Of a stretch of 64,000 nt of DNA, positions 1 through 64,000 are shown one piece after another. A program made the position numbers and the translations under genes. How positions within the stretch are numbered: the stretch's first letter is position 1; each line of letters starts with the position of its first letter. The stretch spans positions 32,001 to 96,000 of the IMG/VR virus record IMGVR_UViG_3300050821_004356; one strand, written 5' to 3'. The notes under the pieces were generated by a model, which worked only from the letters and a program-made list of their open reading frames with translations, was not told where the DNA came from and ran no database searches. This DNA is from a virus.

Positions 1-217
1 CGTAACGAGGCATCCAAGTTCCGATGACGAATCGACCGTTGTAACCAAAGGATTTTCCAGCCTTAAATTTTGTTAAGTCTTCCAACGGATCGCTGGTTTG
101 AAGACAGCCTCGGTCGTCTAACCACGGCGTTTCGTATTCGGTAAAAACGCGCAAAGGATAAGTAATCTCTACAGTTTTTCCGCTCTTTAACACTAGTACT
201 ATATTGGTATCTTCCAT
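1..217 (-). CDS. hypothetical protein, partial (runs off window start)
   Basis: ATG at 217 overlaps the TAA of the upstream ORF (TAATG coupling); open frame MEDTNIVLVLKSGK... to the window edge. Confidence 0.6.
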   Translation of the reverse strand, partial: MEDTNIVLVLKSGKTVEITYPLRVFTEYETPWLDDRGCLQTSDPLEDLTKFKAGKSFGYNGRFVIGTWMPRY

Positions 218-864
218 TAAATTTCCTCCGGTCGAAGCGCGCGAAACCAGACTTCGGGGATCGAATAATTTCCCTCTTTGCCGTTGTGGCTGTAGCAGAA
301 AGGCGACCCCTTTGGAAAATTGCTGGTGGTGAATTGCGTGATTCGCACGACAGCTTTATCTATCCGATAAGGTTCGCCGTTTACGGAATCCCATTTGGGA
401 TTATTAGTCAAAGCCATAACGAACTGTCCGACGCGAAACTTCGGCTTGGCGGGCACGGGAACGGGTCTGTCGAGACCGCTACCCCAGAAATTATTCGGGT
501 TTATGAAATGCTTTCCGAGATCGTAATAAAGGTTCTCGCCCATCCTTCGCACGAGCTCGTCGTAACGCACTTGAATATCGTCTCGTTGCAATTTTAAACC
601 GTCGATGCGGGAGCGCCAGGTCTCGGATATATCGTTCAAGCGGATTATTTCGAGTCCTAACCTATTATTTTCTGCTGCAATACTACCGTAGCTCTTCTGT
701 CCACCGCGCGCCTCGTCTTCCAGCGCCACAGCGAGGTCGTTCTTCTCTTTCAGCGCTTGCGCCAAGTGCTTCGATTGGGTTTGAGATATACCGCTGAGAC
801 GAACAATCTCATCAAGTAAGTCATTGCGAGACCAAGTGCTATCGATATGAGTTTTCATTGGCAA
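217..864 (-). CDS. hypothetical protein, coiled-coil N-terminus and SH3-like C-terminus
   Basis: 215 aa ORF in a coupled minus-strand gene run; heptad-like region and PKFRVGQFV motif. Confidence 0.7.
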   Translation of the reverse strand: MPMKTHIDSTWSRNDLLDEIVRLSGISQTQSKHLAQALKEKNDLAVALEDEARGGQKSYGSIAAENNRLGLEIIRLNDISETWRSRIDGLKLQRDDIQVRYDELVRRMGENLYYDLGKHFINPNNFWGSGLDRPVPVPAKPKFRVGQFVMALTNNPKWDSVNGEPYRIDKAVVRITQFTTSNFPKGSPFCYSHNGKEGNYSIPEVWFRALRPEEI

Positions 865-1121
865 ACCTCACACATAGACCCGCCGTATCTACATTCTGGG
901 CAGATAGGCTGTAATCCCGGAATACTATAGGGAATTGACGCTACGGGCTGTTTTTCTTTTGACGGCGTATGATGCCCATCCAAGCAATACTGGACACACT
1001 CGATTGCCACTTTGGGATATCCTCCAGCGAAGTTGCTGCTGGCGTTAGATTTGCACTGTGCGCAAATTTTGAAATGCTTCATCAGTTCGTGTGCTGCCGT
1101 ATACCAACGGTCCAAAGTCAT
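855..1121 (-). CDS. small Cys-rich hypothetical protein
   Basis: CxxC pairs; overlaps neighbour. Confidence 0.55.
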   Translation of the reverse strand: MTLDRWYTAAHELMKHFKICAQCKSNASSNFAGGYPKVAIECVQYCLDGHHTPSKEKQPVASIPYSIPGLQPICPECRYGGSMCEVCQ

Positions 1122-1216
1122 TGTATTCTCCTCACATTCCTGTCAGTGTCCAACCTAATGCCCAAACAATTATGGTACTGATAATGACGGCATCAATCAC
1201 CGCTATCGTTATCTTT

Positions 1217-1672
1217 TCATTCCTCGTCATCTTCGGTAGCTGTAGTCGCTGGCTGAAGTTCAGTATTCTCATAGGAATTCACCTTATCATCATTCTCAAG
1301 ACTTGTCAAGTGATTTTTTACAGTTTCTAAGCCGACGCAATACTCGGCCAAGGCGTTATACGCTTCATCATATGTCGAAAAAGGACCGTTCTCCAAGGCC
1401 CATGTTTCTTCGTAGAACCAAAACGTGCCGTCCGCGTGTTCATGCAGTGGATCGGGGCCGCCCTCGAAGTTACAAACCGGTTTGCTTTTGTCGCGCAACA
1501 AGTCGGCATCGGCCAAGACGCCGAGCGGCTTCACTAGCATCAATTCCATATTGGTGGATTTACCCCTGCGATAGACGACCACCTTTTCGCTGTTTAAATT
1601 TTGAGGCAGTGCTTCGCCGTCAGCTAAGATAACATGGGCTACAATGCCGCCCTGGCCTTTAGCTACTACCAT
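1217..1672 (-). CDS. hypothetical protein
   Basis: 151 aa ORF overlapping the end of the AAA gene. Confidence 0.6.
   Translation of the reverse strand: MVVAKGQGGIVAHVILADGEALPQNLNSEKVVVYRRGKSTNMELMLVKPLGVLADADLLRDKSKPVCNFEGGPDPLHEHADGTFWFYEETWALENGPFSTYDEAYNALAEYCVGLETVKNHLTSLENDDKVNSYENTELQPATTATEDDEE
1281..1309 (-). promoter_or_regulatory. sigma70-type promoter
   Basis: TTGACA-17 nt-TAAGGT with extended -10 TG on the minus strand. Confidence 0.6.
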
Positions 1673-2870
1673 TATTTTTCTCCCTCTTTTCGACCATCAA
1701 AGCCTGCTGTAAATCAGCTATCGTCATACGCTTATCAAGGTATTTCTGTGGGCAGGTGCCTTCGAAGAAGCGGCTGTACAACGTTTGTTTTTGCTTGTCG
1801 TTGGCATACGTGATACATAGTTGTAAGTCAACTCTGCCTGGGCGGATCAAAGCGGTGTCTAAACTCTCTTTGTGGTTCGTGGTCAGGATGAAGATCGCGC
1901 CGTATGGGGACAACAGACCGTCCATAACGTTCAAAAGACCGGATAACGTAACACCGTTTTTATCTTTTGATGCTTTTGTCTTTTTCGTGCGGCTATGTGA
2001 TGCGTGAACCCCGTCGACATCTTCGACAATTATGAACGAGTTCGGTTCGACAGTCTTGGATGACTCCATCAAAGATGTATCGGTCATATCCGCTAATTTC
2101 AAAATATAAATATTGGCATTGAATTTTGCCGACAACCCCGCCACCAAACTAGTTTTGCCCGTCCCCGGAGGCCCATAGAACAAAAATCCCTTGCGGTATG
2201 GTATACCCATTTCCGCATACCATTCTTTTTTGGCTTTAAACTCGACGATTTCTTGTATTACTTGATCCTTGTCTTCTTCGGGCAAAATAACAGTGTTGAT
2301 CCCACGGGGCTGAAAAGCGTGAATCTCCTGCCATTCACCCCAAGAACCCCAAGCATAAAGTTCAGGTTTCTTTTCTTCTTGCTTGACGAACTGATTAAAA
2401 ACATCGTCCATTAATTTTCGAAATATATCCTGCTTCCGGCCTAATGTCTTTAGTGTTATACTCTCCGAACGAGTAGTCATGGATATACCGCCCGCCATTT
2501 TAGCTTTCTCTTCCGAACGAAAAAATGTTGCAGACAGAACTCTCCCTCGGTAAAGCATCCAATGATGACCAGGTGCTGGAACAACTGCGTACGACCGCGC
2601 GCCTTTGTTGTATACATCCAGGTGTCGGGTACGTTTCATAATGCGTTGGTTTTCCAACCACAGTTTAGTCCAATAGTATGCTTTTTGGTCGTCGGTGACC
2701 GTTATGGTTACGGTTGTTTGATGGACTATCCAGGCCCAAATTTTAGCCGGTATAGAACGAAGCGCCGCAATAACGCTGCCAAGGGCCATTAATAAAATGC
2801 CGCCGCTCGCGAACTGATTCGGATTGTGCAAAATAGATGTGTAAACCGCGTGAAGAAGCTCTCGTATCAC
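1659..2870 (-). CDS. BCS1-like AAA+ ATPase with N-terminal membrane anchor
   Basis: N-terminal TM (NQFASGGILLMALG), BCS1_N-like segment (PAPGHHWMLYRG), Walker A GPPGTGKT, Walker B IIVEDVD, VTLSGLLNVMDG, TTNH and ALIRPGRVD. Confidence 0.85.
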   Translation of the reverse strand: MIRELLHAVYTSILHNPNQFASGGILLMALGSVIAALRSIPAKIWAWIVHQTTVTITVTDDQKAYYWTKLWLENQRIMKRTRHLDVYNKGARSYAVVPAPGHHWMLYRGRVLSATFFRSEEKAKMAGGISMTTRSESITLKTLGRKQDIFRKLMDDVFNQFVKQEEKKPELYAWGSWGEWQEIHAFQPRGINTVILPEEDKDQVIQEIVEFKAKKEWYAEMGIPYRKGFLFYGPPGTGKTSLVAGLSAKFNANIYILKLADMTDTSLMESSKTVEPNSFIIVEDVDGVHASHSRTKKTKASKDKNGVTLSGLLNVMDGLLSPYGAIFILTTNHKESLDTALIRPGRVDLQLCITYANDKQKQTLYSRFFEGTCPQKYLDKRMTIADLQQALMVEKREKNNGSS

Positions 2871-3058
2871 TTTGCCCCCACTGGAATAGGTTCTGCCAAT
2901 CTCTCAACGACATCGGCCGTGTGCCGCAATCTGTGACCGTTACTCAAAATGATATAGTACCACAAGCCGCCTTCGGTCTTCTTCGCTAAGAACACGCTAG
3001 TCGGGTCGGCCTTCATTCGCCAGCTTGTGTAGCCTTTGTCTATTCGTACCAGGCTCAT
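2867..3058 (-). CDS. hypothetical protein
   Basis: 4-nt stop/start overlaps on both sides. Confidence 0.55.
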   Translation of the reverse strand: MSLVRIDKGYTSWRMKADPTSVFLAKKTEGGLWYYIILSNGHRLRHTADVVERLAEPIPVGAK

Positions 3059-3408
3059 ACCAAATAGCTGTTCAACTTTCCGGGTCCGACTTGATCCTTC
3101 CGACGAGACTCGATCTTCGTGTTGTCTAAAACAATGGCAAGAGCCGCTGCCAACGCATTGTCGAGGCCCGCATGCGTTTTCTTTTTGATGTCGCCAAAGT
3201 CGACGCCGCCCATCACGAAACCCTTGCCCGCGTATGGCTTGTTAGCCGCGCGCTTCAGTTCTGCACGAAGCTGGCGGTGCGACATCGTTTCGACCGCTTG
3301 TGGAACCACAGCCTCTACTGCGACTTTCTTTTCGTCAGACATGATTACCAAACCTTTCTCAGGAAATGAATAGCGATGAAAGCAATTGTACCCCACGCAA
3401 TCAACCAA
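3055..3408 (-). CDS. hypothetical protein (likely start MSDEKK at 3342)
   Basis: ORF coupled to downstream gene. Confidence 0.55.
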   Translation of the reverse strand: MVDCVGYNCFHRYSFPEKGLVIMSDEKKVAVEAVVPQAVETMSHRQLRAELKRAANKPYAGKGFVMGGVDFGDIKKKTHAGLDNALAAALAIVLDNTKIESRRKDQVGPGKLNSYLV

Positions 3409-3466
3409 ATTAAAAGCATCACAACCGTTCCTACGGCACTAAATTTAATAATGTTCATGTTTCCTC

Positions 3467-3754
3467 CTAGAAATTTTCTGCTTTCGGATGCGCGACCGAC
3501 CAGGTCGAACGGTACGCTGGCCTAACTCGGTAGTTGTGAACGTCTACGCCGTTGTGTAAGCGATTTTTACCAGCGTAATTTGGTAGCTCCTGGGTCAACT
3601 GTTTCCCGTCTTCACCGAGCACCGGCTCGACGCCACTAAACTTTACGGCTTGCCGTTCAAACGGATCATCGCTTGTGCGAAGCGCTTGAAACAATCTATC
3701 ACGTTGGGCCTTGTCGGTCGATGTGTAAACTTCGTATTCGTGTTTTGGGTTCAT
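3467..3754 (-). CDS. hypothetical protein
   Basis: coupled ORF. Confidence 0.6.
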   Translation of the reverse strand: MNPKHEYEVYTSTDKAQRDRLFQALRTSDDPFERQAVKFSGVEPVLGEDGKQLTQELPNYAGKNRLHNGVDVHNYRVRPAYRSTWSVAHPKAENF

Positions 3755-3969
3755 TGGCGATCATCCTTGTGTAGCTTCAAAAACTCGATAACTTCTTGCG
3801 TGCAAGCGATATCGAAAATTATACCTGCATTTGCCATACTCCAGGTGTATTTGCGCCACGGAGCGTAGTACTGGATAAAACCGAGTAAATCGTCACTGGT
3901 TGATTTTATCAGCCAGCGCTTTGTAAGCTTGCCAGGATTGGGAGATTCTAGGAATTTCAGAAAGTTCAT
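3751..3969 (-). CDS. hypothetical protein
   Basis: coupled ORF (ATGA overlaps). Confidence 0.6.
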   Translation of the reverse strand: MNFLKFLESPNPGKLTKRWLIKSTSDDLLGFIQYYAPWRKYTWSMANAGIIFDIACTQEVIEFLKLHKDDRQ

Positions 3970-4160
3970 GCGAGCCTCAAATCCTTGATATCGTGGGTAG
4001 CCTTTTCTGCAAATCCGACTGGGCCGCCTTTGTCGAATTTAACAGCTAGGTTAGTGGAACCACGGCGGGAGTGCCATACGTCGACGACTGTGCCCAGGCC
4101 GTATTTAGGATGCTTGATTCTTTGCGAAACGCTTAGCTTTACCGGTTTATTCGTCGACAT
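3966..4160 (-). CDS. stand-alone PcrA/UvrD C-terminal Tudor-like domain protein
   Basis: VSQRIKHPKYGLGTVVDV...LAVKF matches the GdrVxHxxwGxGxVv...lxixF pattern of PcrA/UvrD C-terminal domains; GGAG RBS. Confidence 0.6.
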   Translation of the reverse strand: MSTNKPVKLSVSQRIKHPKYGLGTVVDVWHSRRGSTNLAVKFDKGGPVGFAEKATHDIKDLRLA

Positions 4161-4437
4161 TGTTTTCTCCTAATGGTACGCGTTCTGCACCTTGACATAC
4201 CCAATAAAACAACAAAGAACAAGCGAGAGGATAATCCGTATTCATGAGCCGTCCGTCTTCCGACGTTACTATAGACGTCTCCTCGCTAAATTGCACGACG
4301 TATTTACCTGGTGGCAGTTTCTGTTCGTCAGTCAGTTTCACGATAGCACCAACGTCATCAAATACGCGCCACCTAGTAACCCGAAGAACAACACGGTGCC
4401 CAACAACATGCCTAATTCTATGCTCGTCATTTGCCAA
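4147..4437 (-). CDS. hypothetical protein
   Basis: ORF in gene run. Confidence 0.45.
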   Translation of the reverse strand: MANDEHRIRHVVGHRVVLRVTRWRVFDDVGAIVKLTDEQKLPPGKYVVQFSEETSIVTSEDGRLMNTDYPLACSLLFYWVCQGAERVPLGENNVDE

Positions 4438-4479
4438 ACGGCGGGTAAATTAGTGCAGCTACAAAAGCCGTGTGTTTCC

Positions 4480-4740
4480 CTAGTCAGTTTCAAGGTCGCC
4501 GCCTTCTTCGTCGTCTTCATCGCCGTGATACTCATCGTCGTAGTAGTAGACCTCGGATGGTTCCAAGATAACTGCGCCGCAATCGTCGCAAGCCAGCCCA
4601 TGTTCTTCGAAATCAGATGCCACCGTTGATTCGAGAATTTGGTCGGATACCGGCAACTTTCGTTTGTCGCCGCAATTGACGCACACGATACCGCCATCAG
4701 TAAGATAGCCAGCAGGTGTGAAATATTCGCTCGACATCAT
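4480..4740 (-). CDS. small Zn-finger protein with acidic tail
   Basis: CVNC and CDDC pairs, acidic C-terminus, GGAGG RBS. Confidence 0.6.
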   Translation of the reverse strand: MMSSEYFTPAGYLTDGGIVCVNCGDKRKLPVSDQILESTVASDFEEHGLACDDCGAVILEPSEVYYYDDEYHGDEDDEEGGDLETD

Positions 4741-4889
4741 AATCTATCCTCCAAAGGTTTAGAATGCTTCGGTGCCTTATTGCGCTTGTCCTCGATCTTG
4801 CGCGTTGCACCCGGCTTTGCGGCCTGGTTACGGGCTGCGCGGCGGGCTTCGATTGCCTTATCGAATTGGCGCTTGTATCTCACAAAGAC

Positions 4890-4918
4890 AGCCTACCACG
4901 AGCTCAATCCGATGTCAA
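4890..4918 (-). promoter_or_regulatory. sigma70-type promoter
   Basis: TTGACA-17-TAGGCT with extended TG. Confidence 0.6.
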
Positions 4919-5009
4919 GACTTATTTTTCGGAGGGCCGATGACGTAAAGCGCGGCCACTTCGAGTAAGAGCACGACTGCTACAACCACAACCAATCGTA
5001 GTAAATCAG

Positions 5010-5300
5010 TCATAGTTTTCCTGCCTCCCTCGCCAACCTGGCGTTTTCCATACGCTTGCGATAAACCCTATCCATAATCCAATTGGTACTTTCGATAGCT
5101 GCGTCTTCCGACAGCTTATGATCAACGCGTAGATGAATAATCAGCCTTAGATGGTATCGGACTTGTAGAAGTCGATGGCAGTCTACGCACCGAGCTACTT
5201 CTTCTCCTGCGTGTCGATCTACTTCTATTACCGGGAGTGGCTTTGAAAGCCACTTCTCACACGCTCTTACCCACTCCCATTCACGAATCAAGCTCAACAT
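5010..5300 (-). CDS. hypothetical protein, C2H2-like Zn finger
   Basis: CVDC...HLRVDH. Confidence 0.55.
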   Translation of the reverse strand: MLSLIREWEWVRACEKWLSKPLPVIEVDRHAGEEVARCVDCHRLLQVRYHLRLIIHLRVDHKLSEDAAIESTNWIMDRVYRKRMENARLAREAGKL

Positions 5301-5323
5301 GTCCCTGTGTAACCTCTACCTAG

Positions 5324-5352
5324 ACCGTATCATTCTTACGTCCCTTTGTCAA
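5324..5352 (-). promoter_or_regulatory. sigma70-type promoter
   Basis: TTGACA-17-TACGGT with extended TG. Confidence 0.5.
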
Positions 5353-5872
5353 GGAAAATCTCACACCAGAGACATAAATTAGATAATTCGTAGAAATAAG
5401 TAGGCTGGCGGCATGTTGAACACGTAGTCGAAGGCGAGGTTGACGGGACGTAGGCTTTCTCAAACGGAGGCATCGGCAGCAGGTCTTCAGCGCCAATGTA
5501 ATCGAAATCTTGTCCAGGCTTTGGCGGAATACTAACTGCGATATAAGTCTGATCATGTACTTCTTTCTTCTTTCGCTTTTTCTTCTCTTTGTCTTGTTCT
5601 TCTTTGATCGGGGCGAACTTGGCTCGGACCTCTGCGTTTATACGCTCTGTTTCAGTCAAACGCAAATACGCTTGGTACGCATCTTCAGCAATCGTCAAAC
5701 CGGACGCTGGCTTGTTCTCGCGAAGCTTGTTCAAAACCGTTAGCTTGCTAGTGTACCAAATTCTGTTCAAGCCTTCGTAACGGAACCCGGCGGCTTTGAC
5801 CGCGTTGTAGTCCCCGTTAAAATCCGTTGTGAACTCTGCCTCAAAACTCCCGGCGTTGTAGCGGATATTCAC
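5336..5872 (-). CDS. hypothetical protein with KAAGFRY...WY (DUF5710/HARP-like) N-terminus and C-terminal Zn ribbon
   Basis: motif also present at the C-terminus of the exonuclease at 34335; CSTC and CLWC. Confidence 0.6.
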   Translation of the reverse strand: MNIRYNAGSFEAEFTTDFNGDYNAVKAAGFRYEGLNRIWYTSKLTVLNKLRENKPASGLTIAEDAYQAYLRLTETERINAEVRAKFAPIKEEQDKEKKKRKKKEVHDQTYIAVSIPPKPGQDFDYIGAEDLLPMPPFEKAYVPSTSPSTTCSTCRQPTYFYELSNLCLWCEIFLDKGT

Positions 5873-6135
5873 TACGTTTCTGTGTTTCTCGCCATATCAA
5901 TCAAGGCCAACTTATTCTCAAGACTGGCGTTCTCTTTACGCAGCTGATCCAATCCTTCGGACAAGACCGTCCACATCGCGCGAACCTGTTCTTTGTACTC
6001 GTTTTCATCCTTGGCGTCTTGCGTGGTTTCGTCCGACCAGTCCTCGTCTAGTTCTATTGGCTCGGCTTCACTGTCGATAAACCCTTCTACGAATCCTTGA
6101 GCGTACACAATTATCGAAATTTTATGCGAATCCAT
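5872..6135 (-). CDS. acidic hypothetical protein
   Basis: coupled ORF. Confidence 0.55.
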   Translation of the reverse strand: MDSHKISIIVYAQGFVEGFIDSEAEPIELDEDWSDETTQDAKDENEYKEQVRAMWTVLSEGLDQLRKENASLENKLALIDMARNTET

Positions 6136-6481
6136 TTGATCCCTCGTCTAAACCCATATTTCTTCTCTTTTTCTTAATTTCATCTTGCTCTCTCTTCCAA
6201 ATTTCGTGATGGTTTCTAAAATAGTTTGAGTTGGCCAAGTTTAAGTTCATAAAGGTAATAGCCGAATACAAATCATGGCAGGTGGCGCAAACGTCCCCTA
6301 TGTTGGGAGCAGCGTACGTAGTGAGTCGAAGAGACGAAATTGGCCATTTACAGTACGGATTGGCGCATTTCTTAGTGAGCAGGCGAAATAGGCCGTCCAG
6401 CATTTGGACATTTTTAAGCACAATTTCGTTCGCGCCCTCTTCCCCGATCTTCCATTCCAACTTGCGGTTGGCGAAGGGCAT
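6122..6481 (-). CDS. hypothetical Zn-binding protein
   Basis: CANPYC and CATC; TAATG coupling. Confidence 0.55.
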   Translation of the reverse strand: MPFANRKLEWKIGEEGANEIVLKNVQMLDGLFRLLTKKCANPYCKWPISSLRLTTYAAPNIGDVCATCHDLYSAITFMNLNLANSNYFRNHHEIWKREQDEIKKKRRNMGLDEGSNGFA

Positions 6482-7005
6482 TAGCTATTTATCCGGCGTA
6501 CCCAATCGACAAAATCTTCTTTCTCTTCTGGTTTGGCTACGGTAACATTGAACGCATGCGTCACAAACGACGTTTTATACGCTTGGAGTAAAGAGTTTTC
6601 TTCAGATTGGTTCACGGCGCTAAGGGTGTTAGGCCCAAAATTCCCATCGACTGTTACATCAGAAAATGTAGGGGCCAAAACCGCTTGAAGTATTCTAATG
6701 GCCGTACCCACTCCGAACAAAACGCCCAGATCGAACAATTTGTTCGCCACGATCTGAGACTCGATTTGCGAATAAAGAGTTTTCCAAAAATGTTCTTCGT
6801 AGTACGCTATAGCTTGATCGGGCGTTAAGTCCTTGATCACGACCCCGGGCAAGTCTACTGCAGTGATGCCGTATTTCGTGCCTATGAGTTCGCCTTGCCC
6901 GATAACTCCGCTAGACCAGTTCGCGTGGTCGTGGGGGCTGTCTTGATATCCGCCTTCGTGCTCGGGATCGATTGTAATGAGTACCGCCGTTCTAAAGTCA
7001 GCCAT
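6481..7005 (-). CDS. endolysin, glycoside hydrolase family 108
   Basis: HEGGYQDSPHD, TKYGIT, LFDLGVLFG, VDGNFGPNTL, C-terminal WVRRI. Confidence 0.9.
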   Translation of the reverse strand: MADFRTAVLITIDPEHEGGYQDSPHDHANWSSGVIGQGELIGTKYGITAVDLPGVVIKDLTPDQAIAYYEEHFWKTLYSQIESQIVANKLFDLGVLFGVGTAIRILQAVLAPTFSDVTVDGNFGPNTLSAVNQSEENSLLQAYKTSFVTHAFNVTVAKPEEKEDFVDWVRRINS

Positions 7006-7006
7006 T

Positions 7007-7642
7007 TTATTCTCCTAGTTCATACGTGCTAAGTTCCGCCACGCAAGTGAATTTTGTGCCTTGGAACTCAAAACTTTTGTCTACGTGATAGTGACCAAAG
7101 ACCCACTCTTCCGGAACGTGCGCGTCTAACATCACTTGCAGCGCCTCGGCTGTTCGAGACATTGTGCAATCGGCCTTTGCTGCGAAGTAATCACCGGACA
7201 AAGAGTGAAGCATAATCTTCGCGGCATTTGAAGGTGCTTCGTGAGAGACCACAAACCTGGGTTTAACCTGTTTGTAAAGGTCGATTGCCTCTTGAAGTTC
7301 CGTATAGCTGAGCTCTTCGTCGGCCCACCAGCTGACGCCCGGGGTGCGCCAGATACGGTCTATGGAGAACGCGCCAGCTAGAAAGAATAACTTGTCCTCT
7401 GGTAGGTATCCGTAATCGCCCGCGTAGCCTACCGTCGACCTGCACTTCGCCGGGTCATCGTGGTTACCACGAATCCACTTGTGATCACCATTCGTCTGAA
7501 TGTCTTTGTGGAGGCCTGGGGTGCCAGCGAATCCGATACCCATGTCACCAATTTGAAAAGTTCGCTGTCCTGCGTACTTCTGACGCAGCATCTTCTGATA
7601 CCGGTCGGTATGACCGTGAACATCCCCTATAACTGTTATCAT
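7007..7642 (-). CDS. calcineurin-like metallophosphoesterase
   Basis: GDVHG, GDMG, GNHD, SHEAP, FGHYH. Confidence 0.9.
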   Translation of the reverse strand: MITVIGDVHGHTDRYQKMLRQKYAGQRTFQIGDMGIGFAGTPGLHKDIQTNGDHKWIRGNHDDPAKCRSTVGYAGDYGYLPEDKLFFLAGAFSIDRIWRTPGVSWWADEELSYTELQEAIDLYKQVKPRFVVSHEAPSNAAKIMLHSLSGDYFAAKADCTMSRTAEALQVMLDAHVPEEWVFGHYHVDKSFEFQGTKFTCVAELSTYELGE

Positions 7643-8229
7643 TGGTTTTCCTCTATTGGGCCGCGCGCTTGATATTTATCGGGATTCGCAATAAACTTGT
7701 CGAATTCTACTGGCATAAGATTCGTGTACTCGCAAGAAAACAGACGTTGCCAGGGATTCTTGAGTCGTCTCATAAAATCAGCGCCTAGCAGTTTCTTATC
7801 GCGTTCGATGCGTTCGGGGCTAGAGAATCCGTGCCAGATGTTATGCAAATGCCCGTGGATGTTCAATTCGCATCCGTCTGCAAGCGATGTGCTCGGCTCG
7901 TGAGTCAGCCACATGCTACGGAATTTCAAGCCATCGCACGCGAAGTCAAAACCGTGCTCCATCCACCACGAGCAGCTATGTTGGCGATCATGATTGCCGC
8001 GTATCAGTATCTTACGACCCGGCCACGCTCGTATCATCCACTCCCAGTCCGCATACTTCCCTATGCCCACGTCACCTAGATGTATCAACGTGTCTTCTGC
8101 CTTCAACGTGTTCATCATGTTTCGATGTATGATCTCAGAAAAGTTTGGCGGCCGCTGGCAATACGTTTGCATCGCGGTGTGCTTTAAGTGACTATCCGAA
8201 AACAAGTAAAAGCTCATAATTTTATCCAA
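7639..8229 (-). CDS. calcineurin-like metallophosphoesterase
   Basis: SDSH, HLGDV, GNHD, THEP, HGHLH. Confidence 0.9.
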   Translation of the reverse strand: MDKIMSFYLFSDSHLKHTAMQTYCQRPPNFSEIIHRNMMNTLKAEDTLIHLGDVGIGKYADWEWMIRAWPGRKILIRGNHDRQHSCSWWMEHGFDFACDGLKFRSMWLTHEPSTSLADGCELNIHGHLHNIWHGFSSPERIERDKKLLGADFMRRLKNPWQRLFSCEYTNLMPVEFDKFIANPDKYQARGPIEENQ

Positions 8230-8338
8230 GTCACGTTATGCTTAGGCTTGTGTGGGAAAAACACGTTTAACGTGTAAACCACCGCTTCGGCCACAGTCAA
8301 AAACAAAATCGTTGATAAAAGAATACTAGCCGCCAATC

Positions 8339-8620
8339 TCACAGTTCCGCCCCCTCAGGCCAGCGACTTTTAAACGCTTGTTTTTCGTCTATACAACCTG
8401 GGCACCGATCAAAGGCCACGTCTATGGCCACGTTTAAATCATCCTGGGAAGACAGTATATGTGCGTTTACCGGGATTGTTTTTAAATGTTTCGCGCACTT
8501 TACAAAATACTCATTACCGACGGGGTTAAAAGAAGACGCTGGAACTACCCACAAGGTGCCTCTGCGGTCCACCCAATTCGAAAAAGACGAGTCGTGCCTG
8601 AGATTATAATAAGCCATCAC
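8339..8620 (-). CDS. hypothetical protein
   Basis: coupled ORF. Confidence 0.5.
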   Translation of the reverse strand: MMAYYNLRHDSSFSNWVDRRGTLWVVPASSFNPVGNEYFVKCAKHLKTIPVNAHILSSQDDLNVAIDVAFDRCPGCIDEKQAFKSRWPEGAEL

Positions 8621-8961
8621 CTTTTCCTCAAATATTTACATATGCGTTCCGTTATATAGCCAATATGGTATGCTGGTGTTTCCCCTTTCAGTTTAATACC
8701 GACAAGTTTCATCATACTTTCAACAACGTGGAACGCCTCGTGGGCCGCTGTTCCAATAGACGCATCGGGGTTTAAGAACACGAAACAAACTTTTCCACCC
8801 GCATATATCGTAATCGCATCCGCTTCGCTGTCGCTATCATCAGCCAAATCTGCGATGTCTGAATACTTCTTGATAGATTTTTCTATATCGTCCGTTATTT
8901 CTACGTGGACGGTGAAATCAGAGAATACTGGAAATTTTATGAGCTCGATTCTATTTTTCAC
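8617..8961 (-). CDS. HExxH-motif hypothetical protein (zincin-like)
   Basis: AAHEAFHVV followed by E-x-P-A-Y. Confidence 0.6.
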   Translation of the reverse strand: MKNRIELIKFPVFSDFTVHVEITDDIEKSIKKYSDIADLADDSDSEADAITIYAGGKVCFVFLNPDASIGTAAHEAFHVVESMMKLVGIKLKGETPAYHIGYITERICKYLRKR

Positions 8962-9632
8962 CTTGCACTCCCTGTATACTGGTCGTATTGAATATTCACG
9001 ATCTTCTGATAGTATTCGTACATCATTTCAGGCACGTACTTCTTTTGCAAAGCACTAGATAGATGCAACGTGACTGTATCCTTATCCATCGCCGCGCCGG
9101 GATGCCATCGGTATCCTTGATGGAACACAGGTCTGATGCCCGCTTCCTTCAAAGCGTGGGCAACGAAGACGTCCTCGGCAGCTGTTTTGATACTACCAGC
9201 TTCCGCAATGATTGTCAAGGCCTTTTTAGATAGCCAATAACCGGCCCCACCTGAGCAAAATTCGATTCGTTCAGGCTCAAATCCCGAGACGTTGACGTCT
9301 GCGTTTTCGCCTCCAAAATAGTCGTGACGCTGAAATCCACTGAAAAGGAACCTGTATGGATTCACCAATGTATCTACGTCGCATTTAAAAACACAATCAT
9401 AATCGTGTGCTAAGGCCCAACGGCAGATTGATTGGGTTTTTACGGATAAATCACCGTATCCGTCATCGACGGTAAGTTGAACCTCGTCTTCTTCTAGTGA
9501 CTGAGCTAGCGGCCAGCCAATGAAAAATTTGTGTTCTACGATAAATAAATCCTTCAACCACGTTTCATGTTGGGCTTGATGTTTATCTCGGTCGCGGTGA
9601 CAGGACTCAATGGCAATTAAGAGACGCGTCAT
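8958..9632 (-). CDS. GT31/fringe-like glycosyltransferase
   Basis: DGYGDLSVKT, FKCDVDT (DxD), FCSGGAGYWLS, AEDVFV. Confidence 0.8.
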   Translation of the reverse strand: MTRLLIAIESCHRDRDKHQAQHETWLKDLFIVEHKFFIGWPLAQSLEEDEVQLTVDDGYGDLSVKTQSICRWALAHDYDCVFKCDVDTLVNPYRFLFSGFQRHDYFGGENADVNVSGFEPERIEFCSGGAGYWLSKKALTIIAEAGSIKTAAEDVFVAHALKEAGIRPVFHQGYRWHPGAAMDKDTVTLHLSSALQKKYVPEMMYEYYQKIVNIQYDQYTGSAR

Positions 9633-10414
9633 CTGGTTTCTACCTCGGGGAGACGGTCAACTTTGTACTCCACAATCGGTTTTTTAAACTGCATCTGCGC
9701 GTCTTGGTGAGAAGCTATGTGAGCCTCTTGCATATACTCCAAAGTCGAGGCCGGATGCCTTATAGCTTTAAAAAACTCAGGACAAATGGTGTCTCGATGT
9801 ACTTTCGGATACCTAGGTAGATTAAGGTCCGATGTATTGCTAGTGTGGCGTCGAACAACCAACATGCGGCCTGGATCAGCTATCGCCAACTGGTCCGCTA
9901 ATCGCGCCCTTCGAGAAAAAACGCTATCTTCTCCGAAAGAAACATCTGGATAAGGGTGTTCCCGCCACCACGTTTTATCGTAGCACTGACTAGACCCAGA
10001 CGCAAAATACGGTGGACCGCCTGCGTTACGATAAAATAAACCAGTAGCCTCGTCGTAAATTATACTAGTATTGTAGCCTGTCACTGCTTTACCGGATTTT
10101 AATAGCCGCTGCACTTGGTCTTGAAGGCGGAACGGGGAGCTCCAATCGTCATCGTCTAGATTCGCGATGATTTCGCCGCGCGCTAGTTCTGCACCTAAGT
10201 TGCGCTTTGCGCCTGTTGGCATTCGTCTATCGAGATAAACCCACCGTATTCGATTATCATCTGGATATACCGAAGGCCGTCCGAAGCTACTATCGTCAAC
10301 AATTATAAGTTCAACGTTTGGGTATGTTTGCTGCATAAAGCAACGGATTGCCGTTGGCACATACTGGGCGCGGTTATATGTCGGCATCACTAAGCTAACT
10401 AGCGGGTGGGACAT
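9629..10414 (-). CDS. GT2 glycosyltransferase
   Basis: VSLVMPTYNR, ELIIVDD, KRNLG, LDDDDW, GED. Confidence 0.9.
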   Translation of the reverse strand: MSHPLVSLVMPTYNRAQYVPTAIRCFMQQTYPNVELIIVDDSSFGRPSVYPDDNRIRWVYLDRRMPTGAKRNLGAELARGEIIANLDDDDWSSPFRLQDQVQRLLKSGKAVTGYNTSIIYDEATGLFYRNAGGPPYFASGSSQCYDKTWWREHPYPDVSFGEDSVFSRRARLADQLAIADPGRMLVVRRHTSNTSDLNLPRYPKVHRDTICPEFFKAIRHPASTLEYMQEAHIASHQDAQMQFKKPIVEYKVDRLPEVETR

Positions 10415-11264
10415 TCGGAGCTCCTGAATGAGTAGTCGAAATCTTGGGCGTCCATGATTCGATAATTGCTTTTGCTACGTTTCCAGTCCTATCAATATAG
10501 CTTAACGCTTTTTGATAGTTTTCTTCAATCACTGCCTGCTTCTGGGCATACAGTTCCGGCGTTAAGCCATGTATTATTTCTACTAACTCTTTCATGCTAT
10601 CGAAGTGTAGTATACCGTCCTTATTGAAAAACTCCCCAATATTAGGACAGCCCCAGTAGATTGGTAGAGTCTTAGTTGCAAAGGCATCGAGCAGCTTTTC
10701 GGAAAAATAGTTGTTATGTTGCGCGTTCTCCATAGTGATAGTGTATTGAAAAGGCACTAATAAGCTGTGCTTGGTCGCGAGATAAGGTGGTGATTTATAC
10801 TTTGTGACTGGCAAAGGCACAGTCCACTTTTTATTTTGATGGCATGGAATCGTTGCGGGTAAATAATTATATACATCTAGTCGATAGTTGTGCCCGTAAC
10901 ATGAATTTTTAGAACTTGTTATAAAAGACACTTCGAATTTCTTTTGCGACGTGTCGGGCTCCTTGGCCCACACGCTCGCCATCGGGAACAACTTGGCATT
11001 CGCGCATCGGCTCAAGACTTCTTGATCCCACGTCAAAATGAGGTCGTAGAATTCGTGATTTCTAATAAGCTTTTCTTGGTTATCAACAATTTCCCTCGGC
11101 TCTGTGCCCCAAAAAACACGGTAAGGCTGTTTATCTTCAAAATTGAAGCAGTCCACAGAAACGCTGACACCCCAATTAAATTCAGGCAGGTTCAATTCAA
11201 AATTACCATATGTGACGGCCTTGTACATTTTTTGTTCCCTCATCCAATCTGCTCGTTCGCTCAT
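10395..11264 (-). CDS. GT10-like alpha-1,3/4-fucosyltransferase
   Basis: ITMENAQHNNYFSEKLLDAF...PIYWG alpha-1,3-FucT motif. Confidence 0.85.
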   Translation of the reverse strand: MSERADWMREQKMYKAVTYGNFELNLPEFNWGVSVSVDCFNFEDKQPYRVFWGTEPREIVDNQEKLIRNHEFYDLILTWDQEVLSRCANAKLFPMASVWAKEPDTSQKKFEVSFITSSKNSCYGHNYRLDVYNYLPATIPCHQNKKWTVPLPVTKYKSPPYLATKHSLLVPFQYTITMENAQHNNYFSEKLLDAFATKTLPIYWGCPNIGEFFNKDGILHFDSMKELVEIIHGLTPELYAQKQAVIEENYQKALSYIDRTGNVAKAIIESWTPKISTTHSGAPNVPPAS

Positions 11265-11926
11265 CTATTTTTCTCGTACATGTTCTGCATCCACTTAGAT
11301 GCTGGGTTATAAGTCTCGAAATTACCAGGCTCGCTGTGGTAATGCCAAGAAATTTCTCTTTGAAATCCAAGAATCTTCCCAGCCGCAATCCCACGTTTAA
11401 TACGCGGCCCTAACGACTGCCCGACATACATATCCTCAGTCCAACGACCGGGATCGGTGGCCACAACTATCTCAGCTGCCTTGCGAGATACAAAATATCC
11501 ATAACCACCGGATGCCCAAGGATAGAAGTTAGGGACCGCTTCTCCATACCAGTCAAGAGTAAAAGTTGTGCCAAGCATGACGTTGCCCGTTTCGAACAGT
11601 CCAAAGTAATCGTAGTTCTCGAAGTGACACTTCATCAAACGTTCGGGGATCAAAAAAGTGTCATTGTCCGCTAAAAATGTATAATCGTATCCTTGTTGTA
11701 TAGACCACCGCAAAATCGCATGAGTCTTATGCTGTAAATGCTCATAATCGTCTCGCGTAGGGATTTGAACTGTACCTTCTACGGCGTTGTTCAGTGCGCG
11801 GTCGTACCCAACGAAGAAAAGCAAATCAGCCCCGACAACGTCCTTACCCCATGTTTCTAAAATAGCTTGGTGCGCGCCTCGATCCGAATCCCAGACACAC
11901 GATTTAATAGCGATTAAAGTTCTCAT
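11261..11926 (-). CDS. GT31/fringe-like glycosyltransferase
   Basis: AILETWG, DDYEHLQHKT, LADNDT, WASGGYGYFVS, EDMYVG. Confidence 0.8.
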   Translation of the reverse strand: MRTLIAIKSCVWDSDRGAHQAILETWGKDVVGADLLFFVGYDRALNNAVEGTVQIPTRDDYEHLQHKTHAILRWSIQQGYDYTFLADNDTFLIPERLMKCHFENYDYFGLFETGNVMLGTTFTLDWYGEAVPNFYPWASGGYGYFVSRKAAEIVVATDPGRWTEDMYVGQSLGPRIKRGIAAGKILGFQREISWHYHSEPGNFETYNPASKWMQNMYEKNR

Positions 11927-12669
11927 TTAAACTTACCATGTTTCTCGTACATCTCGTACTGCCAACCGCAACCGGGAAAATATGATTCGCTGTTGTGAAC
12001 ATCCCGGTAATGAAAGGATGCGTTGTTCCACAAATCATCGAGATTGGTGGCCCATATCTCTCCCGATTCAATCGCAGGACCTAAGGCCTGACCGGTAAAA
12101 GGCCCAATGTCCCAATGGCTAGGCGTTGCGTTCAAAACTATCTCAGCCGCTTTGCGACTTAAGAAATAGCCTACGCCGGGATTTGGATACGGATAGACCC
12201 TCCAATCGGACGTTGGGTTACGCGTTGGGCTGTGCGGCCACATCTGGTACGTGGTTCTTGTGCCAATTGGCGTGTCGAGCGGGAAGAAGCATCCAGAGAT
12301 GTCATACCTGGCGAAGTCTAGCGCCATTAATTTGCTAGGCACCATAAAGGTGTCGTTCTCACATTCGAACGTGAAATCATATCCTTGTTGAAGCGACCAA
12401 CGAAGATTTTCCTTTATATTTTTTTGCCAATAGTCTATGCAGCATCCTTCAACACACTGCCACCAAGGGTGCTCGCATGTCTTCGGCTGCTCCCAATCGA
12501 TTAGCACCTCGTCAGGTTTCGGTTGATAATCGGGCGAACGACGGCCGACAAAGAATCGCAAGTCGGCACCAGCTGCCGCGACGTCTTTGCCCCAGGTGCT
12601 CCGAATAGCGTCATGATTACCGTTTTCGGCGTCTCCTTGACAACTACAGACTGCTATAAGAACTTTCAT
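11923..12669 (-). CDS. GT31-like glycosyltransferase (divergent)
   Basis: AIRSTWG, CENDT, GVGYFLSRKAA; paralog of neighbours. Confidence 0.7.
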   Translation of the reverse strand: MKVLIAVCSCQGDAENGNHDAIRSTWGKDVAAAGADLRFFVGRRSPDYQPKPDEVLIDWEQPKTCEHPWWQCVEGCCIDYWQKNIKENLRWSLQQGYDFTFECENDTFMVPSKLMALDFARYDISGCFFPLDTPIGTRTTYQMWPHSPTRNPTSDWRVYPYPNPGVGYFLSRKAAEIVLNATPSHWDIGPFTGQALGPAIESGEIWATNLDDLWNNASFHYRDVHNSESYFPGCGWQYEMYEKHGKFK

Positions 12670-13862
12670 CTAGACGACCACAATAAATATCTGTCAATAA
12701 CACTAGCGACATATCTAATATCGTCTGCATCGAGTCCTTGGTGAATCCCTATCATAAAGCCATCGCGGGCCAAACGTTGGGAAATCGGATACTGTTCAAT
12801 TAGTCCTGGGAAAAGTTTCCTATACGCAGGACTTTCCAACAACGGAAACATATAACGGGTCTCCACGCCGCTTTTTTCTAAAAACATAAGCAACTTTTCT
12901 CTATCTACACCTGGCTTACAAGTCATTGGAAACATCATGTAAGCGTGCGTAAAGCCCTCGGGAGTATATGGAAGCCGTAGGTATTGCTGCTGGGGCGATA
13001 GCAAACTTATCAACAAATTAGCGTTGAGTTGTCGTCTCATTTCATTTTGTTCGAACCGCTCTAGTTCTGACAGGGCTATAGCCGCTTCAAGTTCTGTGGC
13101 TCTGTAGGAGTAACCTATTCGATCAAACTTGAATCTGCGCTCGATGATATTTTGAAGTGCGGAGCCCGACAAGCCGTCATCGGCGTCGATGTTTGTATAG
13201 ACAGAATCCCGGCCGTGAGCCATCAGTGACCGACACAACTCAGCTATCTTATCGTCGTTGGTCGTAACCAGGCCACCAACCCCTCCGACTACGTGGTGAT
13301 TGACGTACGTACTGAAACACGCCGCGTCCCCGAAGCTGCCTACTAATCGACCTCTGATGCTAGAACCTACAGCTTCACAAGAGTCCTCGATAACCTGAAG
13401 CTTGTGGTTTTTAGCGATCTCCATAATATAATCCATATCAGCTGGTAAACCGAACAGGTGTACCGGGATGATGCAACGCGTTCGCGACGTCAGCTTCGCG
13501 TATATCGCGGATGGCCTCATGTTATACGTGATTGGGTCCACGTCGACGAAGACGGGCACTAGGTTATTCTGGATGACGATGTTACTTGTGGCGATGAACG
13601 TTGTTGCCGGTACAAGCACCTCGTCGCCGTCTTGGTATCCATGTGTTTCCTTCAGCGCAGCCAAGGCGACTTGAAGCGCCGAGGTTCCGCTATTCATGAA
13701 GATGCCATGCTTGCAGCCGTGCATCAACGAGAACTGGCTTTCGAATTTTTGCGTGAAGAAGCCGTATGACAACCGATTGTTGTCCAATGCGGCGTTTACA
13801 TATTCTTTACCTTTGTCGCTAATGTTTAAAGTACCTAATGTTATCTTACGCTGTTGTACCAT
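12666..13862 (-). CDS. DegT/DnrJ PLP family enzyme, ColD/RfbH-type (His in place of the catalytic Lys); putative GDP-4-keto-6-deoxymannose 3-dehydratase
   Basis: NSGTSAL, GDEVLVP, PVHLFG, IEDSCEA, FSTYVNHH (His where aminotransferases have Lys). Confidence 0.8.
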   Translation of the reverse strand: MVQQRKITLGTLNISDKGKEYVNAALDNNRLSYGFFTQKFESQFSLMHGCKHGIFMNSGTSALQVALAALKETHGYQDGDEVLVPATTFIATSNIVIQNNLVPVFVDVDPITYNMRPSAIYAKLTSRTRCIIPVHLFGLPADMDYIMEIAKNHKLQVIEDSCEAVGSSIRGRLVGSFGDAACFSTYVNHHVVGGVGGLVTTNDDKIAELCRSLMAHGRDSVYTNIDADDGLSGSALQNIIERRFKFDRIGYSYRATELEAAIALSELERFEQNEMRRQLNANLLISLLSPQQQYLRLPYTPEGFTHAYMMFPMTCKPGVDREKLLMFLEKSGVETRYMFPLLESPAYRKLFPGLIEQYPISQRLARDGFMIGIHQGLDADDIRYVASVIDRYLLWSSR

Positions 13863-14758
13863 TCTATTGTCCTTGACAGCCCTGCTTCCAGCAAGGTGTT
13901 TGCTTCAAATCCAAATTCTTTAGCTCGACTAATATCGAGAACACGGCGAGGCTGGCCATCTGGCTTGGATGTATCCCAAAATATACCGCCTCTAAATCCT
14001 GAGAGCACCGTTATTTTCTGCGCTGTATCAAATATGCTGACTTCTCGACCTGAGCCCAAGTTAACAGGTTCCGCTTTATTGTACCGCTCCATTGCTAGTA
14101 TGATAGCATCGGCCGCGTCCTCGACGTATAGAAAATCACGAGTAGCTTTCCCGGTTCCCCACAATACGATATGCTCTTTGCCAGCGTTTACTGCGGTTGC
14201 TATTTTACCAATCATCGCAGGGATAAAGTGGGAGTCTTCTCCGAAATTGTCGCCTGGGCCGTACAGGTTCGTCGGTAACAAGTGAATGATATTCATGCCG
14301 TACTGCTGGCGGTAAGCCTGACCCATCGTAAGCAAGGCTCTCTTGGCTACGCCATATGCGGCGTTAGAGCCTTCTGGATATCCGTTCCACACATCTGACT
14401 CTACCAACGGGACCGCTGCGTCTCGGGGATACTCACAGGCACTGCCTATTTGGACAAACTTCCGAATCCCATAGGCTCGCGCACCCTCGATCAAATTCAT
14501 ACCTATCATCAAATTATCATGAAAGAACTTTCCTGGTAGTGCGATATTAGCACCGATGCCGCCAACTGCGGCCGCTAAGTTGATAACAATCTCAGGTTCC
14601 ATCCTTCGATACATTTGATCCGCTTCGTGAAAATATCTAAGGTCGTGGGTTTTTAGTTTCGGAACAAGAATATCGTAACCACCGTGTTCCCATAAACGTT
14701 GAACGACGTGCTTACCGAGAAAACCGTCGCCACCGGTGACCACAACTCTAGTGCTCAT
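13841..14758 (-). CDS. fcl: GDP-L-fucose synthase / ColC-like epimerase-reductase
   Basis: TGGDGFLG, AAAVGGIGAN, GSACEYP, YGVAK, PTNLYGPGDNF, SHFIPA, KPDGQPRR. Confidence 0.9.
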   Translation of the reverse strand: MSTRVVVTGGDGFLGKHVVQRLWEHGGYDILVPKLKTHDLRYFHEADQMYRRMEPEIVINLAAAVGGIGANIALPGKFFHDNLMIGMNLIEGARAYGIRKFVQIGSACEYPRDAAVPLVESDVWNGYPEGSNAAYGVAKRALLTMGQAYRQQYGMNIIHLLPTNLYGPGDNFGEDSHFIPAMIGKIATAVNAGKEHIVLWGTGKATRDFLYVEDAADAIILAMERYNKAEPVNLGSGREVSIFDTAQKITVLSGFRGGIFWDTSKPDGQPRRVLDISRAKEFGFEANTLLEAGLSRTIEWYNSVR

Positions 14759-15462
14759 AATCCACCCTCGTAGACGGAATGAAGTGAAATCATTTGTTGA
14801 GTATCATAAACGGCGGGACAGTTAGCAATATGCGATGTAATCACCCGGTTGCTTTTGCGAGGTGGGTCATCCCTGTCCAAATTTGTATACCGCTCATCGT
14901 GGCTAAGTTTGATTCCGTTTGCCTCCATCACATCACCTGTCCATTCATCGTAATTCCATTTGGTAACTGGCGCGTTGATTAAGAATTGCATCGCGCGCTT
15001 GCTTAACCAGAAACCGGGGCCACCACCCAAAGCTGTACGCTCGTCATTTGCGGTACCGAGATAATCGAACTTTTCGAATCCACTTTCCAATAGTCTTTCT
15101 GGTACAACGTATGTATCGGTAAGGCATTGGAAAATGTAATCGTATCCGTTTTCTAAAGCCCAGCGACAAGCTTCTCTAAGCTTAAAGCTTGCGTGCGAGT
15201 AACTATCCGGGATACGCAAAGCGACTTCATCCTCTCGAAGAACGTAAGTCCGAATGTCTGTGTCTTCGTATAGTCTTTTGTAATACAGCCAATCACTATT
15301 GTGCCAAGACTCTATCGCGTAGTTGTCTCCTATAACCGGCGTGCCGTCCCCCATAAAGAACTTATAGTTCTCAACATTTTTCAACCATGTATCGCGCATC
15401 ACTTGATTCTGACCGCCTACGGCGTGCTTGACACAGCTTAGAATAGCGATCAAGAATTGCAT
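14755..15462 (-). CDS. GT31-like glycosyltransferase (divergent)
   Basis: [29 protein letters not shown]. Confidence 0.7.
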
Positions 15463-16412
15463 TGTAGTTCTGCGTCCATCATCATCTTTACTAATTCACG
15501 AAATTTGAATTTTGGTTCCCACCTGAGAATACGTTTTGCTTTCGATGGATCGCCGAGCAAGAGATCGACCTCTGTTGGACGATAGTATTTCGGGTCTATC
15601 GCGACATATGGACGCCAGTTCATACCAAGATAACCGAAAGCTTCATCGAGAAAATCTCGCACCGAATGCGTCTCACCGGTGGCGATAACGAAGTCATCCG
15701 GAGTCTGTTGCTGCATCATCAAATACATCGCTTCGACGTAGTCCCCGGCGAACCCCCAGTCACGTTTGGCATCCAAATTACCGAGAACAAGTTCGTTTTG
15801 AAGACAGCGCGATATGCGGACAGCTGCTTTAGCAATTTTTCGGGTCACGAATGTCTCGCCACGTCTCGGGCTTTCATGATTAAAGAGAATTCCATTGCAA
15901 GCAAAGGTACCGTATGCCTCGCGGTGATTTATTACTGTCCAATAAGCGAACTGTTTAGCGATGGCGTATGGGCTACGAGGATGAAACGGGACGGTCTCAT
16001 CAACAGCTGCCCCATAAATCCCACCGTATAATTCACTAGAGCTTGCTTGATAAAACTTAATGCCCTTCCCTTTAATAGCCTCTAGGATATTAAGAGTTCC
16101 TATAGCAGTGGATTCGGCCGTGTAAACCGGGATGTCGAACGAAACTCTAACATGCGATTGAGCGGCCAAGTGGTAGATTTCATCCGGCTTTACTGTGTTG
16201 ATGATATTCGTTGTCGAACTGCCATCAGTAACATCCCCATAATGCAAGTATAGGCGGTCGAATATGTGATCGATGCGCTCGGTATTAATGCTGCTCGACC
16301 GGCGGATGATACCATGCACATCGTAGCCTTTTGACAGTAATAGCTCGGCGAGGTACGATCCATCCTGACCTGTAATGCCAGTGATAAGAGCTCTCTTCAT
16401 AAGCGCACCCAC
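15450..16412 (-). CDS. gmd: GDP-mannose 4,6-dehydratase
   Basis: [56 protein letters not shown]. Confidence 0.97.
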
Positions 16413-17191
16413 CTATCGGGTATCAAATCCTTGGTGTCTGTTCCATTAACAAACCACTTCCTGGGGAATACGCAAACACGACCTGGGTAGGCTCCCGCCC
16501 AGTCATCACCTAACCACGCTCCCCACCAACTGAACGATGAATTTGCCCCGATGCCGTGACGGCAGCAAGACATCAGATACAAATCATCGTGCATTGACGA
16601 TCCTCGAAAACTAGCTATTTCTAAATCCGGAAAGAGGAGCTTACAGTAGTCAGGGTCGTCGCTGAATACATAAAATTTAGGATTTTGAACTTTCTCTCGA
16701 ACGTATTCAATCGCTCGTTGATAGTAATTCGTGTCCTCCAAATTGCCGTGAACCGCGCTTGTACTCGGGTTAGTGTAGTCCCCGCGCCTTACGTGGATAA
16801 AGACGCTTTCTTTTTCGGAGAGTGCGTTGCCGGTGCCAACTGTCAACGGACTAGGATCGGTTTTCAATGTCAGTTCTGTACGTATAAAATACGAATAGTC
16901 CTGGAAGTACTTTTCGCTTTGCCAATAGCCACAAAGATACGCGTTAGACGGTTGACCTAATGCTTTGCCATCAAAATTAAACGATGCTTCGGTGTATAGA
17001 CTAGTTGCACTAATCGGGTTGACAAGCGGGTTGACAAGCTCTTCGTTGACGTTGTATTTATCTAAGGCATAATCCCGGGTTGACCTCGCCCAATGAAACT
17101 GAACAGGCTCATTACGACGAAAAGACAACGCGCGGCCGAATGCGTACATGAACATCTGATTTCCTAAGCCGCCTGTCAATCGAACGATCAT
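16397..17191 (-). CDS. GT11 alpha-1,2-fucosyl/colitosyltransferase
   Basis: [39 protein letters not shown]. Confidence 0.93.
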
Positions 17192-17901
17192 GCTACCAGT
17201 ATCCCCTTCTTGAAAAGATTGTCAAAATCGCCACCGACCTCTGCGGTCATCTTCATATATTCCGGTTTGTACGGCATACTGACCTTTGGATAGTGTGATG
17301 TGCCTAAAACACCAGGTGTAAAATTTGTAGCCTTGAGCATGTGACTATCGATCATCGGTGCAAGCGTTTGACCCGTCTGAAGGTCTTCGGCCCAAAAAGT
17401 TGGCGGTGTAGAACCAACAACGTCGGCTGCCCTCCGACTTAAGAAATAGCCCCAACCGCCTGATGCCCAAGCCCTGCACTCTGGGTAGCTACCGTACGCG
17501 TCGGTATACGAAAACGGCGCGCCGCCAGGTAGTTGATTGTTTTTAAACCAACCTGCGTAGTCGTACCACTTAAAATCAGACATCAAAAATGCCCTCGCGT
17601 TGATATACGTATCTGTGTCGCAAAGGAAAACTCGCTCGAACGTCTTGCCCATAACCCATTGACATATGCGCCTGGTCTTGATGGGCAGCGATTCGTAGTC
17701 ATCCCGACAGTCGACGACCACTTCGTTTGAAACGTACCGACGGCAACGGCGGGTATCTTGCTGTGTCGGGTCAGTACCAACGAAGAAATAGGTCTCTACA
17801 CCGAGCGCCTTAAGGTCGCGAGCCCAAGTGGACCTAATTGCGTCGTGGTAGCCCCTGTCGAGGTCCTTGTGGCAGGATTTTACGCAGACGGCTAAGTTCA
17901 T
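17188..17901 (-). CDS. GT31/fringe-like glycosyltransferase
   Basis: AIRSTWA, DDYESLPIKT, CDTDT, WASGGWGYFLS, WAEDL. Confidence 0.8.
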   Translation of the reverse strand: MNLAVCVKSCHKDLDRGYHDAIRSTWARDLKALGVETYFFVGTDPTQQDTRRCRRYVSNEVVVDCRDDYESLPIKTRRICQWVMGKTFERVFLCDTDTYINARAFLMSDFKWYDYAGWFKNNQLPGGAPFSYTDAYGSYPECRAWASGGWGYFLSRRAADVVGSTPPTFWAEDLQTGQTLAPMIDSHMLKATNFTPGVLGTSHYPKVSMPYKPEYMKMTAEVGGDFDNLFKKGILVA

Positions 17902-18941
17902 CCTTGTCTCGATCTTGTGACGGCATCCATCGGCAATATGCTAGTTGCATCATAGATTGTTTTTCTAAACGCGTCGTTTGCTGCTTTTTCTACTTGCTTC
18001 TGACTTTCAAATAGAATGTCGTTTGCCAATTTCTGCATGTATGACGGACGACCTATAATCTGATCGACCAAGTCTCTACCTTCCTGCAAAGGTAATTGAA
18101 AACCGGCCGCATGAAGATGTCCACCCCCGTTCCTACGTTTAGCAATCGCTGAAACATCGATATCGCCAACCGAGCGCAACGAAAATTGAATCACGCCGTC
18201 ACCACGTTCGAACCAAGTGATCCCGACCTGCGATTCGTTCGCTAGTTCGTGTCCGATTTCAGAACAACTAATGTACTGAGCGTTTGCGATGCCTGCGGTC
18301 AGGCCGTCGATTGTGCCAGGCTGTCGATTCTTGACGACGTTGCCAACATAGTATTCGATTTGACGAAGAGCACCGGAGCCATACGTTACTGCCTCTTCGA
18401 TATTAATATTTGCTAGTGCGTCCCACGCTTCTACGGTATAGGGCTGGGTCATCAAATAGGCCGCAACCTCTTTTGCATTTGGTAGTGCGTTGCGCCATAA
18501 GTCGCGATCTTCGACGTAGTTCACCCACCACGGACGCTGGTGAGATGTGTTGGTCCAGCGGACACCATTCAATTCATAAGGCTCTGCTTGATTGCGGTCT
18601 TTGCCGAATAGGTAGTCCCACGCCAACCCTGCGCCTGATCTATTCATGTCGAACGTGGCGTAAGACACACCAGCCAGGTTTGCTTGAGCGGTCAGGTGAT
18701 GATCCAAAATTCTAAAAGACTTTGCGACAGACGCGAGATTATCATTCTCTAACCTCGTCCTGAAACTAAAGTCTGTCATCAATACGTCTTTGCCTCGAAG
18801 AGACTGAATCAAGGTGTCAATATATTCGGCCGATTTGCCGTGGTCGAGGAAAATCATCTCGGCCTCGGGGTACTTCTTTTTGGCGATGTAGGCGGCCGCG
18901 AAACCGTCGGGACAGCTTGCATGAGAAAGTATAACGTCCAT
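17898..18941 (-). CDS. DHH/DHHA1 phosphoesterase (NrnB/RecJ-like)
   Basis: CPDG, TDFS, LDHH, FSLRS, GGGHLHAAGF. Confidence 0.9.
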   Translation of the reverse strand: MDVILSHASCPDGFAAAYIAKKKYPEAEMIFLDHGKSAEYIDTLIQSLRGKDVLMTDFSFRTRLENDNLASVAKSFRILDHHLTAQANLAGVSYATFDMNRSGAGLAWDYLFGKDRNQAEPYELNGVRWTNTSHQRPWWVNYVEDRDLWRNALPNAKEVAAYLMTQPYTVEAWDALANINIEEAVTYGSGALRQIEYYVGNVVKNRQPGTIDGLTAGIANAQYISCSEIGHELANESQVGITWFERGDGVIQFSLRSVGDIDVSAIAKRRNGGGHLHAAGFQLPLQEGRDLVDQIIGRPSYMQKLANDILFESQKQVEKAANDAFRKTIYDATSILPMDAVTRSRQG

Positions 18942-19231
18942 TATTTTATAGCCTCCACATTTTCAATGCGCCTTATTCTCATTGTAGAATCTGGCGGCAA
19001 CACAACTCTAAACTTGATAAAACTAGAATCAGGGCAGTCGCAAACGTCTACCACCAAAATCTGTACACCGTCACAGCAAGGGCAGTTCGCAATCAGGGAT
19101 CGACTATTCCTAGGACCATCTTCGCGCATGCCGCCGCAAATGCAATCCCTCCAATCTTTAGTCGGCTGCGTATAGTTCTCAGGCTTAGCAAATAGATGTG
19201 TATGCTTTCCGATTAAATCTTCGTGTCCCAT
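18941..19231 (-). CDS. Cys-rich hypothetical protein
   Basis: coupled ORF. Confidence 0.5.
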   Translation of the reverse strand: MGHEDLIGKHTHLFAKPENYTQPTKDWRDCICGGMREDGPRNSRSLIANCPCCDGVQILVVDVCDCPDSSFIKFRVVLPPDSTMRIRRIENVEAIK

Positions 19232-19405
19232 TGTTTACCCCTTAAGGTTCAAAATAAAATTTTTATCGAAAAACAGTGCCGGAACGCTTCCGAGTTCGGA
19301 ATGATTAATAGGTTCCGGTTTATAGGGACAAAACCAATCGTGCAATTTTATCAAGCTTAGTCCAATCAGCTTACCCAAACCTATCGCAGCTGTAACAGAG
19401 AGCAT

Positions 19406-19816
19406 TTAGAATTTCTTCCCGTTCTTTTTCTTTCGCTCTTTATCAGAGTGATCGGCGCGAGTAGCATTGTACGCCATTTTCTCAACGTACGCGCCACCCA
19501 GGTCGTAGCCGTGACCAGTCGCGTAATCTAGAATACGGATGAACGCGTCTGCTAATTCTACTTCTGCCATCTTTCTATGTGGCAATTTGTCATCCATCAA
19601 ATCCTTGCGCTCGCCTTCCATCGCTTCAGCGATCTCACTGACGATGAGCATCAATTGTTCGCCACGGTTGCGCTTAATACGTTTGCCTGTTTTAAGACTA
19701 ATCCACCACTTCCGATTGGCTGTATGTACCTCTGACCCTATCTTATTAATAAAATAGTGTGCGTTACCTTTGAATATTGCATCTAGGCATGTATCGTGAT
19801 GTAGCTCTTTAGGCAT
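19406..19816 (-). CDS. MazG-like all-alpha NTP pyrophosphohydrolase
   Basis: LIVSEIAEAMEGERK...EVELADAFIRILD...KMAYN. Confidence 0.85.
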   Translation of the reverse strand: MPKELHHDTCLDAIFKGNAHYFINKIGSEVHTANRKWWISLKTGKRIKRNRGEQLMLIVSEIAEAMEGERKDLMDDKLPHRKMAEVELADAFIRILDYATGHGYDLGGAYVEKMAYNATRADHSDKERKKKNGKKF

Positions 19817-20363
19817 TTTTTACCTCTTCCGTATCACCTACGGCCTTTGTCTTAGGCAACGGAAAGCCTTTTCTTTTTGAGCATTTATCCGCAAAAGTTT
19901 TATTCAAACCCAAAATTTCGGCTGCCAATTCGCGCGCGTCTTTCAAGTCTTCCTGCGTGTACTCGTCCGGGATCAGTTTACGAACCAACTCGATGAATTG
20001 CAGCTTACGCTTGCTCGGGTGCGGATTCTTACGTTTCTTAGCGAAGTAGGCAGCGCCAACGATTGACTTCGGTGTACCATTTTGCCCAGGCAGCGGAACT
20101 ATCGCGTATTGAATAGAAAATTCACCGGTCTCAACGTCTTCGTCGATCCATAGCTGCTTGAATTTCTGTTCGCACTTTTGGCTAGAGCGGTGACGGGAGC
20201 GGCACACTTGGCACTTAATCATTTTTCCGAGCTCAGGGTGTCGTTCGCTATAGCTACGAAGTCGTATAGCAGCGAGCGCGGCATCAGCTGCCAGGATAGC
20301 TTCGACACTAGCTTTAAAATCGAATTCTTCGACGACGTCTTGAACTTCAGGATTTTCGTTCAC
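19809..20363 (-). CDS. hypothetical protein
   Basis: 184 aa, CQVC motif. Confidence 0.55.
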   Translation of the reverse strand: MNENPEVQDVVEEFDFKASVEAILAADAALAAIRLRSYSERHPELGKMIKCQVCRSRHRSSQKCEQKFKQLWIDEDVETGEFSIQYAIVPLPGQNGTPKSIVGAAYFAKKRKNPHPSKRKLQFIELVRKLIPDEYTQEDLKDARELAAEILGLNKTFADKCSKRKGFPLPKTKAVGDTEEVKNA

Positions 20364-20792
20364 TTAGGTGCCCCTTTTTCTTCTCTGATGAGGACAATAG
20401 CCGTAGTGTCCTTTAGAAAAATTACAGTTCATACAAAGAACCAGTAGTCCCAGATTCTTAGGAAAATTTAGTTTTTTAAGCCACCGATAAATACCGGCGG
20501 CTCCACCCGGTATAGACGCTCTGTGCCTTTGCCCGTCTCCCCGAGAGTGTTCCAGTGTAAGAAACTCAATATCCCGAGCTCTACAACAAACACAAACTCC
20601 ACCATAAGTGTTTATAACGAGTCGTTTAAGTTTTCGCCGCCCTTTTCTACCTTTCTCTCCGCATCGCCTGCACAATGACGCGCGTTTAGCAGAAATTTTT
20701 CTTATGCCGCACTCACCACACAGACCTAGTCTTTTCATCTTACGACGGTGCTTGGCGCTATACAGCTTTTGATTCGGGTCGCCCCGACTCAT
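20364..20792 (-). CDS. HNH-type endonuclease
   Basis: YGGVCVCC...LTLEH...VLCMNCNFSK. Confidence 0.75.
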   Translation of the reverse strand: MSRGDPNQKLYSAKHRRKMKRLGLCGECGIRKISAKRASLCRRCGEKGRKGRRKLKRLVINTYGGVCVCCRARDIEFLTLEHSRGDGQRHRASIPGGAAGIYRWLKKLNFPKNLGLLVLCMNCNFSKGHYGYCPHQRRKRGT

Positions 20793-21478
20793 ATCGTACG
20801 GCCGTAATCAAATCTTCGACCTTCGACTTTCCAATACCAACTTTTGTTCTTAGTGCCGTCCGAGAACGTAATCGACCCAGGTGGATAACTTTTTACTTCG
20901 TCTTTGGGTTCGGAAAGTCCAGGCGTTAAAACCTCTCCTGTTTTTTCGGTTCTTAGCCGAGCACCCATTAAACATCTGTTCAAGGGGCCAAACCACGCCA
21001 GCGACTCTTGGATCATGACTTCGTATTCCTTTATGCGTTCTACAGCATATTTGAGATCGTCCACGAAGGCGCGTATGATGTGTTTTTTTTCTATCGTCGC
21101 TACGCGAGGCGTTTTGGCCCGCGTGTTCCTCCGATACTTCTTATTCTTCACGTCTACTGACATCTGACTCATTAAAACGATGTCATTATTGTACGTTTCT
21201 ATTTCTCTTAGACCATTGACTTTGCCTGAACCGGCGCACAACGCGCAGTTCTTTTTCTCGACGTCCGTCATAGCTTCGCAAAAGGAACAATCTTCGATCA
21301 CTTCTACCGGCGTGCGCTTGACTACAACCCATTTGGCCTGATTCGTCTTAATCAGTTCGTTGGCGTACGCATATTCGACCATCTTCTTACAACGGCACTT
21401 CGGGGCTGGCGGGGCCGATTCGCCCGTTGCGACCATCTCTTGCCCTAAACAGCCTTGGTGCATCTTCACTTTCTTCAT
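20789..21478 (-). CDS. hypothetical protein with Zn-finger insert
   Basis: CSFC...CALCAGSG. Confidence 0.6.
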   Translation of the reverse strand: MKKVKMHQGCLGQEMVATGESAPPAPKCRCKKMVEYAYANELIKTNQAKWVVVKRTPVEVIEDCSFCEAMTDVEKKNCALCAGSGKVNGLREIETYNNDIVLMSQMSVDVKNKKYRRNTRAKTPRVATIEKKHIIRAFVDDLKYAVERIKEYEVMIQESLAWFGPLNRCLMGARLRTEKTGEVLTPGLSEPKDEVKSYPPGSITFSDGTKNKSWYWKVEGRRFDYGRTI

Positions 21479-21481
21479 TTT

Positions 21482-21889
21482 TTATGGGGTCCGACTGCTT
21501 ACTTTCCTTTGGAGGGGTGTTTTAGGGGCATAACCCCGGGTTCTGGTGCCAGAGCCGTCGGCTCTTTTGCCTTTTGAAGCTCTATAAATGCTTCTAATCA
21601 CACCTTTTATTCTCTCTTCTGTGCTCCCTAGCTCTTCTGCTATTTGCGACCGAGTATACCCCATTCTAAAGTAAAGATGTATAACAGTAGCCCAGCGTCC
21701 AGCTGCCTCCCGTTGATTATCATTACTAGCTAGCTTAGGAAATGATTGCAAGAGCAACCCTCGAATAAACTTGTCGTCCTTCGTCCAACCCGGCGCAGTA
21801 CGTTTATAAGTACGAGCGCCCACTGTTTGGTGTCCACCGTTTAAAAAAGATTCATTCCTATCTAATGATCGCCTCAATTGAGAATTCAT
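21482..21889 (-). CDS. sigma-region-4-like HTH protein
   Basis: HLYFRMGYTRSQIAEELGSTEERIKGVI. Confidence 0.65.
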   Translation of the reverse strand: MNSQLRRSLDRNESFLNGGHQTVGARTYKRTAPGWTKDDKFIRGLLLQSFPKLASNDNQREAAGRWATVIHLYFRMGYTRSQIAEELGSTEERIKGVIRSIYRASKGKRADGSGTRTRGYAPKTPLQRKVSSRTP

Positions 21890-22200
21890 AGACCTGACCT
21901 TAATATTTTGAGAATCTCTTCTTTGTTCTCATGGCCTTTTAAATCCTTTGCCGCGTTTTTCAACTTGGTTTCTTTTGCTTTACTAGCATAGAGAGGAGCG
22001 CGCGGTAGCTTTTTACGACTTGAATATCCGCCTCTCCAGTAAACGATAGGGTCTGTTCCTCTATTGCCAGATTGACTGGTTCCGTCGAGCCCACTTCGCC
22101 CTGGTAGGTTTTCTTCAAACTGCTGCTCTTGAAAAAACACGTCTTGTGGTGCCGGTGGGCAAATCGTTATCTTTATATTCTTACTCATCTGCTCCTCCAT
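21886..22200 (-). CDS. hypothetical protein
   Basis: coupled ORF. Confidence 0.5.
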   Translation of the reverse strand: MEEQMSKNIKITICPPAPQDVFFQEQQFEENLPGRSGLDGTSQSGNRGTDPIVYWRGGYSSRKKLPRAPLYASKAKETKLKNAAKDLKGHENKEEILKILRSGL

Positions 22201-23386
22201 CGTCCTCTTTGAAAAGGTCGTCCAAACTACTGTCGTCGGATTTCGTGAAATTCTGCTGTTTGAACATTTCGTCTTTCAACACGAAGGCTCTAAAATACGG
22301 ATCGGCGCTATCGTCGTGGGGATATCTGACTGAGTACTTGTTCGGATAAGACTTCCTGTGCCAAGCGTTCACGATATTAATAATCTGCTGACCGGCTATT
22401 TCTCCTGCGTCATCTGCGCTTTCCTTTGTAACAAATCCAGCGTTGAATTGCAAGCGTTGTTTTGTTAAAACGTCTACCGAGACTCGGGCTCCGAATTGTG
22501 CCAACCACGCGTCTCTGCGTTCCTTGGCCACTTTAGTTTGGTCGGTCTTACCGTCTGCCTTCTTACCTTGTGCTCGCTCCATATCTTCAATTAACGAATC
22601 GTTAGCAACAAGAATAGCGTGGTCTTCGTCCATTTGAGCTATGACTGCCTCTTGTCCTGCTTTGAAGATACCAGCGTCTTCCAAGAGTGTAACCGAATAA
22701 CCTTTTTGAAGAGTATGGGCCTTCTTGACGAAAGTCAAAAGTGCGACGTCTCGGATACCGGTTTGCCAGCTGTAGCGTCGAAGCTGGGTATCATAAGCGG
22801 CGATGCCGTACGCTTCCGGAAAGTCCACACCAGATGTTTTGATATCAATAATTATTGGGCGTAGTGGGCCGTATTCTGGTTTCCAAATCAATTTAGGCAA
22901 TAGTGGATGGTTCGGATCGACGTATGAGACAATGTCGAGTTTTCCCATATCTGTAATCTCACCATAAAGTGGGTCGCCTGGGAACACCTCTTTTTCAAAT
23001 TCTTTTTGAAACAGCGTGGCACCGCCTAGAGGAATCGGCAACTCAGGCTGACGGATGATGTAGAGCTTAATCATCTCGATGCCAGTCTTGTACAGCGTGG
23101 GCCAATCTTTTTCAACTTTCGTATATTGAAGTTCTTTATTGGGCGCGTGAACCTGCCACTTCTCTATAAAGTGTTGAACCGCGCCTGTGCCGTCGTGTTC
23201 GTGATGCCATTGCACGGCCTCTTCGATGGCCTTACCAAACTCGAATCTGGCGCGGTTGTTCTTTTCACGCCAACCCTCGATTTTTTGAAGATAATATCCA
23301 TATGGCGACCTGTCGTAGGTGTTGCCCGCGCTGTAACTGTGACGTCTCCACGGTTGGCCTTTAGCATTGATATAGAGAAAAGCCAT
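22181..23386 (-). CDS. PD-(D/E)XK nuclease (RecB/AddB-like exonuclease)
   Basis: HSYS, FGKAIE, GKLDIV, IIDIKTS, QLRRYS; lies next to the UvrD helicase. Confidence 0.75.
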   Translation of the reverse strand: MAFLYINAKGQPWRRHSYSAGNTYDRSPYGYYLQKIEGWREKNNRARFEFGKAIEEAVQWHHEHDGTGAVQHFIEKWQVHAPNKELQYTKVEKDWPTLYKTGIEMIKLYIIRQPELPIPLGGATLFQKEFEKEVFPGDPLYGEITDMGKLDIVSYVDPNHPLLPKLIWKPEYGPLRPIIIDIKTSGVDFPEAYGIAAYDTQLRRYSWQTGIRDVALLTFVKKAHTLQKGYSVTLLEDAGIFKAGQEAVIAQMDEDHAILVANDSLIEDMERAQGKKADGKTDQTKVAKERRDAWLAQFGARVSVDVLTKQRLQFNAGFVTKESADDAGEIAGQQIINIVNAWHRKSYPNKYSVRYPHDDSADPYFRAFVLKDEMFKQQNFTKSDDSSLDDLFKEDDGGADE

Positions 23387-23658
23387 CAGCTGTTCCTCGG
23401 GTCAGTGAAAGTGAAGCGGCCATCGATTCTGTTTTCCTCGTAGTTGTGGCCTTCGTAATAGATTTCATCATAACCATCGGCATCGGCGTCGTCAAAGTCA
23501 GCTTGTAGCCACCGCTCGAATTCGCCTTCCATTCCAACCTCTACGAAGTAGTCGTGCCCGCTATCGTCCGACTGAATCGAGTAGCGACGCTCCGCTGGCT
23601 TGGCTGGTCGTTGACCCGACCGGAGTCGAGTCCTGTTGCCCTTTTGCCCTATTCTCAT
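23386..23658 (-). CDS. hypothetical protein
   Basis: GGAG RBS; overlaps the helicase 3' end. Confidence 0.5.
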   Translation of the reverse strand: MRIGQKGNRTRLRSGQRPAKPAERRYSIQSDDSGHDYFVEVGMEGEFERWLQADFDDADADGYDEIYYEGHNYEENRIDGRFTFTDPRNS

Positions 23659-25276
23659 AATGTTTTATCTCCCCTTGAAAATCATTTAAAAATTCGCTGC
23701 GTACCGTGTCAAAACTTATGTGCAAATTATCAGCTGCGCGCGAGCAAGCGACGAAGAAAATTCGCTTTTCTTCTAATATCTCGCCATCTTTGTGCGGCAT
23801 CATACCTTGCTTACATCCGATTACGAAAACGTTCTTGTATTCTCTTCCCTTAGCTTGGTGGACTGTTGTCAAGGTCAAGGTCGGATTCTTGTCGCGATGT
23901 TCGTAGCTCGGGGACTTAGCTGCCTCGCAAGCGTACGTCAGTTTACGCAACCAGTCCAAAAATTCCTTCACGGTGCCACGGTTCGCAGATAGCTTGACGA
24001 TATCAGCTAGGTTCTCGACGGGCGGCTTTTCGTTTGGCCCGCCGGTGTTTCGATATATGTGCGTCAAGTTGTTTACGCGCATCTGCTCTTCCATCACATC
24101 GTAAGCCTTGCGACCGGAGTCTTTGAACTTCTTGGTCAGTTCGAGTAGGTGCTTAACCTCGTCTTTCTGCCAAAGGTCTTTCTGACCTAGGATCATCGTT
24201 TTGATCCCGAGCGCCATAGCAGCTTTTTGAAAGGTGCGAAGCTGACGGTTTGTGCGAGCAATGATCGCGGTGTTGTTAAAATCTTTCGATTCGTTTATTT
24301 GATACAATACGTGGACAACCTCTTGGAGATCGTCATCATACTGAGTGAAGGACGGGTCTATTCCCCACTCTCGCATTGACACCATATGGCTAGCAAGTCC
24401 GTTGTCGACAGGGATGATTTTTTTGAGGAAGGCCACGATAGCGCCTGTGCTGCGGTAATTGTTTCCGAGATATAACGTAGTAGCTCCGGGGAAATGGGTG
24501 GCAAAGTTAGTAAGGTTGCCAGCCACAGCACTGCGCCATTCGTAGATGAGTTGGTTTTCGTCTCCCACCACGAATATATTCCCACCGTAGAGAAGTTGTA
24601 GCAGCCTGAACTGGACAACGTCGGTGTCTTGACATTCGTCCACGCATATGTACTTTCGTATATATCGAGATCGTACCTCATCGTTCGTCTCCAACAGCTT
24701 CACTGTTTCGTCCATCAAACTCGAAAAGTCCAGCCAGCCTTGTTCGCGACATTTCTTTTCATAGTCACGGTAAGCAGCCGCGTAAAAGAACATGCTTCCC
24801 TTCTTAGTGGTGTCGCAATACGTGTCTTCTATCGCTTGCTCCGGACTGATATTAGATGCCTTCCACTCGGCTATCTTATCTCTCAACGAACGAAAAGATG
24901 TGATCGCTGGGTACATCTTCATCAAATCTCTGAGCAGCTGAAAGTCCTGGCCGTAACTCGGAAGCACGAACTCGCCGACCTTGAACGGTAGATGCTGCTT
25001 TTCTTTCATAATGATATCTAGAGCCAGCGAGTGAAACGTCCTAAAGACTTTCTCCGCTCCAAATAGACCGACTTTCTCGACCATATTTTTTGCTGCTTCG
25101 TTCGTAAAAGTTAAGTTCAAGATATCCGTTGATGGGATTCGATGTTTGGATATCATATCCAGGTATCGGCGAATCAAGACGGTAGTCTTGCCTGATCCCG
25201 GGCCTGCAATCGTAACTACGTTGCCGCTGATTGCGTCAGCGCAAGTCTGTTGGTCATTGTCTAGCGAATGAATCAA
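23561..25276 (-). CDS. UvrD/PcrA-like superfamily 1 helicase
   Basis: AGPGSGKT, LTFTNEAA, TFHS, VDECQD, VGDENQLIYEWR, NYRS, TVHQAKGRE, EEKRIFFVACSRA. Confidence 0.95.
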   Translation of the reverse strand: MIHSLDNDQQTCADAISGNVVTIAGPGSGKTTVLIRRYLDMISKHRIPSTDILNLTFTNEAAKNMVEKVGLFGAEKVFRTFHSLALDIIMKEKQHLPFKVGEFVLPSYGQDFQLLRDLMKMYPAITSFRSLRDKIAEWKASNISPEQAIEDTYCDTTKKGSMFFYAAAYRDYEKKCREQGWLDFSSLMDETVKLLETNDEVRSRYIRKYICVDECQDTDVVQFRLLQLLYGGNIFVVGDENQLIYEWRSAVAGNLTNFATHFPGATTLYLGNNYRSTGAIVAFLKKIIPVDNGLASHMVSMREWGIDPSFTQYDDDLQEVVHVLYQINESKDFNNTAIIARTNRQLRTFQKAAMALGIKTMILGQKDLWQKDEVKHLLELTKKFKDSGRKAYDVMEEQMRVNNLTHIYRNTGGPNEKPPVENLADIVKLSANRGTVKEFLDWLRKLTYACEAAKSPSYEHRDKNPTLTLTTVHQAKGREYKNVFVIGCKQGMMPHKDGEILEEKRIFFVACSRAADNLHISFDTVRSEFLNDFQGEIKHYENRAKGQQDSTPVGSTTSQASGASLLDSVGR

Positions 25277-25512
25277 TGTACTTCGCTCACTAGAGAATTA
25301 ATAGACTGGCCCTTCGCGCGCTTCTCTTCGCACAACTTTACCAATGATTCGTATAGCTCAAGTTTATGAGCGTCGGTACAATTACCGAAATTAACAACCA
25401 TCGGCTCCGGATCGCCTGCGAACGCAAAGCCGCATATAACGACCTTGTGCCGGTTGGCTAAGCGTAAGAGCTCTTCTACTGCGGTGTGAACTAACTGTTG
25501 TTCTGGACTCAA
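25273..25512 (-). CDS. hypothetical protein
   Basis: coupled ORF. Confidence 0.55.
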   Translation of the reverse strand: MSPEQQLVHTAVEELLRLANRHKVVICGFAFAGDPEPMVVNFGNCTDAHKLELYESLVKLCEEKRAKGQSINSLVSEVH

Positions 25513-26045
25513 TTTTGATCTCCTGCCTTTCTTACATACCGTACGTAGAAACGACGATTGTTTGCTTGTTCTTTAGCGGTAGCCCATTTACAATTCTCAG
25601 GTTCATAGTTGCCGTCAACATCCTTGCGCTCGATACTTAAACCTATAGGCTTCTCGCCCATGTCAGCCAGAAAGTTGTCAAACGAATCAATCCAGCGTTG
25701 ACACATTGTAATCCCACGCCCGCCATAGTGTTGATAGCCGACATTTTTAGGATTAAAACACCTTGCTTTTATTGATACCCACGTAGTATAAGTACGAGTA
25801 GTTTGACTATTTTTAGCGTGCCCGTGTTTTGTAAGCCGCTCTTTATTTGATTTACTTGTTGCTTCACTGCACAAACAACCGCAGCTTTTTGTGTGACCGT
25901 TTTGAACGTGGGACCGCAGTATCCGTTTCTCAGTTCCACACTCGCAACGAAACAGGTATAGCCACTGATTACTGCTACTGCGAATTGCGTCTACTGGCAT
26001 CAGCGTGAGCCGTCCGTATTTGTCTCCCGGACTCATATTAATCAT
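25509..26045 (-). CDS. HNH homing endonuclease-like protein
   Basis: CECG...TKSCGC, YGGRGI, SIERKDVDGNYEPENCKWAT...NNRR. Confidence 0.85.
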   Translation of the reverse strand: MINMSPGDKYGRLTLMPVDAIRSSSNQWLYLFRCECGTEKRILRSHVQNGHTKSCGCLCSEATSKSNKERLTKHGHAKNSQTTRTYTTWVSIKARCFNPKNVGYQHYGGRGITMCQRWIDSFDNFLADMGEKPIGLSIERKDVDGNYEPENCKWATAKEQANNRRFYVRYVRKAGDQN

Positions 26046-26475
26046 CTAAGTGCCCGTCTTCTGCAGAAACAAACTTAAATACGCCGTGCGGGTCCTTGTC
26101 GCCTTCGAACTCTATTTGCACAATATCGCGAGTCCAGTTCGTCGGGCAAGTGTGCTCATCGTAGTAGTATCGCGAGTCTTCTGCGTATTCTTCCGGTGTG
26201 TCGTTCTGAGAGTGTGAGTACTTCCAAGCGTTTACCTTGACTGTGATTTTGGGTTCGGTAATAGATTGAAGGGTGATTGTAACCGGGGTATTCGTCCAAC
26301 CTGTCAAAGACGTTTCGAAGTCGAACTCCGAGACCCTCTCTATTTTAAAGTTAGCTTGGCACTTGGAGCACGACCAAGTTGTTTTAAAACCGATAACCAA
26401 GTGATCGGCCCGCGAGGAGCCTTCGATACAACCTGGGCACGGAACGTATAGCTGGGTTTTTGCTTGAACGACCAT
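26038..26475 (-). CDS. hypothetical Zn-ribbon protein
   Basis: CPGC and CSKC. Confidence 0.55.
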   Translation of the reverse strand: MVVQAKTQLYVPCPGCIEGSSRADHLVIGFKTTWSCSKCQANFKIERVSEFDFETSLTGWTNTPVTITLQSITEPKITVKVNAWKYSHSQNDTPEEYAEDSRYYYDEHTCPTNWTRDIVQIEFEGDKDPHGVFKFVSAEDGHLDD

Positions 26476-27978
26476 TTATTTTGCTCCTATCACGTCGTTG
26501 ATATACTTAACCAGATTCTGCGGCGAGTTACGCGATAAGAAGTCGGGAAAGAACGCTTTGAATTCCTCCCAATCGTCAACCGTCATGTGCGAGGTAGCCT
26601 TGCCCGACTGTCTCTCGGCAAAGAGCCGCAGTTTGGCGCTAGCTCCTCCGATGCCTTCGCTGGGCCGCATCCCTGCCATCGGGAGTACGTTATTGGCGTA
26701 CTCACGCAAGAACACGCGGTAGCCTTCTTCTTGTTCCTTCGTCGGCTTGCCTGGGAAGTCTGTACCCTGATTGGGTACAAGCGTACCCGAAATGGGTACA
26801 GACGATAACGAAGAGATTGGCGGCACCGTTGGTGTTGGGGGCGTCAGAGCTTCATGGGGTGTTCCTGCATACTTAGGGGTTTCGGCGAGAGGAGGCACAG
26901 CTGGATTCGCTTGCGTTGGCACAACCGGATTAGCTTGCGTTCGCATAGCCTCGTTAATTTGAAATGCCACAGCCGCCGGAATAGTGCCTAAAGCCTTCGC
27001 TGCTTCGACAATTATCGGATCAGTGGCTTGAGCAGGTGGCGTAGAAACTTGTCCCGGTGAAGACATGTCAACCGTGTTTCTCTTTTTATTAGGTCCCCGT
27101 GGTTTGCGGGCCTTCTTAACAGGCTCTGTCGATGCTGTTTCACTTGTTTGGGGTGTTTCAACGTTTGCTGAAACAGGTGTATATAATGAGCCCGGTAATC
27201 CTGCTTCGGCTTCGGCCAAAACCTGTTTCGTTACGTCTTTGCTGTGCAGTTGTCGGATGGCCTCGTCGCGCATTTCCTGCATAGACGGCTTGGCTGACTC
27301 TGGTGCTTTCAAGTTATTATAAGAGCCATAACGATCTGGGTCGATTGGCTTCTCGTGTGCGATAGTTCCTTCGTTATGATTAATTGTAGTCGAGACGGTC
27401 ACGTCTTTACCAGGTGCTGGGTTCGGCGAAATCTTTGGCATCGGTGGGAAGACTACCGAAGTGCTAGCGAGTTGCACGTCCGGTGCAGGCGCAGATAGCG
27501 GCGCGTCTTGATTCACTTCAGAATAATCGAGAATTCCCAAACCTACAAACTTTAACGTTAATCGACGTCCCGCCCGGGTCTCTGCGGTCGCCACAGCTGC
27601 TGCAAGCTTCTCGCCCTTGAGACCTTCGGTAGAGTGTGCGCCGACTGCGATCTCTTGGCGACCGTTTTTATCTTTACCTACGGCTGTGAAGCTGACGTAA
27701 CCAGGGCCGTCGTGCTGCGTCAAGCTGATAACGTTGATCTCGCGCTGACTGCGCAAAACATCGGTGGTGCCTCGGCGAGCATATAGCTGCAGCTTTTTCA
27801 TACCTGTGCCTTCGTCGGCGATCCACAAAATGTCGAACCAGTTAGTGGCCGGATCGAGACCGAAGAATTCGGAGACGTCGCGTTTGTATTGGTCCCGCTG
27901 TGCGTCGTTCAACGTCTCAAGATTGTAGACGATACTAAAATTTTTGCTCATGCCTTCTCCTCGTTCAACATTTGACAA
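26476..27978 (-). CDS. putative Bet/RecT-like ssDNA annealing recombinase with long disordered linker
   Basis: GLDP...KLQLYA...AETRAGRRLTLKFVGLGILDYSE N-terminal domain; Pro/Ala-rich middle region. Confidence 0.6.
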   Translation of the reverse strand: MSNVERGEGMSKNFSIVYNLETLNDAQRDQYKRDVSEFFGLDPATNWFDILWIADEGTGMKKLQLYARRGTTDVLRSQREINVISLTQHDGPGYVSFTAVGKDKNGRQEIAVGAHSTEGLKGEKLAAAVATAETRAGRRLTLKFVGLGILDYSEVNQDAPLSAPAPDVQLASTSVVFPPMPKISPNPAPGKDVTVSTTINHNEGTIAHEKPIDPDRYGSYNNLKAPESAKPSMQEMRDEAIRQLHSKDVTKQVLAEAEAGLPGSLYTPVSANVETPQTSETASTEPVKKARKPRGPNKKRNTVDMSSPGQVSTPPAQATDPIIVEAAKALGTIPAAVAFQINEAMRTQANPVVPTQANPAVPPLAETPKYAGTPHEALTPPTPTVPPISSLSSVPISGTLVPNQGTDFPGKPTKEQEEGYRVFLREYANNVLPMAGMRPSEGIGGASAKLRLFAERQSGKATSHMTVDDWEEFKAFFPDFLSRNSPQNLVKYINDVIGAK

Positions 27979-28151
27979 ATGGCCTCTGCAACGGCCACCG
28001 TCTTTTCTCTATTGCGAAACATCCCCATTGTCACTTCGACTGCAATGTCGTTGGGATAAACTTGCTTTCCCATCGGCGAAATCCTGTCTCGAATCACTAT
28101 GTTCGATTTCGGGTTGCCATCTGAGTCAACAGTATAGCGGTCAATCTTCAT
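27948..28151 (-). CDS. hypothetical protein
   Basis: coupled ORF. Confidence 0.5.
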   Translation of the reverse strand: MKIDRYTVDSDGNPKSNIVIRDRISPMGKQVYPNDIAVEVTMGMFRNREKTVAVAEAICQMLNEEKA

Positions 28152-28372
28152 GATTTTGCCTCGATGTCCTTACCGATTGCCTTTAGTTGCTTCAGACTGT
28201 ACGACTTGACATCACCGTATGGCGCGATGATTATCGGAACCAGAAATTTAAGCTTGATGGCTTCACCGGCGCGGACTAGCGTCTCTGCTGCGCGATGGTC
28301 TCGGACAACAACGATATCGCCAAACTTCAAACGCAAACGTTTAATCTCTATCAGCAGCTTCTTTTTGCTCAT
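28148..28372 (-). CDS. hypothetical protein
   Basis: GGAG RBS downstream of promoter. Confidence 0.55.
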   Translation of the reverse strand: MSKKKLLIEIKRLRLKFGDIVVVRDHRAAETLVRAGEAIKLKFLVPIIIAPYGDVKSYSLKQLKAIGKDIEAKS

Positions 28373-28391
28373 ATTTTCTCCAATTTAAACG

Positions 28392-28420
28392 ATAGTACCA
28401 TGACTTTTGTAGCTTGTCAA
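28392..28420 (-). promoter_or_regulatory. sigma70-type promoter
   Basis: TTGACA-17-TACTAT with extended TG. Confidence 0.75.
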
Positions 28421-28421
28421 G

Positions 28422-29474
28422 CTATTTGTGATAGAACGAATCCTGAAATCCATCTGCACCTAAAAGTAAGCCCGGTGCCCAATCGACAGGCGCGCTCATA
28501 ATATCGATCATGTCGTTTACCCCTGGGCTGAACGGATCGTTGGGAACCAAGCATAGGCCTTCGTCGTGAAAGTGACCGACCACGGGGCAATCAATTTTCT
28601 CGAATTCTAGGAGCTTCACGGCCAAGACGTCGCGGGCAATTCCCTGGACTGCGTTTTGATATTCGTGACCACCGTGCGTGTGGATAGACGTCCATTTGCC
28701 GGTTGTCTGATCTTCGGTTGCGTACCACAAAGCCGGTCGGTACACAGGGCCGCCTTCTTTGTCTGTCCAAGGCATCAACGTGTTTTGAACATATGCGTCT
28801 AGATAATGAAGCCTTCTACCTGATGGTAGCGTCATTCGCATAATTGGGTTGCGGCCGGTTACGTTCAGCCTATCGATCTTTACGCAATTATTAGGACCAA
28901 GATATCGCACGGTAGCTGGATGCGCCGGGTCCATTACGTCAAGAATTGCTTCTTCGAATTTAACCCATATGCCCTTTACGTTATCACCGAATCCGTTGCC
29001 ACAAATCTCAGGATAAGCGTTTCTAAAAACTTCGGTACCTGTGTGGGCCTCTTGTAAACTCATGTCGATGCCCATACCTCGCGCGTACCCGAATAGCCCG
29101 GTGCGAACTCGGTCGTATATTTTCTCGCCTGTTACCTCGTCAATGTAAGATGCTTTACCTTGCCCCCAACCGCCACCACCCATGCGATAAAGAGACGCTA
29201 AAACTGGAACCTTAGCCTTTTGTCGTTTTATCTTAGCCTCGGTTTTGGCTTCTTTACCGTTACGACCTTCCTTGCTCGCCCAAAGCGTTTCGTACGGCGT
29301 CGAATACAGCTTGGCGGCAAAAGATAAATAGGGATCGCGGCCGTTGCGATGGAATTTATCAAATTGATCTGTATACGGTTGAAATACATTAAGTAGTGAT
29401 GGACATTCAGCAAGCCAACTTCCCACCCTGGTTTCTATAGCGTTGAGGTCAGCCGCTTGAAGACGGGTGCTCAT
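28422..29474 (-). CDS. DNA polymerase family A, C-terminal (catalytic) part
   Basis: motif A ADLNAIETRV, motif B RQKAKVPVLASLY, QNAVQGIARD, motif C HFHDE. Confidence 0.9.
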   Translation of the reverse strand: MSTRLQAADLNAIETRVGSWLAECPSLLNVFQPYTDQFDKFHRNGRDPYLSFAAKLYSTPYETLWASKEGRNGKEAKTEAKIKRQKAKVPVLASLYRMGGGGWGQGKASYIDEVTGEKIYDRVRTGLFGYARGMGIDMSLQEAHTGTEVFRNAYPEICGNGFGDNVKGIWVKFEEAILDVMDPAHPATVRYLGPNNCVKIDRLNVTGRNPIMRMTLPSGRRLHYLDAYVQNTLMPWTDKEGGPVYRPALWYATEDQTTGKWTSIHTHGGHEYQNAVQGIARDVLAVKLLEFEKIDCPVVGHFHDEGLCLVPNDPFSPGVNDMIDIMSAPVDWAPGLLLGADGFQDSFYHK

Positions 29475-30040
29475 TGTTTTTCCCTAGCGTAATCTTCCAT
29501 CTCGGCTGCCCAATTAGCCACTTTCATGATTTGTACAGGGGTTGCGTTTGACTTAATCATATTCGCTAATCTGGATATTACAAAGCAATTTTCTTTTGTG
29601 TACCCTAACTCTGGAGCGAATCTATCTAAACTAGCTGAATCGCTCTGTGGAATTCGACAGGACAGGTTGTACGGCATACCCAATACAGGGCAAACACCAT
29701 CGCCAATTAAATAAAGAATATTTTCTTTAGTAATCGTACACGGTACCCCCTTCCTCTTAGCTCTTGATTTTGCGCAGTATAATAGTCTAGTTGCCATAAC
29801 GCTAAAACCACCGCACTCTTTACACGATTCTACTTGTCTTGAATGCTCACAGATGCCGTTGCCTCGACAAATTCGGCAGCGGTCTTTTCTGACAACGTGG
29901 GTACACAAAGAGCCCCCACCGCAATTCTCGCATAGGCTTTTACGTTTACCGTGTTTACAAAAATCTGAGCCCCCGCAGTCTCTACAGTAGTATTTTAGTT
30001 TACCGTGAACGCAGGTATTTCTCTTGGTCAATGTGGTCAC
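29471..30040 (-). CDS. HNH-like endonuclease with CxHG Zn repeats, inserted between the polymerase halves
   Basis: repeated CxHG...CxxC; CPVLG...SLDR...GYTKENC...AN; GTG start at 30040 with GGAG RBS. Confidence 0.8.
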   Translation of the reverse strand: MTTLTKRNTCVHGKLKYYCRDCGGSDFCKHGKRKSLCENCGGGSLCTHVVRKDRCRICRGNGICEHSRQVESCKECGGFSVMATRLLYCAKSRAKRKGVPCTITKENILYLIGDGVCPVLGMPYNLSCRIPQSDSASLDRFAPELGYTKENCFVISRLANMIKSNATPVQIMKVANWAAEMEDYAREKQ

Positions 30041-30243
30041 TTTAACTCCGTATAAGCCAGCCATTGAAGTGCTGTGTCTTGAAGCATGTGGGCGATCCAC
30101 AAAGGGACGTGTTTACGGTGAACAAATATTACAGTATCCGGTTCCCCATGCCAAGCTATCATCTGCCGAGCTCTTTCGATTGCTGACTCTTTTGTGTCGT
30201 ACAAAGGCTCGCCATCTTCTTCGCTGAATCCTGAGAATGCCAT
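30037..30243 (-). CDS. 68-aa hypothetical protein between the polymerase halves
   Basis: TAATG and GTGA coupling on either side. Confidence 0.55.
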   Translation of the reverse strand: MAFSGFSEEDGEPLYDTKESAIERARQMIAWHGEPDTVIFVHRKHVPLWIAHMLQDTALQWLAYTELK

Positions 30244-31469
30244 TATTTGCTCCCGGGCGCAACGAACACAGTGCGCAATAATGATTTTATAACTTCTAAT
30301 ACGTTTCCGTATTTATCCTTAATTCCCTGGTAGTCTTCGGCATATATAAGCCGTCTCGCTTCCACGATCACTTCCATCTCTTCGAAGTCGTATCCGTTTA
30401 CGTTCTTGGGCGGCGAAGGCCGGGGAAAATTTTGAGGCTGCATACCGGCACCTGACCACCTGCCGCAACGAGAACTCCCGAGATATATGAACTGATTACG
30501 ACACACGCCGTCTGGGCAAATGTGGCGCATAATGGCTGCCAGTTTGGTATAGCTATTAGAACCAGCTGTCAATCTGGCCGTGAGAACCGTACGGCATTCT
30601 TCTGTTAAAACAATTTCAGAGTCACTCAATACGCTTTCAATGAAACTCTTATTCAACGTATTGTACGGATAACCACGTTCCCTAACCCAAGGGAGCAACT
30701 GATCTCGGCTGTTGGCATTCGCCAAACCTGTTAGTTTATTTTGACTTTCGAGCGAGTCGGCTTTTGCTTTTAACGCAATCTTGTACGCCTTTTGCGCAAA
30801 TTCTAAATCAGTGGGCACGCCACGGTCGTTCACCGTCTGATCGAATATCCAAAGCTTGCGTTCGAACTCAGGCATCGGCATCGCTTCCAAAATCTCTAAT
30901 CGGCGCATCACTTCTTCTTCAGCGTCGACGTCGCGCTTACAATAATCTGCGAACTGTTCCCACTCAACCGGATGACTGTTCCAATCATTGAAGTAAGGCT
31001 CGCCTTGCGGTTCACCTTTCTTCTTTTTCGGATACTTCGGCTTACTGAATAAATCGATCAAAGCGTCACCGCGTTTATCCTTCGTTAAGTGCGCCGGTAC
31101 GTTTAAGATTTCGCATACAGACTCCAAGTCCGCAGGAAGGGTTAGATAACGAGCGCCAACTTGGGGGTCTATGAATCGTTCGGGCGGGAGTTTGATACTG
31201 AGCAAAAACTGCAAGCAATAGCGTTCGAAGGCGCTATTAAACGCTTCGACTAAAACACTAGGATCGAGCAACGCTGCGCGTAACTCTTCGGGCATCGGGC
31301 CTTGGTGCGGCTGCCAGAGCTTCGTGACGGTTTCACTTGGAAGCTTGTAAGCCATCATCAAGATTCGAGTCAGCGGATGACAGATATAATTATAGAGACC
31401 GACGCCCTTCTGGCCGCCGATCTCGAAGAGTCCGCGTGTTTCGAAGTCGATTTTTAGCACTTTTTGCAT
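30243..31469 (-). CDS. DNA polymerase family A, N-terminal part (3'-5' exonuclease and thumb)
   Basis: IDFETR, AFNSAFER, YCKRDV, INDRG-like VNDRG, GRWSG...QPQNFPR; ends LRTVFVAP just before motif A. Confidence 0.9.
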   Translation of the reverse strand: MQKVLKIDFETRGLFEIGGQKGVGLYNYICHPLTRILMMAYKLPSETVTKLWQPHQGPMPEELRAALLDPSVLVEAFNSAFERYCLQFLLSIKLPPERFIDPQVGARYLTLPADLESVCEILNVPAHLTKDKRGDALIDLFSKPKYPKKKKGEPQGEPYFNDWNSHPVEWEQFADYCKRDVDAEEEVMRRLEILEAMPMPEFERKLWIFDQTVNDRGVPTDLEFAQKAYKIALKAKADSLESQNKLTGLANANSRDQLLPWVRERGYPYNTLNKSFIESVLSDSEIVLTEECRTVLTARLTAGSNSYTKLAAIMRHICPDGVCRNQFIYLGSSRCGRWSGAGMQPQNFPRPSPPKNVNGYDFEEMEVIVEARRLIYAEDYQGIKDKYGNVLEVIKSLLRTVFVAPGSK

Positions 31470-33539
31470 TTAGACTTCTTCAACGTCCCTCTTAATTAGC
31501 ACTTGAGTGAAAAAAGGGTCGCCTTTCTTGCCGGTGCCTTCTTGACGAATGATTCCTGCCTTCACGAGTCCGTAAAAAGCTGTGTTCCACATCGACGTTC
31601 CTGCTCTGTCGGCATGACATAATCTCATTAGCTCGCGCGTCAACAGCCGACCTTTGTGCATTTCTAGCTTCGCACGAATGCGCATTTGCAAGGCTGCTTC
31701 CCTGGTGTCGGCATCATAGGACTTCAAGAATTCCTTCACAGCAATTTCATACCGCACAATGTCAACGCCGCGATCCACGCACTCGTCGTCTATAGAATCG
31801 AGCCCCAGGTCAACCGCTAGAGCCAAGGCCCACTTAACAGCGCGGTCGGTGTACCGGCTACCCTTTGCAACTAGCTGCTGCAAATTAGGATTGTTAATAT
31901 TTTCTAACTCGAACGTGCCCCTTTGAACTGCTCGGTCGATTAACTGGCGAGTCTTCGACGATCCTGATAAAAAATCCGTTGTAACTTTTAATCTTTGTGC
32001 AGGTAGTACCTCTGGTTGGAATACGAACATTGTACGGTCGTTCAAACCCGTATCCTCGCCCGACATCTTAGACCACAGGTCTTGAAACGTTTCATCCGTG
32101 CAGCTAGTAATCAAGCTTGCACAATAAGAGCTCGGCTCCAAAGAGTACGCTTCTTTGCCACTCTTCACCAAGTTGCTAAATTTCTTAGACTCATACATCG
32201 TAAGCAAACCTGACGAAAGTGCGCTTCCGTCGATACCCGCCTTCTTGGTTAGCTGCGAGAGCTCTTCGAAGAAAACGATTGCGTTAGTCGTGTTGGTTTT
32301 CTGCATCTCAACGCCAAGGCCTTCTAGCGAACCAGGCGTGAATACCAGCGAGCGGCCTTCGGCTGTCTTAACGTCTCGGCCAGAATGTGCCAAGCAACCG
32401 ATGTAGTTAAAATATTGCATAGCGTCGTCGATTGAAAAGGACTTATGCGTTTCACCTCGCTTACCAATCAAGACCATGTAGATACTACCAATGAAAGGGC
32501 CGACGCCGAATCCTTTGATTTGTGTTTTTATTTTTGTCCCGAGATAGTTTAGCAGCATCATTGTTGCTGGTAGCCACATGAAATAATCTATTCGGGAGTT
32601 TTGTTCACAAACAGGCTTCACGAAGTTTTCGTAGATACTCGTGCCTGCCCAAACGTACCTGGGGAAAACAGGATAGCTCATCGCGCCAAAATCCGGAAGC
32701 TCCACGACTTCATCAGTCGTTGTAGGAATTTGAATATCCGGTTTCTGATTTAAAATAATATCGGCGACAGGATTTGGTTCGTACTTTTCGAACGAGCGAG
32801 CCACTTGACGGATTTTAGTTTCGTCGAGCGGAGGGGCACAGTTTTTATGCGCTAGTTCTATCAATGCGTTTTCTAATGTGTCGCCGCCTAGACCTACTGC
32901 ACGCAGGCGGCCCGCTTGACTTACCAACCAACCGTGAATATAGCCGTGCTCGATTAAACCCTTAGCATCTTGTGGATAATCGCCGCCCTTTGCTGGAATC
33001 TTTTCTGTTTTTTGCGCCAATAGCCAATCAATAAGCCATTGTGGCGCAGGAGCAGGTTGTACCCCGGGCGTTAAACAAACGTACGGTTCTTTTGAATGGG
33101 GGTGGATCGAGCCAGCTGCGACGCAGTACATGTTATTAACGCGGACGGAAAAGTCCCCGTGTTTTACGTAGGATTGTGAGATGTTGCCCATCGCGAGCGC
33201 GGCGGGGGTATTTCTAAAATAAATATGTCCCCTGCCCATTCTCGATCTCACGAGATACGTCGGGACTTCGGCCGTTAAACTGTGTCCTGTTTCTGCTTCG
33301 ATACGGCCAAGCACTTCGGGCGCGTCGACTTCAAACATCCACACCCCGTCTGGCGTACCCTTGGCTACAGCGGCCGCGTTGATGTTTCCATACGCGCGAT
33401 CCCAAGCTTCGATTTGCGCCACATCCGTTGTAGCCGACGTCGGCCAATCAGGTAGGAAAGCTGCTTTCGAATTTGCCCCGACCGGCGTGACAGGAATTCC
33501 AAGCGCCGATAAAGGTAATGCGATATCACGAAAACCCAT
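31470..33539 (-). CDS. primase (prim-pol, PriCT and C-terminal helicase-like domain)
   Basis: bifunctional prim-pol N-terminus (GRGHIYF, YCVAAGSIHP...Y, PAPQWL), PPLDETKI, divergent P-loop region. Confidence 0.8.
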   Translation of the reverse strand: MGFRDIALPLSALGIPVTPVGANSKAAFLPDWPTSATTDVAQIEAWDRAYGNINAAAVAKGTPDGVWMFEVDAPEVLGRIEAETGHSLTAEVPTYLVRSRMGRGHIYFRNTPAALAMGNISQSYVKHGDFSVRVNNMYCVAAGSIHPHSKEPYVCLTPGVQPAPAPQWLIDWLLAQKTEKIPAKGGDYPQDAKGLIEHGYIHGWLVSQAGRLRAVGLGGDTLENALIELAHKNCAPPLDETKIRQVARSFEKYEPNPVADIILNQKPDIQIPTTTDEVVELPDFGAMSYPVFPRYVWAGTSIYENFVKPVCEQNSRIDYFMWLPATMMLLNYLGTKIKTQIKGFGVGPFIGSIYMVLIGKRGETHKSFSIDDAMQYFNYIGCLAHSGRDVKTAEGRSLVFTPGSLEGLGVEMQKTNTTNAIVFFEELSQLTKKAGIDGSALSSGLLTMYESKKFSNLVKSGKEAYSLEPSSYCASLITSCTDETFQDLWSKMSGEDTGLNDRTMFVFQPEVLPAQRLKVTTDFLSGSSKTRQLIDRAVQRGTFELENINNPNLQQLVAKGSRYTDRAVKWALALAVDLGLDSIDDECVDRGVDIVRYEIAVKEFLKSYDADTREAALQMRIRAKLEMHKGRLLTRELMRLCHADRAGTSMWNTAFYGLVKAGIIRQEGTGKKGDPFFTQVLIKRDVEEV

Positions 33540-33646
33540 TGTCTCTCTATCTTAATACAAACTCGGATAAAATGCAATAAAATACCGCGCGCTCTGGCGC
33601 GGACGTCAAGCCTTCTTTCAGGTGGGCTTTCACCGCCGAGGGAAAG

Positions 33647-34318
33647 TTAGAAGGGGCGAGGGCCTGTTGGGGCTGCCGCCGGTGTACCCGCGTTCAAGTC
33701 CACAGTCTTGCCTTGATTAGCCAAAGCTGCTGCTAGCTGGGCTTGTAGAGCCGCGATATCCACGGTAGATGCTGCAGGAGCCTGCTGAGCCTGTTGGGCT
33801 GCTGCAGGCGTCGCATACGTCTGCACGGTGGTGCCCTGAGGACCAGCTTGGGTCTTGGGGCGGTTCTTGAAGCGCACGTAGTTGGCCGGGATCGGGGGCG
33901 CGACCATACCGGCTTGGATTGGACCGATGCCGTCAACGTTGATGTACGGGTCGTTGGGGTCCTTGGGATTCGGGTTTTGAACCAACACGAGAATGTTGCT
34001 ACGGCCGATAACCAGCTGTTCTAGCTGTTCAGTCGACGTCACCAAAGGCGGTGCTTGTCCGAGAATCTGCGTCAAACGCTTAGGCAATTCAGCCTTTCCA
34101 CCCATATTAGCTGCCCAAATTCCAACTGCTTCAACCGGTGAGCCGTCTTTGCCAATATACAGCTGACCGTTGAGATGTGCTAACACCCAGTGAATGCGGA
34201 CTTTGTTTTTGATGCCGTATGCGGTTTGGACATTAGGCATTTCGACCAAGTCCACCGCAGTTGCCAAGTACATGCCCGGTGCCGGTTTTTCGAATTTCTT
34301 GCCCTGAAGTACTTCCAT
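33647..34318 (-). CDS. putative single-stranded DNA-binding protein
   Basis: FEKPAPGMYLAT OB-like N-terminus, low-complexity tail ending PF; lies between primase and exonuclease. Confidence 0.55.
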   Translation of the reverse strand: MEVLQGKKFEKPAPGMYLATAVDLVEMPNVQTAYGIKNKVRIHWVLAHLNGQLYIGKDGSPVEAVGIWAANMGGKAELPKRLTQILGQAPPLVTSTEQLEQLVIGRSNILVLVQNPNPKDPNDPYINVDGIGPIQAGMVAPPIPANYVRFKNRPKTQAGPQGTTVQTYATPAAAQQAQQAPAASTVDIAALQAQLAAALANQGKTVDLNAGTPAAAPTGPRPF

Positions 34319-34334
34319 GTTTTATTTCTCCTTG

Positions 34335-35078
34335 TTAATCATCTCTCAAACTTTCGAGTGTTATTTCTTTTGGAGCTATTGCTATGGCGAACGGCACCTT
34401 TGTTGCGAGTGCTTGAACGTCCATTTCCTTCACTGCCGACCACCAAACGCGAGCATTAGGATTCCACCTGAAGCCCGCTTTCCTTGCTGCCTTGTTTGCT
34501 GCTTGATCCCTCCCTTGCTGGCTTAGAATTACAAGCGTCGGACTAGCCGCGCGTTCTGCGACTTTCTCGATGTCATAATTTGAAACCAGCTTGATTACTG
34601 CCTTTGCGTCATCTTCGGCGCTATGCGCATTTGGATTCAAAAAGCCCGCCTTTGCGCACATCGTTACTAACTGCTCTCCCTTCGTATTGGGTAGATCGGT
34701 CATAGTATCCATGACCAATTTCATAGGAGCGAGATCGATACCCTCACGCTTGGCAGTATTCCGGATCATCGGAAGGTCGAACCACAAAATATTGTGACCT
34801 ATTACCGCGTCAGCTTGTAATACGTATTCGTTGAAGGTCTCGATCCCGCTTTTTTGGGGGTACCCAAACTTATCTAAAGCACTTTGTGTAATGCCAGTTA
34901 AACCTGTAATCTCGTCGGAAACTTTAACGTCTGATTCTAAGAGAAAGCCTGTGCTTTCAAGAATTTTGTTTTGGCCTGTTGAGTAAAGCACAAGTCCGAA
35001 TTCAATAATTCGGTCGTTTTGTTTATCCAATCCCGTGCTCTCGATGTCGACGGATGCTAAAATCACGGTGTTCTCCAA
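34335..35078 (-). CDS. DEDDh 3'-5' exonuclease (DnaQ-like)
   Basis: VDIESTGLD, GHNILWFD, AHSAEDD. Confidence 0.9.
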   Translation of the reverse strand: MENTVILASVDIESTGLDKQNDRIIEFGLVLYSTGQNKILESTGFLLESDVKVSDEITGLTGITQSALDKFGYPQKSGIETFNEYVLQADAVIGHNILWFDLPMIRNTAKREGIDLAPMKLVMDTMTDLPNTKGEQLVTMCAKAGFLNPNAHSAEDDAKAVIKLVSNYDIEKVAERAASPTLVILSQQGRDQAANKAARKAGFRWNPNARVWWSAVKEMDVQALATKVPFAIAIAPKEITLESLRDD

Positions 35079-35587
35079 TTTAGAACTGATGGCTTCAGGC
35101 CTTTGATTGGGCCTTCGTTCTCTTTTAACGGGAGTGTGCCGGTTTCGCTTTCATCGCGACGCAAATCTTTATATCTGAATTCACCTCGTCCTGCCTCCTG
35201 TCCCATGAACTCCGGTACGATGCGCTCCGACGAAGATGCGTGCTCTACCGATCTTCCCCATAGCTTTAAAGCGTACTGCCATTTAAAACTAAACTTGGGA
35301 TTATTACTCCACGCTTCGAACGGGCAGTAAGCGCACCAAATCTTTTCGCTACTATCGATAAACACATGACGATGAACGCTACTATCTCTGCCTGTCTGTC
35401 TACCGTACCGACCACCTTTTGAATGCTGGCAGTTTTGCTGGCGATTAAAACTTCTACACAGGCCTTGAAAATCCCAATCAAGTCGTTGCCGTTGTCTCGT
35501 TTTAGCCGGTTGGGCCGCCAATTTCTTTTCTTTTTCTATCATTAGTGCGAGAAGCTTGTCGAGAAGTTCTTTATTAGGTACGCTCAT
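35063..35587 (-). CDS. hypothetical protein
   Basis: coupled ORF. Confidence 0.55.
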   Translation of the reverse strand: MSVPNKELLDKLLALMIEKEKKLAAQPAKTRQRQRLDWDFQGLCRSFNRQQNCQHSKGGRYGRQTGRDSSVHRHVFIDSSEKIWCAYCPFEAWSNNPKFSFKWQYALKLWGRSVEHASSSERIVPEFMGQEAGRGEFRYKDLRRDESETGTLPLKENEGPIKGLKPSVLNWRTP

Positions 35588-35937
35588 TGCTTCCTCACCT
35601 TATTCCCGCTCTTGTCGACAAACTCACCTTCGTGCTCTGGATCAGGTTGCGGCATCTCTACGGTTGTTGCCTTAACTTCCGATTCGAAGTAAGTCAACAT
35701 GTGCATCGGAACCCAAACGCGTTTAGACTGCTTGCCTTGCGTCTCGTGGTTGGGCTCCAGCCTTGCGATCATGCCACCATTCTCCGTAATAGCCTTTAAA
35801 CGTTGCATAATACGCTCTGCTAACTCGGCCGGGGTCTCCACGTCATCAACGAAGACTTGATGAATCGCATTAGGCAACAGCACTGGCTTTCTCGTTAAGT
35901 CGAGATGACCGGTGATCGTAGAGTGAAAGGTTGGCAT
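35584..35937 (-). CDS. hypothetical protein
   Basis: coupled ORF. Confidence 0.6.
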   Translation of the reverse strand: MPTFHSTITGHLDLTRKPVLLPNAIHQVFVDDVETPAELAERIMQRLKAITENGGMIARLEPNHETQGKQSKRVWVPMHMLTYFESEVKATTVEMPQPDPEHEGEFVDKSGNKVRKQ

Positions 35938-35939
35938 AA

Positions 35940-36287
35940 TTATCCCAATACTATCGGGCCGCCAGTACCACTCTTCAAATTAGCGTCGGAAACAACGGCT
36001 GCTGCCGCCGCTTGGGCTGCCGCTGCCACAGCTGCCGCATTGCCTGCTTCGATGATCTTCTTCGGTACAGGGATGTTGTGCAAGCCAGCGCGGATTCCGC
36101 TAATCTCGCAAACATCATCGTGGTACAAAAGCACGCGACCATCTGGTGTTTGAACGAGTCGAATCCCCTTCATCCACTCGTTGCCTGGTCGGGTGGGTAC
36201 TTCTTTCCCTTCGGCTGGGTTAAAGGTGACTGTTTTATTGCATTCCGGTCCGTCACACGTCAGTGTTTTAGTGTCTATAGCGGGCAT
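35940..36287 (-). CDS. hypothetical protein
   Basis: TCDGPEC motif, GGAG RBS. Confidence 0.6.
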   Translation of the reverse strand: MPAIDTKTLTCDGPECNKTVTFNPAEGKEVPTRPGNEWMKGIRLVQTPDGRVLLYHDDVCEISGIRAGLHNIPVPKKIIEAGNAAAVAAAAQAAAAAVVSDANLKSGTGGPIVLG

Positions 36288-36288
36288 T

Positions 36289-36837
36289 TTATTCTCCTAT
36301 ATTTACAAGCGATTTTAAAGTTTTAAACAGTTCCTCTTTGTTGAAAAATATGTCCGTAGCGAATTGGTGCATCACTTCAACCCTCTCAGGCTCCTCATCA
36401 AAAAGAATAAAACCGGGTTTTCCCTTTCCGATTACGTACCCTAGTTCGAGATGACCGCTCTTACCTGCGGGCATTACCATCACAGCTGCGTCACAGCGAT
36501 CTATATGAGACTTATCAAATGCGAAAATATGACGCGCCGCGTAGCTCTGTAAGGTCTGCTTATAGTTCCGACCACGAGCCTTTGAATAATCTCTCAAGAA
36601 GTCATCGGCATCTGGTCCGCAAGAAAACCAATCCGAAAAGGCCTCGAATCCTTGTTCCTGCAATTCGTTCGCAAAGGATACGATTGCTGGGTTACGAAGC
36701 GATCCGATTATGTAAATCGATTTTGCTTTAATTGTAGTGTTTGTGCTCCCAATTGTAATGCACCCGGGACAATCGCTTCTCGACGCCCATCCTTGATGAT
36801 CGATATGAGCCTTTGTGTTGTTGTTGTCCCAAACCAT
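36289..36837 (-). CDS. nucleoside 2-deoxyribosyltransferase-like protein
   Basis: IYIIGS...D-x-x-x-IDRCD...SGHLELGYVIGKGKP; start placed at the TAATG overlap. Confidence 0.75.
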   Translation of the reverse strand: MVWDNNNTKAHIDHQGWASRSDCPGCITIGSTNTTIKAKSIYIIGSLRNPAIVSFANELQEQGFEAFSDWFSCGPDADDFLRDYSKARGRNYKQTLQSYAARHIFAFDKSHIDRCDAAVMVMPAGKSGHLELGYVIGKGKPGFILFDEEPERVEVMHQFATDIFFNKEELFKTLKSLVNIGE

Positions 36838-37397
36838 TACGCCGCCTTTTTTCTCTTGCTGAGCTCTTTGAACCTTTCCAAGAATTTCTTCTCGGCCTTC
36901 TCGGGCGTCCAGCGAGTGATCTTCACTCTCGCAGATACCCCGCCGGTTCCCCACTTAATTTTCCAACGGTGGTTACCCGCGATCAGCTGTTCCTTCTCGG
37001 CGTACAACAAAAGATTATCGGCGTAATGCACTGACGGCGGTTGAACCAAAGCCAGCCCATACTTAACAGCTATTGAATTTTGTACAACTGTTTCTTGGGC
37101 TCGATACGCTGGACCGGCCTGGGTGAAATGTTTCAACGGGCGGTTCATATCGCCCATGTACGCTTCGCTCCCATCGTGCATGAGCCTGTCGAATGCCTCG
37201 TCCTCAGGTCCGATAAAACTGCAGTACCAGCTGTGTTGCGCAATCGAATAGTGATACTTAGTGTGACCTGTCCAGCGGCACTGGTAAGCTAATGAGTGCG
37301 CGATATCCCGAATGTCGATGTCCTTCAACCGTGGCTGGAGCAGGTAAAACTTCTTTCCGGTAAATGTCGAAATCCACGCCTTACTAACGTCTCTCAT
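36837..37397 (-). CDS. HD-domain 5'-deoxynucleotidase-like phosphohydrolase
   Basis: DIAHSLA...R...YSIAQHS...LMHDGSEAYMGD...AD. Confidence 0.88.
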   Translation of the reverse strand: MRDVSKAWISTFTGKKFYLLQPRLKDIDIRDIAHSLAYQCRWTGHTKYHYSIAQHSWYCSFIGPEDEAFDRLMHDGSEAYMGDMNRPLKHFTQAGPAYRAQETVVQNSIAVKYGLALVQPPSVHYADNLLLYAEKEQLIAGNHRWKIKWGTGGVSARVKITRWTPEKAEKKFLERFKELSKRKKAA

Positions 37398-37914
37398 TCG
37401 CTCCCTTTCTTAATGTGAGGTACGAGTATAAAGCTAATGCACGAACCTTAAGTTGTTCTAACGTTCCGTTGTTATCGAGAATATAGTCAGCCATCGACGG
37501 TAGCACCGAAGTCGATGCAGTCGACTCAGGCGGTACGTACTGGCTGCGGTCTACCCAAATGCTGTAATCGAAAAGACCCTCGTCTCGGATTGCTTCAAAC
37601 TCCACCACGTTTCGAATGCCCACGTAAATATCGTTATCCGCATAAATTTCACGAGCAAGCTTAGCGCTATCCGGTGTGTTGTACGCCTTGATCTGCTCGT
37701 ACCAATCCTGGCGACGATTCACGCGATCCGCGTAACAATCTTCGAGATTTGCGTAAGTGATACCCTTCGATGCAAGAAAGGGCACCATCACCTTTTCAGC
37801 TGCTGCGAAACTTGAAGACACGAACCGGAGACCTAATGACTTGTGTAGAATCTCAGCGACCGTGTCCTTACCGTGTCGAGCATAACCGAATATCATGAGC
37901 TTCGGTCTGCTCAC
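37384..37914 (-). CDS. deoxynucleoside monophosphate kinase-like protein
   Basis: GYARHGKDTVAE P-loop, GIR...E, DNNGTLE. Confidence 0.8.
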   Translation of the reverse strand: MSRPKLMIFGYARHGKDTVAEILHKSLGLRFVSSSFAAAEKVMVPFLASKGITYANLEDCYADRVNRRQDWYEQIKAYNTPDSAKLAREIYADNDIYVGIRNVVEFEAIRDEGLFDYSIWVDRSQYVPPESTASTSVLPSMADYILDNNGTLEQLKVRALALYSYLTLRKGANERR

Positions 37915-38126
37915 GCCTTGCTCACTCCCTCGATTTCGATTTCGGTGTCGATGATGTCACCGGGTGCTTCCCACAATCTGTTAAAGCTGTTTTTCATTTC
38001 ACGGGCCTTTGTTAGAGCTTCTTCTAAAGAAGTCGCGCCTTCCATCTCGGCGTAGAAATAAACATTGGCTTTCACTTGGACTTGAAACTTCGGCTTGTTT
38101 TCTTTTTTACTCACTAGGCTCTCCAT
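37911..38126 (-). CDS. hypothetical protein
   Basis: coupled ORF. Confidence 0.5.
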   Translation of the reverse strand: MESLVSKKENKPKFQVQVKANVYFYAEMEGATSLEEALTKAREMKNSFNRLWEAPGDIIDTEIEIEGVSKA

Positions 38127-39769
38127 TTATTCGCGTAGATTGTGATTAGCGATCTCTTGCCATTCGGATACGTCACGATATGCGTGTGCGTCCAATTGCT
38201 CGGACCTTTTGTGTAATCCCAGCGCAACTTACTAGTTGTGCCCGCAACGTACAAGCCATTGTATATGCCGGTGGCGTGTGTGTGTGCTGTGTTGGCCTTG
38301 CGTGCCATCTTAGATAGATTCTCAGGCGTTCCGAATCGTCCCGCAGGGCCGAGGTGACCGTGCATTCCGTTTTCGATCTTCTTACCGCAAGTCTTAAATG
38401 GCTCGTCGGTCAACAAGAACTTTGTCTTAGCTTTGTAACCGCCATACTCGCGCAGCGCATATTCAAGCACGTTGATGTCGCGAACCATCTTCGGATTGGC
38501 TGTGCGAGCGCGAGACTGTTCGTCAGTAACACCATTGCGAATCTCTTTGTACAGATACTTTTGTAGGTCAAGAAATATTTCGGTGTTGGGAGGGTCCTTC
38601 CGATAGTCGTATTCTCGGAGCCACTTCTTAATCCACGCGTCGTCATGGTTTGAATCTACGATAATGGTCTTCGAGAACGGGCGTTCGTAGCGATCTAATA
38701 ACTTGACTGTATCGATCAACTCGTTGTCTAGCTTATGATATCCACGAAGCCAGGTATGAAATTTCTCGTGATTCGTTTTATACTTGCGCTGATGTGGGTT
38801 GACTGCCGCGCCTTCCATTACGTCATGCAAGAATTGAAACTTTGGCTGAAGCGCGTCGACCATTTCGAGTGAAGTTTTGACTACGTTCGGGTCGGCAAAG
38901 ACGCCATGCAAGTCACCGTGCGTGATTGCCTCGACGCGATTGCCCTTCGTGATATGACCGTTGTCCACGATAATATCTAAGTCTTGGATTGTGCCCTTCT
39001 CATCTTCGTTCAACTGGCGTACCCACCAGTTACCATCTGAGTTCACTTCGACCAGGAGCCCACCGTAAATGTGGTGAAACTCTGCGATCACGCCTTCGCG
39101 CTTCTGAATATAGTTGCGCTGCGTCACGGTGCCAGTCGTATAGTTCAGCTTCACGCCTTCACCTTGCATCGTTGCGATAGATCGCATTGCTAACTTAGCA
39201 TGAGGAAAGATTGCCGACGCACGGCCTGTATATGATTCGAGTCCAGCCAGGGGATTGACGGCGGTTGGCAGGATGTTCATTTCTCCACACCAAACTAGAC
39301 CTGGTGCGAGCTCAATACGTTCATCGTTGATGTATTTTGTTATGAACGGATCGTACCACAGTTCCGTTTCCTTGTCTGCTGCCTTACCACGCTTCACGCT
39401 CAGCTTGCCATACGCATTCTGATTGTACGTGAAGGTGCCTACAATAATTTCAGCGTTGTAATATTCAGCTAATGTCAGCAAATTTTGCCACGCAGATTTG
39501 TGTAAGTGCGTATTATTTTGGGCGGATGTTAGAATGTATCGGCGAACTTCGCCTTTCTTGGGTAGGGTGCGTTTGACGGACTTTGTACCTTCCTCGGAGC
39601 CCGCTGCAATAGGTTTGTCTAACTTACCAAGCGGTGTTAGCTTGCGGCGTACAGACGAACGGCTGATGCCGAGCTCTTTTGCGGTAGCGCGGATGTTACC
39701 TGCGTTTCTTTCAAAAGCTGCTAAGACATCTTCCGGCGACTTTCTATCTGCTTTAGCGACTACTGTCAT
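38114..39769 (-). CDS. HTH plus calcineurin-like metallophosphoesterase
   Basis: NIRATAKELGISRSSV HTH; GDLH, HD, SNHD, HGH, AHTH; start at ATGA overlap. Confidence 0.8.
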   Translation of the reverse strand: MTVVAKADRKSPEDVLAAFERNAGNIRATAKELGISRSSVRRKLTPLGKLDKPIAAGSEEGTKSVKRTLPKKGEVRRYILTSAQNNTHLHKSAWQNLLTLAEYYNAEIIVGTFTYNQNAYGKLSVKRGKAADKETELWYDPFITKYINDERIELAPGLVWCGEMNILPTAVNPLAGLESYTGRASAIFPHAKLAMRSIATMQGEGVKLNYTTGTVTQRNYIQKREGVIAEFHHIYGGLLVEVNSDGNWWVRQLNEDEKGTIQDLDIIVDNGHITKGNRVEAITHGDLHGVFADPNVVKTSLEMVDALQPKFQFLHDVMEGAAVNPHQRKYKTNHEKFHTWLRGYHKLDNELIDTVKLLDRYERPFSKTIIVDSNHDDAWIKKWLREYDYRKDPPNTEIFLDLQKYLYKEIRNGVTDEQSRARTANPKMVRDINVLEYALREYGGYKAKTKFLLTDEPFKTCGKKIENGMHGHLGPAGRFGTPENLSKMARKANTAHTHATGIYNGLYVAGTTSKLRWDYTKGPSNWTHTHIVTYPNGKRSLITIYANKWRA

Positions 39770-40452
39770 GGCTTTATGATCTCCCGGCTGACAAATCCAG
39801 CAACAAATCCGATGCCAAACCATTTCATTTTACCTTTACGCGCGTTTGCTTTCTCTGCATTTAGCACTTTAGCGTCTGTATCAATCTGGTCTTTTAAGAC
39901 TTTCTTGTCTTCGACTATGATGTTCGCTTGGTCAGCTATCGTTGCTGTTTGATTTTTGATTATTCCGTTTTGCTGTACGACCGTTTGTGCGTCCGCTATG
40001 CCTTGGTCTAGCCTTGTGACTATATCGACAGCTAATGGCAACGGCACTATCAAATCCTGGGTCGAATCTAGAGTGATTGTCCCTTGTTTAAATCCCGTAA
40101 TAGTCTCTATGCGATGTCCTAAATCCGGCGCAGGCAGGGCCTTGTCGTGTATAATTTGGACTTTTGCTTGTGACTGTGTTTGGGATATTGTTAATAGGAA
40201 AGCTGCGTTATCTTTGTCGCGTTGGGCCTGGTTGGCTGCGAACAGATTCGCAAGTTGTGTGCTGTGGTCCTTCTCGACGGCCAGTGCTTGCTCGGCCTGG
40301 TTGGCTCTCGCGGTCTCGATGGCCGCATATTTGGATTCAAAGAGGTAAACGCCCGAGAGCAGCGCTATGCCTAGCAGAATGTATAGCACGGCGTGGTGCG
40401 CGGTTATCCAAACGCCTGCCTTGGATTCGATACTTTGTATTTCAGTTGTCAT
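39766..40452 (-). CDS. membrane-anchored coiled-coil protein (possible spanin)
   Basis: N-terminal TM, long helical region, C-terminal hydrophobic segment. Confidence 0.55.
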   Translation of the reverse strand: MTTEIQSIESKAGVWITAHHAVLYILLGIALLSGVYLFESKYAAIETARANQAEQALAVEKDHSTQLANLFAANQAQRDKDNAAFLLTISQTQSQAKVQIIHDKALPAPDLGHRIETITGFKQGTITLDSTQDLIVPLPLAVDIVTRLDQGIADAQTVVQQNGIIKNQTATIADQANIIVEDKKVLKDQIDTDAKVLNAEKANARKGKMKWFGIGFVAGFVSREIIKP

Positions 40453-40919
40453 TCATGCTCCCCCTTCCTTTGGATCGGTAGTTTAGGGGCATGCCCCTGA
40501 TCTTTGCTTTTTATTCGCGCGAGCCTTTTCAACATTGCTCGATGTTTCTTGGTTCCTACTTTCCCGGGATAGCCATAGTGGTCATAACCTAGCGCCTGGG
40601 ATGCGGGGGGATTTTCCAAATAGATGTGTAGCATACGAACGATATACAGCAAAGTTACCCCTTCTTCTTTATGCAGGCCCAGTCGGACAAAAGCGTTCTC
40701 TAACTTACCTAACAAAGGATTACATTGAGAACAAAGCAAACCTCTAAACAGGCCATCCGAGTGGGCGTGGTCGGATGCCAAGCGTTGGTTTGGTCGACGC
40801 TCTAGTCGGCCGCATAGAGCGCAACGTTTCTTTTGAAACGCCTCTACGCGATCCCATTTTTCGACAGTTAGTTTAAAACTGTCCATTAAACGTTTTTCTC
40901 TTGCTTTTATGCTTTCCAT
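40449..40919 (-). CDS. endonuclease VII-like protein
   Basis: QKKRCALC...SDHAH...RGLLCSQCN.LLG. Confidence 0.85.
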   Translation of the reverse strand: MESIKAREKRLMDSFKLTVEKWDRVEAFQKKRCALCGRLERRPNQRLASDHAHSDGLFRGLLCSQCNPLLGKLENAFVRLGLHKEEGVTLLYIVRMLHIYLENPPASQALGYDHYGYPGKVGTKKHRAMLKRLARIKSKDQGHAPKLPIQRKGEHE

Positions 40920-40946
40920 TCATCGGATCGGTTAAATAGGGGCATG

Positions 40947-41195
40947 CTAGATGCTAGCGTAAGTGAGCCCACGCCAATTAACGCGCACATACTTGGTGCG
41001 CCATCTTTCTCCAACCCACTGGCTAGTGTGGATCACTCCTGACTCTGGTACATCAGTTACGATCTTCATTTCGCCCGTGTAAATCTTGTGCAACAAAAGG
41101 CAGGTGTGAAAATTTTCAATCTTACCTAGCTTGTCTGCGCGTACAGGGAACAACGCAGTCAATACGTAGAAATTAAATAAGTCGGTGCCGAGCAC
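40947..41195 (-). CDS. hypothetical protein
   Basis: GGAGG RBS. Confidence 0.45.
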   Translation of the reverse strand: MLGTDLFNFYVLTALFPVRADKLGKIENFHTCLLLHKIYTGEMKIVTDVPESGVIHTSQWVGERWRTKYVRVNWRGLTYASI

Positions 41196-41487
41196 GAATT
41201 CCTCCTAGGAATTTTTGTAAACTGTATTTGCTAACCATACGTCGCTTAAGTCGAGCAACTCGTTGATTCTTTCGATTCGAATTATATCGACCTCAGGGCC
41301 GTCTTTGGTTCGAGCAAAGAATTGTTCCTTCGTATACTCGTAATCATCAAGATTCATTTTCCCTCCCGAGTTGCTTCGGTTGCGTTGCCTATCTTGAGAG
41401 CGAATCGAATCGTTTCTGCTTCTTGCGCCTTCTGCTCTTGAATTCGCTTTTGTTGGCGCGACGGGATTGTGCGATCACGGTACAACA

Positions 41488-41799
41488 TCAGGTTTTCTCG
41501 TTCGTACCCATGTCGGACATTACTGCGTGACGGTCGCGACGATTCACGTTGCGCTGGATGCGGTTGCGCAGTTTGAAAAATTCGCCCATCAGTTCGTTGT
41601 GGCGTTTCGCCAAGGCGCTGGCGTTGTTGAACACCACAAACTTGGTGTCGGTCGGTACGCCTGCCTCGGTGCAAGCCATGATCCAAGCTTTCCTGATTTC
41701 GATCTTCGCTAGGTTCAGCTGGTTGGCTTCTTTTTGTGTCATCGGCATCTTTGTGTTCCTCACTGTTAAGAGTATCTCACGAGACTGGTTTTCGTGCAA
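41488..41799 (-). CDS. hypothetical protein (likely start MPM downstream of the promoter)
   Basis: GAGG RBS just after the promoter at 41771-41799. Confidence 0.5.
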   Translation of the reverse strand: MHENQSREILLTVRNTKMPMTQKEANQLNLAKIEIRKAWIMACTEAGVPTDTKFVVFNNASALAKRHNELMGEFFKLRNRIQRNVNRRDRHAVMSDMGTNEKT

Positions 41800-41830
41800 T
41801 AGTACTGTGGTTACATCCTACTAGTGGTAC
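41771..41830 (-). promoter_or_regulatory. early-region promoter (GTAC/TGAGA type)
   Basis: TTGCAC-17-GATACT; GTAC 2 nt upstream of -35. Confidence 0.55.
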
Positions 41831-42173
41831 TTTTAGTCTGATACTCCCTATACAATTTCTTAGGTGGCGGGCAAGAGCGCATATACCGCTGTAGTTGTTT
41901 AACACGACGTGTCATTTTCAAATACGGTAATAACATGTTGGCAAAACGATGCGCTTTTGCACCATTAAATACTAAAACCCACTGACGTTTATGGTGTAGT
42001 TTAGCTCGTGTACGCGGGTGTATCCTACCAAAACCAACAAACTTTAGAATACTAGAAAGAATGGTACGTTCTGTTTGTACAATGCAAAGACTTAACGAAT
42101 GCCTGTCTTTTGTACCCGCGTAAGACACAGAGCCTTCGCCTTCATAAAATCCCGCTATCCACTCCCAGTTCAT
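41811..42173 (-). CDS. single-motif LAGLIDADG endonuclease
   Basis: WIAGFYEGEGSV, Q-T-E, GFGRI, LPYL. Confidence 0.8.
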   Translation of the reverse strand: MNWEWIAGFYEGEGSVSYAGTKDRHSLSLCIVQTERTILSSILKFVGFGRIHPRTRAKLHHKRQWVLVFNGAKAHRFANMLLPYLKMTRRVKQLQRYMRSCPPPKKLYREYQTKSTTSRM

Positions 42174-42738
42174 ACTACTACCTACTTCCGCGTGACTTGA
42201 TCAAACGTTTGATATACGCGAGTGCGATGGTGGCTTCGTAGTCGTCTAAATCCTGGGCAAGGGCAACGATCTCACCTTGTGCGGCCTTAGGGAATATATG
42301 TGGTTCTTTAAATACTGGTATATCCCGAAACGATTTATAATTCACGCTCTCACCCCTGACGGAAACGTCTTAGTGTACGTCTTAGTAGCTAGGTCGTACG
42401 ATTGTTTCGGCCGACCGACCTTCTTGTCTTGGAGCCGCTTGGCGCGCGATGTTGGATTCTTCCGAGAGTTGTGATCCTTCTGACCTGCGCTTTTAAGAGC
42501 CATATTTTCTCCTGTTATCTTCCGAGTGCTACGACAAAAGCTAATACCGGTGTGCGCAAGATACACAACATTGGGATGAACCACATGTAGAATAAAATCG
42601 CTTTCCACTTTGCGTCTGATGTGCTCGTCTCTAGCACATGCTGTTGCCAGCCTTCGCCTGCCCAGGGATTGTCGGAGTACAGCCTTTTTCTTTCAGCTTG
42701 TTCCCACGCTGCCTGATTACGCATCTCTTGTGTGGCTA

Positions 42739-43158
42739 TCACGCGACCACCTTTCGATTGTCGAACCGACCGTACCGGAAGCGGTCGCGAAACAAAACTG
42801 CGCCGTCGAATTCGGGATCAGTGATATCACCGGCGATCTTTTTCTTGTCGACCTTGCCGTACCCTTTGATGCCATACACGATGCCAGTCTCCGCTTCCAG
42901 CATCCACGCGCCGGAACCACCAACGTCCAGACGGATGTACTTGTCGCCGACATGCGCGTGTTTCTCTTCACGCTCATCGAACCAATTGCCTTCAGGCTTA
43001 TAGTTTTTCATATAGTCGGCGCGATGCGCTTCATGCCACTGATCAAGAACCTGTTTCAAGCGGTCAAACACGCCCTGCTGGCCCAGGTAGTATCCCGTTT
43101 GATACTGGCTACCAAGAGGCAGCGTGACTTCGACTTTGCCGTTGTAAATTCTGCTCAT
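42739..43158 (-). CDS. hypothetical protein
   Basis: GAGGAG RBS before MSR. Confidence 0.65.
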   Translation of the reverse strand: MSRIYNGKVEVTLPLGSQYQTGYYLGQQGVFDRLKQVLDQWHEAHRADYMKNYKPEGNWFDEREEKHAHVGDKYIRLDVGGSGAWMLEAETGIVYGIKGYGKVDKKKIAGDITDPEFDGAVLFRDRFRYGRFDNRKVVA

Positions 43159-43177
43159 GTGTTCTCCTCTACGAAAC

Positions 43178-43238
43178 ATCCTCTCAAATTTCGCGACCTA
43201 CGTCAATGGTACTCGCGTGGTACTTTCGACTGGTACTA
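43178..43238 (-). promoter_or_regulatory. early-region promoter with three GTAC sites
   Basis: TTGACG-17-GAGGAT; aligns without gaps to 44490-44550. Confidence 0.65.
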
Positions 43239-43430
43239 GCGTACGATGATGTTGTAAACCTTGCTGCCATCAGTTAGCGTTTCTTCTTCAAGCGAAAGGT
43301 AAACAGTGTTGTAGCCAAAATTCTTCTTCATGTCAACGAGTGTCCCGTTATGGCCACTGTATTGTACTAAGCGTTGCAATGAGTCGATTAACTGTTGCGC
43401 CGTTGTTGCGGTCTCGTTTGCGATGATCAT
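43236..43430 (-). CDS. hypothetical protein
   Basis: coupled ORF. Confidence 0.55.
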   Translation of the reverse strand: MIIANETATTAQQLIDSLQRLVQYSGHNGTLVDMKKNFGYNTVYLSLEEETLTDGSKVYNIIVR

Positions 43431-43753
43431 GCTTTCCTCACTTCGTTGTTTGTCTTGTCGAGCACCATACCGTCGAAGTACATGTCCCTTTCGATCTTCA
43501 ATCCAAAACGGCCGCGTATAGATTCCAGTTCACTCAGCAAGGTATAGCCAAGCTCGTCAACATCGAGCCCGGTAACCAGACCGAAAAATTGCCAGTCCCC
43601 GTGATGCAACCACTTAGCTTCGACTACATATAACGTGTAGCCTGACCAAGGGGCAAAGAACTTCACCAGCACAGGCACCACGTTCTGATTCTCGGTGCTG
43701 TATAGCGGATTCTTTTCGAGTTTTTTGATGATCGCAGCCGTGAGCAATTTCAT
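43427..43753 (-). CDS. DUF2958-like protein
   Basis: VKFFAPWS..T.YVVE...FFGLV.G...ELGY..LSELESIRG.FGL.IERD.YF. Confidence 0.8.
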   Translation of the reverse strand: MKLLTAAIIKKLEKNPLYSTENQNVVPVLVKFFAPWSGYTLYVVEAKWLHHGDWQFFGLVTGLDVDELGYTLLSELESIRGRFGLKIERDMYFDGMVLDKTNNEVRKA

Positions 43754-43947
43754 GATCTCTCCTCTTTGCGACGCTCAATCTTAAAACGTAGACCTTGAAT
43801 ATTGAAGCCGCCTACCCTGCCCTTCATGCGGCCGGTTTGCATCGTCATAAACACGATGCCGTTTTCCAAATTGACGTGGGTTACTAGACCACGTCCGTAC
43901 CAAAAGCTGTTCATCTTTTTCGTGACGGTCGCCGTAACGATTGTCAT
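43750..43947 (-). CDS. hypothetical protein
   Basis: coupled ORF, GGAGG RBS. Confidence 0.5.
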   Translation of the reverse strand: MTIVTATVTKKMNSFWYGRGLVTHVNLENGIVFMTMQTGRMKGRVGGFNIQGLRFKIERRKEERS

Positions 43948-44198
43948 TTTGCCTCCAAAGAAGCTTTGTTTTGTATAGTCGCAAAACGATTATGGCCCCA
44001 AATAGCTTTACGGCGTTTCGCAGTGGTAACGATATCGTACGCGATGCGACTGGCGACGTCGGCTTGGATACCCTCGTCGACCATGATCTGCATAACGATA
44101 GCGTGGCTAATGATCTGCATAACGATAGCGTGGCTACGGAGTAAGTTCGTCGTATGGCGGCGTTCCTTTGCGCGCATTGCTGGGCGGCCAAGAGACAT
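43944..44198 (-). CDS. hypothetical protein with internal 9-aa duplication
   Basis: coupled ORF. Confidence 0.5.
   Translation of the reverse strand: MSLGRPAMRAKERRHTTNLLRSHAIVMQIISHAIVMQIMVDEGIQADVASRIAYDIVTTAKRRKAIWGHNRFATIQNKASLEAK
44083..44136. repeat. exact 27-bp tandem duplication
   Basis: ATGATCTGCATAACGATAGCGTGGCTA twice. Confidence 0.95.
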
Positions 44199-44470
44199 TA
44201 GCGTTTCACCATGTGAGAATCGTCATACGTGACTAAAGTCGTCGAGCCATCTTCGTAAGGTGTCGTTGAGCAAATAGTCCCGATCTTGCGATCTTCTAAG
44301 CTAGTTTCGATGCTGCGAGGCATATGCCGCCAGTGATCATAGGCTACATCAAATTCGCGTGACACCAGGATAACCCCGCGACCAGCTTCGGTCACGAAAT
44401 ACAAGTTAGGCGAACCGTTGTCGCCGATAACCTCGCTCGCCAGTTCTTCGAGTTGTCTGATCTTTGCCAT
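44198..44470 (-). CDS. hypothetical protein
   Basis: GGAGG RBS before MAK, downstream of promoter. Confidence 0.6.
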   Translation of the reverse strand: MAKIRQLEELASEVIGDNGSPNLYFVTEAGRGVILVSREFDVAYDHWRHMPRSIETSLEDRKIGTICSTTPYEDGSTTLVTYDDSHMVKR

Positions 44471-44489
44471 GTGTTCCTCCACTGGTACA

Positions 44490-44550
44490 ATTCTCTCAAA
44501 TTTCACGCTTGAATGCAATAGTACTCCCGTGGTACTTTTCTTTAGTACTA
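44490..44550 (-). promoter_or_regulatory. early-region promoter with three GTAC sites
   Basis: TTGCAT-17-GAGAAT; GTAC at 44521, 44532, 44545. Confidence 0.65.
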
Positions 44551-44904
44551 GATGTCGTTGTTGTTCGCTTCGTTGCACTCATCACAAGCGGTCCACGCAG
44601 CATCATAATCGTTATTTACGTCTCGACGATAACCGTTTGGGCGCTCGTGTACATCAGGCTTCGCCTTACGGCAGCGCTGGCAAGTCTCCCAGTCGAGTAT
44701 GAGTTTACCGTCCTTGATAGTACACGAACCGTCCTCGATGACATATGTTTCCATTGTGGTAGCATCACCAGGTGTCGTACGCGCATTGACCTTGACCACA
44801 CCGTTCTCTGACCACGGGTAGCTTACCAATTCTTTCCCGTCGACAATAGCCCACGGTTTGTAGCCTTGCCTGACAAGCGATCTTGATTTGCTGTTAGTGG
44901 TCAT
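44548..44904 (-). CDS. hypothetical Zn-finger protein
   Basis: CQRC...CDEC; GAGG RBS. Confidence 0.6.
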   Translation of the reverse strand: MTTNSKSRSLVRQGYKPWAIVDGKELVSYPWSENGVVKVNARTTPGDATTMETYVIEDGSCTIKDGKLILDWETCQRCRKAKPDVHERPNGYRRDVNNDYDAAWTACDECNEANNNDI

Positions 44905-44905
44905 T

Positions 44906-45163
44906 TTAATACCTCGTTGTACCTGACTTTATATTCTCTAACTCGTTTTCGAGTTCAATGATTCTCGCTACAGCATCCGAGAACGCCTGGGTTGCGAACC
45001 AGCTATCGAACTGCGTGCAATTCTCCTCGTCGCTTGAAAAGCGACCTGTCTCTGGTGCCTCTGCTTTACCAGGACGCAGGCGGTGGTGCCTGCGATAGTA
45101 CAAGTCTCCGATTGCTTCGAAACGTTCGATTGGTGTAATCACTTTTTCTCTCCTGGGTTGCAT
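44906..45163 (-). CDS. hypothetical protein
   Basis: ORF in gene run. Confidence 0.55.
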   Translation of the reverse strand: MQPRREKVITPIERFEAIGDLYYRRHHRLRPGKAEAPETGRFSSDEENCTQFDSWFATQAFSDAVARIIELENELENIKSGTTRY

Positions 45164-45564
45164 GACTTATACTTTTTAGCGCGCCATCGTCTATCTATTA
45201 TGATGTTCGTAAATCCGTAACGTTTGCCTGTGATAAAACAAACGGTACACTCTAGCGTATCATACAAACCAAGGCGTGGGTCGGACACAGTTACCAGATT
45301 CGTTTTACGCCAGTTATGTTGCGCGATGGCATCGTTGTCTTCAAACGTTACGTCTAATAGCTTGCGGGCTCGCTCGCCTGGTCGAAGCGTATTGTTGAAG
45401 TGATCTATGAGACGCAAACCGTATTCGCGCGCCTCTTTCTCGGTCTTGATCTCTGATCGATTGTAGTCTTCGATCCAAGGCTCGTCTAAGCGGTCGCCTT
45501 CGGGTCTAATTTCTAGATGCGCTACCTTTAAATTGAATTTCATAGTCCCTCCGTTTTTACCCAA
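45139..45564 (-). CDS. hypothetical protein
   Basis: ORF in gene run. Confidence 0.6.
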   Translation of the reverse strand: MGKNGGTMKFNLKVAHLEIRPEGDRLDEPWIEDYNRSEIKTEKEAREYGLRLIDHFNNTLRPGERARKLLDVTFEDNDAIAQHNWRKTNLVTVSDPRLGLYDTLECTVCFITGKRYGFTNIIIDRRWRAKKYKSCNPGEKK

Positions 45565-46280
45565 ACAATTTCGCCTTTGTTGGGTTTGCCCAAACGCTTA
45601 CACTTTGTATGCCAGCATCCGACATATATTCTACGCGTGTACCGGTGGCGCTTAACAGTCATGCCACAATCTTTGCAAGTGCCTACCCAAGGCGCTTTAC
45701 TTTCGATTACATCGGCACTGCTGTAGCAGCGCTCGGGCTTCGCGCCCACTTGGATGGCTGCGACCTTCCACTTCGTATTGTGGTGATGCCCGGGACCTAC
45801 GATAGCGTGTGCGATCTCGTGCCTAAGCGTATCTGTAAATTGTTCCTCTGTGTTGAGCTCGGTGAGCTCGCGGCTCATCTTTATAAGTTTGTTGTGATAC
45901 GTGCATTGGCCGAATCGTTGCTTCGCACGGTCCCACTGGAAGGTCCAGCCTTGTTGATACAAGCTGTACTTTCGGAATTCGGAGTCCACTATATTCGTTG
46001 CGGTCAAAAGATTCACTGTGCCACCTCCGCGAATTTGCCGTTCTTGATATCGTCGATCAGATTGCATACCGTGATGTATCCTTGCCAATCGGCATTGATT
46101 GCGCCAGTCGAGTTGTCGACGCGCTGTACCAATATCAGTGGTGATGAAGTCGTAGACCATGCGGCAAAAACGCTTGGCCTCGTTCTTATCCATTGGCAAT
46201 GGCGCATTTGCAGAGAATGCCAAGACTCGACGCGCCTTGAGTGTCAACTTTTTGTCGAGGTGCTTTGGTGTGATGTCCAT
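45540..46280 (-). CDS. SprT-like zinc metalloprotease domain protein
   Basis: RFGQC...TLRHEIAHAIVG...HHNTKWK...GA.PERC, C-terminal CKDC. Confidence 0.8.
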   Translation of the reverse strand: MDITPKHLDKKLTLKARRVLAFSANAPLPMDKNEAKRFCRMVYDFITTDIGTARRQLDWRNQCRLARIHHGMQSDRRYQERQIRGGGTVNLLTATNIVDSEFRKYSLYQQGWTFQWDRAKQRFGQCTYHNKLIKMSRELTELNTEEQFTDTLRHEIAHAIVGPGHHHNTKWKVAAIQVGAKPERCYSSADVIESKAPWVGTCKDCGMTVKRHRYTRRIYVGCWHTKCKRLGKPNKGEIVWVKTEGL

Positions 46281-46286
46281 ACTGGA

Positions 46287-46321
46287 ATAATCTCACGACA
46301 CCGACAATTCACCTATAGTAC
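46287..46321 (-). promoter_or_regulatory. early-region promoter, probably driving a leaderless mRNA
   Basis: TAGGTG-17-GATTAT with GTAC 2 nt upstream; ATG 7 nt after the -10. Confidence 0.45.
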
Positions 46322-46327
46322 GAGTGG

Positions 46328-46651
46328 CTAAATCTTTGGCCCTTCGATTGCAAGCAAACCTATAAACGATAAGAACGGTGTGCTGCCTCGTGCTTGGTTG
46401 CACTGATAGCACGCGGGCAGCGTATATTGCAGTTGTGATACGCGCCAGCCTGGTGTCTTCCGCATCTCTTTGCGCTCTTGATGTGGGAATACGTGGTCAA
46501 TCGTGTAGCTGTTGCCTGGTATGTATCCACGGTTTGGTGGCGTGATCTGGCAGCCTGTGCCGCAGTAATAGCAGACTAGTCGGGGGCTCACGGCTTGTCG
46601 ATCTCCTCTTGGTTGTCTTTGGATACAGTCGGGTATTCGATGTGGTTGCAC
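46328..46651 (-). CDS. HNH endonuclease
   Basis: CYYCG...TIDHVFP...ACYQCNQARG. Confidence 0.8.
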   Translation of the reverse strand: MQPHRIPDCIQRQPRGDRQAVSPRLVCYYCGTGCQITPPNRGYIPGNSYTIDHVFPHQERKEMRKTPGWRVSQLQYTLPACYQCNQARGSTPFLSFIGLLAIEGPKI

Positions 46652-47010
46652 AATGGGCAGCGATTGTGTGGCCAGGTAGAGCTCAGGATAATTCTACATG
46701 CGTCGCCGCGCCTGCCTGTGCCAAGGCGGTGAATATAACCTTTAGACAGGAATTCGGCTAACACATCCGCGATCTCTTGCTTTGTACGCTTAGACGAGAA
46801 ACGCTTATAGATTCTGGTCTCATATATGAAACCTCCAGGTGGAATCTCTTGCAGTACGCGAATCATCCGGAGACGGGCATCAGACGCTGAACGGCCGCGT
46901 ACAACGCTTATCGGTGCTTCGACAGCATCTGGGATACGACCTATCGCAATTGCTTTAGTCAAATACTCGGTCATAATCCTCCTCTTTAGTCGCCATATTA
47001 ATCGATGCAA
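46588..47010 (-). CDS. hypothetical winged-helix-like protein
   Basis: LSKGYIHRLGTGRRGD resembles the primase C-terminus (GIIRQEGTGKKGDP). Confidence 0.5.
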   Translation of the reverse strand: MHRLIWRLKRRIMTEYLTKAIAIGRIPDAVEAPISVVRGRSASDARLRMIRVLQEIPPGGFIYETRIYKRFSSKRTKQEIADVLAEFLSKGYIHRLGTGRRGDACRIILSSTWPHNRCPLCNHIEYPTVSKDNQEEIDKP

Positions 47011-47459
47011 AATCCGGCTTTGCGGACTACGTCTTTAACCATTGCCCAGTGTGAAGGGCGCTCGTAAGACGCGAAGTCATCGCTTAGTCCTTTTATGGTC
47101 ACGAATATAGATTCGCCGCGAGCAAGGTCCGAGAATGAAACGGTTTGCGCTGTTAGCTTTTCGAATTTAAAGCCATAATCGGTCAGTGCCTGGGCTGCAA
47201 TCTTCTTGGCTCGGTGCGTGGTTAGTGGCTCCAGTTTCAATTGATAGCCTGTTGGCGCTGCTATAGAATCCACAACGCAGCCAGCCGTGCGCAGTCCATT
47301 AGCCTCAACATCGGCTTCGGATGGAAGGAAAGGGCCAGCGAATCGAATGCCACCAACGAAGCGATCACGAATTTCCAGGTATATGATTCGTCCTTCTTTT
47401 ACGTCTGCGGCTGTCAGTGGCCTTGCCATTGTGTTGTCCTCTACATCAGATAGTCTCAT
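46998..47459 (-). CDS. hypothetical protein, first gene of the left arm (likely start MAR at 47429)
   Basis: GAGG RBS after promoter. Confidence 0.6.
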   Translation of the reverse strand: MRLSDVEDNTMARPLTAADVKEGRIIYLEIRDRFVGGIRFAGPFLPSEADVEANGLRTAGCVVDSIAAPTGYQLKLEPLTTHRAKKIAAQALTDYGFKFEKLTAQTVSFSDLARGESIFVTIKGLSDDFASYERPSHWAMVKDVVRKAGFCID

Positions 47460-47478
47460 AGAACGAAACAGATGTCAA
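47450..47478 (-). promoter_or_regulatory. promoter heading the leftward arm
   Basis: TTGACA-17-GACTAT with TG. Confidence 0.6.
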
Positions 47479-47515
47479 GATAAATATGCAGACTTGTGGT
47501 AATATAACGGTCGCT

Positions 47516-48143
47516 TGGTGACAGCAAGTGAAAACAACTCGTTTGTTTGCAGCAACGAATCCTGTCACCAAATAGGCCCTAGAGGGAGACAGGGTATCAT
47601 GCCAAAAACGATAAAAAATAGCGAATTACTAGGCATATATAGGCTTATATATTATCTCTTCTCTTTTTCTTCGCTTCTTTGAATATGATCTACGTAAATT
47701 GTCAATGTTAGGCCTTCTCCCTCAAGGGGGTATTTGGTGACAGAATGTTGGACTGTAAGCAAAGGACTTATTTTAAGATGCCGTCACCAATCGATAGAAG
47801 TCTGACCACAAGTCGACACAATTTATATAGACTAACTCATTTATAATCAATGAATATGTCAAATCGATGTGAAAGTTCGATAACAACGTGGTGTCACCAA
47901 TGTTGTGGGGGACAGCATAAACATCTGATAGTAAAGCAATTGTATTCTGTCACCAAGGATTTAAAATGCTGTCACCACCAATAAACAAACGCGCGCCACG
48001 GCAGGCAGGTCAGCGATAGCGCGCAGCGCGCCGGGAACGCGAGTTATATCCTGTGTCGAATAGATGACCTGGCAGGCAACGTATCGAGCACAGGATATCA
48101 GTCGGAGAGCTCAACGGGTGTAGCGTGTCAGCGCTCGGTGACA
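47516..48143. repeat. iteron-like TGTCACCA repeats and a 28-bp inverted repeat (candidate origin or terminus)
   Basis: copies near 47516(-), 47562, 47734(-), 47781, 47891, 47947, 47969, 48135(-); inverted repeat 47562-47589 / 47716-47743 matches at 25 of 28. Confidence 0.75.
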
Positions 48144-49200
48144 TTGTGGAATGTCTGCGTTCGACGACATGCGTAGAATATTAGCCCTAATCTACGCAAA
48201 GATAAGCAACAACTGTCGTTTAAGCGACGTGTGTAACGCAGTTTGTTCGACTCGTTTCATCTATCGTTTCAGAATAGCTCTCAAGATATTGATATGCAAA
48301 GACATATATTAATCGAGAATCATATACTATCGCACATCACGAGGTCAGGCGTTTCGATGATCATCAAAACGATATCGATTTTTAATTCATTTTCGCTATT
48401 CATTCGCCCGCTAAAGAATAACTAGTTCTCTAGCGCTATCGATTTTGGGCTAAGTCGTTTGTTTTCTAGATGGGGTGAGAGAAATGCATCGGGGTTCGGG
48501 GCATCGAGGAGCGGTCGCGCCGCGCGCATCGGTTCGGGTAGAACAATAAGCGAAGACGCTGACGCTCATTCTAAAGGAGTTATCGTTTGGCAATCAACTT
48601 GCTCCCCCAGCAATCACGTTGCCAAAAATCGATCCCGGGGGGACTGGCGGGTCGTAGTCGCCCCCACCGCCTTCGACGGCGGGACGGCGCTTACGTGGTT
48701 CACCACATCGGATATACCGCCGTTACGGTAACGGGCTATCTCGATGTCCGGATAAATAGCCGGATCAATTCGCCCACCCCACGATGAGCCGAAACGACTT
48801 AGCTTATTTATTGCCGATCTTTTTGCCGATCATATGGCCGGATCAAAACTAACATAAGTGTTAAATGTCAATATATGGGCACTTAACACAAATGTTAATT
48901 CCGGACCCCGGGTAGTCCGTCGGCCGCACTCACCCCAGGCCCATTCGCTATTCGCGAATTTCGAACGTGGTTTGTAATCAACGACTTCCCCACATTACGT
49001 AACGATGCCCCTAATTCACCGATCCAAAGGAAGGGGAGCACGCTCTTGTTTCATCTGCGACAGTCCCTTCTCAGATTGGAGTGAAGATGAAAGTCTATAC
49101 GGTAAACTTTACTATCGGCGACGCACACGAAGGTTTCGACACTGAGTCCCTAGGACGCGCTCGTCCGATTGAGTCAGGGTTCGACGGCTGGGAGTAAGAA

Positions 49201-49449
49201 ATGGAATATAAGCCAACATTTACGGGCGACAACATAAACGGAGGCACTTGGTATCCGACTGCCCCGATCCCGAATACGTATCCGGTTCCGTACGTTTACC
49301 CAACACCTGTTGTTTATCCCGCACCGTGCCCAGGTTGTGGCGCATGTCCGGTTTGCGGACGAAAGGCAGCACCGTCTCAACCAACGATAATTTGGCAGAG
49401 CACGCACAACATGCAATCAAAGGTCCAAGAGGGAATAATCGATGGCTAG
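49201..49449 (+). CDS. Pro-rich hypothetical protein
   Basis: GGAG RBS; CPGC...CPVC. Confidence 0.5.
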   Translation: MEYKPTFTGDNINGGTWYPTAPIPNTYPVPYVYPTPVVYPAPCPGCGACPVCGRKAAPSQPTIIWQSTHNMQSKVQEGIIDG

Positions 49450-49768
49450 TACTATTACAGGAAATCTCGGCGGCGCATCCGCTAGCGGCGTTCAAATCAC
49501 TTGCTACTCCCCGCAAACGGGATTAATTATGAACGCGGCCGACGCGAGCGGCAACTTTTCGTTCGCAGGTCTTCCCGCAGCAACGTACACTTTGAAAGCC
49601 CAAGACGGTTCAGGCAAGGTCAACTATTTGGTGACGCACCAAGTCATCGCAGACGGTGTGACCACTTATTCCAATATTAATTTTCAACCTCTCGCAGTAA
49701 ACGCAGGCGGAACGCCTTTGTCCGGACAGTCGATTATTCCTAATCCGAACGGAACACCTACTTTCTAA
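49442..49768 (+). CDS. small Ig/carboxypeptidase-regulatory-like beta protein
   Basis: TITG...ADASGNFSFAGLPAATYTL. Confidence 0.65.
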   Translation: MASTITGNLGGASASGVQITCYSPQTGLIMNAADASGNFSFAGLPAATYTLKAQDGSGKVNYLVTHQVIADGVTTYSNINFQPLAVNAGGTPLSGQSIIPNPNGTPTF

Positions 49769-49915
49769 TGTCTCCTCTAGTAGCACTAACAGCCCTTGTT
49801 CTAGCCGTATTTGCTGTATTTATTTTCATTGTTCTTACAGAATAAAAATTTTGTAGAAGTTAAAATCTAAACGAATCCCCCGGCAGCAACTAACGGTCGG
49901 GCGAAATGAGTAAGC

Positions 49916-50341
49916 ATGAAAAAATGTGAGCACGGCAAGCGTCAACACTATTGTAGAGTTTGTGGCGACAAGTATCTCTGTGAGCACGGCAGGCTTCGTT
50001 CTCGATGTAAGCAGTGCGTCGGTTTTATAACGGTGGCAAAGGATATGCATCGTGGTGCTAAGTTCAGAGCTAAACGAGACAACCTTCCTTTTGACATTAC
50101 GGTTGAAGATATTTTGAAATTAATCGGTGATGGTGTATGCCCTGTTCTTGGTATTCGATACAACATCACATCGAGTAAGATTGTTGATGCATCCGCTAAT
50201 CTAGACAAGTTTATCCCGAGCAAGGGATATACAAGAGATAACTGTACGGTGCTGTCAAGGCTAGCAAACGGCATAAAATCAAACGCCACAGCAGAACAGA
50301 TTTATAAAGTAGCAGATTGGGTAAAACAAAAATCTAAATAA
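49916..50341 (+). CDS. HNH-like endonuclease with CEHG repeats (paralog of 29471-30040)
   Basis: shared LIGDGVCPVLG, GYT..NC.V.SRLAN.IKSNAT..QI.KVA.W. Confidence 0.8.
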   Translation: MKKCEHGKRQHYCRVCGDKYLCEHGRLRSRCKQCVGFITVAKDMHRGAKFRAKRDNLPFDITVEDILKLIGDGVCPVLGIRYNITSSKIVDASANLDKFIPSKGYTRDNCTVLSRLANGIKSNATAEQIYKVADWVKQKSK

Positions 50342-50378
50342 CATCGACAGCAGTGAGTGGTCGACGAAACGAGGGTAT

Positions 50379-50690
50379 ATGGACTTTGAGGTAACAGAAG
50401 TAAAGAAGCTAGGTAGTAAAGAACAGATGCCAAGTTTAAGCATAAGGCTAGAAAACGAATCGAACGGTCGTGTTTATACTATACACGCCGTCGTTCCATA
50501 CAGCATAGATTTCGGACCAGTTCAAATTGGTCAAGTGTTTAAGTTTGAACGTGTCGACGACGAGCCCGCGAACAACAACATTATTGACAACTGGAAGCCC
50601 GACAAGGCGGCACCCAAGTTAACCGAGTCAGAGCGCAGAGAGTTTTTAAAAGCTAACGGTGTCAACGTTAAGAAAGGAGAGCGTGTGTGA
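50379..50690 (+). CDS. hypothetical protein
   Basis: GAGG RBS. Confidence 0.6.
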   Translation: MDFEVTEVKKLGSKEQMPSLSIRLENESNGRVYTIHAVVPYSIDFGPVQIGQVFKFERVDDEPANNNIIDNWKPDKAAPKLTESERREFLKANGVNVKKGERV

Positions 50691-50972
50691 GGCTCCTCCT
50701 ATTCCTAGCAATCATTGTTCTCGGCTTCATCGCCATCGCAGTGTGGTGCTCTCTAACAGGAGAGCCCGATTAACCGGGGAGGTCCCCGTGGTACAAACTA
50801 TCAGGCCGTTGGAAGAGAGACTTAGAACCAACGTGTACAATGTTGAAGAGTTTCGAATGATCGTCGAGAAGATGGACCAAATACAATCTCAGGTTGAACC
50901 CGGTTGGCAAATAGTTTTAAATAACATGTTCATCAAAGACGCCGATATCCTAGTGAACGGAGAACCGAACTA

Positions 50973-51188
50973 ATGAGCAACAATATTTTCGCGTACACAG
51001 CATTGGGAAGTAACTACCCTGAGTATATATCAGTGAATACGGATGACGGGCAAAACGTCATGGTTACCGTGCGCGGCCCAGTACAGAACGGCAACTGTGG
51101 TCAGACGGTCTGTGTCCTGTTGTCACCTGAGCAAGTCGATAAATTTATAAGCGCGCTAATGATTTTCAAGTGTCAAGAACAGTCATGA
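50973..51188 (+). CDS. hypothetical protein
   Basis: TAATG coupling. Confidence 0.55.
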   Translation: MSNNIFAYTALGSNYPEYISVNTDDGQNVMVTVRGPVQNGNCGQTVCVLLSPEQVDKFISALMIFKCQEQS

Positions 51189-51364
51189 GCAAAAAGAATA
51201 TCGTTAGCCAAAAAGAAGTTGACGGAGGCAAGACGCACGTCACGTTCGAAGTTTCCGACGGCAGCCACATGACATATGAGTTCAGCAAGCGCCAGTCCGG
51301 ATATTTGAAACGTGGATCAGACCCCGCAAACTTATCGGGCAAGCTGGTGAAAGAAAAGAAATAG
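51170..51364 (+). CDS. hypothetical protein
   Basis: ATGA overlap at MSKK. Confidence 0.5.
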   Translation: MSRTVMSKKNIVSQKEVDGGKTHVTFEVSDGSHMTYEFSKRQSGYLKRGSDPANLSGKLVKEKK

Positions 51365-51449
51365 CGGGGTGTCCCGTGAAAAAGTTCCGCCTCCAAGTAA
51401 GAGGCTCGATGTACGAGATAGCAGTGAAGCCGCTGATTAGTATCTTTGG

Positions 51450-51776
51450 TTGGACCTTAGCGATTCTAAAGGCCAAGAGGATTTCATGAACGAAACACAC
51501 AATGGTAATCTCAACAGGTCCAAGGTCCCTGCGACCGGCGTTGAAGGTTTGAAGTCCACTGGTAAGAGTAATGGAACAGAGGCGACACTTAGGAAGGGCA
51601 ACCTCCCCAAGGCATCCGCAGTTACGACCGTTGACCGCGACGCTAACAAAGGCAAGGCAATCAAGGCCGCCCAGAAGCAGAACACAAGCGACGAGAAGTC
51701 CTGGCCTCACGGGCGCAATGTCATTCCACAGTCCGGAGATAACGCGGTTCTAACTCACGACCAAGGCGGCGAGTAA
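51450..51776 (+). CDS. hydrophilic hypothetical protein
   Basis: GAGG RBS before MNETH. Confidence 0.5.
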   Translation: MDLSDSKGQEDFMNETHNGNLNRSKVPATGVEGLKSTGKSNGTEATLRKGNLPKASAVTTVDRDANKGKAIKAAQKQNTSDEKSWPHGRNVIPQSGDNAVLTHDQGGE

Positions 51777-51779
51777 CAA

Positions 51780-51977
51780 ATGTGGATGGCTGTTAAACAG
51801 CGCATCATCGGTTCGCAGCAACCACCGGTGGATAATATTTTGAACATAGATACAATTGTACGCATCGGTCCAAACAGCCTTGGCTGTTACATTAAATTCC
51901 TAGACGGTTCGGAAATAAGTGTTGCCGACGGATTTCAAGAGATAGCAGCGGTACTTTTGCAGGCACAAGGAAAATGA
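51780..51977 (+). CDS. small FlbD-like protein
   Basis: LNIDTIVRI...IKFLDGSEISVADGFQEI pattern. Confidence 0.5.
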   Translation: MWMAVKQRIIGSQQPPVDNILNIDTIVRIGPNSLGCYIKFLDGSEISVADGFQEIAAVLLQAQGK

Positions 51978-51980
51978 TTC

Positions 51981-52184
51981 ATGGAGTACCACATCTCGGA
52001 TCAAAACCTGACAGTTGTCCACGGCGGCCATAAACAGAAAGACCTCGGGCATCAACGGACGTACCCAATTTTTATAGATGACGAGACGGGCGAAGAGCTA
52101 ATAAGTTTAAACGGCCAGGTACTTCAAAAGCTTTCTAATTTACAATTCGATACCAGCAGACGGGAAACCGTTAAGAGGGGATAA
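51981..52184 (+). CDS. hypothetical protein
   Basis: ORF in gene run. Confidence 0.5.
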   Translation: MEYHISDQNLTVVHGGHKQKDLGHQRTYPIFIDDETGEELISLNGQVLQKLSNLQFDTSRRETVKRG

Positions 52185-52365
52185 CAATGATCATCGCAAT
52201 CGCAGCATTAGTAGTATCGTTCGGCGCAGGTTTTGGCGTTGGTCGCGTGAAGAACGTAAGCAAGTTGAAAGCAGTTAGCGCCGAGATCGCAAAGGTCGAA
52301 GCATCAGCTAGTGCAGAAGTTTCTAAATTAATTGCAGCCATAAAAGCCAAGTTGTAAAATAAAGC

Positions 52366-52394
52366 TTGACAAGCATCCGGTACCATGCTAGGAT
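52366..52394 (+). promoter_or_regulatory. sigma70-type promoter
   Basis: TTGACA-17-TAGGAT with extended TG; ATG 7 nt downstream (leaderless). Confidence 0.7.
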
Positions 52395-52400
52395 GCTTTT

Positions 52401-52658
52401 ATGTGGCTGACATTTAAAGAGCGGATTATCGTGCCGACAAATGTAGAGCGCCTCAAAAAGGTTCTCCCAGAGAAGACGGTCGAAGCTCTTGTCGAGGCTG
52501 CTGAAAAGGTCCAAGACAAGTTCGACGCCGATCCCAGCTTGAAAGATTTGTACCCCGGGTATAGTTCGTTGCTGAACGAGATCGCGAAGAACGTAAAGAC
52601 TCCGGAAGCGGACGAAAAGAAGTTTGAAATAGTGCTTGACAAACGATCTAACCCGTAG
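52401..52658 (+). CDS. hypothetical protein
   Basis: follows promoter. Confidence 0.55.
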   Translation: MWLTFKERIIVPTNVERLKKVLPEKTVEALVEAAEKVQDKFDADPSLKDLYPGYSSLLNEIAKNVKTPEADEKKFEIVLDKRSNP

Positions 52659-52664
52659 TACGAT
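52636..52664 (+). promoter_or_regulatory. sigma70-type promoter at the head of the RNA island
   Basis: TTGACA-17-TACGAT. Confidence 0.75.
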
Positions 52665-53249
52665 AGCATCACGGTCGAGGACGATAGCAGAAAGCGACCA
52701 CGCAGAAGCGACAATGCCTCGGAGGGTGGCGACCATTACCGCCAAATTTTATGATCATATACATCTGTAAAGATAAATGCAACCACATCAGTGGTATCTT
52801 TACTACCGAAGAGGTAGCAAAGAAGCATGCTGAGAAAATAGGCAATAAAGTCGAACCTTGGGTTGTGTTTGAGACAGATGATCGTTTTAGGTATACAGAA
52901 GACGGCGGGATGTATATCGTTTAAAAGTTTAGCAACAAGAGTTAGGCGCGGCAAGCCGAGGATGCTCGGTTTGGGAGACATCCCTTAATGTCCCGCCTTT
53001 AAGTTCAAATCGTGGGCTCCTGTCCGGAGCGGACAAACACGAGGCGGTCAGGTGGTTCACCGAACACGTGACCCAACTGGGTTGTACTAGTGGGCTTATA
53101 GTGACGGGCTTTCTGACTTATGAAACGAACCAAAAGTTTTGAAGTAAAAGTTTGAGCAGAACAGCATGTCAGACGGGTCGGAGAAATCTGATTACGTTAT
53201 CAACGGCGTACACCTGAAATGGTGCCAGCACTCTGCTCATAAAAGTTTG

Positions 53250-53655
53250 TCCACGGTGAGTACTCGATTGCGTTCAGCCGGATCGAGAATCTGCGTTAAC
53301 TTCGGTTACGGGAACTCCCGACTGAGTGGGCAAAACGAGTCATGCAGGGTGAACTGAGCGCCCGATTGTGGCATACATAGTAGGGGAGAACGCCAGTATC
53401 TGTGCTCATGACGCGGCGGAATGCAACATCCGCAAAATATTATCCCTCGGGCACTGTGACCGTAAGGCACAGACGGAAGTACGATGGAGTCGCCCGATAT
53501 TATTACTTGCTGCTTGCCGGTGAGACGCTAAGGCTCTGCAGGGCCAAGCTGGTGAGTTTGCTAGCCGTGTCTTTGTTATTCCGATCCTATGGTCGGTATT
53601 GCATAGAACGCCAATTACGAGAAGGCGTTCGGTTCGAAACGTTCTCGTGGTTGAA
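53250..53655 (+). ncRNA. candidate large structured ncRNA (about 400 nt), family unassigned
   Basis: no credible ORF; terminal CCACG/CGTGG pairing and many internal hairpins; preceded by the AAAAGTTT spacer used in the tRNA array. Confidence 0.5.
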
Positions 53656-53680
53656 TACATTTTAGTAACACGGGGGAAGT

Positions 53681-54046
53681 ATGAACGTAGACGTAAACTA
53701 TGCACTGGCCGCACTTGTTTGCGGCTTCGCAGGCGGCGTTGATTCAGTTCTTACTTGCTACGGAATAACGGTCGCAGGTTTTGTGGAAGCGAATCCGTTG
53801 TATAAGATTCTCCCCACGAGTGTCAGTAACTTTATTTTGAAGAGCGCGTTCGGCGTGTTCTTGTGGGGTGGCTTTCGGGTAATCGGCACCGGAGTTATGG
53901 CTAAGGTTTTAGCTGATCACGGTTTCTATACGAACACCGGTTCCTTGTTCTTTTGGATTCCGGCGGCTGGCTTGGTAGCTTTGAACGTTCGCAACGGGTT
54001 GATGATCCTAAAGGCCAAGAAAGCGGTCGCAGCGGTTAAGAAGTAA
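53681..54046 (+). CDS. DUF5658-like membrane protein
   Basis: D..LT.YGI...GFVEANPL and three hydrophobic segments. Confidence 0.65.
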   Translation: MNVDVNYALAALVCGFAGGVDSVLTCYGITVAGFVEANPLYKILPTSVSNFILKSAFGVFLWGGFRVIGTGVMAKVLADHGFYTNTGSLFFWIPAAGLVALNVRNGLMILKAKKAVAAVKK

Positions 54047-54056
54047 AAGTTTCGAT

Positions 54057-54132
54057 GGTGTCCGTAGTGTAGTGGCTAGCACGCGGGCCTGTGAAGCCTT
54101 AAGGTTGGTTTCGAATACCAAGGGACACCCCA
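54057..54132 (+). tRNA. tRNA-His(GTG)
   Basis: cloverleaf, G-1:C73, CCA. Confidence 0.85.
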
Positions 54133-54151
54133 TATTTTTAAAGATAAGTGC

Positions 54152-54180
54152 TTGACAAAGTTTTAAGATCGCGATACAAT
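54152..54180 (+). promoter_or_regulatory. strong sigma70 promoter of the tRNA array
   Basis: TTGACA-17-TACAAT. Confidence 0.85.
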
Positions 54181-54192
54181 GTTTTTGTAAAT

Positions 54193-54271
54193 CGAGGAAT
54201 GGGGAAGTCTGGCCGTTCCCGCTGCTTTCGGAAAGCAGAGATCGTTGATTCGAATTCAACTTCCTCGACCA
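54193..54271 (+). tRNA. tRNA-Pro(CGG)
   Basis: CGAGGAA/TTCCTCG acceptor, loop TT CGG AA, CCA. Confidence 0.9.
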
Positions 54272-54273
54272 GT

Positions 54274-54347
54274 CGGGCGTTCTGATAGTGGTAGTCTCCG
54301 TGCTTTGGAAGCATGTGGCGTGTGTTCGATTCACACATGCCCGACCA
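54274..54347 (+). tRNA. tRNA-Pro(TGG)
   Basis: cloverleaf, CCA. Confidence 0.88.
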
Positions 54348-54540
54348 TTTTATTAAGTTTGGACCCAACATGTCTGATCATGACAGACGCTCGCGCGCTG
54401 GTAAGGGCACCGGGTCCAATTGCGATAACCTTAAAATTCTGACCGGTACGGTTTAGAAGCCGGTATCGCAACGAGCCTCGGCGTCGGCTCACTAAAATAT
54501 AGACGCCAGGATTTAAGTCCAGCACGGAGAAGCTATTGTG

Positions 54541-54647
54541 TTGGCGGATCAGACGGAAATGTGGGTTCGAATCCCACGGGCTATAACAGGTGAGTCAGCC
54601 GTGTATACGGCACCTGAGCCTTTAGTGCAATGGTAGCACGCCGTCAA
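54541..54647 (+). ncRNA. circularly permuted tRNA-like RNA (Y RNA/YrlA-like)
   Basis: order T arm (GTGGG TTCGAAT CCCAC), closed acceptor-like stem, D arm (GTGC AATGGTA GCAC); flanked by GACGG/CCGTC. Confidence 0.7.
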
Positions 54648-54656
54648 ATTTTCTAT

Positions 54657-54741
54657 TCCCGAGTGGCGGAATGCATACGTAACGCGTTTAGACCGCGTCG
54701 CTCGAAAGAGATTGTGGGTCCAAGTCCCACCTCGGGAACCA
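54657..54741 (+). tRNA. tRNA-Leu(TAG)
   Basis: long variable arm, CCA. Confidence 0.9.
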
Positions 54742-54748
54742 ATTTTGT

Positions 54749-54823
54749 GGCTCTCTCGTTCAATGGAGAGGACGTTCGGTTTCTACCCGAACAATGTCGG
54801 TTCGATTCCGACGGGGGCTTCCA
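54749..54823 (+). tRNA. tRNA-Arg(TCT)
   Basis: cloverleaf, CCA. Confidence 0.9.
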
Positions 54824-54829
54824 AGTTTT

Positions 54830-54905
54830 GGGTCTATCGTCCAAAGGGACAGGGCTCGGGTTTCCTAAACCCGCAATCACGGTTCGATCCCGTGTGGACC
54901 CTCCA
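54830..54905 (+). tRNA. tRNA-Arg(CCT)
   Basis: cloverleaf, CCA. Confidence 0.9.
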
Positions 54906-54911
54906 GTTTAT

Positions 54912-54987
54912 GGGCTTCTCGTCTAACAGGACAAGGCTCTGGTCTTCGAAACCAGCTATCGCGATTCGAGTTCGCGGAGGCCCTCCA
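54912..54987 (+). tRNA. tRNA-Arg(TCG)
   Basis: cloverleaf, CCA. Confidence 0.9.
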
Positions 54988-54992
54988 GCTTT

Positions 54993-55068
54993 GAACTTGT
55001 CATCTAACGGGACAAGGTGCAGCCCTGCGAAGGCTGATATCACGGTTCGAGTCCGTGCAGGTTCACCA
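54993..55068 (+). tRNA. tRNA-Arg(GCG)
   Basis: CAGCC CT GCG AA GGCTG, CCA. Confidence 0.88.
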
Positions 55069-55076
55069 TTTTTAAT

Positions 55077-55161
55077 CCGCTGCTGGCGAAACGGCAGACG
55101 CATCCGCCTCAAGAGCGGACGCCTAAACAGCGTGAAGGTTCGAATCCTTCGCGGCGGACCA
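55077..55161 (+). tRNA. tRNA-Leu(CAA)
   Basis: long variable arm, CCA. Confidence 0.9.
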
Positions 55162-55169
55162 AGTTCTGT

Positions 55170-55249
55170 GGGTGGTCCCGCGCACCGCGCGGCTCTGTGA
55201 TGAAGCTAGACTAGTCACAGGATGAGTGGTGAGATTCCACGACTTCCCA
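55170..55249 (+). ncRNA. non-canonical cloverleaf (tRNA mimic)
   Basis: four stems, T-like loop TGAGATT, 14-nt loop in the anticodon position. Confidence 0.5.
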
Positions 55250-55259
55250 GATTTTCAAT

Positions 55260-55349
55260 TGTCGGTTGCGAAGGTTCGTGGCAGAGTCTTATAAACTCTT
55301 CGGGCCAGATAAGCCTTGCCGGAAAGATCGTTACTTTCATCGACAACCA
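55260..55349 (+). tRNA. atypical tRNA with TAT anticodon (Ile-AUA reader?)
   Basis: TGTCGGT/ATCGACA acceptor, AGAGT CT TAT AA ACTCT, long variable region, T loop ATCGTTA, CCA. Confidence 0.7.
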
Positions 55350-55353
55350 ATTT

Positions 55354-55437
55354 GAGCGTGTGGCGGAAAGGCATACGCAGGGCACTTAAAATGCCCCGTC
55401 GAAAGACATGAGGGTCCGAATCCCTCGGCGCTCACCA
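55354..55437 (+). tRNA. tRNA-Leu(TAA)
   Basis: long variable arm, CCA. Confidence 0.9.
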
Positions 55438-55442
55438 AGTTT

Positions 55443-55516
55443 GCATGAATCGACAAGTGGTAAGTTAGCTGTTTGCAAAACAGCCATCAGTGGTTCGATT
55501 CCACTTTCATGCTCCA
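55443..55516 (+). tRNA. tRNA-Cys(GCA)
   Basis: U73, CCA. Confidence 0.92.
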
Positions 55517-55599
55517 AGTTTGGGCACCTGACACCTAACAGTGGCAGGGGAAAGTCCAAAACGTTTTCGCACGGTCAACGAAAGACGGTGCTACATTTT

Positions 55600-55877
55600 G
55601 GTAGCGTAGACGAACGCGGCGAGAAACCCGAGAGGGCTATAAGCCGAGGAAATTCAGGCCACATCTCAACATCGAACGGTGGAAGCTGCCGGACGCGTAA
55701 GCGTACAAGTAAGGCTCGATACCGAAAGGTCATTCAAGTCGAGTAACTCTTTTCGGGTGTAAGCGCAAATAGGCTCTGAGAACTTGTTGAGTTTGATGAA
55801 GAGCGGGTAGCGTGCTTCGCGAAAGCGACTAGAGAGGAATGTTCGTTCTAGACAGAAGCCTGATTATAGCGTCACCA
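55600..55877 (+). ncRNA. rnpB: compact RNase P RNA
   Basis: P2 GACGAACG/TGTTCGTT, P3 CGGC/GCCG, CR-I GAGGAAATTCAGGC pairing (P4) with CR-V ACAGAAGCCTGATTA, CR-IV CTAGAGGAATG. Confidence 0.82.
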
Positions 55878-55890
55878 AAATAATTTTCAA

Positions 55891-55966
55891 GTGTCTGTAG
55901 CTCATTCAGTAGAGCACTCGGCTCTTACCCGAGGGGTGGTTGGGGCAGAGCCAACCAGACGCACCA
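55891..55966 (+). tRNA. tRNA-Lys(CTT)
   Basis: cloverleaf with atypical T loop GGCAGAG, CCA. Confidence 0.85.
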
Positions 55967-55968
55967 AT

Positions 55969-56043
55969 GGAGTGCTAGTGTCAAAGTAGCACAGCGGCCT
56001 TTTAAGCCGACGAGTGTTGGTCCAAGTCCAACGCGCTCCACCA
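55969..56043 (+). tRNA. tRNA-Lys(TTT)
   Basis: cloverleaf, CCA. Confidence 0.85.
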
Positions 56044-56052
56044 ATTTTCTGT

Positions 56053-56128
56053 AGCCTGTTAGCAAACTGGCCGTATGCACCTCGCCTACACCGAGGCCGG
56101 AAGAGTTCGATTCTCTTACGGGCTACCA
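56053..56128 (+). tRNA. tRNA-Val(TAC)
   Basis: loop CC TAC AC, CCA. Confidence 0.88.
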
Positions 56129-56237
56129 ATTTTCGATTGCCCGGTTGCTTACGGCGACGGTGTAGATGAGTGTGTCGGAACCGAGAGGCCGTAAATACTC
56201 CACGGCGGCATTCACCGCAATCGAATTAATTTTCTGT

Positions 56238-56312
56238 GGCGATGTCATCTAGTGATTAGGATGCTTGCTTCTCAAGCAAGTCACGCGGGTTTGAATCCCG
56301 CCGACGCTACCA
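56238..56312 (+). tRNA. tRNA-Glu(CTC)
   Basis: cloverleaf with acceptor mismatches, CCA. Confidence 0.85.
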
Positions 56313-56321
56313 AGTTTCAGT

Positions 56322-56395
56322 GCCGCTATCTGCTATGGATAGGCAACGAGACTTTCAATCTCGTAGACAGGGTTTGAGTCCCTGTAGCGGTACCA
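56322..56395 (+). tRNA. tRNA-Glu(TTC)
   Basis: cloverleaf, CCA. Confidence 0.9.
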
Positions 56396-56405
56396 ATTTT
56401 ACAGT

Positions 56406-56481
56406 GGGCAGTTAGTGTTAAATGGGAGCACGTGTCGCTTGCACCGACAAAGTGAGGGTTCGAATCCGTCACAGTCCACCA
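56406..56481 (+). tRNA. tRNA-Ala(TGC)
   Basis: G3:U70, CCA. Confidence 0.9.
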
Positions 56482-56492
56482 ATTTTTCCTGT

Positions 56493-56568
56493 TGTCGCGG
56501 AGCACATGTGGACGGGCGCTCGCTCGATAAGCGAGAGGTAGGTGGTTCGAATCCACCGGCGACAACCA
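56493..56568 (+). tRNA. tRNA-Ile(GAT)
   Basis: loop TC GAT AA, CCA. Confidence 0.85.
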
Positions 56569-56584
56569 ATTTTTGCGGTGACAT

Positions 56585-56827
56585 ATGACGATAGCAGACG
56601 CAGCATCAGTTGCGGCACTAGCAGTCGATTTGATTGCCTTGTGGTTCCTGATTGGGATTTGGAAAGATGATCATGCGATGAGAGTCGCATCGGAAGAGTC
56701 TTTGAAGGCCCAGTTAGAGTATCTTGGATTGCGCCGTAAATGGTACGAAGGCCGCACCAAGAAAAAGGACGAAAAGAATGTCGCTCAGTCTAGACCAGAA
56801 GATGGCACTGACGCGAACAGTCTGTAA
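56585..56827 (+). CDS. small membrane protein inside the tRNA array
   Basis: N-terminal TM helix. Confidence 0.55.
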   Translation: MTIADAASVAALAVDLIALWFLIGIWKDDHAMRVASEESLKAQLEYLGLRRKWYEGRTKKKDEKNVAQSRPEDGTDANSL

Positions 56828-56891
56828 CATTCTTGGAGTCATCATCTCAATCATCTACGTTGTGTGGGTGATGAGTAAATAAATTTTCAAT

Positions 56892-56978
56892 TGTAGGGTC
56901 GACTAGCGGCCGATGTCGCGGGTCTCATAAGCCCGATGCGAAAGCACACCGTGGGTTCGAATCCCACCTCTGCAACCA
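56892..56978 (+). tRNA. tRNA-Met(CAT), initiator-like, with long variable arm
   Basis: CGGGT CT CAT AA GCCCG; TGC GAAA GCA variable hairpin; CCA. Confidence 0.85.
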
Positions 56979-56985
56979 ATTTTGA

Positions 56986-57060
56986 GCGAGGCTGATGTTA
57001 GTGGTAGCATGTCAGTCTTCCAAACTGAACGGACGAGTTCGAGTCTCGTGCTTCGCTCCA
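56986..57060 (+). tRNA. tRNA-Gly(TCC)
   Basis: GCG/CGC, U73, CCA. Confidence 0.92.
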
Positions 57061-57065
57061 ATTTT

Positions 57066-57139
57066 GCTTTGTTAGTTCAACGGTAGAACGCGTCCTTGGT
57101 AAGGATGAGGTAAAGGTTCAATTCCTTTACGAAGCTCCA
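57066..57139 (+). tRNA. tRNA-Thr(GGT)
   Basis: cloverleaf, CCA. Confidence 0.92.
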
Positions 57140-57146
57140 GTTTTGA

Positions 57147-57222
57147 GCACGGCTCATACAGCGGCCTAGTATGCGAAGCTTGTACCTTCGACACGTTGGT
57201 TCAAATCCAGCGCTGTGCTCCA
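57147..57222 (+). tRNA. tRNA-Thr(TGT)
   Basis: cloverleaf, CCA. Confidence 0.9.
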
Positions 57223-57324
57223 ATTTCTAGAACGTGGAACCGCGAGTCTGTGGAATGGCGGATAGTGCAGACCTGAATAATGCTCCGGTACTCCGGAGAC
57301 GCGAACGCCCCACGAGATTTATGA

Positions 57325-57398
57325 GCACTGCTAGTCTAGTGGCAGGACACTCCCCTCGTAAGGCAGAGGCAACTGTTCGATTCAGTTGCGGTGCTCCA
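57325..57398 (+). tRNA. tRNA-Thr(CGT)
   Basis: cloverleaf, CCA. Confidence 0.88.
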
Positions 57399-57471
57399 AG
57401 TTTTGTGCTGTGACATAAAACACATCGGTGAGAGGCGTCCATAGACCCACCGAGGCACAAAAGTTTTCTGA

Positions 57472-57545
57472 GCGATGTTGGTATAGTGGTAGCACGAGAC
57501 CTTGCCAAGGTCTAGGCACCGTTTCGATTACGGTACGTCGCTCCA
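57472..57545 (+). tRNA. tRNA-Gly(GCC)
   Basis: cloverleaf, U73, CCA. Confidence 0.9.
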
Positions 57546-57554
57546 ATTTTCTGT

Positions 57555-57643
57555 GGATGGTTAGCTCAAGCGGCAACGACACTTGGCTGTAAACCAAGCG
57601 GTCCTAGCGACCTTCCGAGGTTCGAGTCCTCGACTATCCACCA
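57555..57643 (+). tRNA. tRNA-Tyr(GTA)
   Basis: long variable arm, CCA. Confidence 0.92.
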
Positions 57644-57654
57644 TAATTTTCTAC

Positions 57655-57742
57655 TGGGGTGTGGCTCAATTGGTACAGCACCTGACTGTTAATCAGGCAG
57701 AGTTAACGCTCATTATAGGTTCGAATCCTATTGCCCCAGCCA
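57655..57742 (+). tRNA. tRNA-Asn(GTT) with long variable arm
   Basis: CCTGA CT GTT AA TCAGG, G73, 17-nt variable region. Confidence 0.88.
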
Positions 57743-57750
57743 TTTTAAAC

Positions 57751-57828
57751 GGAGATGTCGCGTAGAGGCCTATCGCACTCCCCTGTCACGGGAGATCATC
57801 GTGGGTTCGAATCCCATCATTTCCGCCA
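57751..57828 (+). tRNA. tRNA-Asp(GTC)
   Basis: G73, CCA. Confidence 0.92.
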
Positions 57829-57836
57829 TTTTCAAC

Positions 57837-57911
57837 AGGTCGGTAGTGTAACGGTAACATCACGCACTCCAAACGCGTCGGATGGGGGTTCGAGTCCCTC
57901 CTGACCTGCCA
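57837..57911 (+). tRNA. tRNA-Trp(CCA)
   Basis: AGG/CCT, G73, CCA. Confidence 0.92.
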
Positions 57912-57919
57912 ATTTTTAC

Positions 57920-58010
57920 GGAAGGTTGACGGAACCTGGCTAACGTATAGGTTTGCTAAACCTAAGTCAACCGAAAGGTTGTTTGTGTTCAAATCACAAA
58001 CCTTCCGCCA
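57920..58010 (+). tRNA. tRNA-Ser(GCT)
   Basis: long variable arm, G73, CCA. Confidence 0.9.
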
Positions 58011-58015
58011 TTTAC

Positions 58016-58099
58016 GGAGGATGCCGCTCAAGGGGGCAATCCGGTTTGAACCCGGAGGGCGCTGTAAGGCGCGGTGTTCGATTCATCCTTCCTCCTCCA
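58016..58099 (+). tRNA. tRNA-Ser(TGA), probable 8/4 fold
   Basis: GGAGGATG/CTTCCTCC 8-bp acceptor (one U-U), 4-bp T stem GGTG/CATC. Confidence 0.8.
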
Positions 58100-58192
58100 T
58101 ATTCTACGCTCGTGGCTGAAATGCCGTTTGGTGTAGACACACCCTAACGGGGACTGAGCACCGTCGCTAACAGTATAAAATTGGGGCGACAT

Positions 58193-58266
58193 CCCTTGTA
58201 GGTGTAACGGTAGCACCTTCCGTTGAAGCCGGAAAGGACGTGGTTCAATTCCACGACTCGGGACCA
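58193..58266 (+). tRNA. tRNA-Phe(GAA)
   Basis: cloverleaf with two acceptor mismatches, CCA. Confidence 0.8.
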
Positions 58267-58274
58267 TTTTCAAT

Positions 58275-58350
58275 TGGGATGTAGTTTAACTGGCAAAATA
58301 GTCGGCTTTGAACCGACCAGATGAAGGTCCGAATCCTTCCGCCCCAACCA
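58275..58350 (+). tRNA. tRNA-Gln(TTG)
   Basis: U1:A72, CCA. Confidence 0.9.
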
Positions 58351-58359
58351 ATTTTCAAT

Positions 58360-58435
58360 TGCCAAGTGGCGCAACTGGTAGCGCAGGCGGCTCTGAACCG
58401 CAAGGCTGATCGTTCGAATCGATCTTTGGCAACCA
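58360..58435 (+). tRNA. tRNA-Gln(CTG)
   Basis: U1:A72, CCA. Confidence 0.9.
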
Positions 58436-58501
58436 ATTTTCAATTCAGGTCACTATGAGACGGACCTGGAGATTCCCCAAATAATTTAAAAGTGAGGGAA
58501 G

Positions 58502-58798
58502 ATGCATGACCGAATAGATAAATTGAAAAATCATATGTTTTATGGTTCGACTTATCAAAGCGAACTAAGGGAGATACTTATGGCATTCGCAGACGCAATC
58601 GCAAAGCTTCAAGCAGACGTCGCAACGTTGATCGCCGAGAACGGCCCAGCCGCAGTCGCAGCGGCCGTAGCAGCGAAAGATGCATCCGACGCAGCCGCAG
58701 TTGCCGCAGTTGACGCAACCGTGGTAGCAGCATTGACACCGGCAGCACCGGCCCCGGCTCCAGTAGCACCAGCGGCCCCGGCAGCACCGGCAGCTTAA
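58502..58798 (+). CDS. Ala/Pro-rich small protein (likely start MAFAD at 58580)
   Basis: GGAG RBS before MAF. Confidence 0.6.
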   Translation: MHDRIDKLKNHMFYGSTYQSELREILMAFADAIAKLQADVATLIAENGPAAVAAAVAAKDASDAAAVAAVDATVVAALTPAAPAPAPVAPAAPAAPAA

Positions 58799-58832
58799 TA
58801 AGTTACCCCCGACGTTAACTCGTCGGGACAAT

Positions 58833-58932
58833 TTCTGGGTAGCTCAAAGACGTCGATAAGAGCACTCGTTCCCTGTTTAAGTCGCAAGACGCAAATCGAG
58901 AGTGTGGAGACTTAGGCGCACCTCCCCCAGAA
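58833..58932 (+). ncRNA. degenerate or expanded tRNA-like element
   Basis: TTCTGGG/CCCAGAA, TA, GCTC/GAGC D stem, CTCG/CGAG with 28-nt insert, GGAG/CTCC; no CCA. Confidence 0.45.
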
Positions 58933-59059
58933 TTTTTAGGAGCGAAATGACCACAACTAAAAAGGTTTTGCTCAGCATAGCGGTAGGCCTAGTTATCGGT
59001 TTAGGTTTTTTATTTTGGCACGTCGCGGAAGTATTTAACGCCGTTCAGTAAGAGGTTCC

Positions 59060-59479
59060 ATGAGCGTTCTCCATAAGGTCGAAGTAGGCGCAGAGATTTA
59101 TATTATCGCGGCGATGTCGTTGATCGCAGTATCAGCGTCTATTGCAGCGATCAGACTGCTTATTGAAAAGAATAAACCAGTATTTAACTATCCTGCTGAT
59201 GTACCTACAGCCGAGGCCAAGGCCGCAGCTGAAGGTTATCTTCATCGGTGCCTAGTGGCTCTCGATATTTTTATGAACGTCGTCTTCTTCGCAGGTAAGC
59301 AGGGTGAGACAATGTCTACGCATGCTTGGATCGCGTCGCAGTCAGGCGCGCTCTGGGGCAAGTTGATGAACCGTTGGCTCGACGGCTTCCAAGCGAACCA
59401 CGGCCCGCAAGCAGCATCGGGAGATTTAGAGCGCGCGCAAGGCGAAGTGAACCGCCTTAGAAAGATTTTAGGAGTTTAG
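59060..59479 (+). CDS. membrane-associated phage protein (D..N...G...ET.S...LD....H pattern)
   Basis: N-terminal TM, GAGG RBS. Confidence 0.65.
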   Translation: MSVLHKVEVGAEIYIIAAMSLIAVSASIAAIRLLIEKNKPVFNYPADVPTAEAKAAAEGYLHRCLVALDIFMNVVFFAGKQGETMSTHAWIASQSGALWGKLMNRWLDGFQANHGPQAASGDLERAQGEVNRLRKILGV

Positions 59480-59570
59480 TTTCAAACGCCGAGCAAAGGC
59501 ACCCGAAAGGGTACGGCGTAATTACGAGCGCAAGATGCTTTGCTAAGGCGTGCTCGTCGAGTAACTGGGT

Positions 59571-59975
59571 ATGAAGATTCTTCGTAAGTTCCCTTACTGG
59601 TATTTGATCGCAGTACCTGCCCTGCTATTCGGCTTGGGCGTTGTGTCCAATCAATCGGTCTTGGTTGCCAACCACGGTAAGTTCCCGGTGATGCTGAGCC
59701 AAGGCATGTACTATAAATACTGTACCCCACAGTCCGAGGAAGACGAAGACGCCCCTAGTATCTCTTGTATCAAAGGCGGCGAGATGATCGACGAGACGCA
59801 TAGCGTTATGGGTCCGAACTCACACTTGAAAGTATTGTCGGACATCATACCCATCGGGTCAACTATTTACAGTATCGGAGATGGCCTTCTTGAATTAGGT
59901 TCGTGGCTGCTTTCTTATACGCTCATCGCGTGGCTATTCCTGACAATTCGAAAGTTAGCAACTTTGGTGAACTAA
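59571..59975 (+). CDS. DUF5317-like membrane protein
   Basis: SNQSVLVANHGKFPV...LSDIIPI...YSIGD. Confidence 0.65.
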   Translation: MKILRKFPYWYLIAVPALLFGLGVVSNQSVLVANHGKFPVMLSQGMYYKYCTPQSEEDEDAPSISCIKGGEMIDETHSVMGPNSHLKVLSDIIPIGSTIYSIGDGLLELGSWLLSYTLIAWLFLTIRKLATLVN

Positions 59976-60280
59976 TGACGGCGCACCACACAACGCAACA
60001 TACTCAGGTTCGTAATCAGAACCACGGCGCACAAAGAGACAATCATGGTCGTAGAGACCCGCGCTCTTTCGACGCAGGTACGCACCATCGCGTCGAAGAG
60101 AGACGTTATCGAGATGGTCATTGGAACGTCCGATTCGAAGGATACTGGTTTGAGTGCAGTGTGTGGCCTGCTTGGGCGCTTTATGAAGACGTATATTTTG
60201 TAGAAGGTCCGAACGGAGTATTTTTCGTGTATGAGTATAATAATCCGGCTATGTTCCTTCAAGTTTATTTAGTTGATTAA
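59903..60280 (+). CDS. hypothetical protein (likely start 59975)
   Basis: His/Arg-rich N-terminus, aromatic-rich C-terminus; TAATG coupling. Confidence 0.5.
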   Translation: MAAFLYAHRVAIPDNSKVSNFGELMTAHHTTQHTQVRNQNHGAQRDNHGRRDPRSFDAGTHHRVEERRYRDGHWNVRFEGYWFECSVWPAWALYEDVYFVEGPNGVFFVYEYNNPAMFLQVYLVD

Positions 60281-60339
60281 GTTTTACTAAGATTAAAGTA
60301 GTAAATTTTTAGCCACTTCGGTGGCATAGAGGAAACAAC

Positions 60340-61413
60340 GTGTCTATTACTTCACAGCTTTTGACTGGCGCAAATTACGCGCTCAACGCGTATTCTGGTA
60401 TCACGAACTCCGGTCTTACCGTTATTTCTGGCGGTAACATCGGGTCTTTCCCGACGTCGTCTATTACAGGCTTCCCCCCAGGCCTGCTTTCTCCTCCAGC
60501 AGTTATAGACAACGCTGATTCGTTGCAAGCGCGTCTAGATGCTCTTTCCGCATACAATACGTTTGCGGCCCTCGCGTTTACTTCATTGGGTGCATCCTCA
60601 GTTAATCTCTCCGTATCTGGCAACGGCTCTTCGGCTTCGACTTACACTCCCGGTAACTACTCTGCAGGAACTAGCATGGATATTCCTACTAGTATCACAC
60701 TAGATGCGCAAGGAAACCCGAACGCTGTGTTCATCTTTAAAGCAGGCAGCACAGTTACCCTTGAAAGCGGGGCCTCTGTTTTGCTCGTCAACGGAGCCGC
60801 AGCACAAAACGTTGTGTGGCTCGTAGGCACTTCATTCACGTCTATCTTTGCTGGCACATCAGTTATGGTCGGCAACATCTTGGCGCAAGCCTCTGCCACA
60901 TTGGGCGGCGGTGTTCTAAGCGGTCGTGTCCTAGCAGGTCTAAACAATTCGAGCGGTGCGATTACTATCGCGACTGCGCTTGCTTTGACAGTTCCAGTAT
61001 CGGGCGGTGGGGTCGCTCCACCTCCTACGAGGGCTGGCGGTGCGGCTCAGTGTCTTATCTCTCAGAATTTGGGAGCGTCGGTTTTGTTAGCTTGGCCGCA
61101 GAATAGTCCCGGAGTTCAAGGACAATTCTTAGACCTAGTCCAAATCGTTGACGAAGGTGGAAATTTTGTACTCAACGTCGACTTTAGCGGTGCTGTTCAC
61201 TATCCCGCAATTCTACCAACTAATGGCACGAGAATCGGCCAATATCAAACGAGATTTGGTCTGTCTGGTAGTGGTCTTCCCGTAACTACACTTTCGCAAG
61301 TAATGCATGACGCTTTCACTAATCCACAATTTCTTGACATCATTCAAATAATCAATGTGGGAGGAAATATCTCCTATTGGTGGAATTCCGAAGGCGTCGC
61401 GACCGGTTCCTAG
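60340..61413 (+). CDS. DUF3494 ice-binding-like protein with C-terminal duplicated module
   Basis: ITNSG.TVI.G.IG.FP.SSITGFPPG, A..DA..AYN, TPG.Y, ITLDAQGNPNAVFIF, LVNGA.AQNVVW.VG, GNILAQ, LSGRVLA. Confidence 0.88.
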   Translation: MSITSQLLTGANYALNAYSGITNSGLTVISGGNIGSFPTSSITGFPPGLLSPPAVIDNADSLQARLDALSAYNTFAALAFTSLGASSVNLSVSGNGSSASTYTPGNYSAGTSMDIPTSITLDAQGNPNAVFIFKAGSTVTLESGASVLLVNGAAAQNVVWLVGTSFTSIFAGTSVMVGNILAQASATLGGGVLSGRVLAGLNNSSGAITIATALALTVPVSGGGVAPPPTRAGGAAQCLISQNLGASVLLAWPQNSPGVQGQFLDLVQIVDEGGNFVLNVDFSGAVHYPAILPTNGTRIGQYQTRFGLSGSGLPVTTLSQVMHDAFTNPQFLDIIQIINVGGNISYWWNSEGVATGS

Positions 61414-61506
61414 TTTTGCGTAGTCTCCTCGGAGGCTTTTTACGTGGCAACGCGACTGTCCAATTTGTAAAACACAGCTTCAAAAGAAAACAGGTACAAT
61501 AGTAGT

Positions 61507-62322
61507 TTGCCCATGCTGTGCGTGGGTATGGAAATAATTATGGATGATAAAGCCGCCAATATAATGGCAAATATTATTGCTCGTCGCGCCACAGAAATGG
61601 AAAAAGAAGCCTTGGACGTTATCACAGGACCCCAAGGCCCGCGCGGAGAGCGAGGTATCCAAGGACCTATAGGTCCAGTTGGACCTACGGGTCTCAAAGG
61701 TGATAGAGGTCCAGCAGGAGAGAAAGCGGAGCGCGGAGAAAGAGGACCAGTCGGAGAGGCAGGTCCTATAGGACCTACCGGTCCCGCTGGCGCTAAAGGT
61801 GACCGAGGTCTCACAGGACCCGCAGGCGAAGACGGTAAACACGGCCGCGACGGTAGAGATGCCCAAGTTCCAGAATTCGTAATAGGCGAAGCCGTTGTAG
61901 GTACTGAAGCTAAGGCAACGCTACATCGCAATGAGAGCGGCGTTTATATTTTGAGTCTAATTCTCCCGAGAGGAGAGCGCGGCGTCAAGGGCGAACCAGG
62001 TCCAACCGGTCTTCGAGGTTTTCCGGGAAAAGATTCGGTTACACCTGGTCCAAAAGGCGATCCGGGGAAGTCAATAACAGGTCCAGCTGGCGCTGATTCG
62101 ACGGTCCCTGGCCCACAAGGTATTCCTGGTAAAGACGGACTGAGCATTGACGAGATCAAACAACTCGTCGTCGATATTTTGTCAGACGCTGGTTTGTTAT
62201 CGGAACAAGCCCAAAAACTTGCAACTATTCGTGCATTATTAAAAAAAGCGATACATCAAGCCGACGCTCGCCACGCTTTTCAAATTTCGGAAATAATCAG
62301 GGAAGTAGATAAACTGTTTTAG
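61507..62322 (+). CDS. collagen-like (Gly-X-Y) protein
   Basis: two long GXY tracts. Confidence 0.9.
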   Translation: MPMLCVGMEIIMDDKAANIMANIIARRATEMEKEALDVITGPQGPRGERGIQGPIGPVGPTGLKGDRGPAGEKAERGERGPVGEAGPIGPTGPAGAKGDRGLTGPAGEDGKHGRDGRDAQVPEFVIGEAVVGTEAKATLHRNESGVYILSLILPRGERGVKGEPGPTGLRGFPGKDSVTPGPKGDPGKSITGPAGADSTVPGPQGIPGKDGLSIDEIKQLVVDILSDAGLLSEQAQKLATIRALLKKAIHQADARHAFQISEIIREVDKLF

Positions 62323-62340
62323 TTGAATTTACGAGATTAG

Positions 62341-64000
62341 ATGCCATTTAACCCGCTGGCCGTAAGAGGCCCTTTACTAAGTCCATCGCCCGGAACGCCA
62401 ACTGTGGTCGGAGCGGTTTATAACGCAACCGCACCTGCGCCCCAAGATGAACAAGGCTGTTCCCTTCAATGCGATTCAGCCGGAAACCTTTTAGTAAATG
62501 TGGCCGTCGGTGGCGGTGGTGGTGGCGGCAGCAACGTCAATTTGGTTCAAGTGGGTGGCGTACCGTTTTCATTAGGCCAACAATTGGCCGCACAGAGTTT
62601 GCCTGTCGTTTTAACAGCGGCGCAAATCGCGGCTCTAACTCCGCTGTCGACGGTCACCGTTCTCCAAGGTACTTCACCTTGGGTAGTCAGCGGAACGGTC
62701 ACAATTACTCCGTCTGGTCTTCAAAATGTGAATGTCACGGAGTGGAACACTGTCGCTCTTGGCTCACCTTCCGCTTATGGAACGTCTCCCGGTGCGGTTA
62801 ATGTCATCGGCGTGAACGCGTTCATTACGAACACGGTTCCTGTCACTCTAGCTTCGACGACTATTACCGGGACGGTAGCTGTAACTCAATCAACGAGTCC
62901 TTGGGTTGTCAGTCTCGCGTCTACAACGGTTACAAATACCGTTGCCGAGAATCTCATTCAAGTTGCTGGCGTCACACTGGGCGCTACAGCGGTCACCAAT
63001 TTCGGAACGGCTCCCGCCGCTGCTGCGGTCCCGGGAGTAAACGCATCGTTGTTTGCAGGCACCACAGGTATCACGGCTACAGGTTCTTCATTGAACGTAG
63101 ACGTTACGAATACAGTTCCTGTCACCCTTGCTTCGACCACGATTACCGGAACTGTCTCGGTAACACAAGGCACAACGCCGTGGGTTGTCGCAGGCAGCTT
63201 GACGAACAATAACGCCGCTCCAACCGCTACACTTATAGGTGTATTGGGCGCGATAGCCGAGACTGCGTACAATACTGTTACTTATACGACAGGTGATATG
63301 GTTCTGCCTGTTACAGACCTGCACGGCGCTCTCAATGAAGATTTACAGGCTGTGGCGGGCGTCCAGATTGGCGCTACATCAGTCGTTGCCTTTGGTTCGG
63401 CTCCAGCCGCTGTTAACGTTGAAGCTGTAAATGCTTCAATTTTCTCAGGTGCCACTGCCTTAACGAATACCGCTGGCGCGTTGAACGTTAACGTAACCAA
63501 CACGGGAACACCATTCACGGTAGAGGGTGACGAAACCAATAACGCTGCCGCACCAGAGGCAGCCGCCGCTCTCGAAGTTCTCCCAGCGATTGCGAATGCC
63601 GCTTCACCTTCGTGGACCGAGGGATTCAACGTTCTTTTGTCCGTCGATCTCTTAGGTCGTCAGCGCATCCGTGGCACACTGACCCCGAATAACGCTGCGC
63701 CCGGTTCTGATGGTCAGATGGCGCTCACAACTATCGCTAACGCGGTAGCTCCGACGTACACCGAAGGGGATTTGGTACTTGCGTCTGTTGACCTTAACGG
63801 CGCGACCCGCATCGTGGGAACGCGCACGAATAATAACGCGGCCCCGAGTTTTGAGGTTGGAGTTCTTCCTGCTCTCGCTAATGCTGCTAGCCCATCGTGG
63901 ACAGAGGGCAATCAAGTATTAGAGTCGGTCGATCTAACAGGCCGTCAACGCATTCGTGGTACGCTTACCAACAACAATGCCGCTCCTACGGCAGACCTTA
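62341..64000 (+). CDS. long Thr/Val/Ala-rich repeat protein (tail fibre or virion appendage), partial
   Basis: open frame from ATG 62341 to window end (MPFNPLAVRG...); repeats NTVPVTLASTTITGTV and NNAAP...ANAASPSWTEG...VDL.GRQRIRGTLT; missing from the ORF track because no stop lies in the window. Confidence 0.85.
   Translation, partial: MPFNPLAVRGPLLSPSPGTPTVVGAVYNATAPAPQDEQGCSLQCDSAGNLLVNVAVGGGGGGGSNVNLVQVGGVPFSLGQQLAAQSLPVVLTAAQIAALTPLSTVTVLQGTSPWVVSGTVTITPSGLQNVNVTEWNTVALGSPSAYGTSPGAVNVIGVNAFITNTVPVTLASTTITGTVAVTQSTSPWVVSLASTTVTNTVAENLIQVAGVTLGATAVTNFGTAPAAAAVPGVNASLFAGTTGITATGSSLNVDVTNTVPVTLASTTITGTVSVTQGTTPWVVAGSLTNNNAAPTATLIGVLGAIAETAYNTVTYTTGDMVLPVTDLHGALNEDLQAVAGVQIGATSVVAFGSAPAAVNVEAVNASIFSGATALTNTAGALNVNVTNTGTPFTVEGDETNNAAAPEAAAALEVLPAIANAASPSWTEGFNVLLSVDLLGRQRIRGTLTPNNAAPGSDGQMALTTIANAVAPTYTEGDLVLASVDLNGATRIVGTRTNNNAAPSFEVGVLPALANAASPSWTEGNQVLESVDLTGRQRIRGTLTNNNAAPTADL

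Follow-up and report, generated by a model that had tools for sequence, protein, structure and literature searches.

A soluble glycan assembly cassette in a soil phage, with a predicted GDP-colitose supply and a tentative virion target

An uncultured 112-kb soil phage, whose genome is complete at 111,567 bp, carries an eleven-gene cassette that we interpret as a phage-borne soluble glycan assembly line. The genes encode a GDP-mannose 4,6-dehydratase (Gmd), a putative ColD-type 3-dehydratase, an Fcl/ColC-family synthase, GT11, GT10 and GT2 glycosyltransferases and five GT31-like paralogs (Table 1). Among the targets that such a chain could have, we tentatively favor the phage's own virion proteins, with remodelling of the host envelope as a serious rival.

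Results

The cassette occupies positions 8958-17901 on the minus strand of the window, the 64,000-nucleotide stretch of DNA that we analysed. An earlier note had described it as a gap-free run of overlapping genes, and every junction within it is indeed an overlap, of 4-22 bases; the flanking genes (8617-8961 and 17898-18941) overlap its ends as well. The translationally chained cassette lies within a long co-directional block that extends from helicase and primase genes to the endolysin, and its neighbours are replication or nucleotide-handling genes (a helicase, a primase-polymerase, a DHHA1 protein and metallophosphoesterases). Neither promoter-like sites (23 versus 22.6) nor terminator-like sites (17 versus 16.4) are enriched in the cassette, and its GC content is close to that of the rest of the genome. 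The phage also has an integrase-family gene, which its relatives keep, and its terminase is 27% identical to the nearest one from a cultured phage.

Table 1. Genes of the cassette, in window coordinates
Gene	Position	Strand	Assignment	Main evidence
g1	8958..9632	-	GT31-like glycosyltransferase, 224 aa	PF01762 1.8e-6, above cut-off
g2	9629..10414	-	Soluble GT2 glycosyltransferase, 261 aa	PF00535 4.9e-21
g3	10395..11264	-	GT10-type (alpha-1,3/4) fucosyl-/colitosyltransferase candidate, 289 aa	PF00852 7.8e-7, above cut-off
g4	11261..11926	-	GT31-like, 221 aa	PF01762 7e-8, above cut-off; Fringe 8e-4
g5	11923..12669	-	Divergent GT31-like paralog, 248 aa	Paralog similarity to g4
g6	12666..13862	-	Predicted ColD-type PMP-dependent 3-dehydratase, 398 aa	PF01041 3.7e-92
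g7	13841..14758	-	Fcl/ColC-family epimerase-reductase, 305 aa	NCBIfam Fcl model 283.8 bits, below equivalog cut-off of 500
g8	14755..15462	-	Divergent GT31-like paralog, 235 aa	Paralog similarity to g1
g9	15450..16412	-	GDP-mannose 4,6-dehydratase Gmd, 320 aa as listed	TIGR01472 493.5 bits, cut-off 415
g10	16397..17191	-	GT11 alpha-1,2-fucosyl-/colitosyltransferase candidate, 264 aa	PF01531 1.6e-30
g11	17188..17901	-	GT31-like, 237 aa	PF01762 7.2e-8, above cut-off

The family make-up first read from the sequence (Gmd, an Fcl-like and a DegT-family enzyme, GT11, GT10, GT2 and five GT31-like proteins) was borne out by Pfam, NCBIfam, BLASTP and AlphaFold/Foldseek. The reported absence of transmembrane segments, flippase and polymerase also stood, and the latter two are missing from the whole genome. 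With a 19-residue Kyte-Doolittle window none of the 11 cassette proteins has a transmembrane segment, the highest mean being at most 1.25 apart from a Rossmann strand of the SDR g7, and genome-wide there is no polytopic membrane protein, every ORF having at most two hydrophobic 19-mers. These data support the proposal that glycan assembly takes place on the cytoplasmic side and that the phage supplies no export machinery of its own. They do not discriminate between targets, however, since bacterial O-antigen and LOS transferases of the same families are likewise soluble or peripheral.

The deoxysugar genes resemble a known biosynthetic route. Gmd (g9; PF16363 8.3e-131) is 59% identical to a cyanophage Gmd and 57-71% identical to those of related phages; its listed start is a GTG at 16412, and an ATG at 16400, which overlaps the upstream stop codon as ATGA, may be the true one. 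In g6, His189 aligns with the catalytic lysine of Caulobacter perosamine synthase, the residue typical of DegT aminotransferases. In the ColD of E. coli O55 the aligned residue is His188, and the histidine is retained in seven phage orthologs. Histidine in place of this lysine is a published hallmark of 3-dehydratases (PMC8987622). A four-cysteine Fe-S motif was not found in g6, as in ColD. Although identity to E. coli ColD is only 27% and the best solved relative is an aminotransferase, we infer that g6 is a ColD-type 3-dehydratase acting on GDP-4-keto-6-deoxy-D-mannose. The third enzyme, g7, matches GDP-fucose synthases in the PDB (7.8e-69) and is slightly nearer to E. coli Fcl (35% identity) than to O55 ColC (31%); its predicted role is that of a GDP-L-colitose synthase and possibly of a GDP-L-fucose synthase as well.

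His189 and the lack of an Fe-S motif in g6, taken with Gmd and the Fcl/ColC-family enzyme, identify the trio, as far as sequence can, as the known GDP-colitose route. Since the phage has no ManC-type gene, the supply would begin at host GDP-mannose, which g9 would convert to GDP-4-keto-6-deoxymannose. The dehydratase g6 would then strip the 3-hydroxyl, and g7 would epimerise C5 and reduce C4 to yield GDP-L-colitose (3-deoxy-L-fucose). GDP-L-fucose would be a second product should g7 take the intermediate that has not been dehydrated, and the cassette probably supplies fucose besides colitose.

Candidate capping enzymes accompany this supply. Along its full length, the GT11 protein g10 shares 37% identity (1.1e-31) with the GT11 encoded in the O-antigen cluster of E. 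coli O55, taken here to be the colitosyltransferase WbgN; its identity to the GT11 proteins of cyanomyoviruses is 35%. In E. coli O55, WbgN takes GDP-colitose as its donor, also tolerates GDP-fucose, and has Gal-beta-1,3-GlcNAc as its acceptor (PMC12723683). PF00852, which g3 matches, is the GT10 C-terminal domain; g3 resembles the H. pylori alpha-1,3-FucT 2NZW (1.3e-10, residues 164-258) and keeps the conserved donor-site motif E-N...Y-x-[ST]-E-K. NCBIfam matches of the GT2 protein g2 cover its N-terminal half only and fall below all equivalog cut-offs; the closest models over that half are Und-PP-glycan transferases such as WcaA, TuaG and PglI. Orthologs of g2 in relatives are 49-59% identical, and its phage matches, the only ones among the transferases so examined, include no mycobacteriophage record.

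Three of the five GT31-like proteins (g1, g4 and g11) match PF01762 above cut-off. The other two, g5 and g8, have no Pfam match, but their sequences mark them clearly as paralogs: they are 29-37% identical to those three, with g5 closest to g4 (37%, BLASTP 1e-37) and g8 to g1 (33%, 4e-26). Both canonical catalytic motifs, DxD and ED, are kept only in g1 (D-V-D), g4 (D-N-D) and g11 (D-T-D). In g5, E-N-D replaces DxD and the ED base motif is absent, and in g8 the two motifs are L-T-D and Y-D; these states are conserved in the respective orthologs, and g5 and g8 may act as specialised transferases or be partners without catalytic activity. The family profile matches B3GNT2, B3GalT5 and C1GalT1 (2e-7 to 3e-6), and the top Foldseek matches of the g4 AlphaFold model (pLDDT 95.7) are all GT31 enzymes: B3GNT2, B3GalT5, B3GalT6, C1GalT1 and Manic Fringe. 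With these eukaryotic enzymes, whose type-1, core 1 and poly-LacNAc products serve as backbones for decoration by GT11, GT10 and GT6, the phage proteins share a GT-A fold, the DxD and ED motifs and an N-terminal motif ending in T-W-G. They differ in being minimal (about 220-250 aa, without signal anchor or stem), in their 16-20% identity, in the two non-canonical paralogs and in forming a clade of their own.

That clade is large and almost purely viral: no member occurs in 50,697 GenBank phage records, and the sole match, among 185,579 species genomes, lies on a phage contig that was mis-binned. On other viral contigs GT31-GT11, GT2-GT31 and GT31-GT31 fusions occur, indicating that these modules work together. 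GT31-GT11 fusion proteins are also found in giant viruses (Nucleocytoviricota), as seen from Atlas structural neighbours only.

GT10 and GT31 are the families responsible for Lewis and type-1 chains. We envision that the GT2 enzyme and the canonical g1, g4 and g11 would use host UDP-sugars to make a short, probably beta-1,3-linked backbone, to which the GT11 and GT10 enzymes would add alpha-1,2- and alpha-1,3/4-linked colitose or fucose as caps or branches, giving an H/Lewis-b-like epitope. Gene content, family membership, catalytic motifs, solubility and the comparison with relatives are observations, whereas donor and linkage specificities, with them the glycan structure, and most of all the acceptor are predictions. 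The fucose/colitose, Lewis- or blood-group-like enzymology put forward in the earlier note nevertheless holds, given His189 and the missing Fe-S motif of g6, the O55-like GT11, the GT10 and GT31 families and the presence of GT6 in relatives.

In related phages the cassette occupies a swappable slot in which the tailoring genes vary, with orthologs of g1 (47-61% identity) at the cassette end. Nine related loci share one gene family ahead of their GT31-GT11 genes, and an example (L006:228-935) is a GT6 protein (PF03414 1.2e-19). GT6 is the blood-group A/B transferase family. A GT6 gene is also known in the cyanophage P-SSM2 (PMC3516806). Synteny gave a divided answer. In relative G001 (111,514 bp, with terminal repeats) the cassette is on the virion-gene strand, flanked on one side by a homolog of an ice-binding-like 357-aa protein together with a head protein and on the other by the packaging genes; in G000, G003 and G004 it lies among early/replication genes rather than virion genes. 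The G001 cassette overlaps a homolog of a 277-aa protein (G000:25772-26605) that is conserved at the virion module end in each of the four relatives with a complete or near-complete genome and has an invariant E-x-D motif. The model of this protein (pLDDT 94.9) has a GT-A fold, and all of its listed Foldseek PDB matches are glycosyltransferases; we consider it a candidate for the first, initiating transferase.

Discussion

What the glycan is attached to is the central question. The earlier note preferred virion proteins to host O-antigen, and the indirect evidence leans the same way without establishing it. Mild support comes from the lytic block, from the virion-gene placement in G001 and from the conserved GT-A gene. 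Hypervariability of the cassette between relatives adds to this lean, as would be expected of an exposed glycan under selection, and so do precedents. Chloroviruses and giant viruses glycosylate their capsids and fibrils autonomously; they encode a pathway of their own to nucleotide sugars (in PBCV-1, Gmd and GMER) and soluble, often multi-domain transferases that act on virion proteins in the cytoplasm. The likeness includes the GT31-GT11 fusions in Nucleocytoviricota, and the link rests on the Atlas structural neighbours only; these are viruses of eukaryotes, and the likeness is one of pathway and enzymes. Mycobacteriophage virion O-glycosylation (Freeman et al. 2023, as summarised in PMC12363180) is the working model that we favor. 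In the mycobacteriophages Che8, Corndog and Myrna, according to PMC12363180 and PMC12619734, soluble phage transferases glycosylate capsid and tail proteins of the phage itself in the cytoplasm, and in some of these phages the glycosylation genes lie outside the core virion operon.

Unlike the mycobacteriophages, the soil phage has no Ser/Thr-rich C-terminal acceptor tails; indeed no capsid or tail protein has a Ser/Thr-rich terminal tail. No candidate sequon shows enrichment over what composition predicts (z at most 2.2), nor does the phage have a recognisable protein-initiating transferase. The two acceptors suggested earlier found no support: the supposedly Thr/Ser-rich fibre at 62341 is only 21% Ser/Thr, and the collagen-like protein has few G-x-T triplets and no detectable homologue in one relative with a full colitose cassette.

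The strongest competing explanation, which we judge credible if somewhat less probable, is that the soluble transferases work at the inner face of the host membrane, with lipid-linked intermediates of the host (Und-PP O-units, LOS core or capsule precursors) as their acceptors. Host flippase, polymerase and ligase would export the altered glycan and the cell surface would change during infection or lysogeny, which could exclude superinfection, keep progeny from re-adsorbing or convert the serotype. By analogy, the characterised ColD, ColC, WbgN-type GT11 and H. pylori-type GT10 relatives, themselves soluble or peripheral, all serve lipid-linked bacterial surface glycans in LPS synthesis, which speaks against a virion target; the resemblance of g2 to WcaA, TuaG and PglI, limited to its N-terminal half, fits the same picture, and the conserved integrase-family gene makes lysogeny and host conversion possible. 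E. coli O55 (Gmd, ColD/WbdK, ColC/WbdJ, WbgN) shares the three-enzyme logic from GDP-mannose, the ColD hallmark of g6, the family of g7 and the GT11 of g10. In the phage, however, identity to ColD and ColC is low, the genes are phage-borne, Wzx, Wzy and an initiating transferase are missing, and the backbone transferases are GT31-like where the O55 cluster has GT2 and others. The closest cultured-phage analogues are the clusters of T4-like cyanophages (P-SSM2, S-SCSM1, ACG-2014f and relatives), in which Gmd, Fcl, GT11 and other transferases stand side by side and which are annotated, as a putative function, as LPS or cell-wall modification (PMC9602691). They differ in lineage and habitat, in having no GT31-like gene in the GenBank phage records and in their best DegT-family matches, which are 28% identical, one being annotated as a CDP-sugar 3-dehydratase. 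Several features count against an envelope target: the phage encodes no initiating phosphoglycosyltransferase, ligase or Gtr-type membrane protein, just as it lacks flippase and polymerase; the cassette, chained into a lytic replication-to-lysis block, apparently without a promoter or terminator to itself and with the GC content of the phage, is unlike typical conversion morons; in G001 it sits within the virion gene block; and an almost purely viral GT31-like family fits poorly with tuning to host O-unit acceptors.

Two other targets carry little weight. Assembly of the glycan on a host protein or a small molecule, or as a free oligosaccharide, for instance to disable a host function or serve as a decoy, seems improbable: the acceptor search that found none and the fully soluble enzymes are its only support, an eight-transferase hypervariable cassette has no known precedent in such a role, and the gene neighbourhoods give no hint of a carrier or export function. 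Least probable is glycosylation of modified DNA bases for evading restriction, which we consider unlikely even though the cassette has replication and nucleotide-handling genes as neighbours and phages are known to have DNA glycosyltransferases for various sugars (Pyle et al. 2024, as cited in PMC12619734). The complete genome has no thymidylate-synthase-like hydroxymethylase, so that no hydroxymethyl-pyrimidine handle would be made, eight transferases and a branched deoxyhexose glycan would be far more than base modification calls for, and the virion-block position in G001 also argues against it. To our knowledge, GT31, GT10 and GT11 are not DNA glycosyltransferase families, nor is a GDP-deoxyhexose a donor for DNA.

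In the virion model that we favor, the chain would be placed on virion surface proteins, fibre-type or other, in the cytoplasm during lytic growth. The conserved 277-aa GT-A protein would start the chain, and the cassette would be its variable, elaborating part. Cassettes of this kind are not unique to the soil phage: similar ones are found in its relatives and in cyanophages.

Results

A predicted colitose pathway in the phage cassette

The sugar-pathway genes of the cassette point to a supply of GDP-colitose. The product of g9 passes the TIGR01472 (Gmd) equivalog cut-off with 493.5 bits against 415 (residues 6-317), and that of g6 has the DegT/aspartate-aminotransferase fold (PF01041, 3.7e-92). 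The closest solved relative of g6 is the Caulobacter GDP-perosamine synthase (4e-58), whose catalytic Lys aligns with His189 of g6. The 3-dehydratases differ from the aminotransferases chiefly by a Lys-to-His change, and the four-cysteine [2Fe-2S] motif present in E1 and SpnQ is not found in ColD (PMC8987622). With the reference colitose genes taken from E. coli O55:H7 CB9615, g6 and O55 ColD are 27% identical end to end; N-H-H in g6 aligns with S-H-H in ColD, and His189 pairs with ColD His188 (counted by hand on the alignment). This His is kept in g6 and seven phage orthologs, and in the same eight sequences the Fe-S cysteine pattern C-x-C-x7-C is absent, Cys162 and Cys182 being the only invariant cysteines. 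By both sequence hallmarks, His in place of Lys and the lack of the four-Cys motif, g6 classifies as a ColD-type 3-dehydratase. The perosamine-type aminotransferase suggested by the top PDB match was rejected because of the Lys-to-His change. The putative substrate of g6 would be GDP-4-keto-6-deoxy-D-mannose, since Gmd is the sole 4,6-dehydratase of the cassette, with PMP regenerated by glutamate.

The third pathway enzyme, g7, matches solved GDP-fucose synthases at 7.8e-69 and scores 283.8 bits against the Fcl equivalog NCBIfam NF047922, under the cut-off of 500; it shares 35% identity with E. coli Fcl and 31% with O55 ColC. It is best classified as a member of the Fcl/ColC family and not as a canonical Fcl. 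Because colitose is 3-deoxy-L-fucose (PMC12723683), GDP-colitose would result if an Fcl-type enzyme used the ColD product as substrate. In related loci, g7-like genes occur both alongside ColD (L050, L052, L061) and without ColD in the available stretch (L028, L036, L080), and GDP-fucose may therefore be made besides GDP-colitose. No ManC-type nucleotidyltransferase was found in the genome; the pathway must begin with host GDP-mannose, and the UDP-sugars must likewise be host-derived.

Transferases with a predicted H- and Lewis-like product

Gmd, Fcl-like, DegT, GT11, GT10, GT2 and five GT31-like genes had been proposed for the cassette, and Pfam and NCBIfam recovered all of these families, with paralogy standing in for two of the genes. 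PF01762 (GT31) is above cut-off in g1, g4 and g11; g5 and g8 have no Pfam match and were placed in GT31 by paralogy only (29-37% identity to the other three). A profile of the GT31-like family finds B3GNT2 (2e-7), B3GalT5 (3e-7) and C1GalT1 (3e-6) in the PDB, and the predicted model of g4 (pLDDT 95.7) has top Foldseek matches that are all GT31 enzymes: B3GNT2, B3GalT5, B3GalT6, C1GalT1 and Manic Fringe. The DxD motif and the ED motif of the catalytic base are both intact in g1, g4 and g11. In g5 the former reads E-N-D and ED is missing; in g8 the two sites read L-T-D and Y-D. Orthologs from other phages show the same variants, which argues for conserved sub-families, not decaying copies, and g5 and g8 may work as transferases of specialised function or as non-catalytic partners.

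The GT11 protein g10 scores 106.8 bits against PF01531 (cut-off 23.9) and is 37% identical over its full length (1.1e-31) to the GT11 gene of the E. coli O55 O-antigen cluster, which we took to be WbgN because it adjoins wzy. WbgN, a characterised alpha-1,2-colitosyltransferase, takes GDP-fucose as a donor as well and uses only Gal-beta-1,3-GlcNAc as acceptor (PMC12723683). By family criteria, g10 is a candidate CAZy GT11 alpha-1,2-fucosyl/colitosyltransferase. Similarity of g3 to GT10, the family of alpha-1,3/4-fucosyltransferases (PF00852, 29.4 bits against 23.9; H. pylori alpha-1,3-fucosyltransferase, 1.3e-10) is confined to the C-terminal, donor-binding half, where the donor-binding motif is kept, and g2 is a GT2 enzyme by Pfam/NCBIfam. 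As assigned from sequence, these are the enzyme families that build type-1-chain H and Lewis structures, and a blood-group-like glycan branched with colitose/fucose is a reasonable prediction.

A soluble locus in an uncultured phage lineage

The cassette lies in a 111,567-bp IMG/VR viral record (G000) with direct terminal repeats and a completeness rating of 100%, of which the window covers bases 32001-96000. Genes for terminase, portal, major head protein and a collagen-like fibre protein are on the plus strand and span the record ends, and a long minus-strand block holds the replication, nucleotide-handling and lysis genes, including a UvrD-type helicase, a primase-polymerase, an exonuclease, two metallophosphoesterases and a GH108 endolysin. 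The phage is distant from cultured phages: a nucleotide search with the cassette against 50,697 GenBank phage records gave zero matches, and the closest terminase among GenBank phages, from a Tunturiibacter phage, is 27% identical. A portal-protein search for a prophage or host in 185,579 genomes returned nothing.

As the earlier note had claimed, the locus is one overlapping run, its 11 minus-strand ORFs filling window 8958-17901 with overlaps of 4-22 bases at all junctions. The claim that it lacks transmembrane segments, a flippase and Wzy was likewise borne out. No membrane-like segments were found among the cassette proteins, and hydrophobic 19-mers number at most two in any ORF of the whole genome, from which it follows that the phage has no gene of its own for a flippase, polymerase, ligase, initiating phosphoglycosyltransferase or Gtr-type protein. 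In contrast to the E. coli O55 cluster, where wzx and wzy are present, the 111,567-bp genome lacks the initiating phosphoglycosyltransferase, flippase and polymerase that accompany the transferases in a Wzx/Wzy-dependent O-antigen cluster.

Two neighbouring metallophosphoesterase genes occupy part of the stretch from the cassette slot to the endolysin gene (see table). The window also encodes a protein that joins a BCS1_N domain to AAA domains, a pairing that appears unusual in phages; BCS1 is a mitochondrial protein translocase.

Locations of the cassette and of features discussed in the text
Feature	Location	Strand	Remarks
Eleven-gene cassette	window 8958-17901	-	
BCS1_N/AAA protein	window 1659-2870	-	403 aa; BCS1_N 1.1e-22
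Two calcineurin-like metallophosphoesterases	window 7007-8229	-	60-70% identity in relatives
DHHA1-domain protein	window 17898-18941	-	347 aa; DHHA1 2.5e-8; overlaps first cassette gene
357-aa protein	window 60340-61413	+	ice-binding-like beta-solenoid domain PF11999, 1.1e-35; before collagen-like and fibre genes
Fibre protein	window 62341		
Structural protein, 1609 aa	G000:6687-11516		
GT-A-fold protein, 277 aa	G000:25772-26605 (L003:5772-6605)	+	outside window, end of virion module; invariant E-x-D, predicted fold
Tyrosine recombinase	G000:28249-29178 (L095)	-	outside window; Phage_integrase, 30.3 bits against cut-off 27.1
Endonuclease VII-type gene, stand-alone	L004:6377-7048 (G000:98377-99048)		virion region
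Endonuclease VII-type gene, stand-alone	L004:8559-9101 (G000:100559-101101)		virion region
Endonuclease VII-type gene	L010:9408-10016		within glycan cassette of L010
GT6-family gene	L006:228-935	+	blood-group A/B transferase family; PF03414, 1.2e-19
Variant cassette genes, examples	L011:3884-5004, L011:5970-6530, L008:6090-6782, L013:6319-6969		

Variable cassettes in a shared slot

An IMG/VR scan with the alignment of the paralogs found 99 relatives in 78 loci, which fell into two groups by local BLAST, many loci having a single GT31-like gene. For comparison of whole genomes we used G000 and three related phages with core genes in common (G001, G003 and G004). Major head proteins are 79% identical in G003 and G004 and 78% identical over a partial match in G001, and portal identities among the compared genomes are 61-70%. 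Synteny among these relatives, a comparison that the earlier note had proposed, places the cassettes of G000, G003 and G004 in the same slot behind a DHHA1 gene and that of G001 in the virion block, with content that varies strongly. In G003 a homolog of the 114-aa ORF comes immediately after the DHHA1 gene, and after it a far smaller cassette (GT31, GT11 and GT2-like, with no sugar pathway). Because the two genes adjoin each other there ahead of the cassette, both are flanks of the slot and were ruled out as cassette members, and the proposed borders of the locus are right. The DHHA1 gene also flanks the slot in G004 and L011 and is missing from G001; its product may be a RecJ/NrnA-like nuclease or, speculatively, an NDP phosphatase relieving GDP/UDP inhibition.

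The other group is a lineage (L006-L014) in which the gene order GT31-GT11-Gmd-SDR-ColD-GT31(s)-GT10-GT2-GT31 is conserved. In L006-L013 the Fcl/ColC gene is replaced by an RmlC-type 3,5-epimerase and a separate SDR, and extra genes encode a split thiamine-dependent E1-like enzyme (E1_dh and Transket_pyr) as well as FkbM-type and other methyltransferases, variants whose families suggest C-branched and/or O-methylated dideoxy sugars. One family, whose example in L006 is a GT6, is present in nine loci, directly ahead of the GT31-GT11-Gmd genes; G000 has no such gene. Other viral loci carry GT31-GT31, GT31-GT11 and GT2-GT31 fusions. Neighbour families recurring in samples across the 78 loci include the GT6 transferase, endonuclease VII-type nucleases, portal, terminase and several with no Pfam match, and no carrier or acceptor gene emerged among the conserved non-enzyme neighbours. 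Given the copy inside the cassette of L010, the endonuclease VII-type genes are probably mobile nuclease genes.

Discussion

The most probable target of the predicted glycan, in our view, is the phage virion, a reading that we put a little short of an even chance. In G001 (111,514 bp) the cassette has been relocated onto the virion-gene strand, with a head protein and a homolog of the 357-aa protein on one side and packaging genes on the other, and it overlaps the homolog of the 277-aa protein. The latter has no significant Pfam match, is conserved in 4 of the 4 compared genomes and has 110 metagenomic homologs, all without annotation. Its predicted structure has a GT-A fold (pLDDT 94.9), the PDB Foldseek matches listed being all glycosyltransferases, and it may act as the initiator or as a ninth transferase. 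A model that pairs such a fixed transferase of the virion module with a swappable elaboration cassette would be attractive. The N-terminal 220 residues of the 357-aa protein recur in the 1609-aa structural protein and also in several of the large proteins encoded by relatives, and are thus a shared module.

The acceptors suggested by the earlier note found no support. The fibre protein is merely repetitive, with 21% Ser/Thr, and a proteome-wide search for Ser/Thr-rich windows and C-termini found no such tails; G-x-T triplets are scarce in the collagen-like protein, which also lacks a detectable homolog in the cassette-bearing G001. Neither gene co-occurs with cassette content across the four genomes. 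The sequons h[ST][GA]xT, [ST][GA]xT, GxT and N-x-S/T are not enriched in virion over non-virion proteins in comparison with shuffles (z at most 2.2). Of the branched fucose/colitose glycan on virions that had been proposed, the enzymology stood and was sharpened by the ColD hallmark, the WbgN-like GT11, GT10 and GT31, and the virion step is plausible rather than proven. Freeman and colleagues reportedly described virion glycosylation in mycobacteriophages in 2023, and a few mycobacteriophages are the only phages in which it is proven. Unlike in their virion O-glycosylation, the capsid and tail-tube proteins here have no Ser/Thr-rich C-terminal extensions, and no mycobacteriophage record is among the phage matches of g2, the sole transferase checked. 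A soluble transferase acting on a collagen-like surface protein has a precedent in SgtA and BclA3 (PMC7157674); neither that system nor the mycobacteriophage one has homology to the proteins of this phage.

Alternatively, the cassette could remodel the host envelope, a serious rival reading that we rank not far behind the virion target. The characterised homologs of the cassette enzymes all serve LPS synthesis and, because these are soluble too, the lack of membrane segments does not decide the target. The phage and its relatives also carry an integrase-family gene, with homologs 41-50% identical in G001, G003 and G004, and the lineage may be temperate despite its terminal repeats and large tRNA set. 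Against envelope remodelling, the cassette shows no enrichment of promoter or terminator signals of its own, has the GC content of the phage and is chained into the lytic replication-to-lysis block. Modification of DNA bases, which in phages combines hydroxymethyl-pyrimidine synthesis with a DNA glycosyltransferase, is an unlikely target: PF00303 (thymidylate-synthase-like hydroxymethylase) is absent from the complete genome, in a search whose control was positive in 10 of 14 genomes, and the enzyme families and scale of the cassette do not match base modification. In a bolder reading, which as a whole we put well below an even chance, a soil phage lineage of ~100-120 kb would decorate its own particles with a colitose/fucose glycan of the histo-blood-group kind (H/Lewis-b-type). 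Minimal GT31 enzymes of a virus-specific clade would make it entirely in the cytoplasm, and a conserved GT-A initiator of the virion module would work together with a swappable elaboration cassette.

Phage sugar-pathway and transferase clusters are already known, as is phage virion glycosylation. Gmd, GT11 and DegT-family genes are found in cultured phages, mainly cyanomyoviruses, whose Gmd/Fcl/fucosyltransferase/GT clusters have been assigned to cell-wall modification by annotation alone (PMC9602691), and GT6 is known in P-SSM2 (PMC3516806). To these the cassette adds a predicted colitose branch that is complete and includes a ColD-type dehydratase; as far as titles and abstracts show, the literature pairing "colitose" with "phage-encoded" does not describe a phage colitose pathway. 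A second new element is a large clade of minimal GT31 enzymes that is almost wholly viral. The family has 377 cluster representatives (E <1e-30) in a library of 1.8 billion proteins, viruses account for 94-100% of its ESM-Atlas neighbours, where GT31-GT11 fusions occur in giant viruses and some Verrucomicrobiota, and it has no members in the 50,697 GenBank phage records. A single peptide pattern, of limited sensitivity, gave only one match in 185,579 species genomes, on a contig binned in an archaeal MAG. This 99.9-kb contig (L084, CABMCB010000059.1, "uncultured archaeon") encodes GT31 and GT11 genes, a helicase (60% identity), a PD-(D/E)XK protein (59%) and Gmd (64%), and is most likely a mis-binned relative of the phage lineage. 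We found no literature linking phage, GT31, glycosyltransferase and capsid. The third new element is the architecture, a fixed slot with content swapped between relatives (RmlC-type epimerase and reductase, split thiamine-dependent enzyme, methyltransferases, GT6).

Enzymatic glycan synthesis could draw on the small soluble GT31, GT11 and GT10 enzymes and on the compact GDP-colitose pathway as ready candidates. If the glycan is on the particle, these phages would display a variable surface serotype made by the enzyme families behind the human ABO and Lewis antigens. In that case the cassette would serve as a phage "serotype locus" exposed to diversifying selection, with a GT31/GT11/GT10/GT6 toolkit that parallels the animal ABO/Lewis machinery, and it would bear on recognition in soil, both phage-host and phage-predator, as well as on the debated prokaryotic or viral origin of these families.

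Follow-up and report, generated by a model that had tools for sequence, protein, structure and literature searches.

Why would a phage keep tRNA genes for every amino acid, an RNase P RNA and a series of other folded RNAs side by side in one part of its genome? The question is raised by a locus within the window (the whole stretch of 64,000 nucleotides that was analysed), which comes from a 111-kb soil phage. The initial annotation described the locus as a self-contained RNA island ending at 58932. It is most likely a tRNA operon common to a clade of soil phages with genomes of roughly 100–110 kb. The operon occupies 5.8 kb of the plus strand and holds 34 tRNA genes plus a reduced RNase P RNA, a rearranged tRNA look-alike and other folded RNAs. 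It turned out to be neither free of protein genes nor as long as claimed: at least three conserved genes, orf121, orf80 and orf52, lie among the tRNAs, orf98 follows the last tRNA, and that tRNA stops at 58435. The features, all on the plus strand, are as follows.

52636–52664, +, promoter-like site P1, TTGACA-17-TACGAT (putative, by sequence match)
52672–52750, +, leader unit U1, ending in CCGCCA and AATTTT (fold z −0.59)
52751–52924, +, orf57, a doubtful small ORF (weak PHROG match, E 0.0024)
52931–53006, +, structured unit U2, flanked by AAAGTTT and AAGTTC (fold z −2.48)
53007–53249, +, non-coding units U3 and U4 with AAAGTTT motifs between (fold z −0.88 and −1.25)
53495–53668, +, unit X, a conserved structured RNA ending in GAATAC and ATTTT, with a GGTTCGAA-type loop
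53681–54046, +, orf121, conserved small membrane-type protein (homology)
54057–54132, +, tRNA-His(GUG) with encoded G-1 (ARAGORN)
54152–54180, +, promoter-like site P2, TTGACA-17-TACAAT, 11/12 (sequence match)
54193–54347, +, tRNA-Pro(CGG) and tRNA-Pro(UGG) (ARAGORN, Rfam)
54362–54420, +, unit C1, short member of a conserved family with CTCG..CTGGTAAGG
54421–54496, +, unit C2, two hairpins (fold z −2.57)
54497–54648, +, permuted tRNA-like RNA, 5' hairpin domain 54497–54549 and core 54550–54648 (MFE fold, covariation)
54657–55161, +, tRNAs Leu(UAG), Arg(UCU), Arg(CCU), Arg(UCG), Arg(GCG) and Leu(CAA) (ARAGORN, Rfam)
55167–55250, +, unit D, cloverleaf-shaped with no tRNA-type anticodon loop (fold z −2.59)
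55260–55516, +, tRNA-Ile(UAU), tRNA-Leu(UAA) and tRNA-Cys(GCA) (ARAGORN)
55517–55597, +, unit E, leader before the ribozyme, conserved hairpin with AACGAAA loop
55598–55882, +, RNase P RNA, bacterial class A, reduced specificity domain, 285 nt (RF00010, covariation)
55891–56128, +, tRNA-Lys(CUU), tRNA-Lys(UUU) and tRNA-Val(UAC)
56134–56227, +, unit G, closed by the 7-bp stem CGAUUGC/GCAAUCG, no CCA (fold z −0.84)
56238–56568, +, tRNAs Glu(CUC), Glu(UUC), Ala(UGC) and Ile(GAU) (ARAGORN)
56585–56882, +, conserved small proteins orf80 (56585–56827) and overlapping orf52 (56724–56882)
56892–57222, +, tRNAs CAU, Gly(UCC), Thr(GGU) and Thr(UGU) (ARAGORN)
57228–57316, +, unit I, structured spacer (fold z −2.06)
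57325–57398, +, tRNA-Thr(CGU) (ARAGORN)
57404–57460, +, unit J, small three-way junction with AGTTTT on either side (fold z −1.80)
57472–58099, +, tRNAs Gly(GCC), Tyr, Asn (88 nt), Asp, Trp, Ser(GCU) and Ser(UGA) (ARAGORN; the last by eye)
58100–58192, +, structured unit K (fold z −2.26)
58193–58435, +, tRNAs Phe(GAA), Gln(UUG) and Gln(CUG) (ARAGORN)
58502–58798, +, orf98, conserved
58502–58932, +, tail of the island with unit M2, ending in CCCCAG and AATTTTT (fold z +0.48)

Gene content, like conservation and covariation, was read directly. ARAGORN reports 32 tRNAs, and Rfam adds tRNA-Lys(CUU) and tRNA-Ser(UGA), giving the 34 that had been claimed; they carry 34 different anticodons and cover all 20 amino acids. 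tRNA-Lys(CUU) (55891–55966) is detected by Rfam only, with 43.7 bits, and has an odd T loop, GGCAGAG, while tRNA-Ser(UGA) (58016–58099) is a weak match to the Rfam tRNA-Sec model whose identity was read by eye. The atypical 90-nt tRNA-Ile(UAU) is missed by Rfam and keeps its position in relatives. The only CAU tRNA of the set has 87 nt and a long variable arm. CCA is encoded at 34/34 ends, as the initial annotation had noticed, so that CCA addition is unnecessary; a search of the phage genes for a CCA-adding enzyme, RtcB or RNA ligase returned none. The anatomy fits the proposal of a full decoding set with its own 5' maturation catalyst, the catalytic core of which is kept in 12 phages. The independence implied by it does not hold, since one CAU tRNA and the lack of a phage RnpA leave the set dependent on the host.

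The protein genes are few and small. Homologues of orf121 number 13 (64–100% identity), with tblastn matches in G012 and G006; orf80 is matched by tblastn in five relatives and orf52 in three. None of these three gave a match in the PHROG search. The related islands hold no tblastn homologue of orf57, and orf98 occupies three different slots among relatives.

How might such an array be expressed and matured? Both sigma-70-like sites that had been claimed as promoters are present in the sequence, at 52636 and 54152. TTGACA(A)-N17-TAnnnT sites recur across the genome, several of them preceded by GC, and these two are part of that set; the P1 region resembles the region upstream of the G007 island. 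The number of promoter-like sites in the region, 9, is not in excess of that in shuffled sequences (6.5 ± 2.6). Two sigma-70-type promoters would give long precursors containing the 34 tRNAs, the few small protein genes and the non-tRNA RNAs. The short spacers are also as described: most tRNAs are followed by (A/G/T)TTT, with TTT no more than 5 nt past CCA in 29/34, and U stands at −1 in 23/34. The density of A[AG]TTT is 6.35 per kb on the plus strand of the island, 1.75 on its minus strand and about 2.9 in the rest of the genome. RNase E-type enzymes prefer RN|WUU. Because the A(A/G)UUU spacers match this preference, we infer that host enzymes of this type would cut the precursors after almost every unit; it is the motif that points to RNase E. 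The 5' ends of the tRNAs would be produced by RNase P.

The claimed RNase P ribozyme is real. The RNA at 55598–55882, apart from which the genome contains no RNase P-like RNA, matches RF00010 over its full length (model positions 1–367, 90 bits, E 6e-27), slightly short of the Rfam curated cut-off of 100. Homologues are found in 13 related phages, namely 12/24 portal-related records and G001, and in 5/5 of the complete genomes searched; they measure 285–349 nt, score below the Rfam gathering score in 10/13 phages and always lie inside a syntenic island of 21–33 tRNAs. Six further motif-positive loci are likewise within tRNA arrays. In an alignment of 12 sequences, 96.4% of the cells of 72 pairs are paired, vs. 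36–41% with the partners slid, and 48/72 pairs show compensatory change, P4 included. P4 itself is 100% paired; 5/8 of its pairs covary, and the bulged U that they surround is invariant, as are CAAAUAGG and the CGGGU(A/U) of L15. According to the alignment, compensatory evolution has preserved the catalytic core, comprising P4 and its bulged U, CR-I/IV/V and the CCA-pairing GGU of L15, in 12 phages.

These data suggest that the 285-nt RNA works as a type-A ribozyme whose specificity domain is shortened. No RnpA gene was found in the phage genome, which is why a host RnpA is proposed as the most likely protein partner. The CCA of the tRNAs could pair with the GGU retained in loop L15 of the phage ribozyme, and the ribozyme would likely add to or secure the 5'-processing capacity for a burst of phage pre-tRNAs. 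Alternatively, the RNA could be non-catalytic, serving as a sponge for host RnpA, as a decoy that diverts a host nuclease or defence sensor, or as a structured element that helps to process or stabilise the precursor, with host RNase P cutting everything. The reduced specificity domain, the score under the Rfam cut-off and the missing RnpA are compatible with this, and the first 20 nt (the P1/P2 strand), 100% identical in seven phages while the remainder diverges, hint at an additional constraint. However, the strongest compensatory conservation falls on precisely the catalytic parts, which a sponge would not need, and we regard a non-catalytic role as quite improbable.

Contigs assembled from RNA libraries of two soil metatranscriptome studies are 100% identical to unit E, the ribozyme and tRNA-Lys, and as assembled contigs they indicate presence only. 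One RNA library has zero cover on the neighbouring 46.0–48.4 kb, which a DNA run covers evenly. Adapter-flanked fragment ends at 55549 and 55866 (n = 2) differ from the predicted unit boundaries.

What had been called a Y-like RNA exists as a permuted tRNA-like unit, not as a demonstrable Y RNA: it has no YrlA motif, and no TROVE/Ro60 gene was found in the phage. Its core is ordered as closing stem (GACGG/CCGUC), T arm, capped extended acceptor arm and D arm in an MFE cloverleaf with z −2.05. Seven copies occur in six phages. In their alignment 80.6% of cells are paired vs. 57% after shuffling, and 18/23 pairs show compensatory change; with the model R1, members reach at least 60 bits and dimeric-tRNA junctions at most 32. 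As modelled, the RNA appears to be a mimic derived from a tRNA, in which the elbow is intact but an anticodon loop and a free acceptor end are lacking; it most likely binds a host factor recognising the tRNA elbow.

The initial annotation took such RNAs for decoys or regulators countering tRNA-destroying host defences, a proposal that is unsupported. In its broader form, the island would serve mainly counter-defence, with replacement tRNAs and with decoy RNAs absorbing host tRNA-cleaving nucleases. Rescue of infection by phage tRNAs in the face of tRNA-targeting defences has been reported (PMC10264068, PMC11555353, PMC12409363), as has the targeting of tRNA 3' tails (PMC12851939); a set spanning all 20 amino acids and the presence of tRNA mimics would suit such a role. 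On the other hand, no sequence feature links the island with any one defence, the phage has no tRNA repair genes, and the best-defined mimic, the permuted unit, lacks an anticodon loop and so cannot decoy anticodon nucleases. Roughly half of the units between tRNAs lack conservation. We consider counter-defence unlikely as the main function.

The remaining units are not all of one kind. Five of the many RNAs that had been announced (U2, X, C1, E and K) are kept in relatives, while for U1 (in part), U3, U4, D, G, I and J no homologues were detected. Unit X has homologues in five phages, with compensatory change in 15/30 predicted pairs. C1 aligns with elements of six relatives (about 85–155 nt, blastn clusters) whose slot likewise precedes tRNA-Leu(UAG), and its covariation is weak (9/21 pairs). 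U2 shares 91% identity with G001 over 67 nt, and K 90% with G012 over 97 nt. The slot of unit E, from tRNA-Cys to the RNase P RNA, is occupied in six relatives; by eye its stem varies as GUC/GAC, GAU/AUC and GUU/AAC, and RNAalifold gave no consensus. In U1, which contains a terminator-like hairpin (52727–52744), a 35-nt block (52716–52750) is 100% identical to G005 and G016, where it lies just 5' of tRNA-His. The similarity of U3/U4 is limited to a 38-nt match in G005. Searches of the relatives gave no homologue of C2, D, G, J or I, although most relatives fill the slot of I; D has no Rfam tRNA match either. In the tail, a hairpin at 58806–58829 is conserved in G012 and G017.

Could these units be without any trans-acting role, as spacers, decayed or rearranged tRNAs, processing signals, attenuators or scars of homing-endonuclease shuffling that are degraded during maturation? 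D, G, I, J, U3 and U4 would fit, having no homologues, and fold z-scores are generally in the range of −0.6 to −2.6. A related strain in the DNA run X5 has neither D nor G, modules such as orf98 change slot between phages, HNH-like coding sequence is seen by eye in some gaps of relatives, and the permuted unit is plainly tRNA-derived. Against this, the permuted unit, unit X and the hairpin of unit E keep their pairing by compensatory changes in 5–7 phages, U2 and K have copies of about 90% identity in phages with islands that are otherwise little alike at the DNA level outside the tRNAs, and two X4 RNA-run contigs from one study lie on U2 (52850–53004) and C1/C2 (54353–54527). It is a serious possibility that we nevertheless lean against. 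Our preferred reading is a mixture, in which X, C1, U2 and K would be conserved structured RNAs, E a leader hairpin of the ribozyme, and D, G, I and J lineage-specific spacers with fast turnover. As a whole, the explanation by an operon and its processing, a type-A ribozyme with host RnpA, a tRNA mimic and mixed other units is probable; transcription units, processing enzymes, catalysis and all trans-acting functions enter it by inference.

Compared with known systems, the phage RNase P RNA shares with the class A model RF00010 (E. coli M1 RNA, rnpB) the P1–P5 core, the P4 pseudoknot with its bulged U, CR-I (GAGGAAAUUCAGGC), CR-IV and CR-V, the P7–P11 cruciform and a J5/15-P15-L15 region with CAAAUAGG...CGGGUAG. 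It differs in its 285 nt vs. about 377 nt for bacterial class A, in the absence of P13/P14, in P12 being a short variable hairpin, in P18 occurring in some clade members only, and in having no cognate protein gene. Unlike M1 RNA, it is virus-encoded and lies within a tRNA operon; our literature search found no description of a viral RNase P RNA.

With YrlA-type Y RNAs (PMC4201824) the permuted unit shares the order of T arm, closed acceptor-like stem and D arm and the tRNA-type nucleotides (T loop UUCGAAU, D loop AAUGGUA), and short forms in relatives have capped acceptor stems of 7–8 bp, as in M. smegmatis YrlA, which is cleaved by RNase P (Chen et al. 2014, PMC4201824). In contrast to YrlA, it lacks the GNCGAAN0-1G motif and a conserved long 5'/3' Ro-binding helix, and it sits within a tRNA operon and not beside rsr.

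The tRNA region of T4 likewise yields small stable non-tRNA RNAs, C and D, with roles unassigned (PMC3014915), but it has 8 tRNAs and no ribozyme, and no sequence similarity to T4 was seen. T5-like phages, mycobacteriophages and jumbo phages also cluster dozens of tRNA genes, and both codon-supply and anti-defence roles have been proposed for large phage arrays (PMC10264068, PMC11555353, PMC5966550). The present operon is set apart from these arrays by CCA in every tRNA, a uniform spacer motif and the ribozyme and tRNA mimics embedded in it.

The phage clade to which the window belongs carries a conserved and covarying RNase P RNA gene that lies, in every case, within a tRNA operon. In the window this operon (hereafter, the island) holds the ribozyme at 55598-55882. 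This segment matches the Rfam family RF00010 along the whole model (positions 1-367) with 90 bits and an E-value of 6e-27, and no second match of this kind occurs in the genome. The Rfam gathering threshold of 100 bits is not reached by this copy; three relatives score above it, with 102-112 bits. RF00010 matches were detected in 12 of the 24 records examined among those found through the portal protein, including all five complete genomes, and each of these RNAs is embedded in a tRNA island (21-33 tRNAs) whose gene order is largely shared. At least six further motif-positive loci are likewise located in tRNA arrays.

The IMG/VR record behind the window is 111,567 bp long, has direct terminal repeats and is rated complete. 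It encodes a large terminase, a portal, a major head protein, a primase-polymerase and a UvrD-type helicase, and the phage is contained in sequencing runs of soil metagenomes. Comparison of the island with GenBank phages at the DNA level revealed tRNA-sized matches only and no close relatives. Close relatives were found neither with the protein of the small gene orf121 among viral and metagenome contigs nor with an 18-nt ribozyme word, and the large terminase retrieved two small fragments only. The 13 known homologues of orf121 include copies with 84-88% identity on contigs of 79.9 kb and 29.5 kb. Two scans with 14-nt words gave mostly chance matches, leaving at least one and at least eight true loci after filtering. 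One relative was found through a 14-nt word and 48 more loci through the portal protein. As a side observation, a DegT-family aminotransferase lies within a locus read from sequence alone as a sugar-pathway or glycosyltransferase locus, and the split DNA polymerase A is a reading of the same kind (stretches 8958-17901 and 28422-31469).

Features of the island (window coordinates, strand, description)
53495-53668, +, unit X, a non-tRNA stretch with homologues in 5 phages and compensatory changes in 15 of 30 pairs
54362-54420, +, C1, a short representative of a family occupying the same slot in 7 phages; covariation weak
55260-55349, +, tRNA-Ile(UAU), 90 nt, long variable arm, T loop AUCGUUA; called by ARAGORN only, missed by Rfam
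55517-55597, +, unit E, the leader preceding the ribozyme in 6-7 phages
55891-55966, +, tRNA-Lys(CUU), added by Rfam; anticodon loop reads CUU, T loop unusual
56892-56978, +, the single CAU tRNA, 87 nt, variable-arm insertion of about 13-14 nt
57655-57742, +, tRNA-Asn, 88 nt, variable-arm insertion of about 13-14 nt; the counterpart in the related record G001 is a normal 74 nt
58016-58099, +, tRNA-Ser(UGA), a weak tRNA-Sec match in Rfam, read by eye; long variable arm
58502-58798, +, orf98, after the last tRNA in the window

The structure of the ribozyme is strongly maintained. Twelve sequences were aligned, with a mean column identity of 60% and a blastn identity to the window copy of 63-80%. 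The 72 pairs of this alignment are formed in 96.4% of cells vs. 36-41% when the 3' partners are slid, and 48 of them show changes on both sides. The long-range helix P4, flanked by CR-I and CR-V and bearing a bulged U as expected of class A, is paired in 100% of cells (alignment columns 90-98 and 371-378). Five of its eight pairs covary, and the bulged U (column 93) is unpaired and invariant. The GGU of L15, which pairs with the 3' CCA of tRNA, is also present: the CGGGU containing it is invariant in all 12 sequences and falls in the P15-P17 region aligned to the model. Together with this loop, CR-I, CR-IV, CR-V and CAAAUAGG turned out to be invariant or nearly so. The specificity domain (P7-P14) is incomplete. 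P7-P11 are retained with covariation, while the 77 nt of the P12-P14 model positions are reduced to about 25 nt: P13 and P14 are absent, and P12 is short and variable. P18 is optional across the clade, in which lengths range from 285 to 349 nt, the window copy being the shortest. Thus the RNase P RNA proposed in the initial annotation is borne out as an RNA gene by the full-length match and the clade-wide covariation, its catalysis being predicted.

At its 5' end the ribozyme has 20 nt (55598-55617, TTGGTAGCGTAGACGAACGC) that are identical in seven phages, the rest having about 63-80% identity, which suggests from the alignment an extra constraint on this segment, such as processing or protein binding. 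The tmRNAs called by ARAGORN in two relatives (L282, 5794-6091; L311, 6046-6343; tag AADASGSNGAF) are almost certainly false, as they coincide in part with tRNA-Lys and the ribozyme.

ARAGORN identified 32 tRNAs, which span 54058-58435 and are all encoded by the + strand. With tRNA-Lys(CUU) and tRNA-Ser(UGA) the total is 34 tRNA genes, which have 34 different anticodons and serve all 20 amino acids. All 34 fold into a cloverleaf with a 7-nt anticodon loop, and 31 pass the RF00005 gathering score; Val(UAC) is an ARAGORN call only. Every gene encodes CCA at its 3' end. The size and completeness of the set first described are confirmed by ARAGORN, Rfam and reading by eye. TTT follows within 5 nt of the CCA in 29 of the 34 genes, and T is the base preceding the tRNA in 23. 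The motif A[AG]TTT is enriched 2- to 3.6-fold on the sense strand of the island and also occurs after non-tRNA units and after two stop codons. The short AA(G/T)TTT spacers first reported between units are largely borne out.

The position of tRNA-Ile(UAU) is kept in most related islands, and this tRNA would read AUA without lysidine. The claim of a full decoding set with its own 5' maturation catalyst agrees with the 34 anticodons and with the presence of the RNase P RNA, a predicted catalyst. It has to be restricted in that the phage genome contains no RnpA gene and that the set is not fully host-independent, since the CAU tRNA is single and its identity ambiguous. The phage also lacks genes for a CCA-adding enzyme, RtcB and an RNA ligase. 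Two sequence peculiarities may be added. The T loop of tRNA-Lys(CUU) reads GGCAGAG in place of UUCGAAU, and a tRNA-like sequence with the same odd T arm, uncalled by ARAGORN, is found in the G001 island at about 9494-9590. A tRNA called Tyr with the anticodon AUA adjoins tRNA-Pro in G006, G012, L282 and L311; the window has no such tRNA.

Protein genes share the island with these RNAs. By protein-level conservation orf121, orf80, orf52 and orf98 are real genes, and the term self-contained RNA island cannot be upheld. In three relatives orf98 sits between Met/Gly, Ile/Gly or Thr/Tyr tRNAs; because modules occupy different slots in different phages, the islands are mosaics. Some gaps of the relatives' islands encode HNH-like sequences.

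The non-tRNA units differ in their conservation. In addition to X, C1 and E, the units U2 and K are conserved, each matching one relative at about 90% identity. RNAalifold gives only a weak consensus for C1 and none for unit E, whose hairpin keeps an AACGAAA loop on a varying stem. Sequence search detected no conservation of U3, U4, C2, D, G, I, J and M2, whose fold z-scores are between +0.5 and -2.6, and a related strain skips D and G. The many unknown RNAs of the initial annotation fall into five units with homologues and several for which none was detected. None of the non-tRNA units belongs to a known Rfam family at E-values up to 10, and at the same limit RF00005 does not match units D, G, I, J, K or E. 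The Rfam rows for CRISPR-DR4, mascRNA and snoRNA are chance matches or echoes of tRNAs.

Two strong promoters had been proposed for the island. Both promoter-like sites, P1 and P2, exist in the sequence and are part of a genome-wide TTGACA(A)-N17-TAnnnT family. The promoter scan total of the region does not exceed that of shuffled sequences. The island ends without a strong intrinsic terminator, and a hairpin at 58806-58829 is conserved. A 35-nt block at 52716-52750 is 100% identical to G005 and G016, where it stands directly upstream of tRNA-His. In the window it precedes the small ORF orf57 and includes a terminator-like hairpin about 60 nt downstream of the P1 -10 element.

Two soil metatranscriptomes, each from a separate study, hold contigs with 100% identity to the window; being assembled contigs, they show presence in RNA libraries and not ends, strand or abundance. 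In one of them (X4) four contigs match exactly, covering U2, C1/C2, 55533-56071 and 60125-60342, of which the third spans unit E, the ribozyme and two tRNA-Lys. The contigs of the other (X3) cover + strand genes from 49 kb on and not 46.0-48.4 kb, a stretch evenly covered by a DNA run. An adapter-flanked RNA fragment (55549-55866) was rejected as evidence of RNA ends, as neither of its ends is at a unit boundary.

Another structured RNA of the island, at 54550-54648, is a permuted tRNA-like molecule. It consists of a canonical T arm, a long hairpin at the place of the acceptor stem and a canonical D arm, and a 5-bp stem links both ends at the place of the anticodon stem. The minimum free energy fold reproduces this structure exactly. 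Seven copies were found in six phages; short forms have 7-8-bp acceptor stems with tetraloop caps, and a long 5' domain is present in G000 and G002 only. The pairs of the structure are formed in 80.6% of cells vs. 57% in shuffled and at most 45% in slid controls, with compensatory changes in 18 of 23. The covariance model R1 revealed no additional copies, its next matches, near 30 bits, being junctions of adjacent tRNAs.

The RNA had been described as Y-like. The order of T arm, closed acceptor stem and D arm is indeed that of the YrlA Y RNAs (PMC4201824), as supported by the fold and by covariation in the seven copies. YrlA, however, has a Ro60 (TROVE) gene adjacent, whereas the complete 111.6-kb phage genome has no PF05731 match. 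The conserved GNCGAAN0-1G motif of the Ro-binding strand of YrlA (PMC4201824) is missing from 54433-54652 and from four of the five homologous units, the sole match among them sitting in a D arm. No conserved Ro-binding helix is present, and the molecule is not classed as a Y RNA. Having no anticodon loop, it cannot be an anticodon-nuclease decoy; judging by its modelled shape, it may work like a tRNA-elbow mimic.

A far-reaching interpretation, which we consider rather improbable, is that the island would be an autonomous phage tRNA-biogenesis module. Phage pre-tRNAs would be processed by its putative RNase P ribozyme, which has a conserved leader hairpin dedicated to it, even when host rnpB output is limiting or shut off, and the same precursor would free tRNA-derived mimics, e.g. 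the permuted RNA, occupying host tRNA-elbow readers such as processing, quality-control and defence enzymes. If true, a functional ribozyme belonging to the translation machinery would be carried by a virus, together with RNA decoys. Owing to the clade-wide occurrence of the ribozyme in a tRNA operon, three questions become directly accessible to testing: whether phages require a tRNA 5'-processing catalyst of their own, what the minimum size of a natural type-A ribozyme functional with a foreign protein subunit is, and what role tRNA-shaped RNAs without anticodons play in infection. The clade also offers a compact natural ribozyme series for structure-function work.

RNase P RNA is regarded as a universal cellular housekeeping ribozyme. 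Large phage tRNA arrays are already known. In our literature search, outside which much subscription literature lies, no description of an RNase P RNA encoded by a virus was found. T4 RNAs C and D (PMC3014915) and anti-defence roles of phage tRNAs (PMC10264068, PMC11555353) have been described. Compared with these systems, the new elements are the clade-wide conservation and covariation of the ribozyme, its intermediate size keeping P7-P11, a leader hairpin that is itself conserved, and the family of permuted tRNA-like RNAs residing in the same island.

Follow-up and report, generated by a model that had tools for sequence, protein, structure and literature searches.

Introduction

RNase P RNA is the ribozyme that trims the 5' end of new tRNAs and is among the few ribozymes common to all cellular life; to our knowledge, it has been treated as a strictly cellular or organellar housekeeping gene. 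In the known type A enzymes, J11/12, P13 and P14 bind the tRNA elbow, and in type B RNAs P5.1, P10.1 and P15.1 stand in place of the type A helices. The archaeal type T RNAs (Pyrobaculum) and the engineered Min1 and Micro-P RNAs have little or no specificity domain (S-domain) and still cleave pre-tRNA, usually with weaker binding. Reduced type A RNase P RNAs without P12, P13, P14 and P18 have been described in CPR bacteria, where the default Rfam search misses them, and some cellular members tolerate the loss of P13, P14 and P18 (PMC8172020). The RNase P-like RNA of orthopoxviruses (camelpox), which has a partial structural resemblance and does not cleave pre-tRNA in vitro, is the sole earlier proposal of a virus-encoded RNase P-like RNA that we found in the literature (PMC3001073). 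No description of a phage-encoded RNase P RNA was found in the full-text literature, subscription journals being outside the scope of that search.

Here, we analyse a 64,000-nt stretch of viral DNA (the window; bases 32001-96000 of an IMG/VR record), in which a first-pass annotation, made from the sequence alone, had proposed a minimal phage-encoded RNase P RNA. We establish the identity of this RNA, its fold, its conservation under selection, its genomic context and its presence in RNA libraries.

The phage genome and its tRNA array

The IMG/VR record comprises 111,567 bp with direct terminal repeats and is rated 100% complete. It is a genuine tailed phage, encoding a primase, a helicase, a DNA polymerase and a 'DNA transfer protein' like A1 of T5, together with a terminase large subunit, a portal and a major head protein whose genes lie outside the window; the RNA is thus phage-encoded, as had been proposed. 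The nearest cultured phages, which have unrelated hosts, share at most 46% identity in one protein (the A1-like protein). The phage DNA is present in soil metagenomes. The features of the locus at large are as follows.

54058..58435, + strand: tRNA array of 33 genes, the presumed substrates (ARAGORN and Rfam)
54152..54180, + strand: best sigma-70-like promoter upstream of most of the array, TTGACA-17-TACAAT (consensus only, 11/12)
55549..55597, + strand: conserved 5' leader (10/14 homologues)
55598..55882, + strand: phage RNase P RNA gene, type A, with reduced S-domain, 285 nt (RF00010)

All genes of the array are on the + strand, 32 of them called by ARAGORN and one by Rfam only. Every one of the 33 encodes its 3' CCA, and most spacers are A/U-rich and only 2-11 nt long, so that one RNase P cut is needed per tRNA. 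The RNase P RNA gene sits between a tRNA-Cys (ending at 55516) and a tRNA-Lys(CUU) (55891-55966). A consensus scan found its best promoter-like sites upstream at 52636 and 54152 and, on the + strand between tRNA-Cys and the RNase P gene, no promoter-like site; in the absence of such a site of its own, co-transcription of the gene with the tRNAs is inferred to be likely. On the opposite (-) strand, a sigma-70-like TTGAAA-16-TATAAT lies across the 3' end of the gene (55863-55890), which is probably a chance match in an A/T-rich spacer. Several gaps of 98-323 nt also interrupt the array (54348-54656, 55162-55259, 56129-56237, 56569-56891 and 58011-58192). They may hold further small RNAs; compared with Rfam, they gave nothing above a weak tRNA-Sec-like match (58016-58095, 25 bits).

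Identification of the RNase P RNA gene

The bacterial type A model RNaseP_bact_a (RF00010) matches 55598-55882 (+) from end to end (model positions 1-367) with 90 bits in E-value mode. The E-value is 3.4e-28 in a 401-nt stretch and 5.9e-27 in 7 kb, and this is the single RF00010 match in the whole 111.6-kb genome. The RNase P features at 55600-55877 are far above chance. A default Rfam scan at the gathering threshold (100 bits) reported tRNAs only in the window and no RNase P match, since the gene falls 10 bits short of that score; the deficit is due to deleted S-domain helices, not to mismatches in the core. A search with bacterial RNase P models had been suggested as a check in the first-pass annotation, and its outcome is a match, albeit one below the gathering score. 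Single-sequence minimum-free-energy folding of the gene gave an uninformative z = -1.56, and blastn of the gene and of its homologue L176 against 50,697 deposited phage genomes returned zero matches. Open reading frames run across the gene (112 aa on the + strand; 52 and 57 aa on the - strand); coding was rejected given the RNA covariation described below.

Homologues and covariation

Relatives were gathered via the A1-like protein, which yielded 56 viral contigs, and 40 whole records were searched with RF00010. Full-length matches were found in 12 of the 40, eleven of them 276-327 nt long and one of 376 nt. Homologue scores ranged from 79.6 to 126.8 bits, and four of the eleven reduced copies passed the gathering cut-off. 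Each copy is embedded in a tRNA array and shares the strand of the tRNA genes, its usual neighbours being tRNA-Cys or tRNA-Leu on one side and tRNA-Lys on the other, so that the location first noticed in the window holds for every relative carrying the gene. Among complete relatives, those without the RNA have 0, 2 and 4 tRNAs, as against 25, 33 and 43 in the carriers. Further contigs were obtained with a probe for the conserved 5' end. The bare 14-mer probe (GAGGAAATTCAGGC) has at least 115 matches, all but one of them by chance, the real copy being L005; two matches of a 17-mer 5' probe (L195 and L196) were rejected as chance occurrences within coding sequence. In L180 and L183, ARAGORN calls a 'tmRNA' at 1299-1596 (-), which overlaps the RNase P RNA at its 3' end as well as two tRNA-Lys genes, and this call is almost certainly a false positive.

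Covariation was assessed in 14 distinct homologue sequences, using a MAFFT alignment and the Rfam model, over a structure comprising P1, P2, P3, P4, P5/7, P6, P8, P9, P10/11, P15, P16 and P17. With this structure, 96.1% of the alignment cells are paired and 41 of 70 pairs have both partners changed. Sliding the partners by 1-3 columns lowers these figures to 34-40% of cells and 11-16 pairs, and none of 500 shuffles reached the observed pairing or covariation values. RNAalifold recovered the RNase P helices, chose P4 unprompted and found 42 of 67 pairs to be compensatory. The fold is under purifying selection, and covariation over 14 copies rules out a decaying pseudogene. Together with the full-length model match, it bears out the RNase P RNA identity given in the first-pass annotation.

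The reduction is graded among lineages: L176 retains J11/12-like and GUGAAA motifs, and a 300-kb record (G020) has a complete 376-nt RNA that scores 255 bits. The latter copy (L175; G020:C1:41519-41894) is a full-size type A RNA with P12-P14 and P18 intact and with tRNA genes nearby. G020 itself is a viral record of 299,875 bp with direct terminal repeats, 43 tRNAs and no RnpA, whose status as a jumbo phage is unchecked.

Architecture of the RNA

The elements of the RNA are listed below, with pairing and covariation referring to the 14 homologues.

55599..55607, + strand: P1 5' strand, partner 55869-55877 (alignment columns 2-10 with 376-384)
55609..55615, + strand: P2 5' strand GACGAAC, partner 55841-55847 (98.9% paired; 2 compensatory pairs in L185)
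55617..55646, + strand: P3 hairpin, of varying length among homologues (stem base covaries, 3/5 pairs)
55646..55659, + strand: CR-I GAGGAAA and P4 5' strand, with the bulged U at 55654
55667..55671, + strand: J5/7 CAACA, the P6 5' strand, partner P17 loop UGUUG at 55785-55789
55677..55704, + strand: P8 (55677-55691) and P9 with GUAA tetraloop (55693-55704), both 100% paired
55708..55750, + strand: P10/11 around the P12 remnant ACC-GAAA-GGU (55721-55730), then the family-specific joiner CAUUCRAG
55759..55815, + strand: P15-P16-P17 arm with L15; CCA-binding GGU at 55806-55808
55816..55830, + strand: short P18, CGC-GAAA-GCG
55852..55865, + strand: CR-V ACAGAA and P4 3' strand (GCCUGAUU), ACA-AA invariant

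The C-domain is entire, with P1-P5, P15-P17, the P6 pseudoknot, CR-I, CR-IV, CR-V, the bulged U and the L15 GGU. The P1-P4 features had been annotated at 55600-55877, and these coordinates (about 278 nt) correspond to the span from P1 to P1. P1 is paired in 92.8% of cells, with three pairs changed on both sides. In P4, UCAGGC (55654-55659) faces GCCUGA (55858-55863), three pairs being changed on both sides relative to the E. coli consensus, which confirms the compensatory changes noticed earlier; among the homologues P4 is 100% paired and five of its eight pairs covary (pair 104/368 is A-U in seven sequences and C-G in the other seven, and pair 107/365 occurs as four pair types). The CR-IV and CR-V landmarks were likewise found, as CGGGUA at 55804-55809 and ACAGAA at 55852-55857, in addition to CR-I from 55646. 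GAGGAA and the bulged U of P4 are invariant in 14/14 homologues, as is the CGGGU of L15. We take the catalytic-core nucleotides to be GAGGAA, the P4 bulged U, AAAUAGG, CGGGU, AGAGGAAUG and ACAGAA, and all of these are invariant here.

The helices P15-P16-P17 with the P6 pseudoknot, our criterion for type A, are present. P15 and P16 are 100% paired, with 4/6 and 3/4 pairs covarying, and P17 is paired in 92.8% of cells. P6 is 91% paired and has a compensatory G-C in L189; in L176, as read from the sequence, GAGCA pairs with UGCUC. Also kept is the cruciform P7-P11, including P8 and P9 with its GUAA loop, covariation being found at all four pairs of P9 and at five of the six pairs of P10/11. An additional hairpin is inserted between P2 and P4 in four homologues, and P18, present in the window, L181 and L185, is missing from the other 11 homologues.

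The S-domain is reduced, as the first-pass annotation had it. In the covariance-model alignment, J11/12 (CR-II), P13 and P14 are missing, and P12 has shrunk to a 10-nt stub; 13 nt stand in place of the 28 model positions of P12, and 12 nt in place of the 49 positions of P13/P14. A complete S-domain (J11/12, P12, P13, P14 and CR-III) is therefore not present, and only a CR-III-like AGUAACUC remains. Without J11/12, P13 and P14, unaided substrate affinity may be poor. The earlier term 'minimal' is nevertheless an overstatement, given that P8, P9, P10/11, P15-P17 and P18 are all kept.

Distribution in viruses and cells

A strict pattern, consisting of CR-I, 120-150 nt, CGGGU, 25-55 nt and CR-V with the P4 positions left free, recovered 33 further reduced copies in viral contigs. 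All 33 have six of six complementary P4 pairs at the free positions, and 31 adjoin co-oriented tRNAs. As a control, one genome for each of 185,579 prokaryotic species was searched, which gave 65 pattern matches, 23 of them passing the P4 test; the genuine cellular matches are mostly stand-alone genes in metagenome-assembled genomes (MAGs) of Limnocylindria and Elusimicrobia. Three MAG contigs, assigned to Micromonosporaceae (L278), Acidimicrobiia (L286) and an 'uncultured archaeon' (L294), carry a reduced RNA amid 8-15 co-oriented tRNAs, L278 with five of six P4 pairs, and have the look of phage contigs that were binned with MAGs. A profile built from the RNA family of the window aligned, along most or all of its length, with another seven viral contigs and with L294, which makes L294 a member of that family; against cellular genes, the same profile matched the universal core only.

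In three cultured phages with 8-28 tRNAs, no RNase P RNA was found. A GenBank record, MW495066.1 ('Microcystis phage MaAM05'), has an unannotated full-size RNaseP_bact_a match (L236, 115284-115683, 251.8 bits). Its neighbours are annotated as engB and mtgA and are cellular in look, which leaves the viral nature of the record in question.

Transcripts and the 5' leader

Three soil metatranscriptome runs contain parts of the array, and over a 5.5-kb stretch their coverage is highest at the gene or almost confined to it. In run X3, an adapter-flanked contig (55549-55866) reaches depth 57, as against 0-10 over the rest of the stretch; run X10 offers a 278-nt contig (55592-55869) and otherwise just two 18-20-nt pieces of one other contig; and run X4 has a 540-nt contig (55533-56071). 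The DNA run X2, by comparison, covers the entire stretch, with a word depth of about 0.4-10, and includes a single contig that spans the gene without a break (55379-56264). The profile of the RNA runs is unlike uniform DNA carry-over, which indicates that the RNA accumulates. This evidence consists of assembled contigs, from which neither strand nor ends nor true abundance can be read, and all three runs may stem from a single campaign. On the 5' side the contigs end at 55533, 55549 and 55592 and on the 3' side at 55866, 55869 and 56071; we read these positions as no more than hints to the ends of the RNA, and give no weight to the parts of the array left uncovered in the RNA runs.

The contigs, given their starts at 55533, 55549 and 55592, include the stretch of the conserved 5' leader. 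Two elements make up this leader: a CGUU at 55562-55565, which is invariant, and a hairpin at 55571-55589 whose two closing pairs covary and whose AACGAAA loop (55577-55583) is likewise invariant. This loop is complementary to the CGUU upstream of it and contains a repeat of ACGAA from the P2 5' strand. The leader may serve to signal processing, may be a 5' domain that the RNA retains, or may act as a switch in folding.

Function and alternative explanations

We consider it likely, with good confidence, that the gene specifies a functional phage type A RNase P RNA, most likely working with host RnpA on the phage tRNAs. That it catalyses cleavage, which protein it works with and how the phage benefits are inferences. 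The RNA would have originated from a bacterial type A RNase P RNA by loss of most of the module that reads the tRNA elbow, and would be transcribed together with the phage tRNA array. Once assembled with host RnpA, an inferred step, the holoenzyme would cut the short 5' leaders off the phage's 33 pre-tRNAs, while their encoded 3' CCA would be held by the retained L15 GGU motif, with which the CCA in all 33 tRNA genes is in keeping. The outcome would be a tRNA 5'-maturation capacity of the phage's own during infection. The host RNase P RNA is reported to be stable during T4 infection and may process phage tRNAs (PMC9697503), so that the need for an extra copy is not obvious.

As for the partner, RnpA (PF00825) gave no match at E<=1 in the window phage or in four complete relatives, and in G020 the only PF00825 match (11.7 bits over 20 residues) is noise. 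The first-pass annotation had the RNA borrowing host RnpA or a small phage protein. The absence of RnpA from these six complete genomes, the window phage and five carrier relatives, agrees with borrowing from the host, whose use itself remains an inference, if the simplest one; as the host is unknown, compatibility with its RnpA cannot be judged.

Two related alternatives involve the lost elbow-reading module. The more elaborate is an orthogonal tRNA-maturation system of some phages, centred on a virus-evolved RNase P ribozyme, in which this loss co-evolved with tRNAs altered at T-loop positions 55 and 56, with control by the leader hairpin and, perhaps, with a phage factor or no protein at all, a proposal that we regard as unlikely. 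If it were true, host enzymes or host tRNA-targeting defences may act poorly on the altered tRNAs, and the AACGAAA leader hairpin, repeating part of the P2 strand, would control the folding or processing of the ribozyme. The other, which appears to us quite unlikely, is a specialised or orthogonal RNase P adapted to substrates with which the host enzyme copes badly, for which the tRNAs with altered 55/56 elbows and the non-tRNA structured units of the array are the candidates; it may use an unrecognised phage protein, or none, in place of host RnpA. The lack of an encoded RnpA and the fact that the lost part is the elbow-reading module both speak for such specialisation, as does the neighbouring tRNA-Lys(CUU), yet no candidate phage protein was found. 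That tRNA has a strongly aberrant T loop (GGCAGAG), is missed by ARAGORN and scores 43.7 bits with Rfam.

Positions 55 and 56 of the T loop are elbow nucleotides, and we counted the tRNAs changed at either of them. Such variants make up 36/219 tRNAs (16%) in the window family and 8/13 (62%) in the L176 lineage, which would favour a specialised enzyme, compared with 38/368 (10%) in other carriers of reduced RNAs, 2/104 (2%) in four comparator phages (0-4% individually) and 0/19 at random viral loci; a naive Fisher test of family against comparators gives p = 6e-5. The variants have C or G at 55, or U, G or A at 56, and reach 15 of 27 tRNAs in the viral contig L208. Against specialisation, 78% of the tRNAs of the window phage have canonical T loops. 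Furthermore, a variant tRNA occurs at 12/12 loci of the family and at only 10/26 loci of the other carriers, leaving 16 without any, and the correlation cannot be separated from shared ancestry. The association of the reduced S-domain with non-standard T loops, suggested in the first-pass annotation, is thus real for the window lineage (16% versus 2%), is not general and is confounded by shared ancestry; as a general rule linking the two, it was not upheld outside that lineage.

A decoy or sponge, that is, a non-enzymatic RNA that binds host RnpA or other partners and diverts or stops host tRNA maturation, seems very improbable. The protein-binding C-domain is kept while substrate-binding parts are lost and no RnpA is encoded by the phage, as a decoy would have it, and a role of this kind was once discussed for the poxvirus RNase P-like RNA (PMC3001073). 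A decoy has no need, however, of the active-site nucleotides, the bulged U, the GGU or the P6 pseudoknot, which are all invariant or covarying, and the gene goes with large phage tRNA arrays, which depend on RNase P themselves. That the gene is a host rnpB in decay after its capture, or came into a viral contig as host DNA through mis-assembly, is hardly credible despite the sub-threshold Rfam score and the deletion of whole helices, in view of the same syntenic place in many independent contigs (several complete with direct terminal repeats), the purifying selection on the fold evident from covariation, the unbroken X2 DNA contig over the gene and the universal core as the only part shared with stand-alone cellular pattern matches.

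Significance

If the functional reading holds, a conserved and transcribed viral copy adds a catalytic RNA (catalysis being inferred) to the translation-related functions of phages, which include tRNAs, tmRNA and tRNA-repair enzymes. It raises the question of whether phages need their own, or a differently specific, 5'-maturation for large tRNA arrays. Such copies are natural experiments in how far the ribozyme can be trimmed, and, being short (266-327 nt) and available in many variants, they could serve structural and mechanistic work on recognition without a full S-domain. Standard annotation misses such genes because they fall below the Rfam threshold.

Comparison with known systems

The closest match in structure is E. 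coli M1 RNA (rnpB, RF00010), with which the phage RNA has in common P1-P11, P15-P17, the P4 and P6 pseudoknots, CR-I, CR-IV and CR-V, as well as the bulged U of P4, the CCA-binding GGU of L15 and the GNRA loop of P9. Unlike the bacterial type A RNAs, it is viral, is located in a tRNA operon and measures 285 nt rather than about 350-400 nt; it lacks J11/12, P13 and P14, has P12 as a stub and a P18 that is short, or absent in relatives; and it scores below the gathering threshold and has no cognate rnpA in its genome.

The reduced RNAs of CPR bacteria (PMC8172020) and of Limnocylindria and Elusimicrobia resemble it in having a type A core, the strict pattern being found in about 20 cellular genomes. 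In contrast to the phage RNA, these are the single housekeeping copy of the cell and are not beside tRNA arrays, and they have the universal core alone in common with the phage family. Compared with type T, Min1 and Micro-P, the phage RNA is less reduced, as it keeps the P7-P11 cruciform with P8 and P9, and it is of bacterial type and viral. We know of no tRNA arrays in poxviruses, and, in comparison with the camelpox RNA, the phage RNA has its whole catalytic core conserved and covarying.
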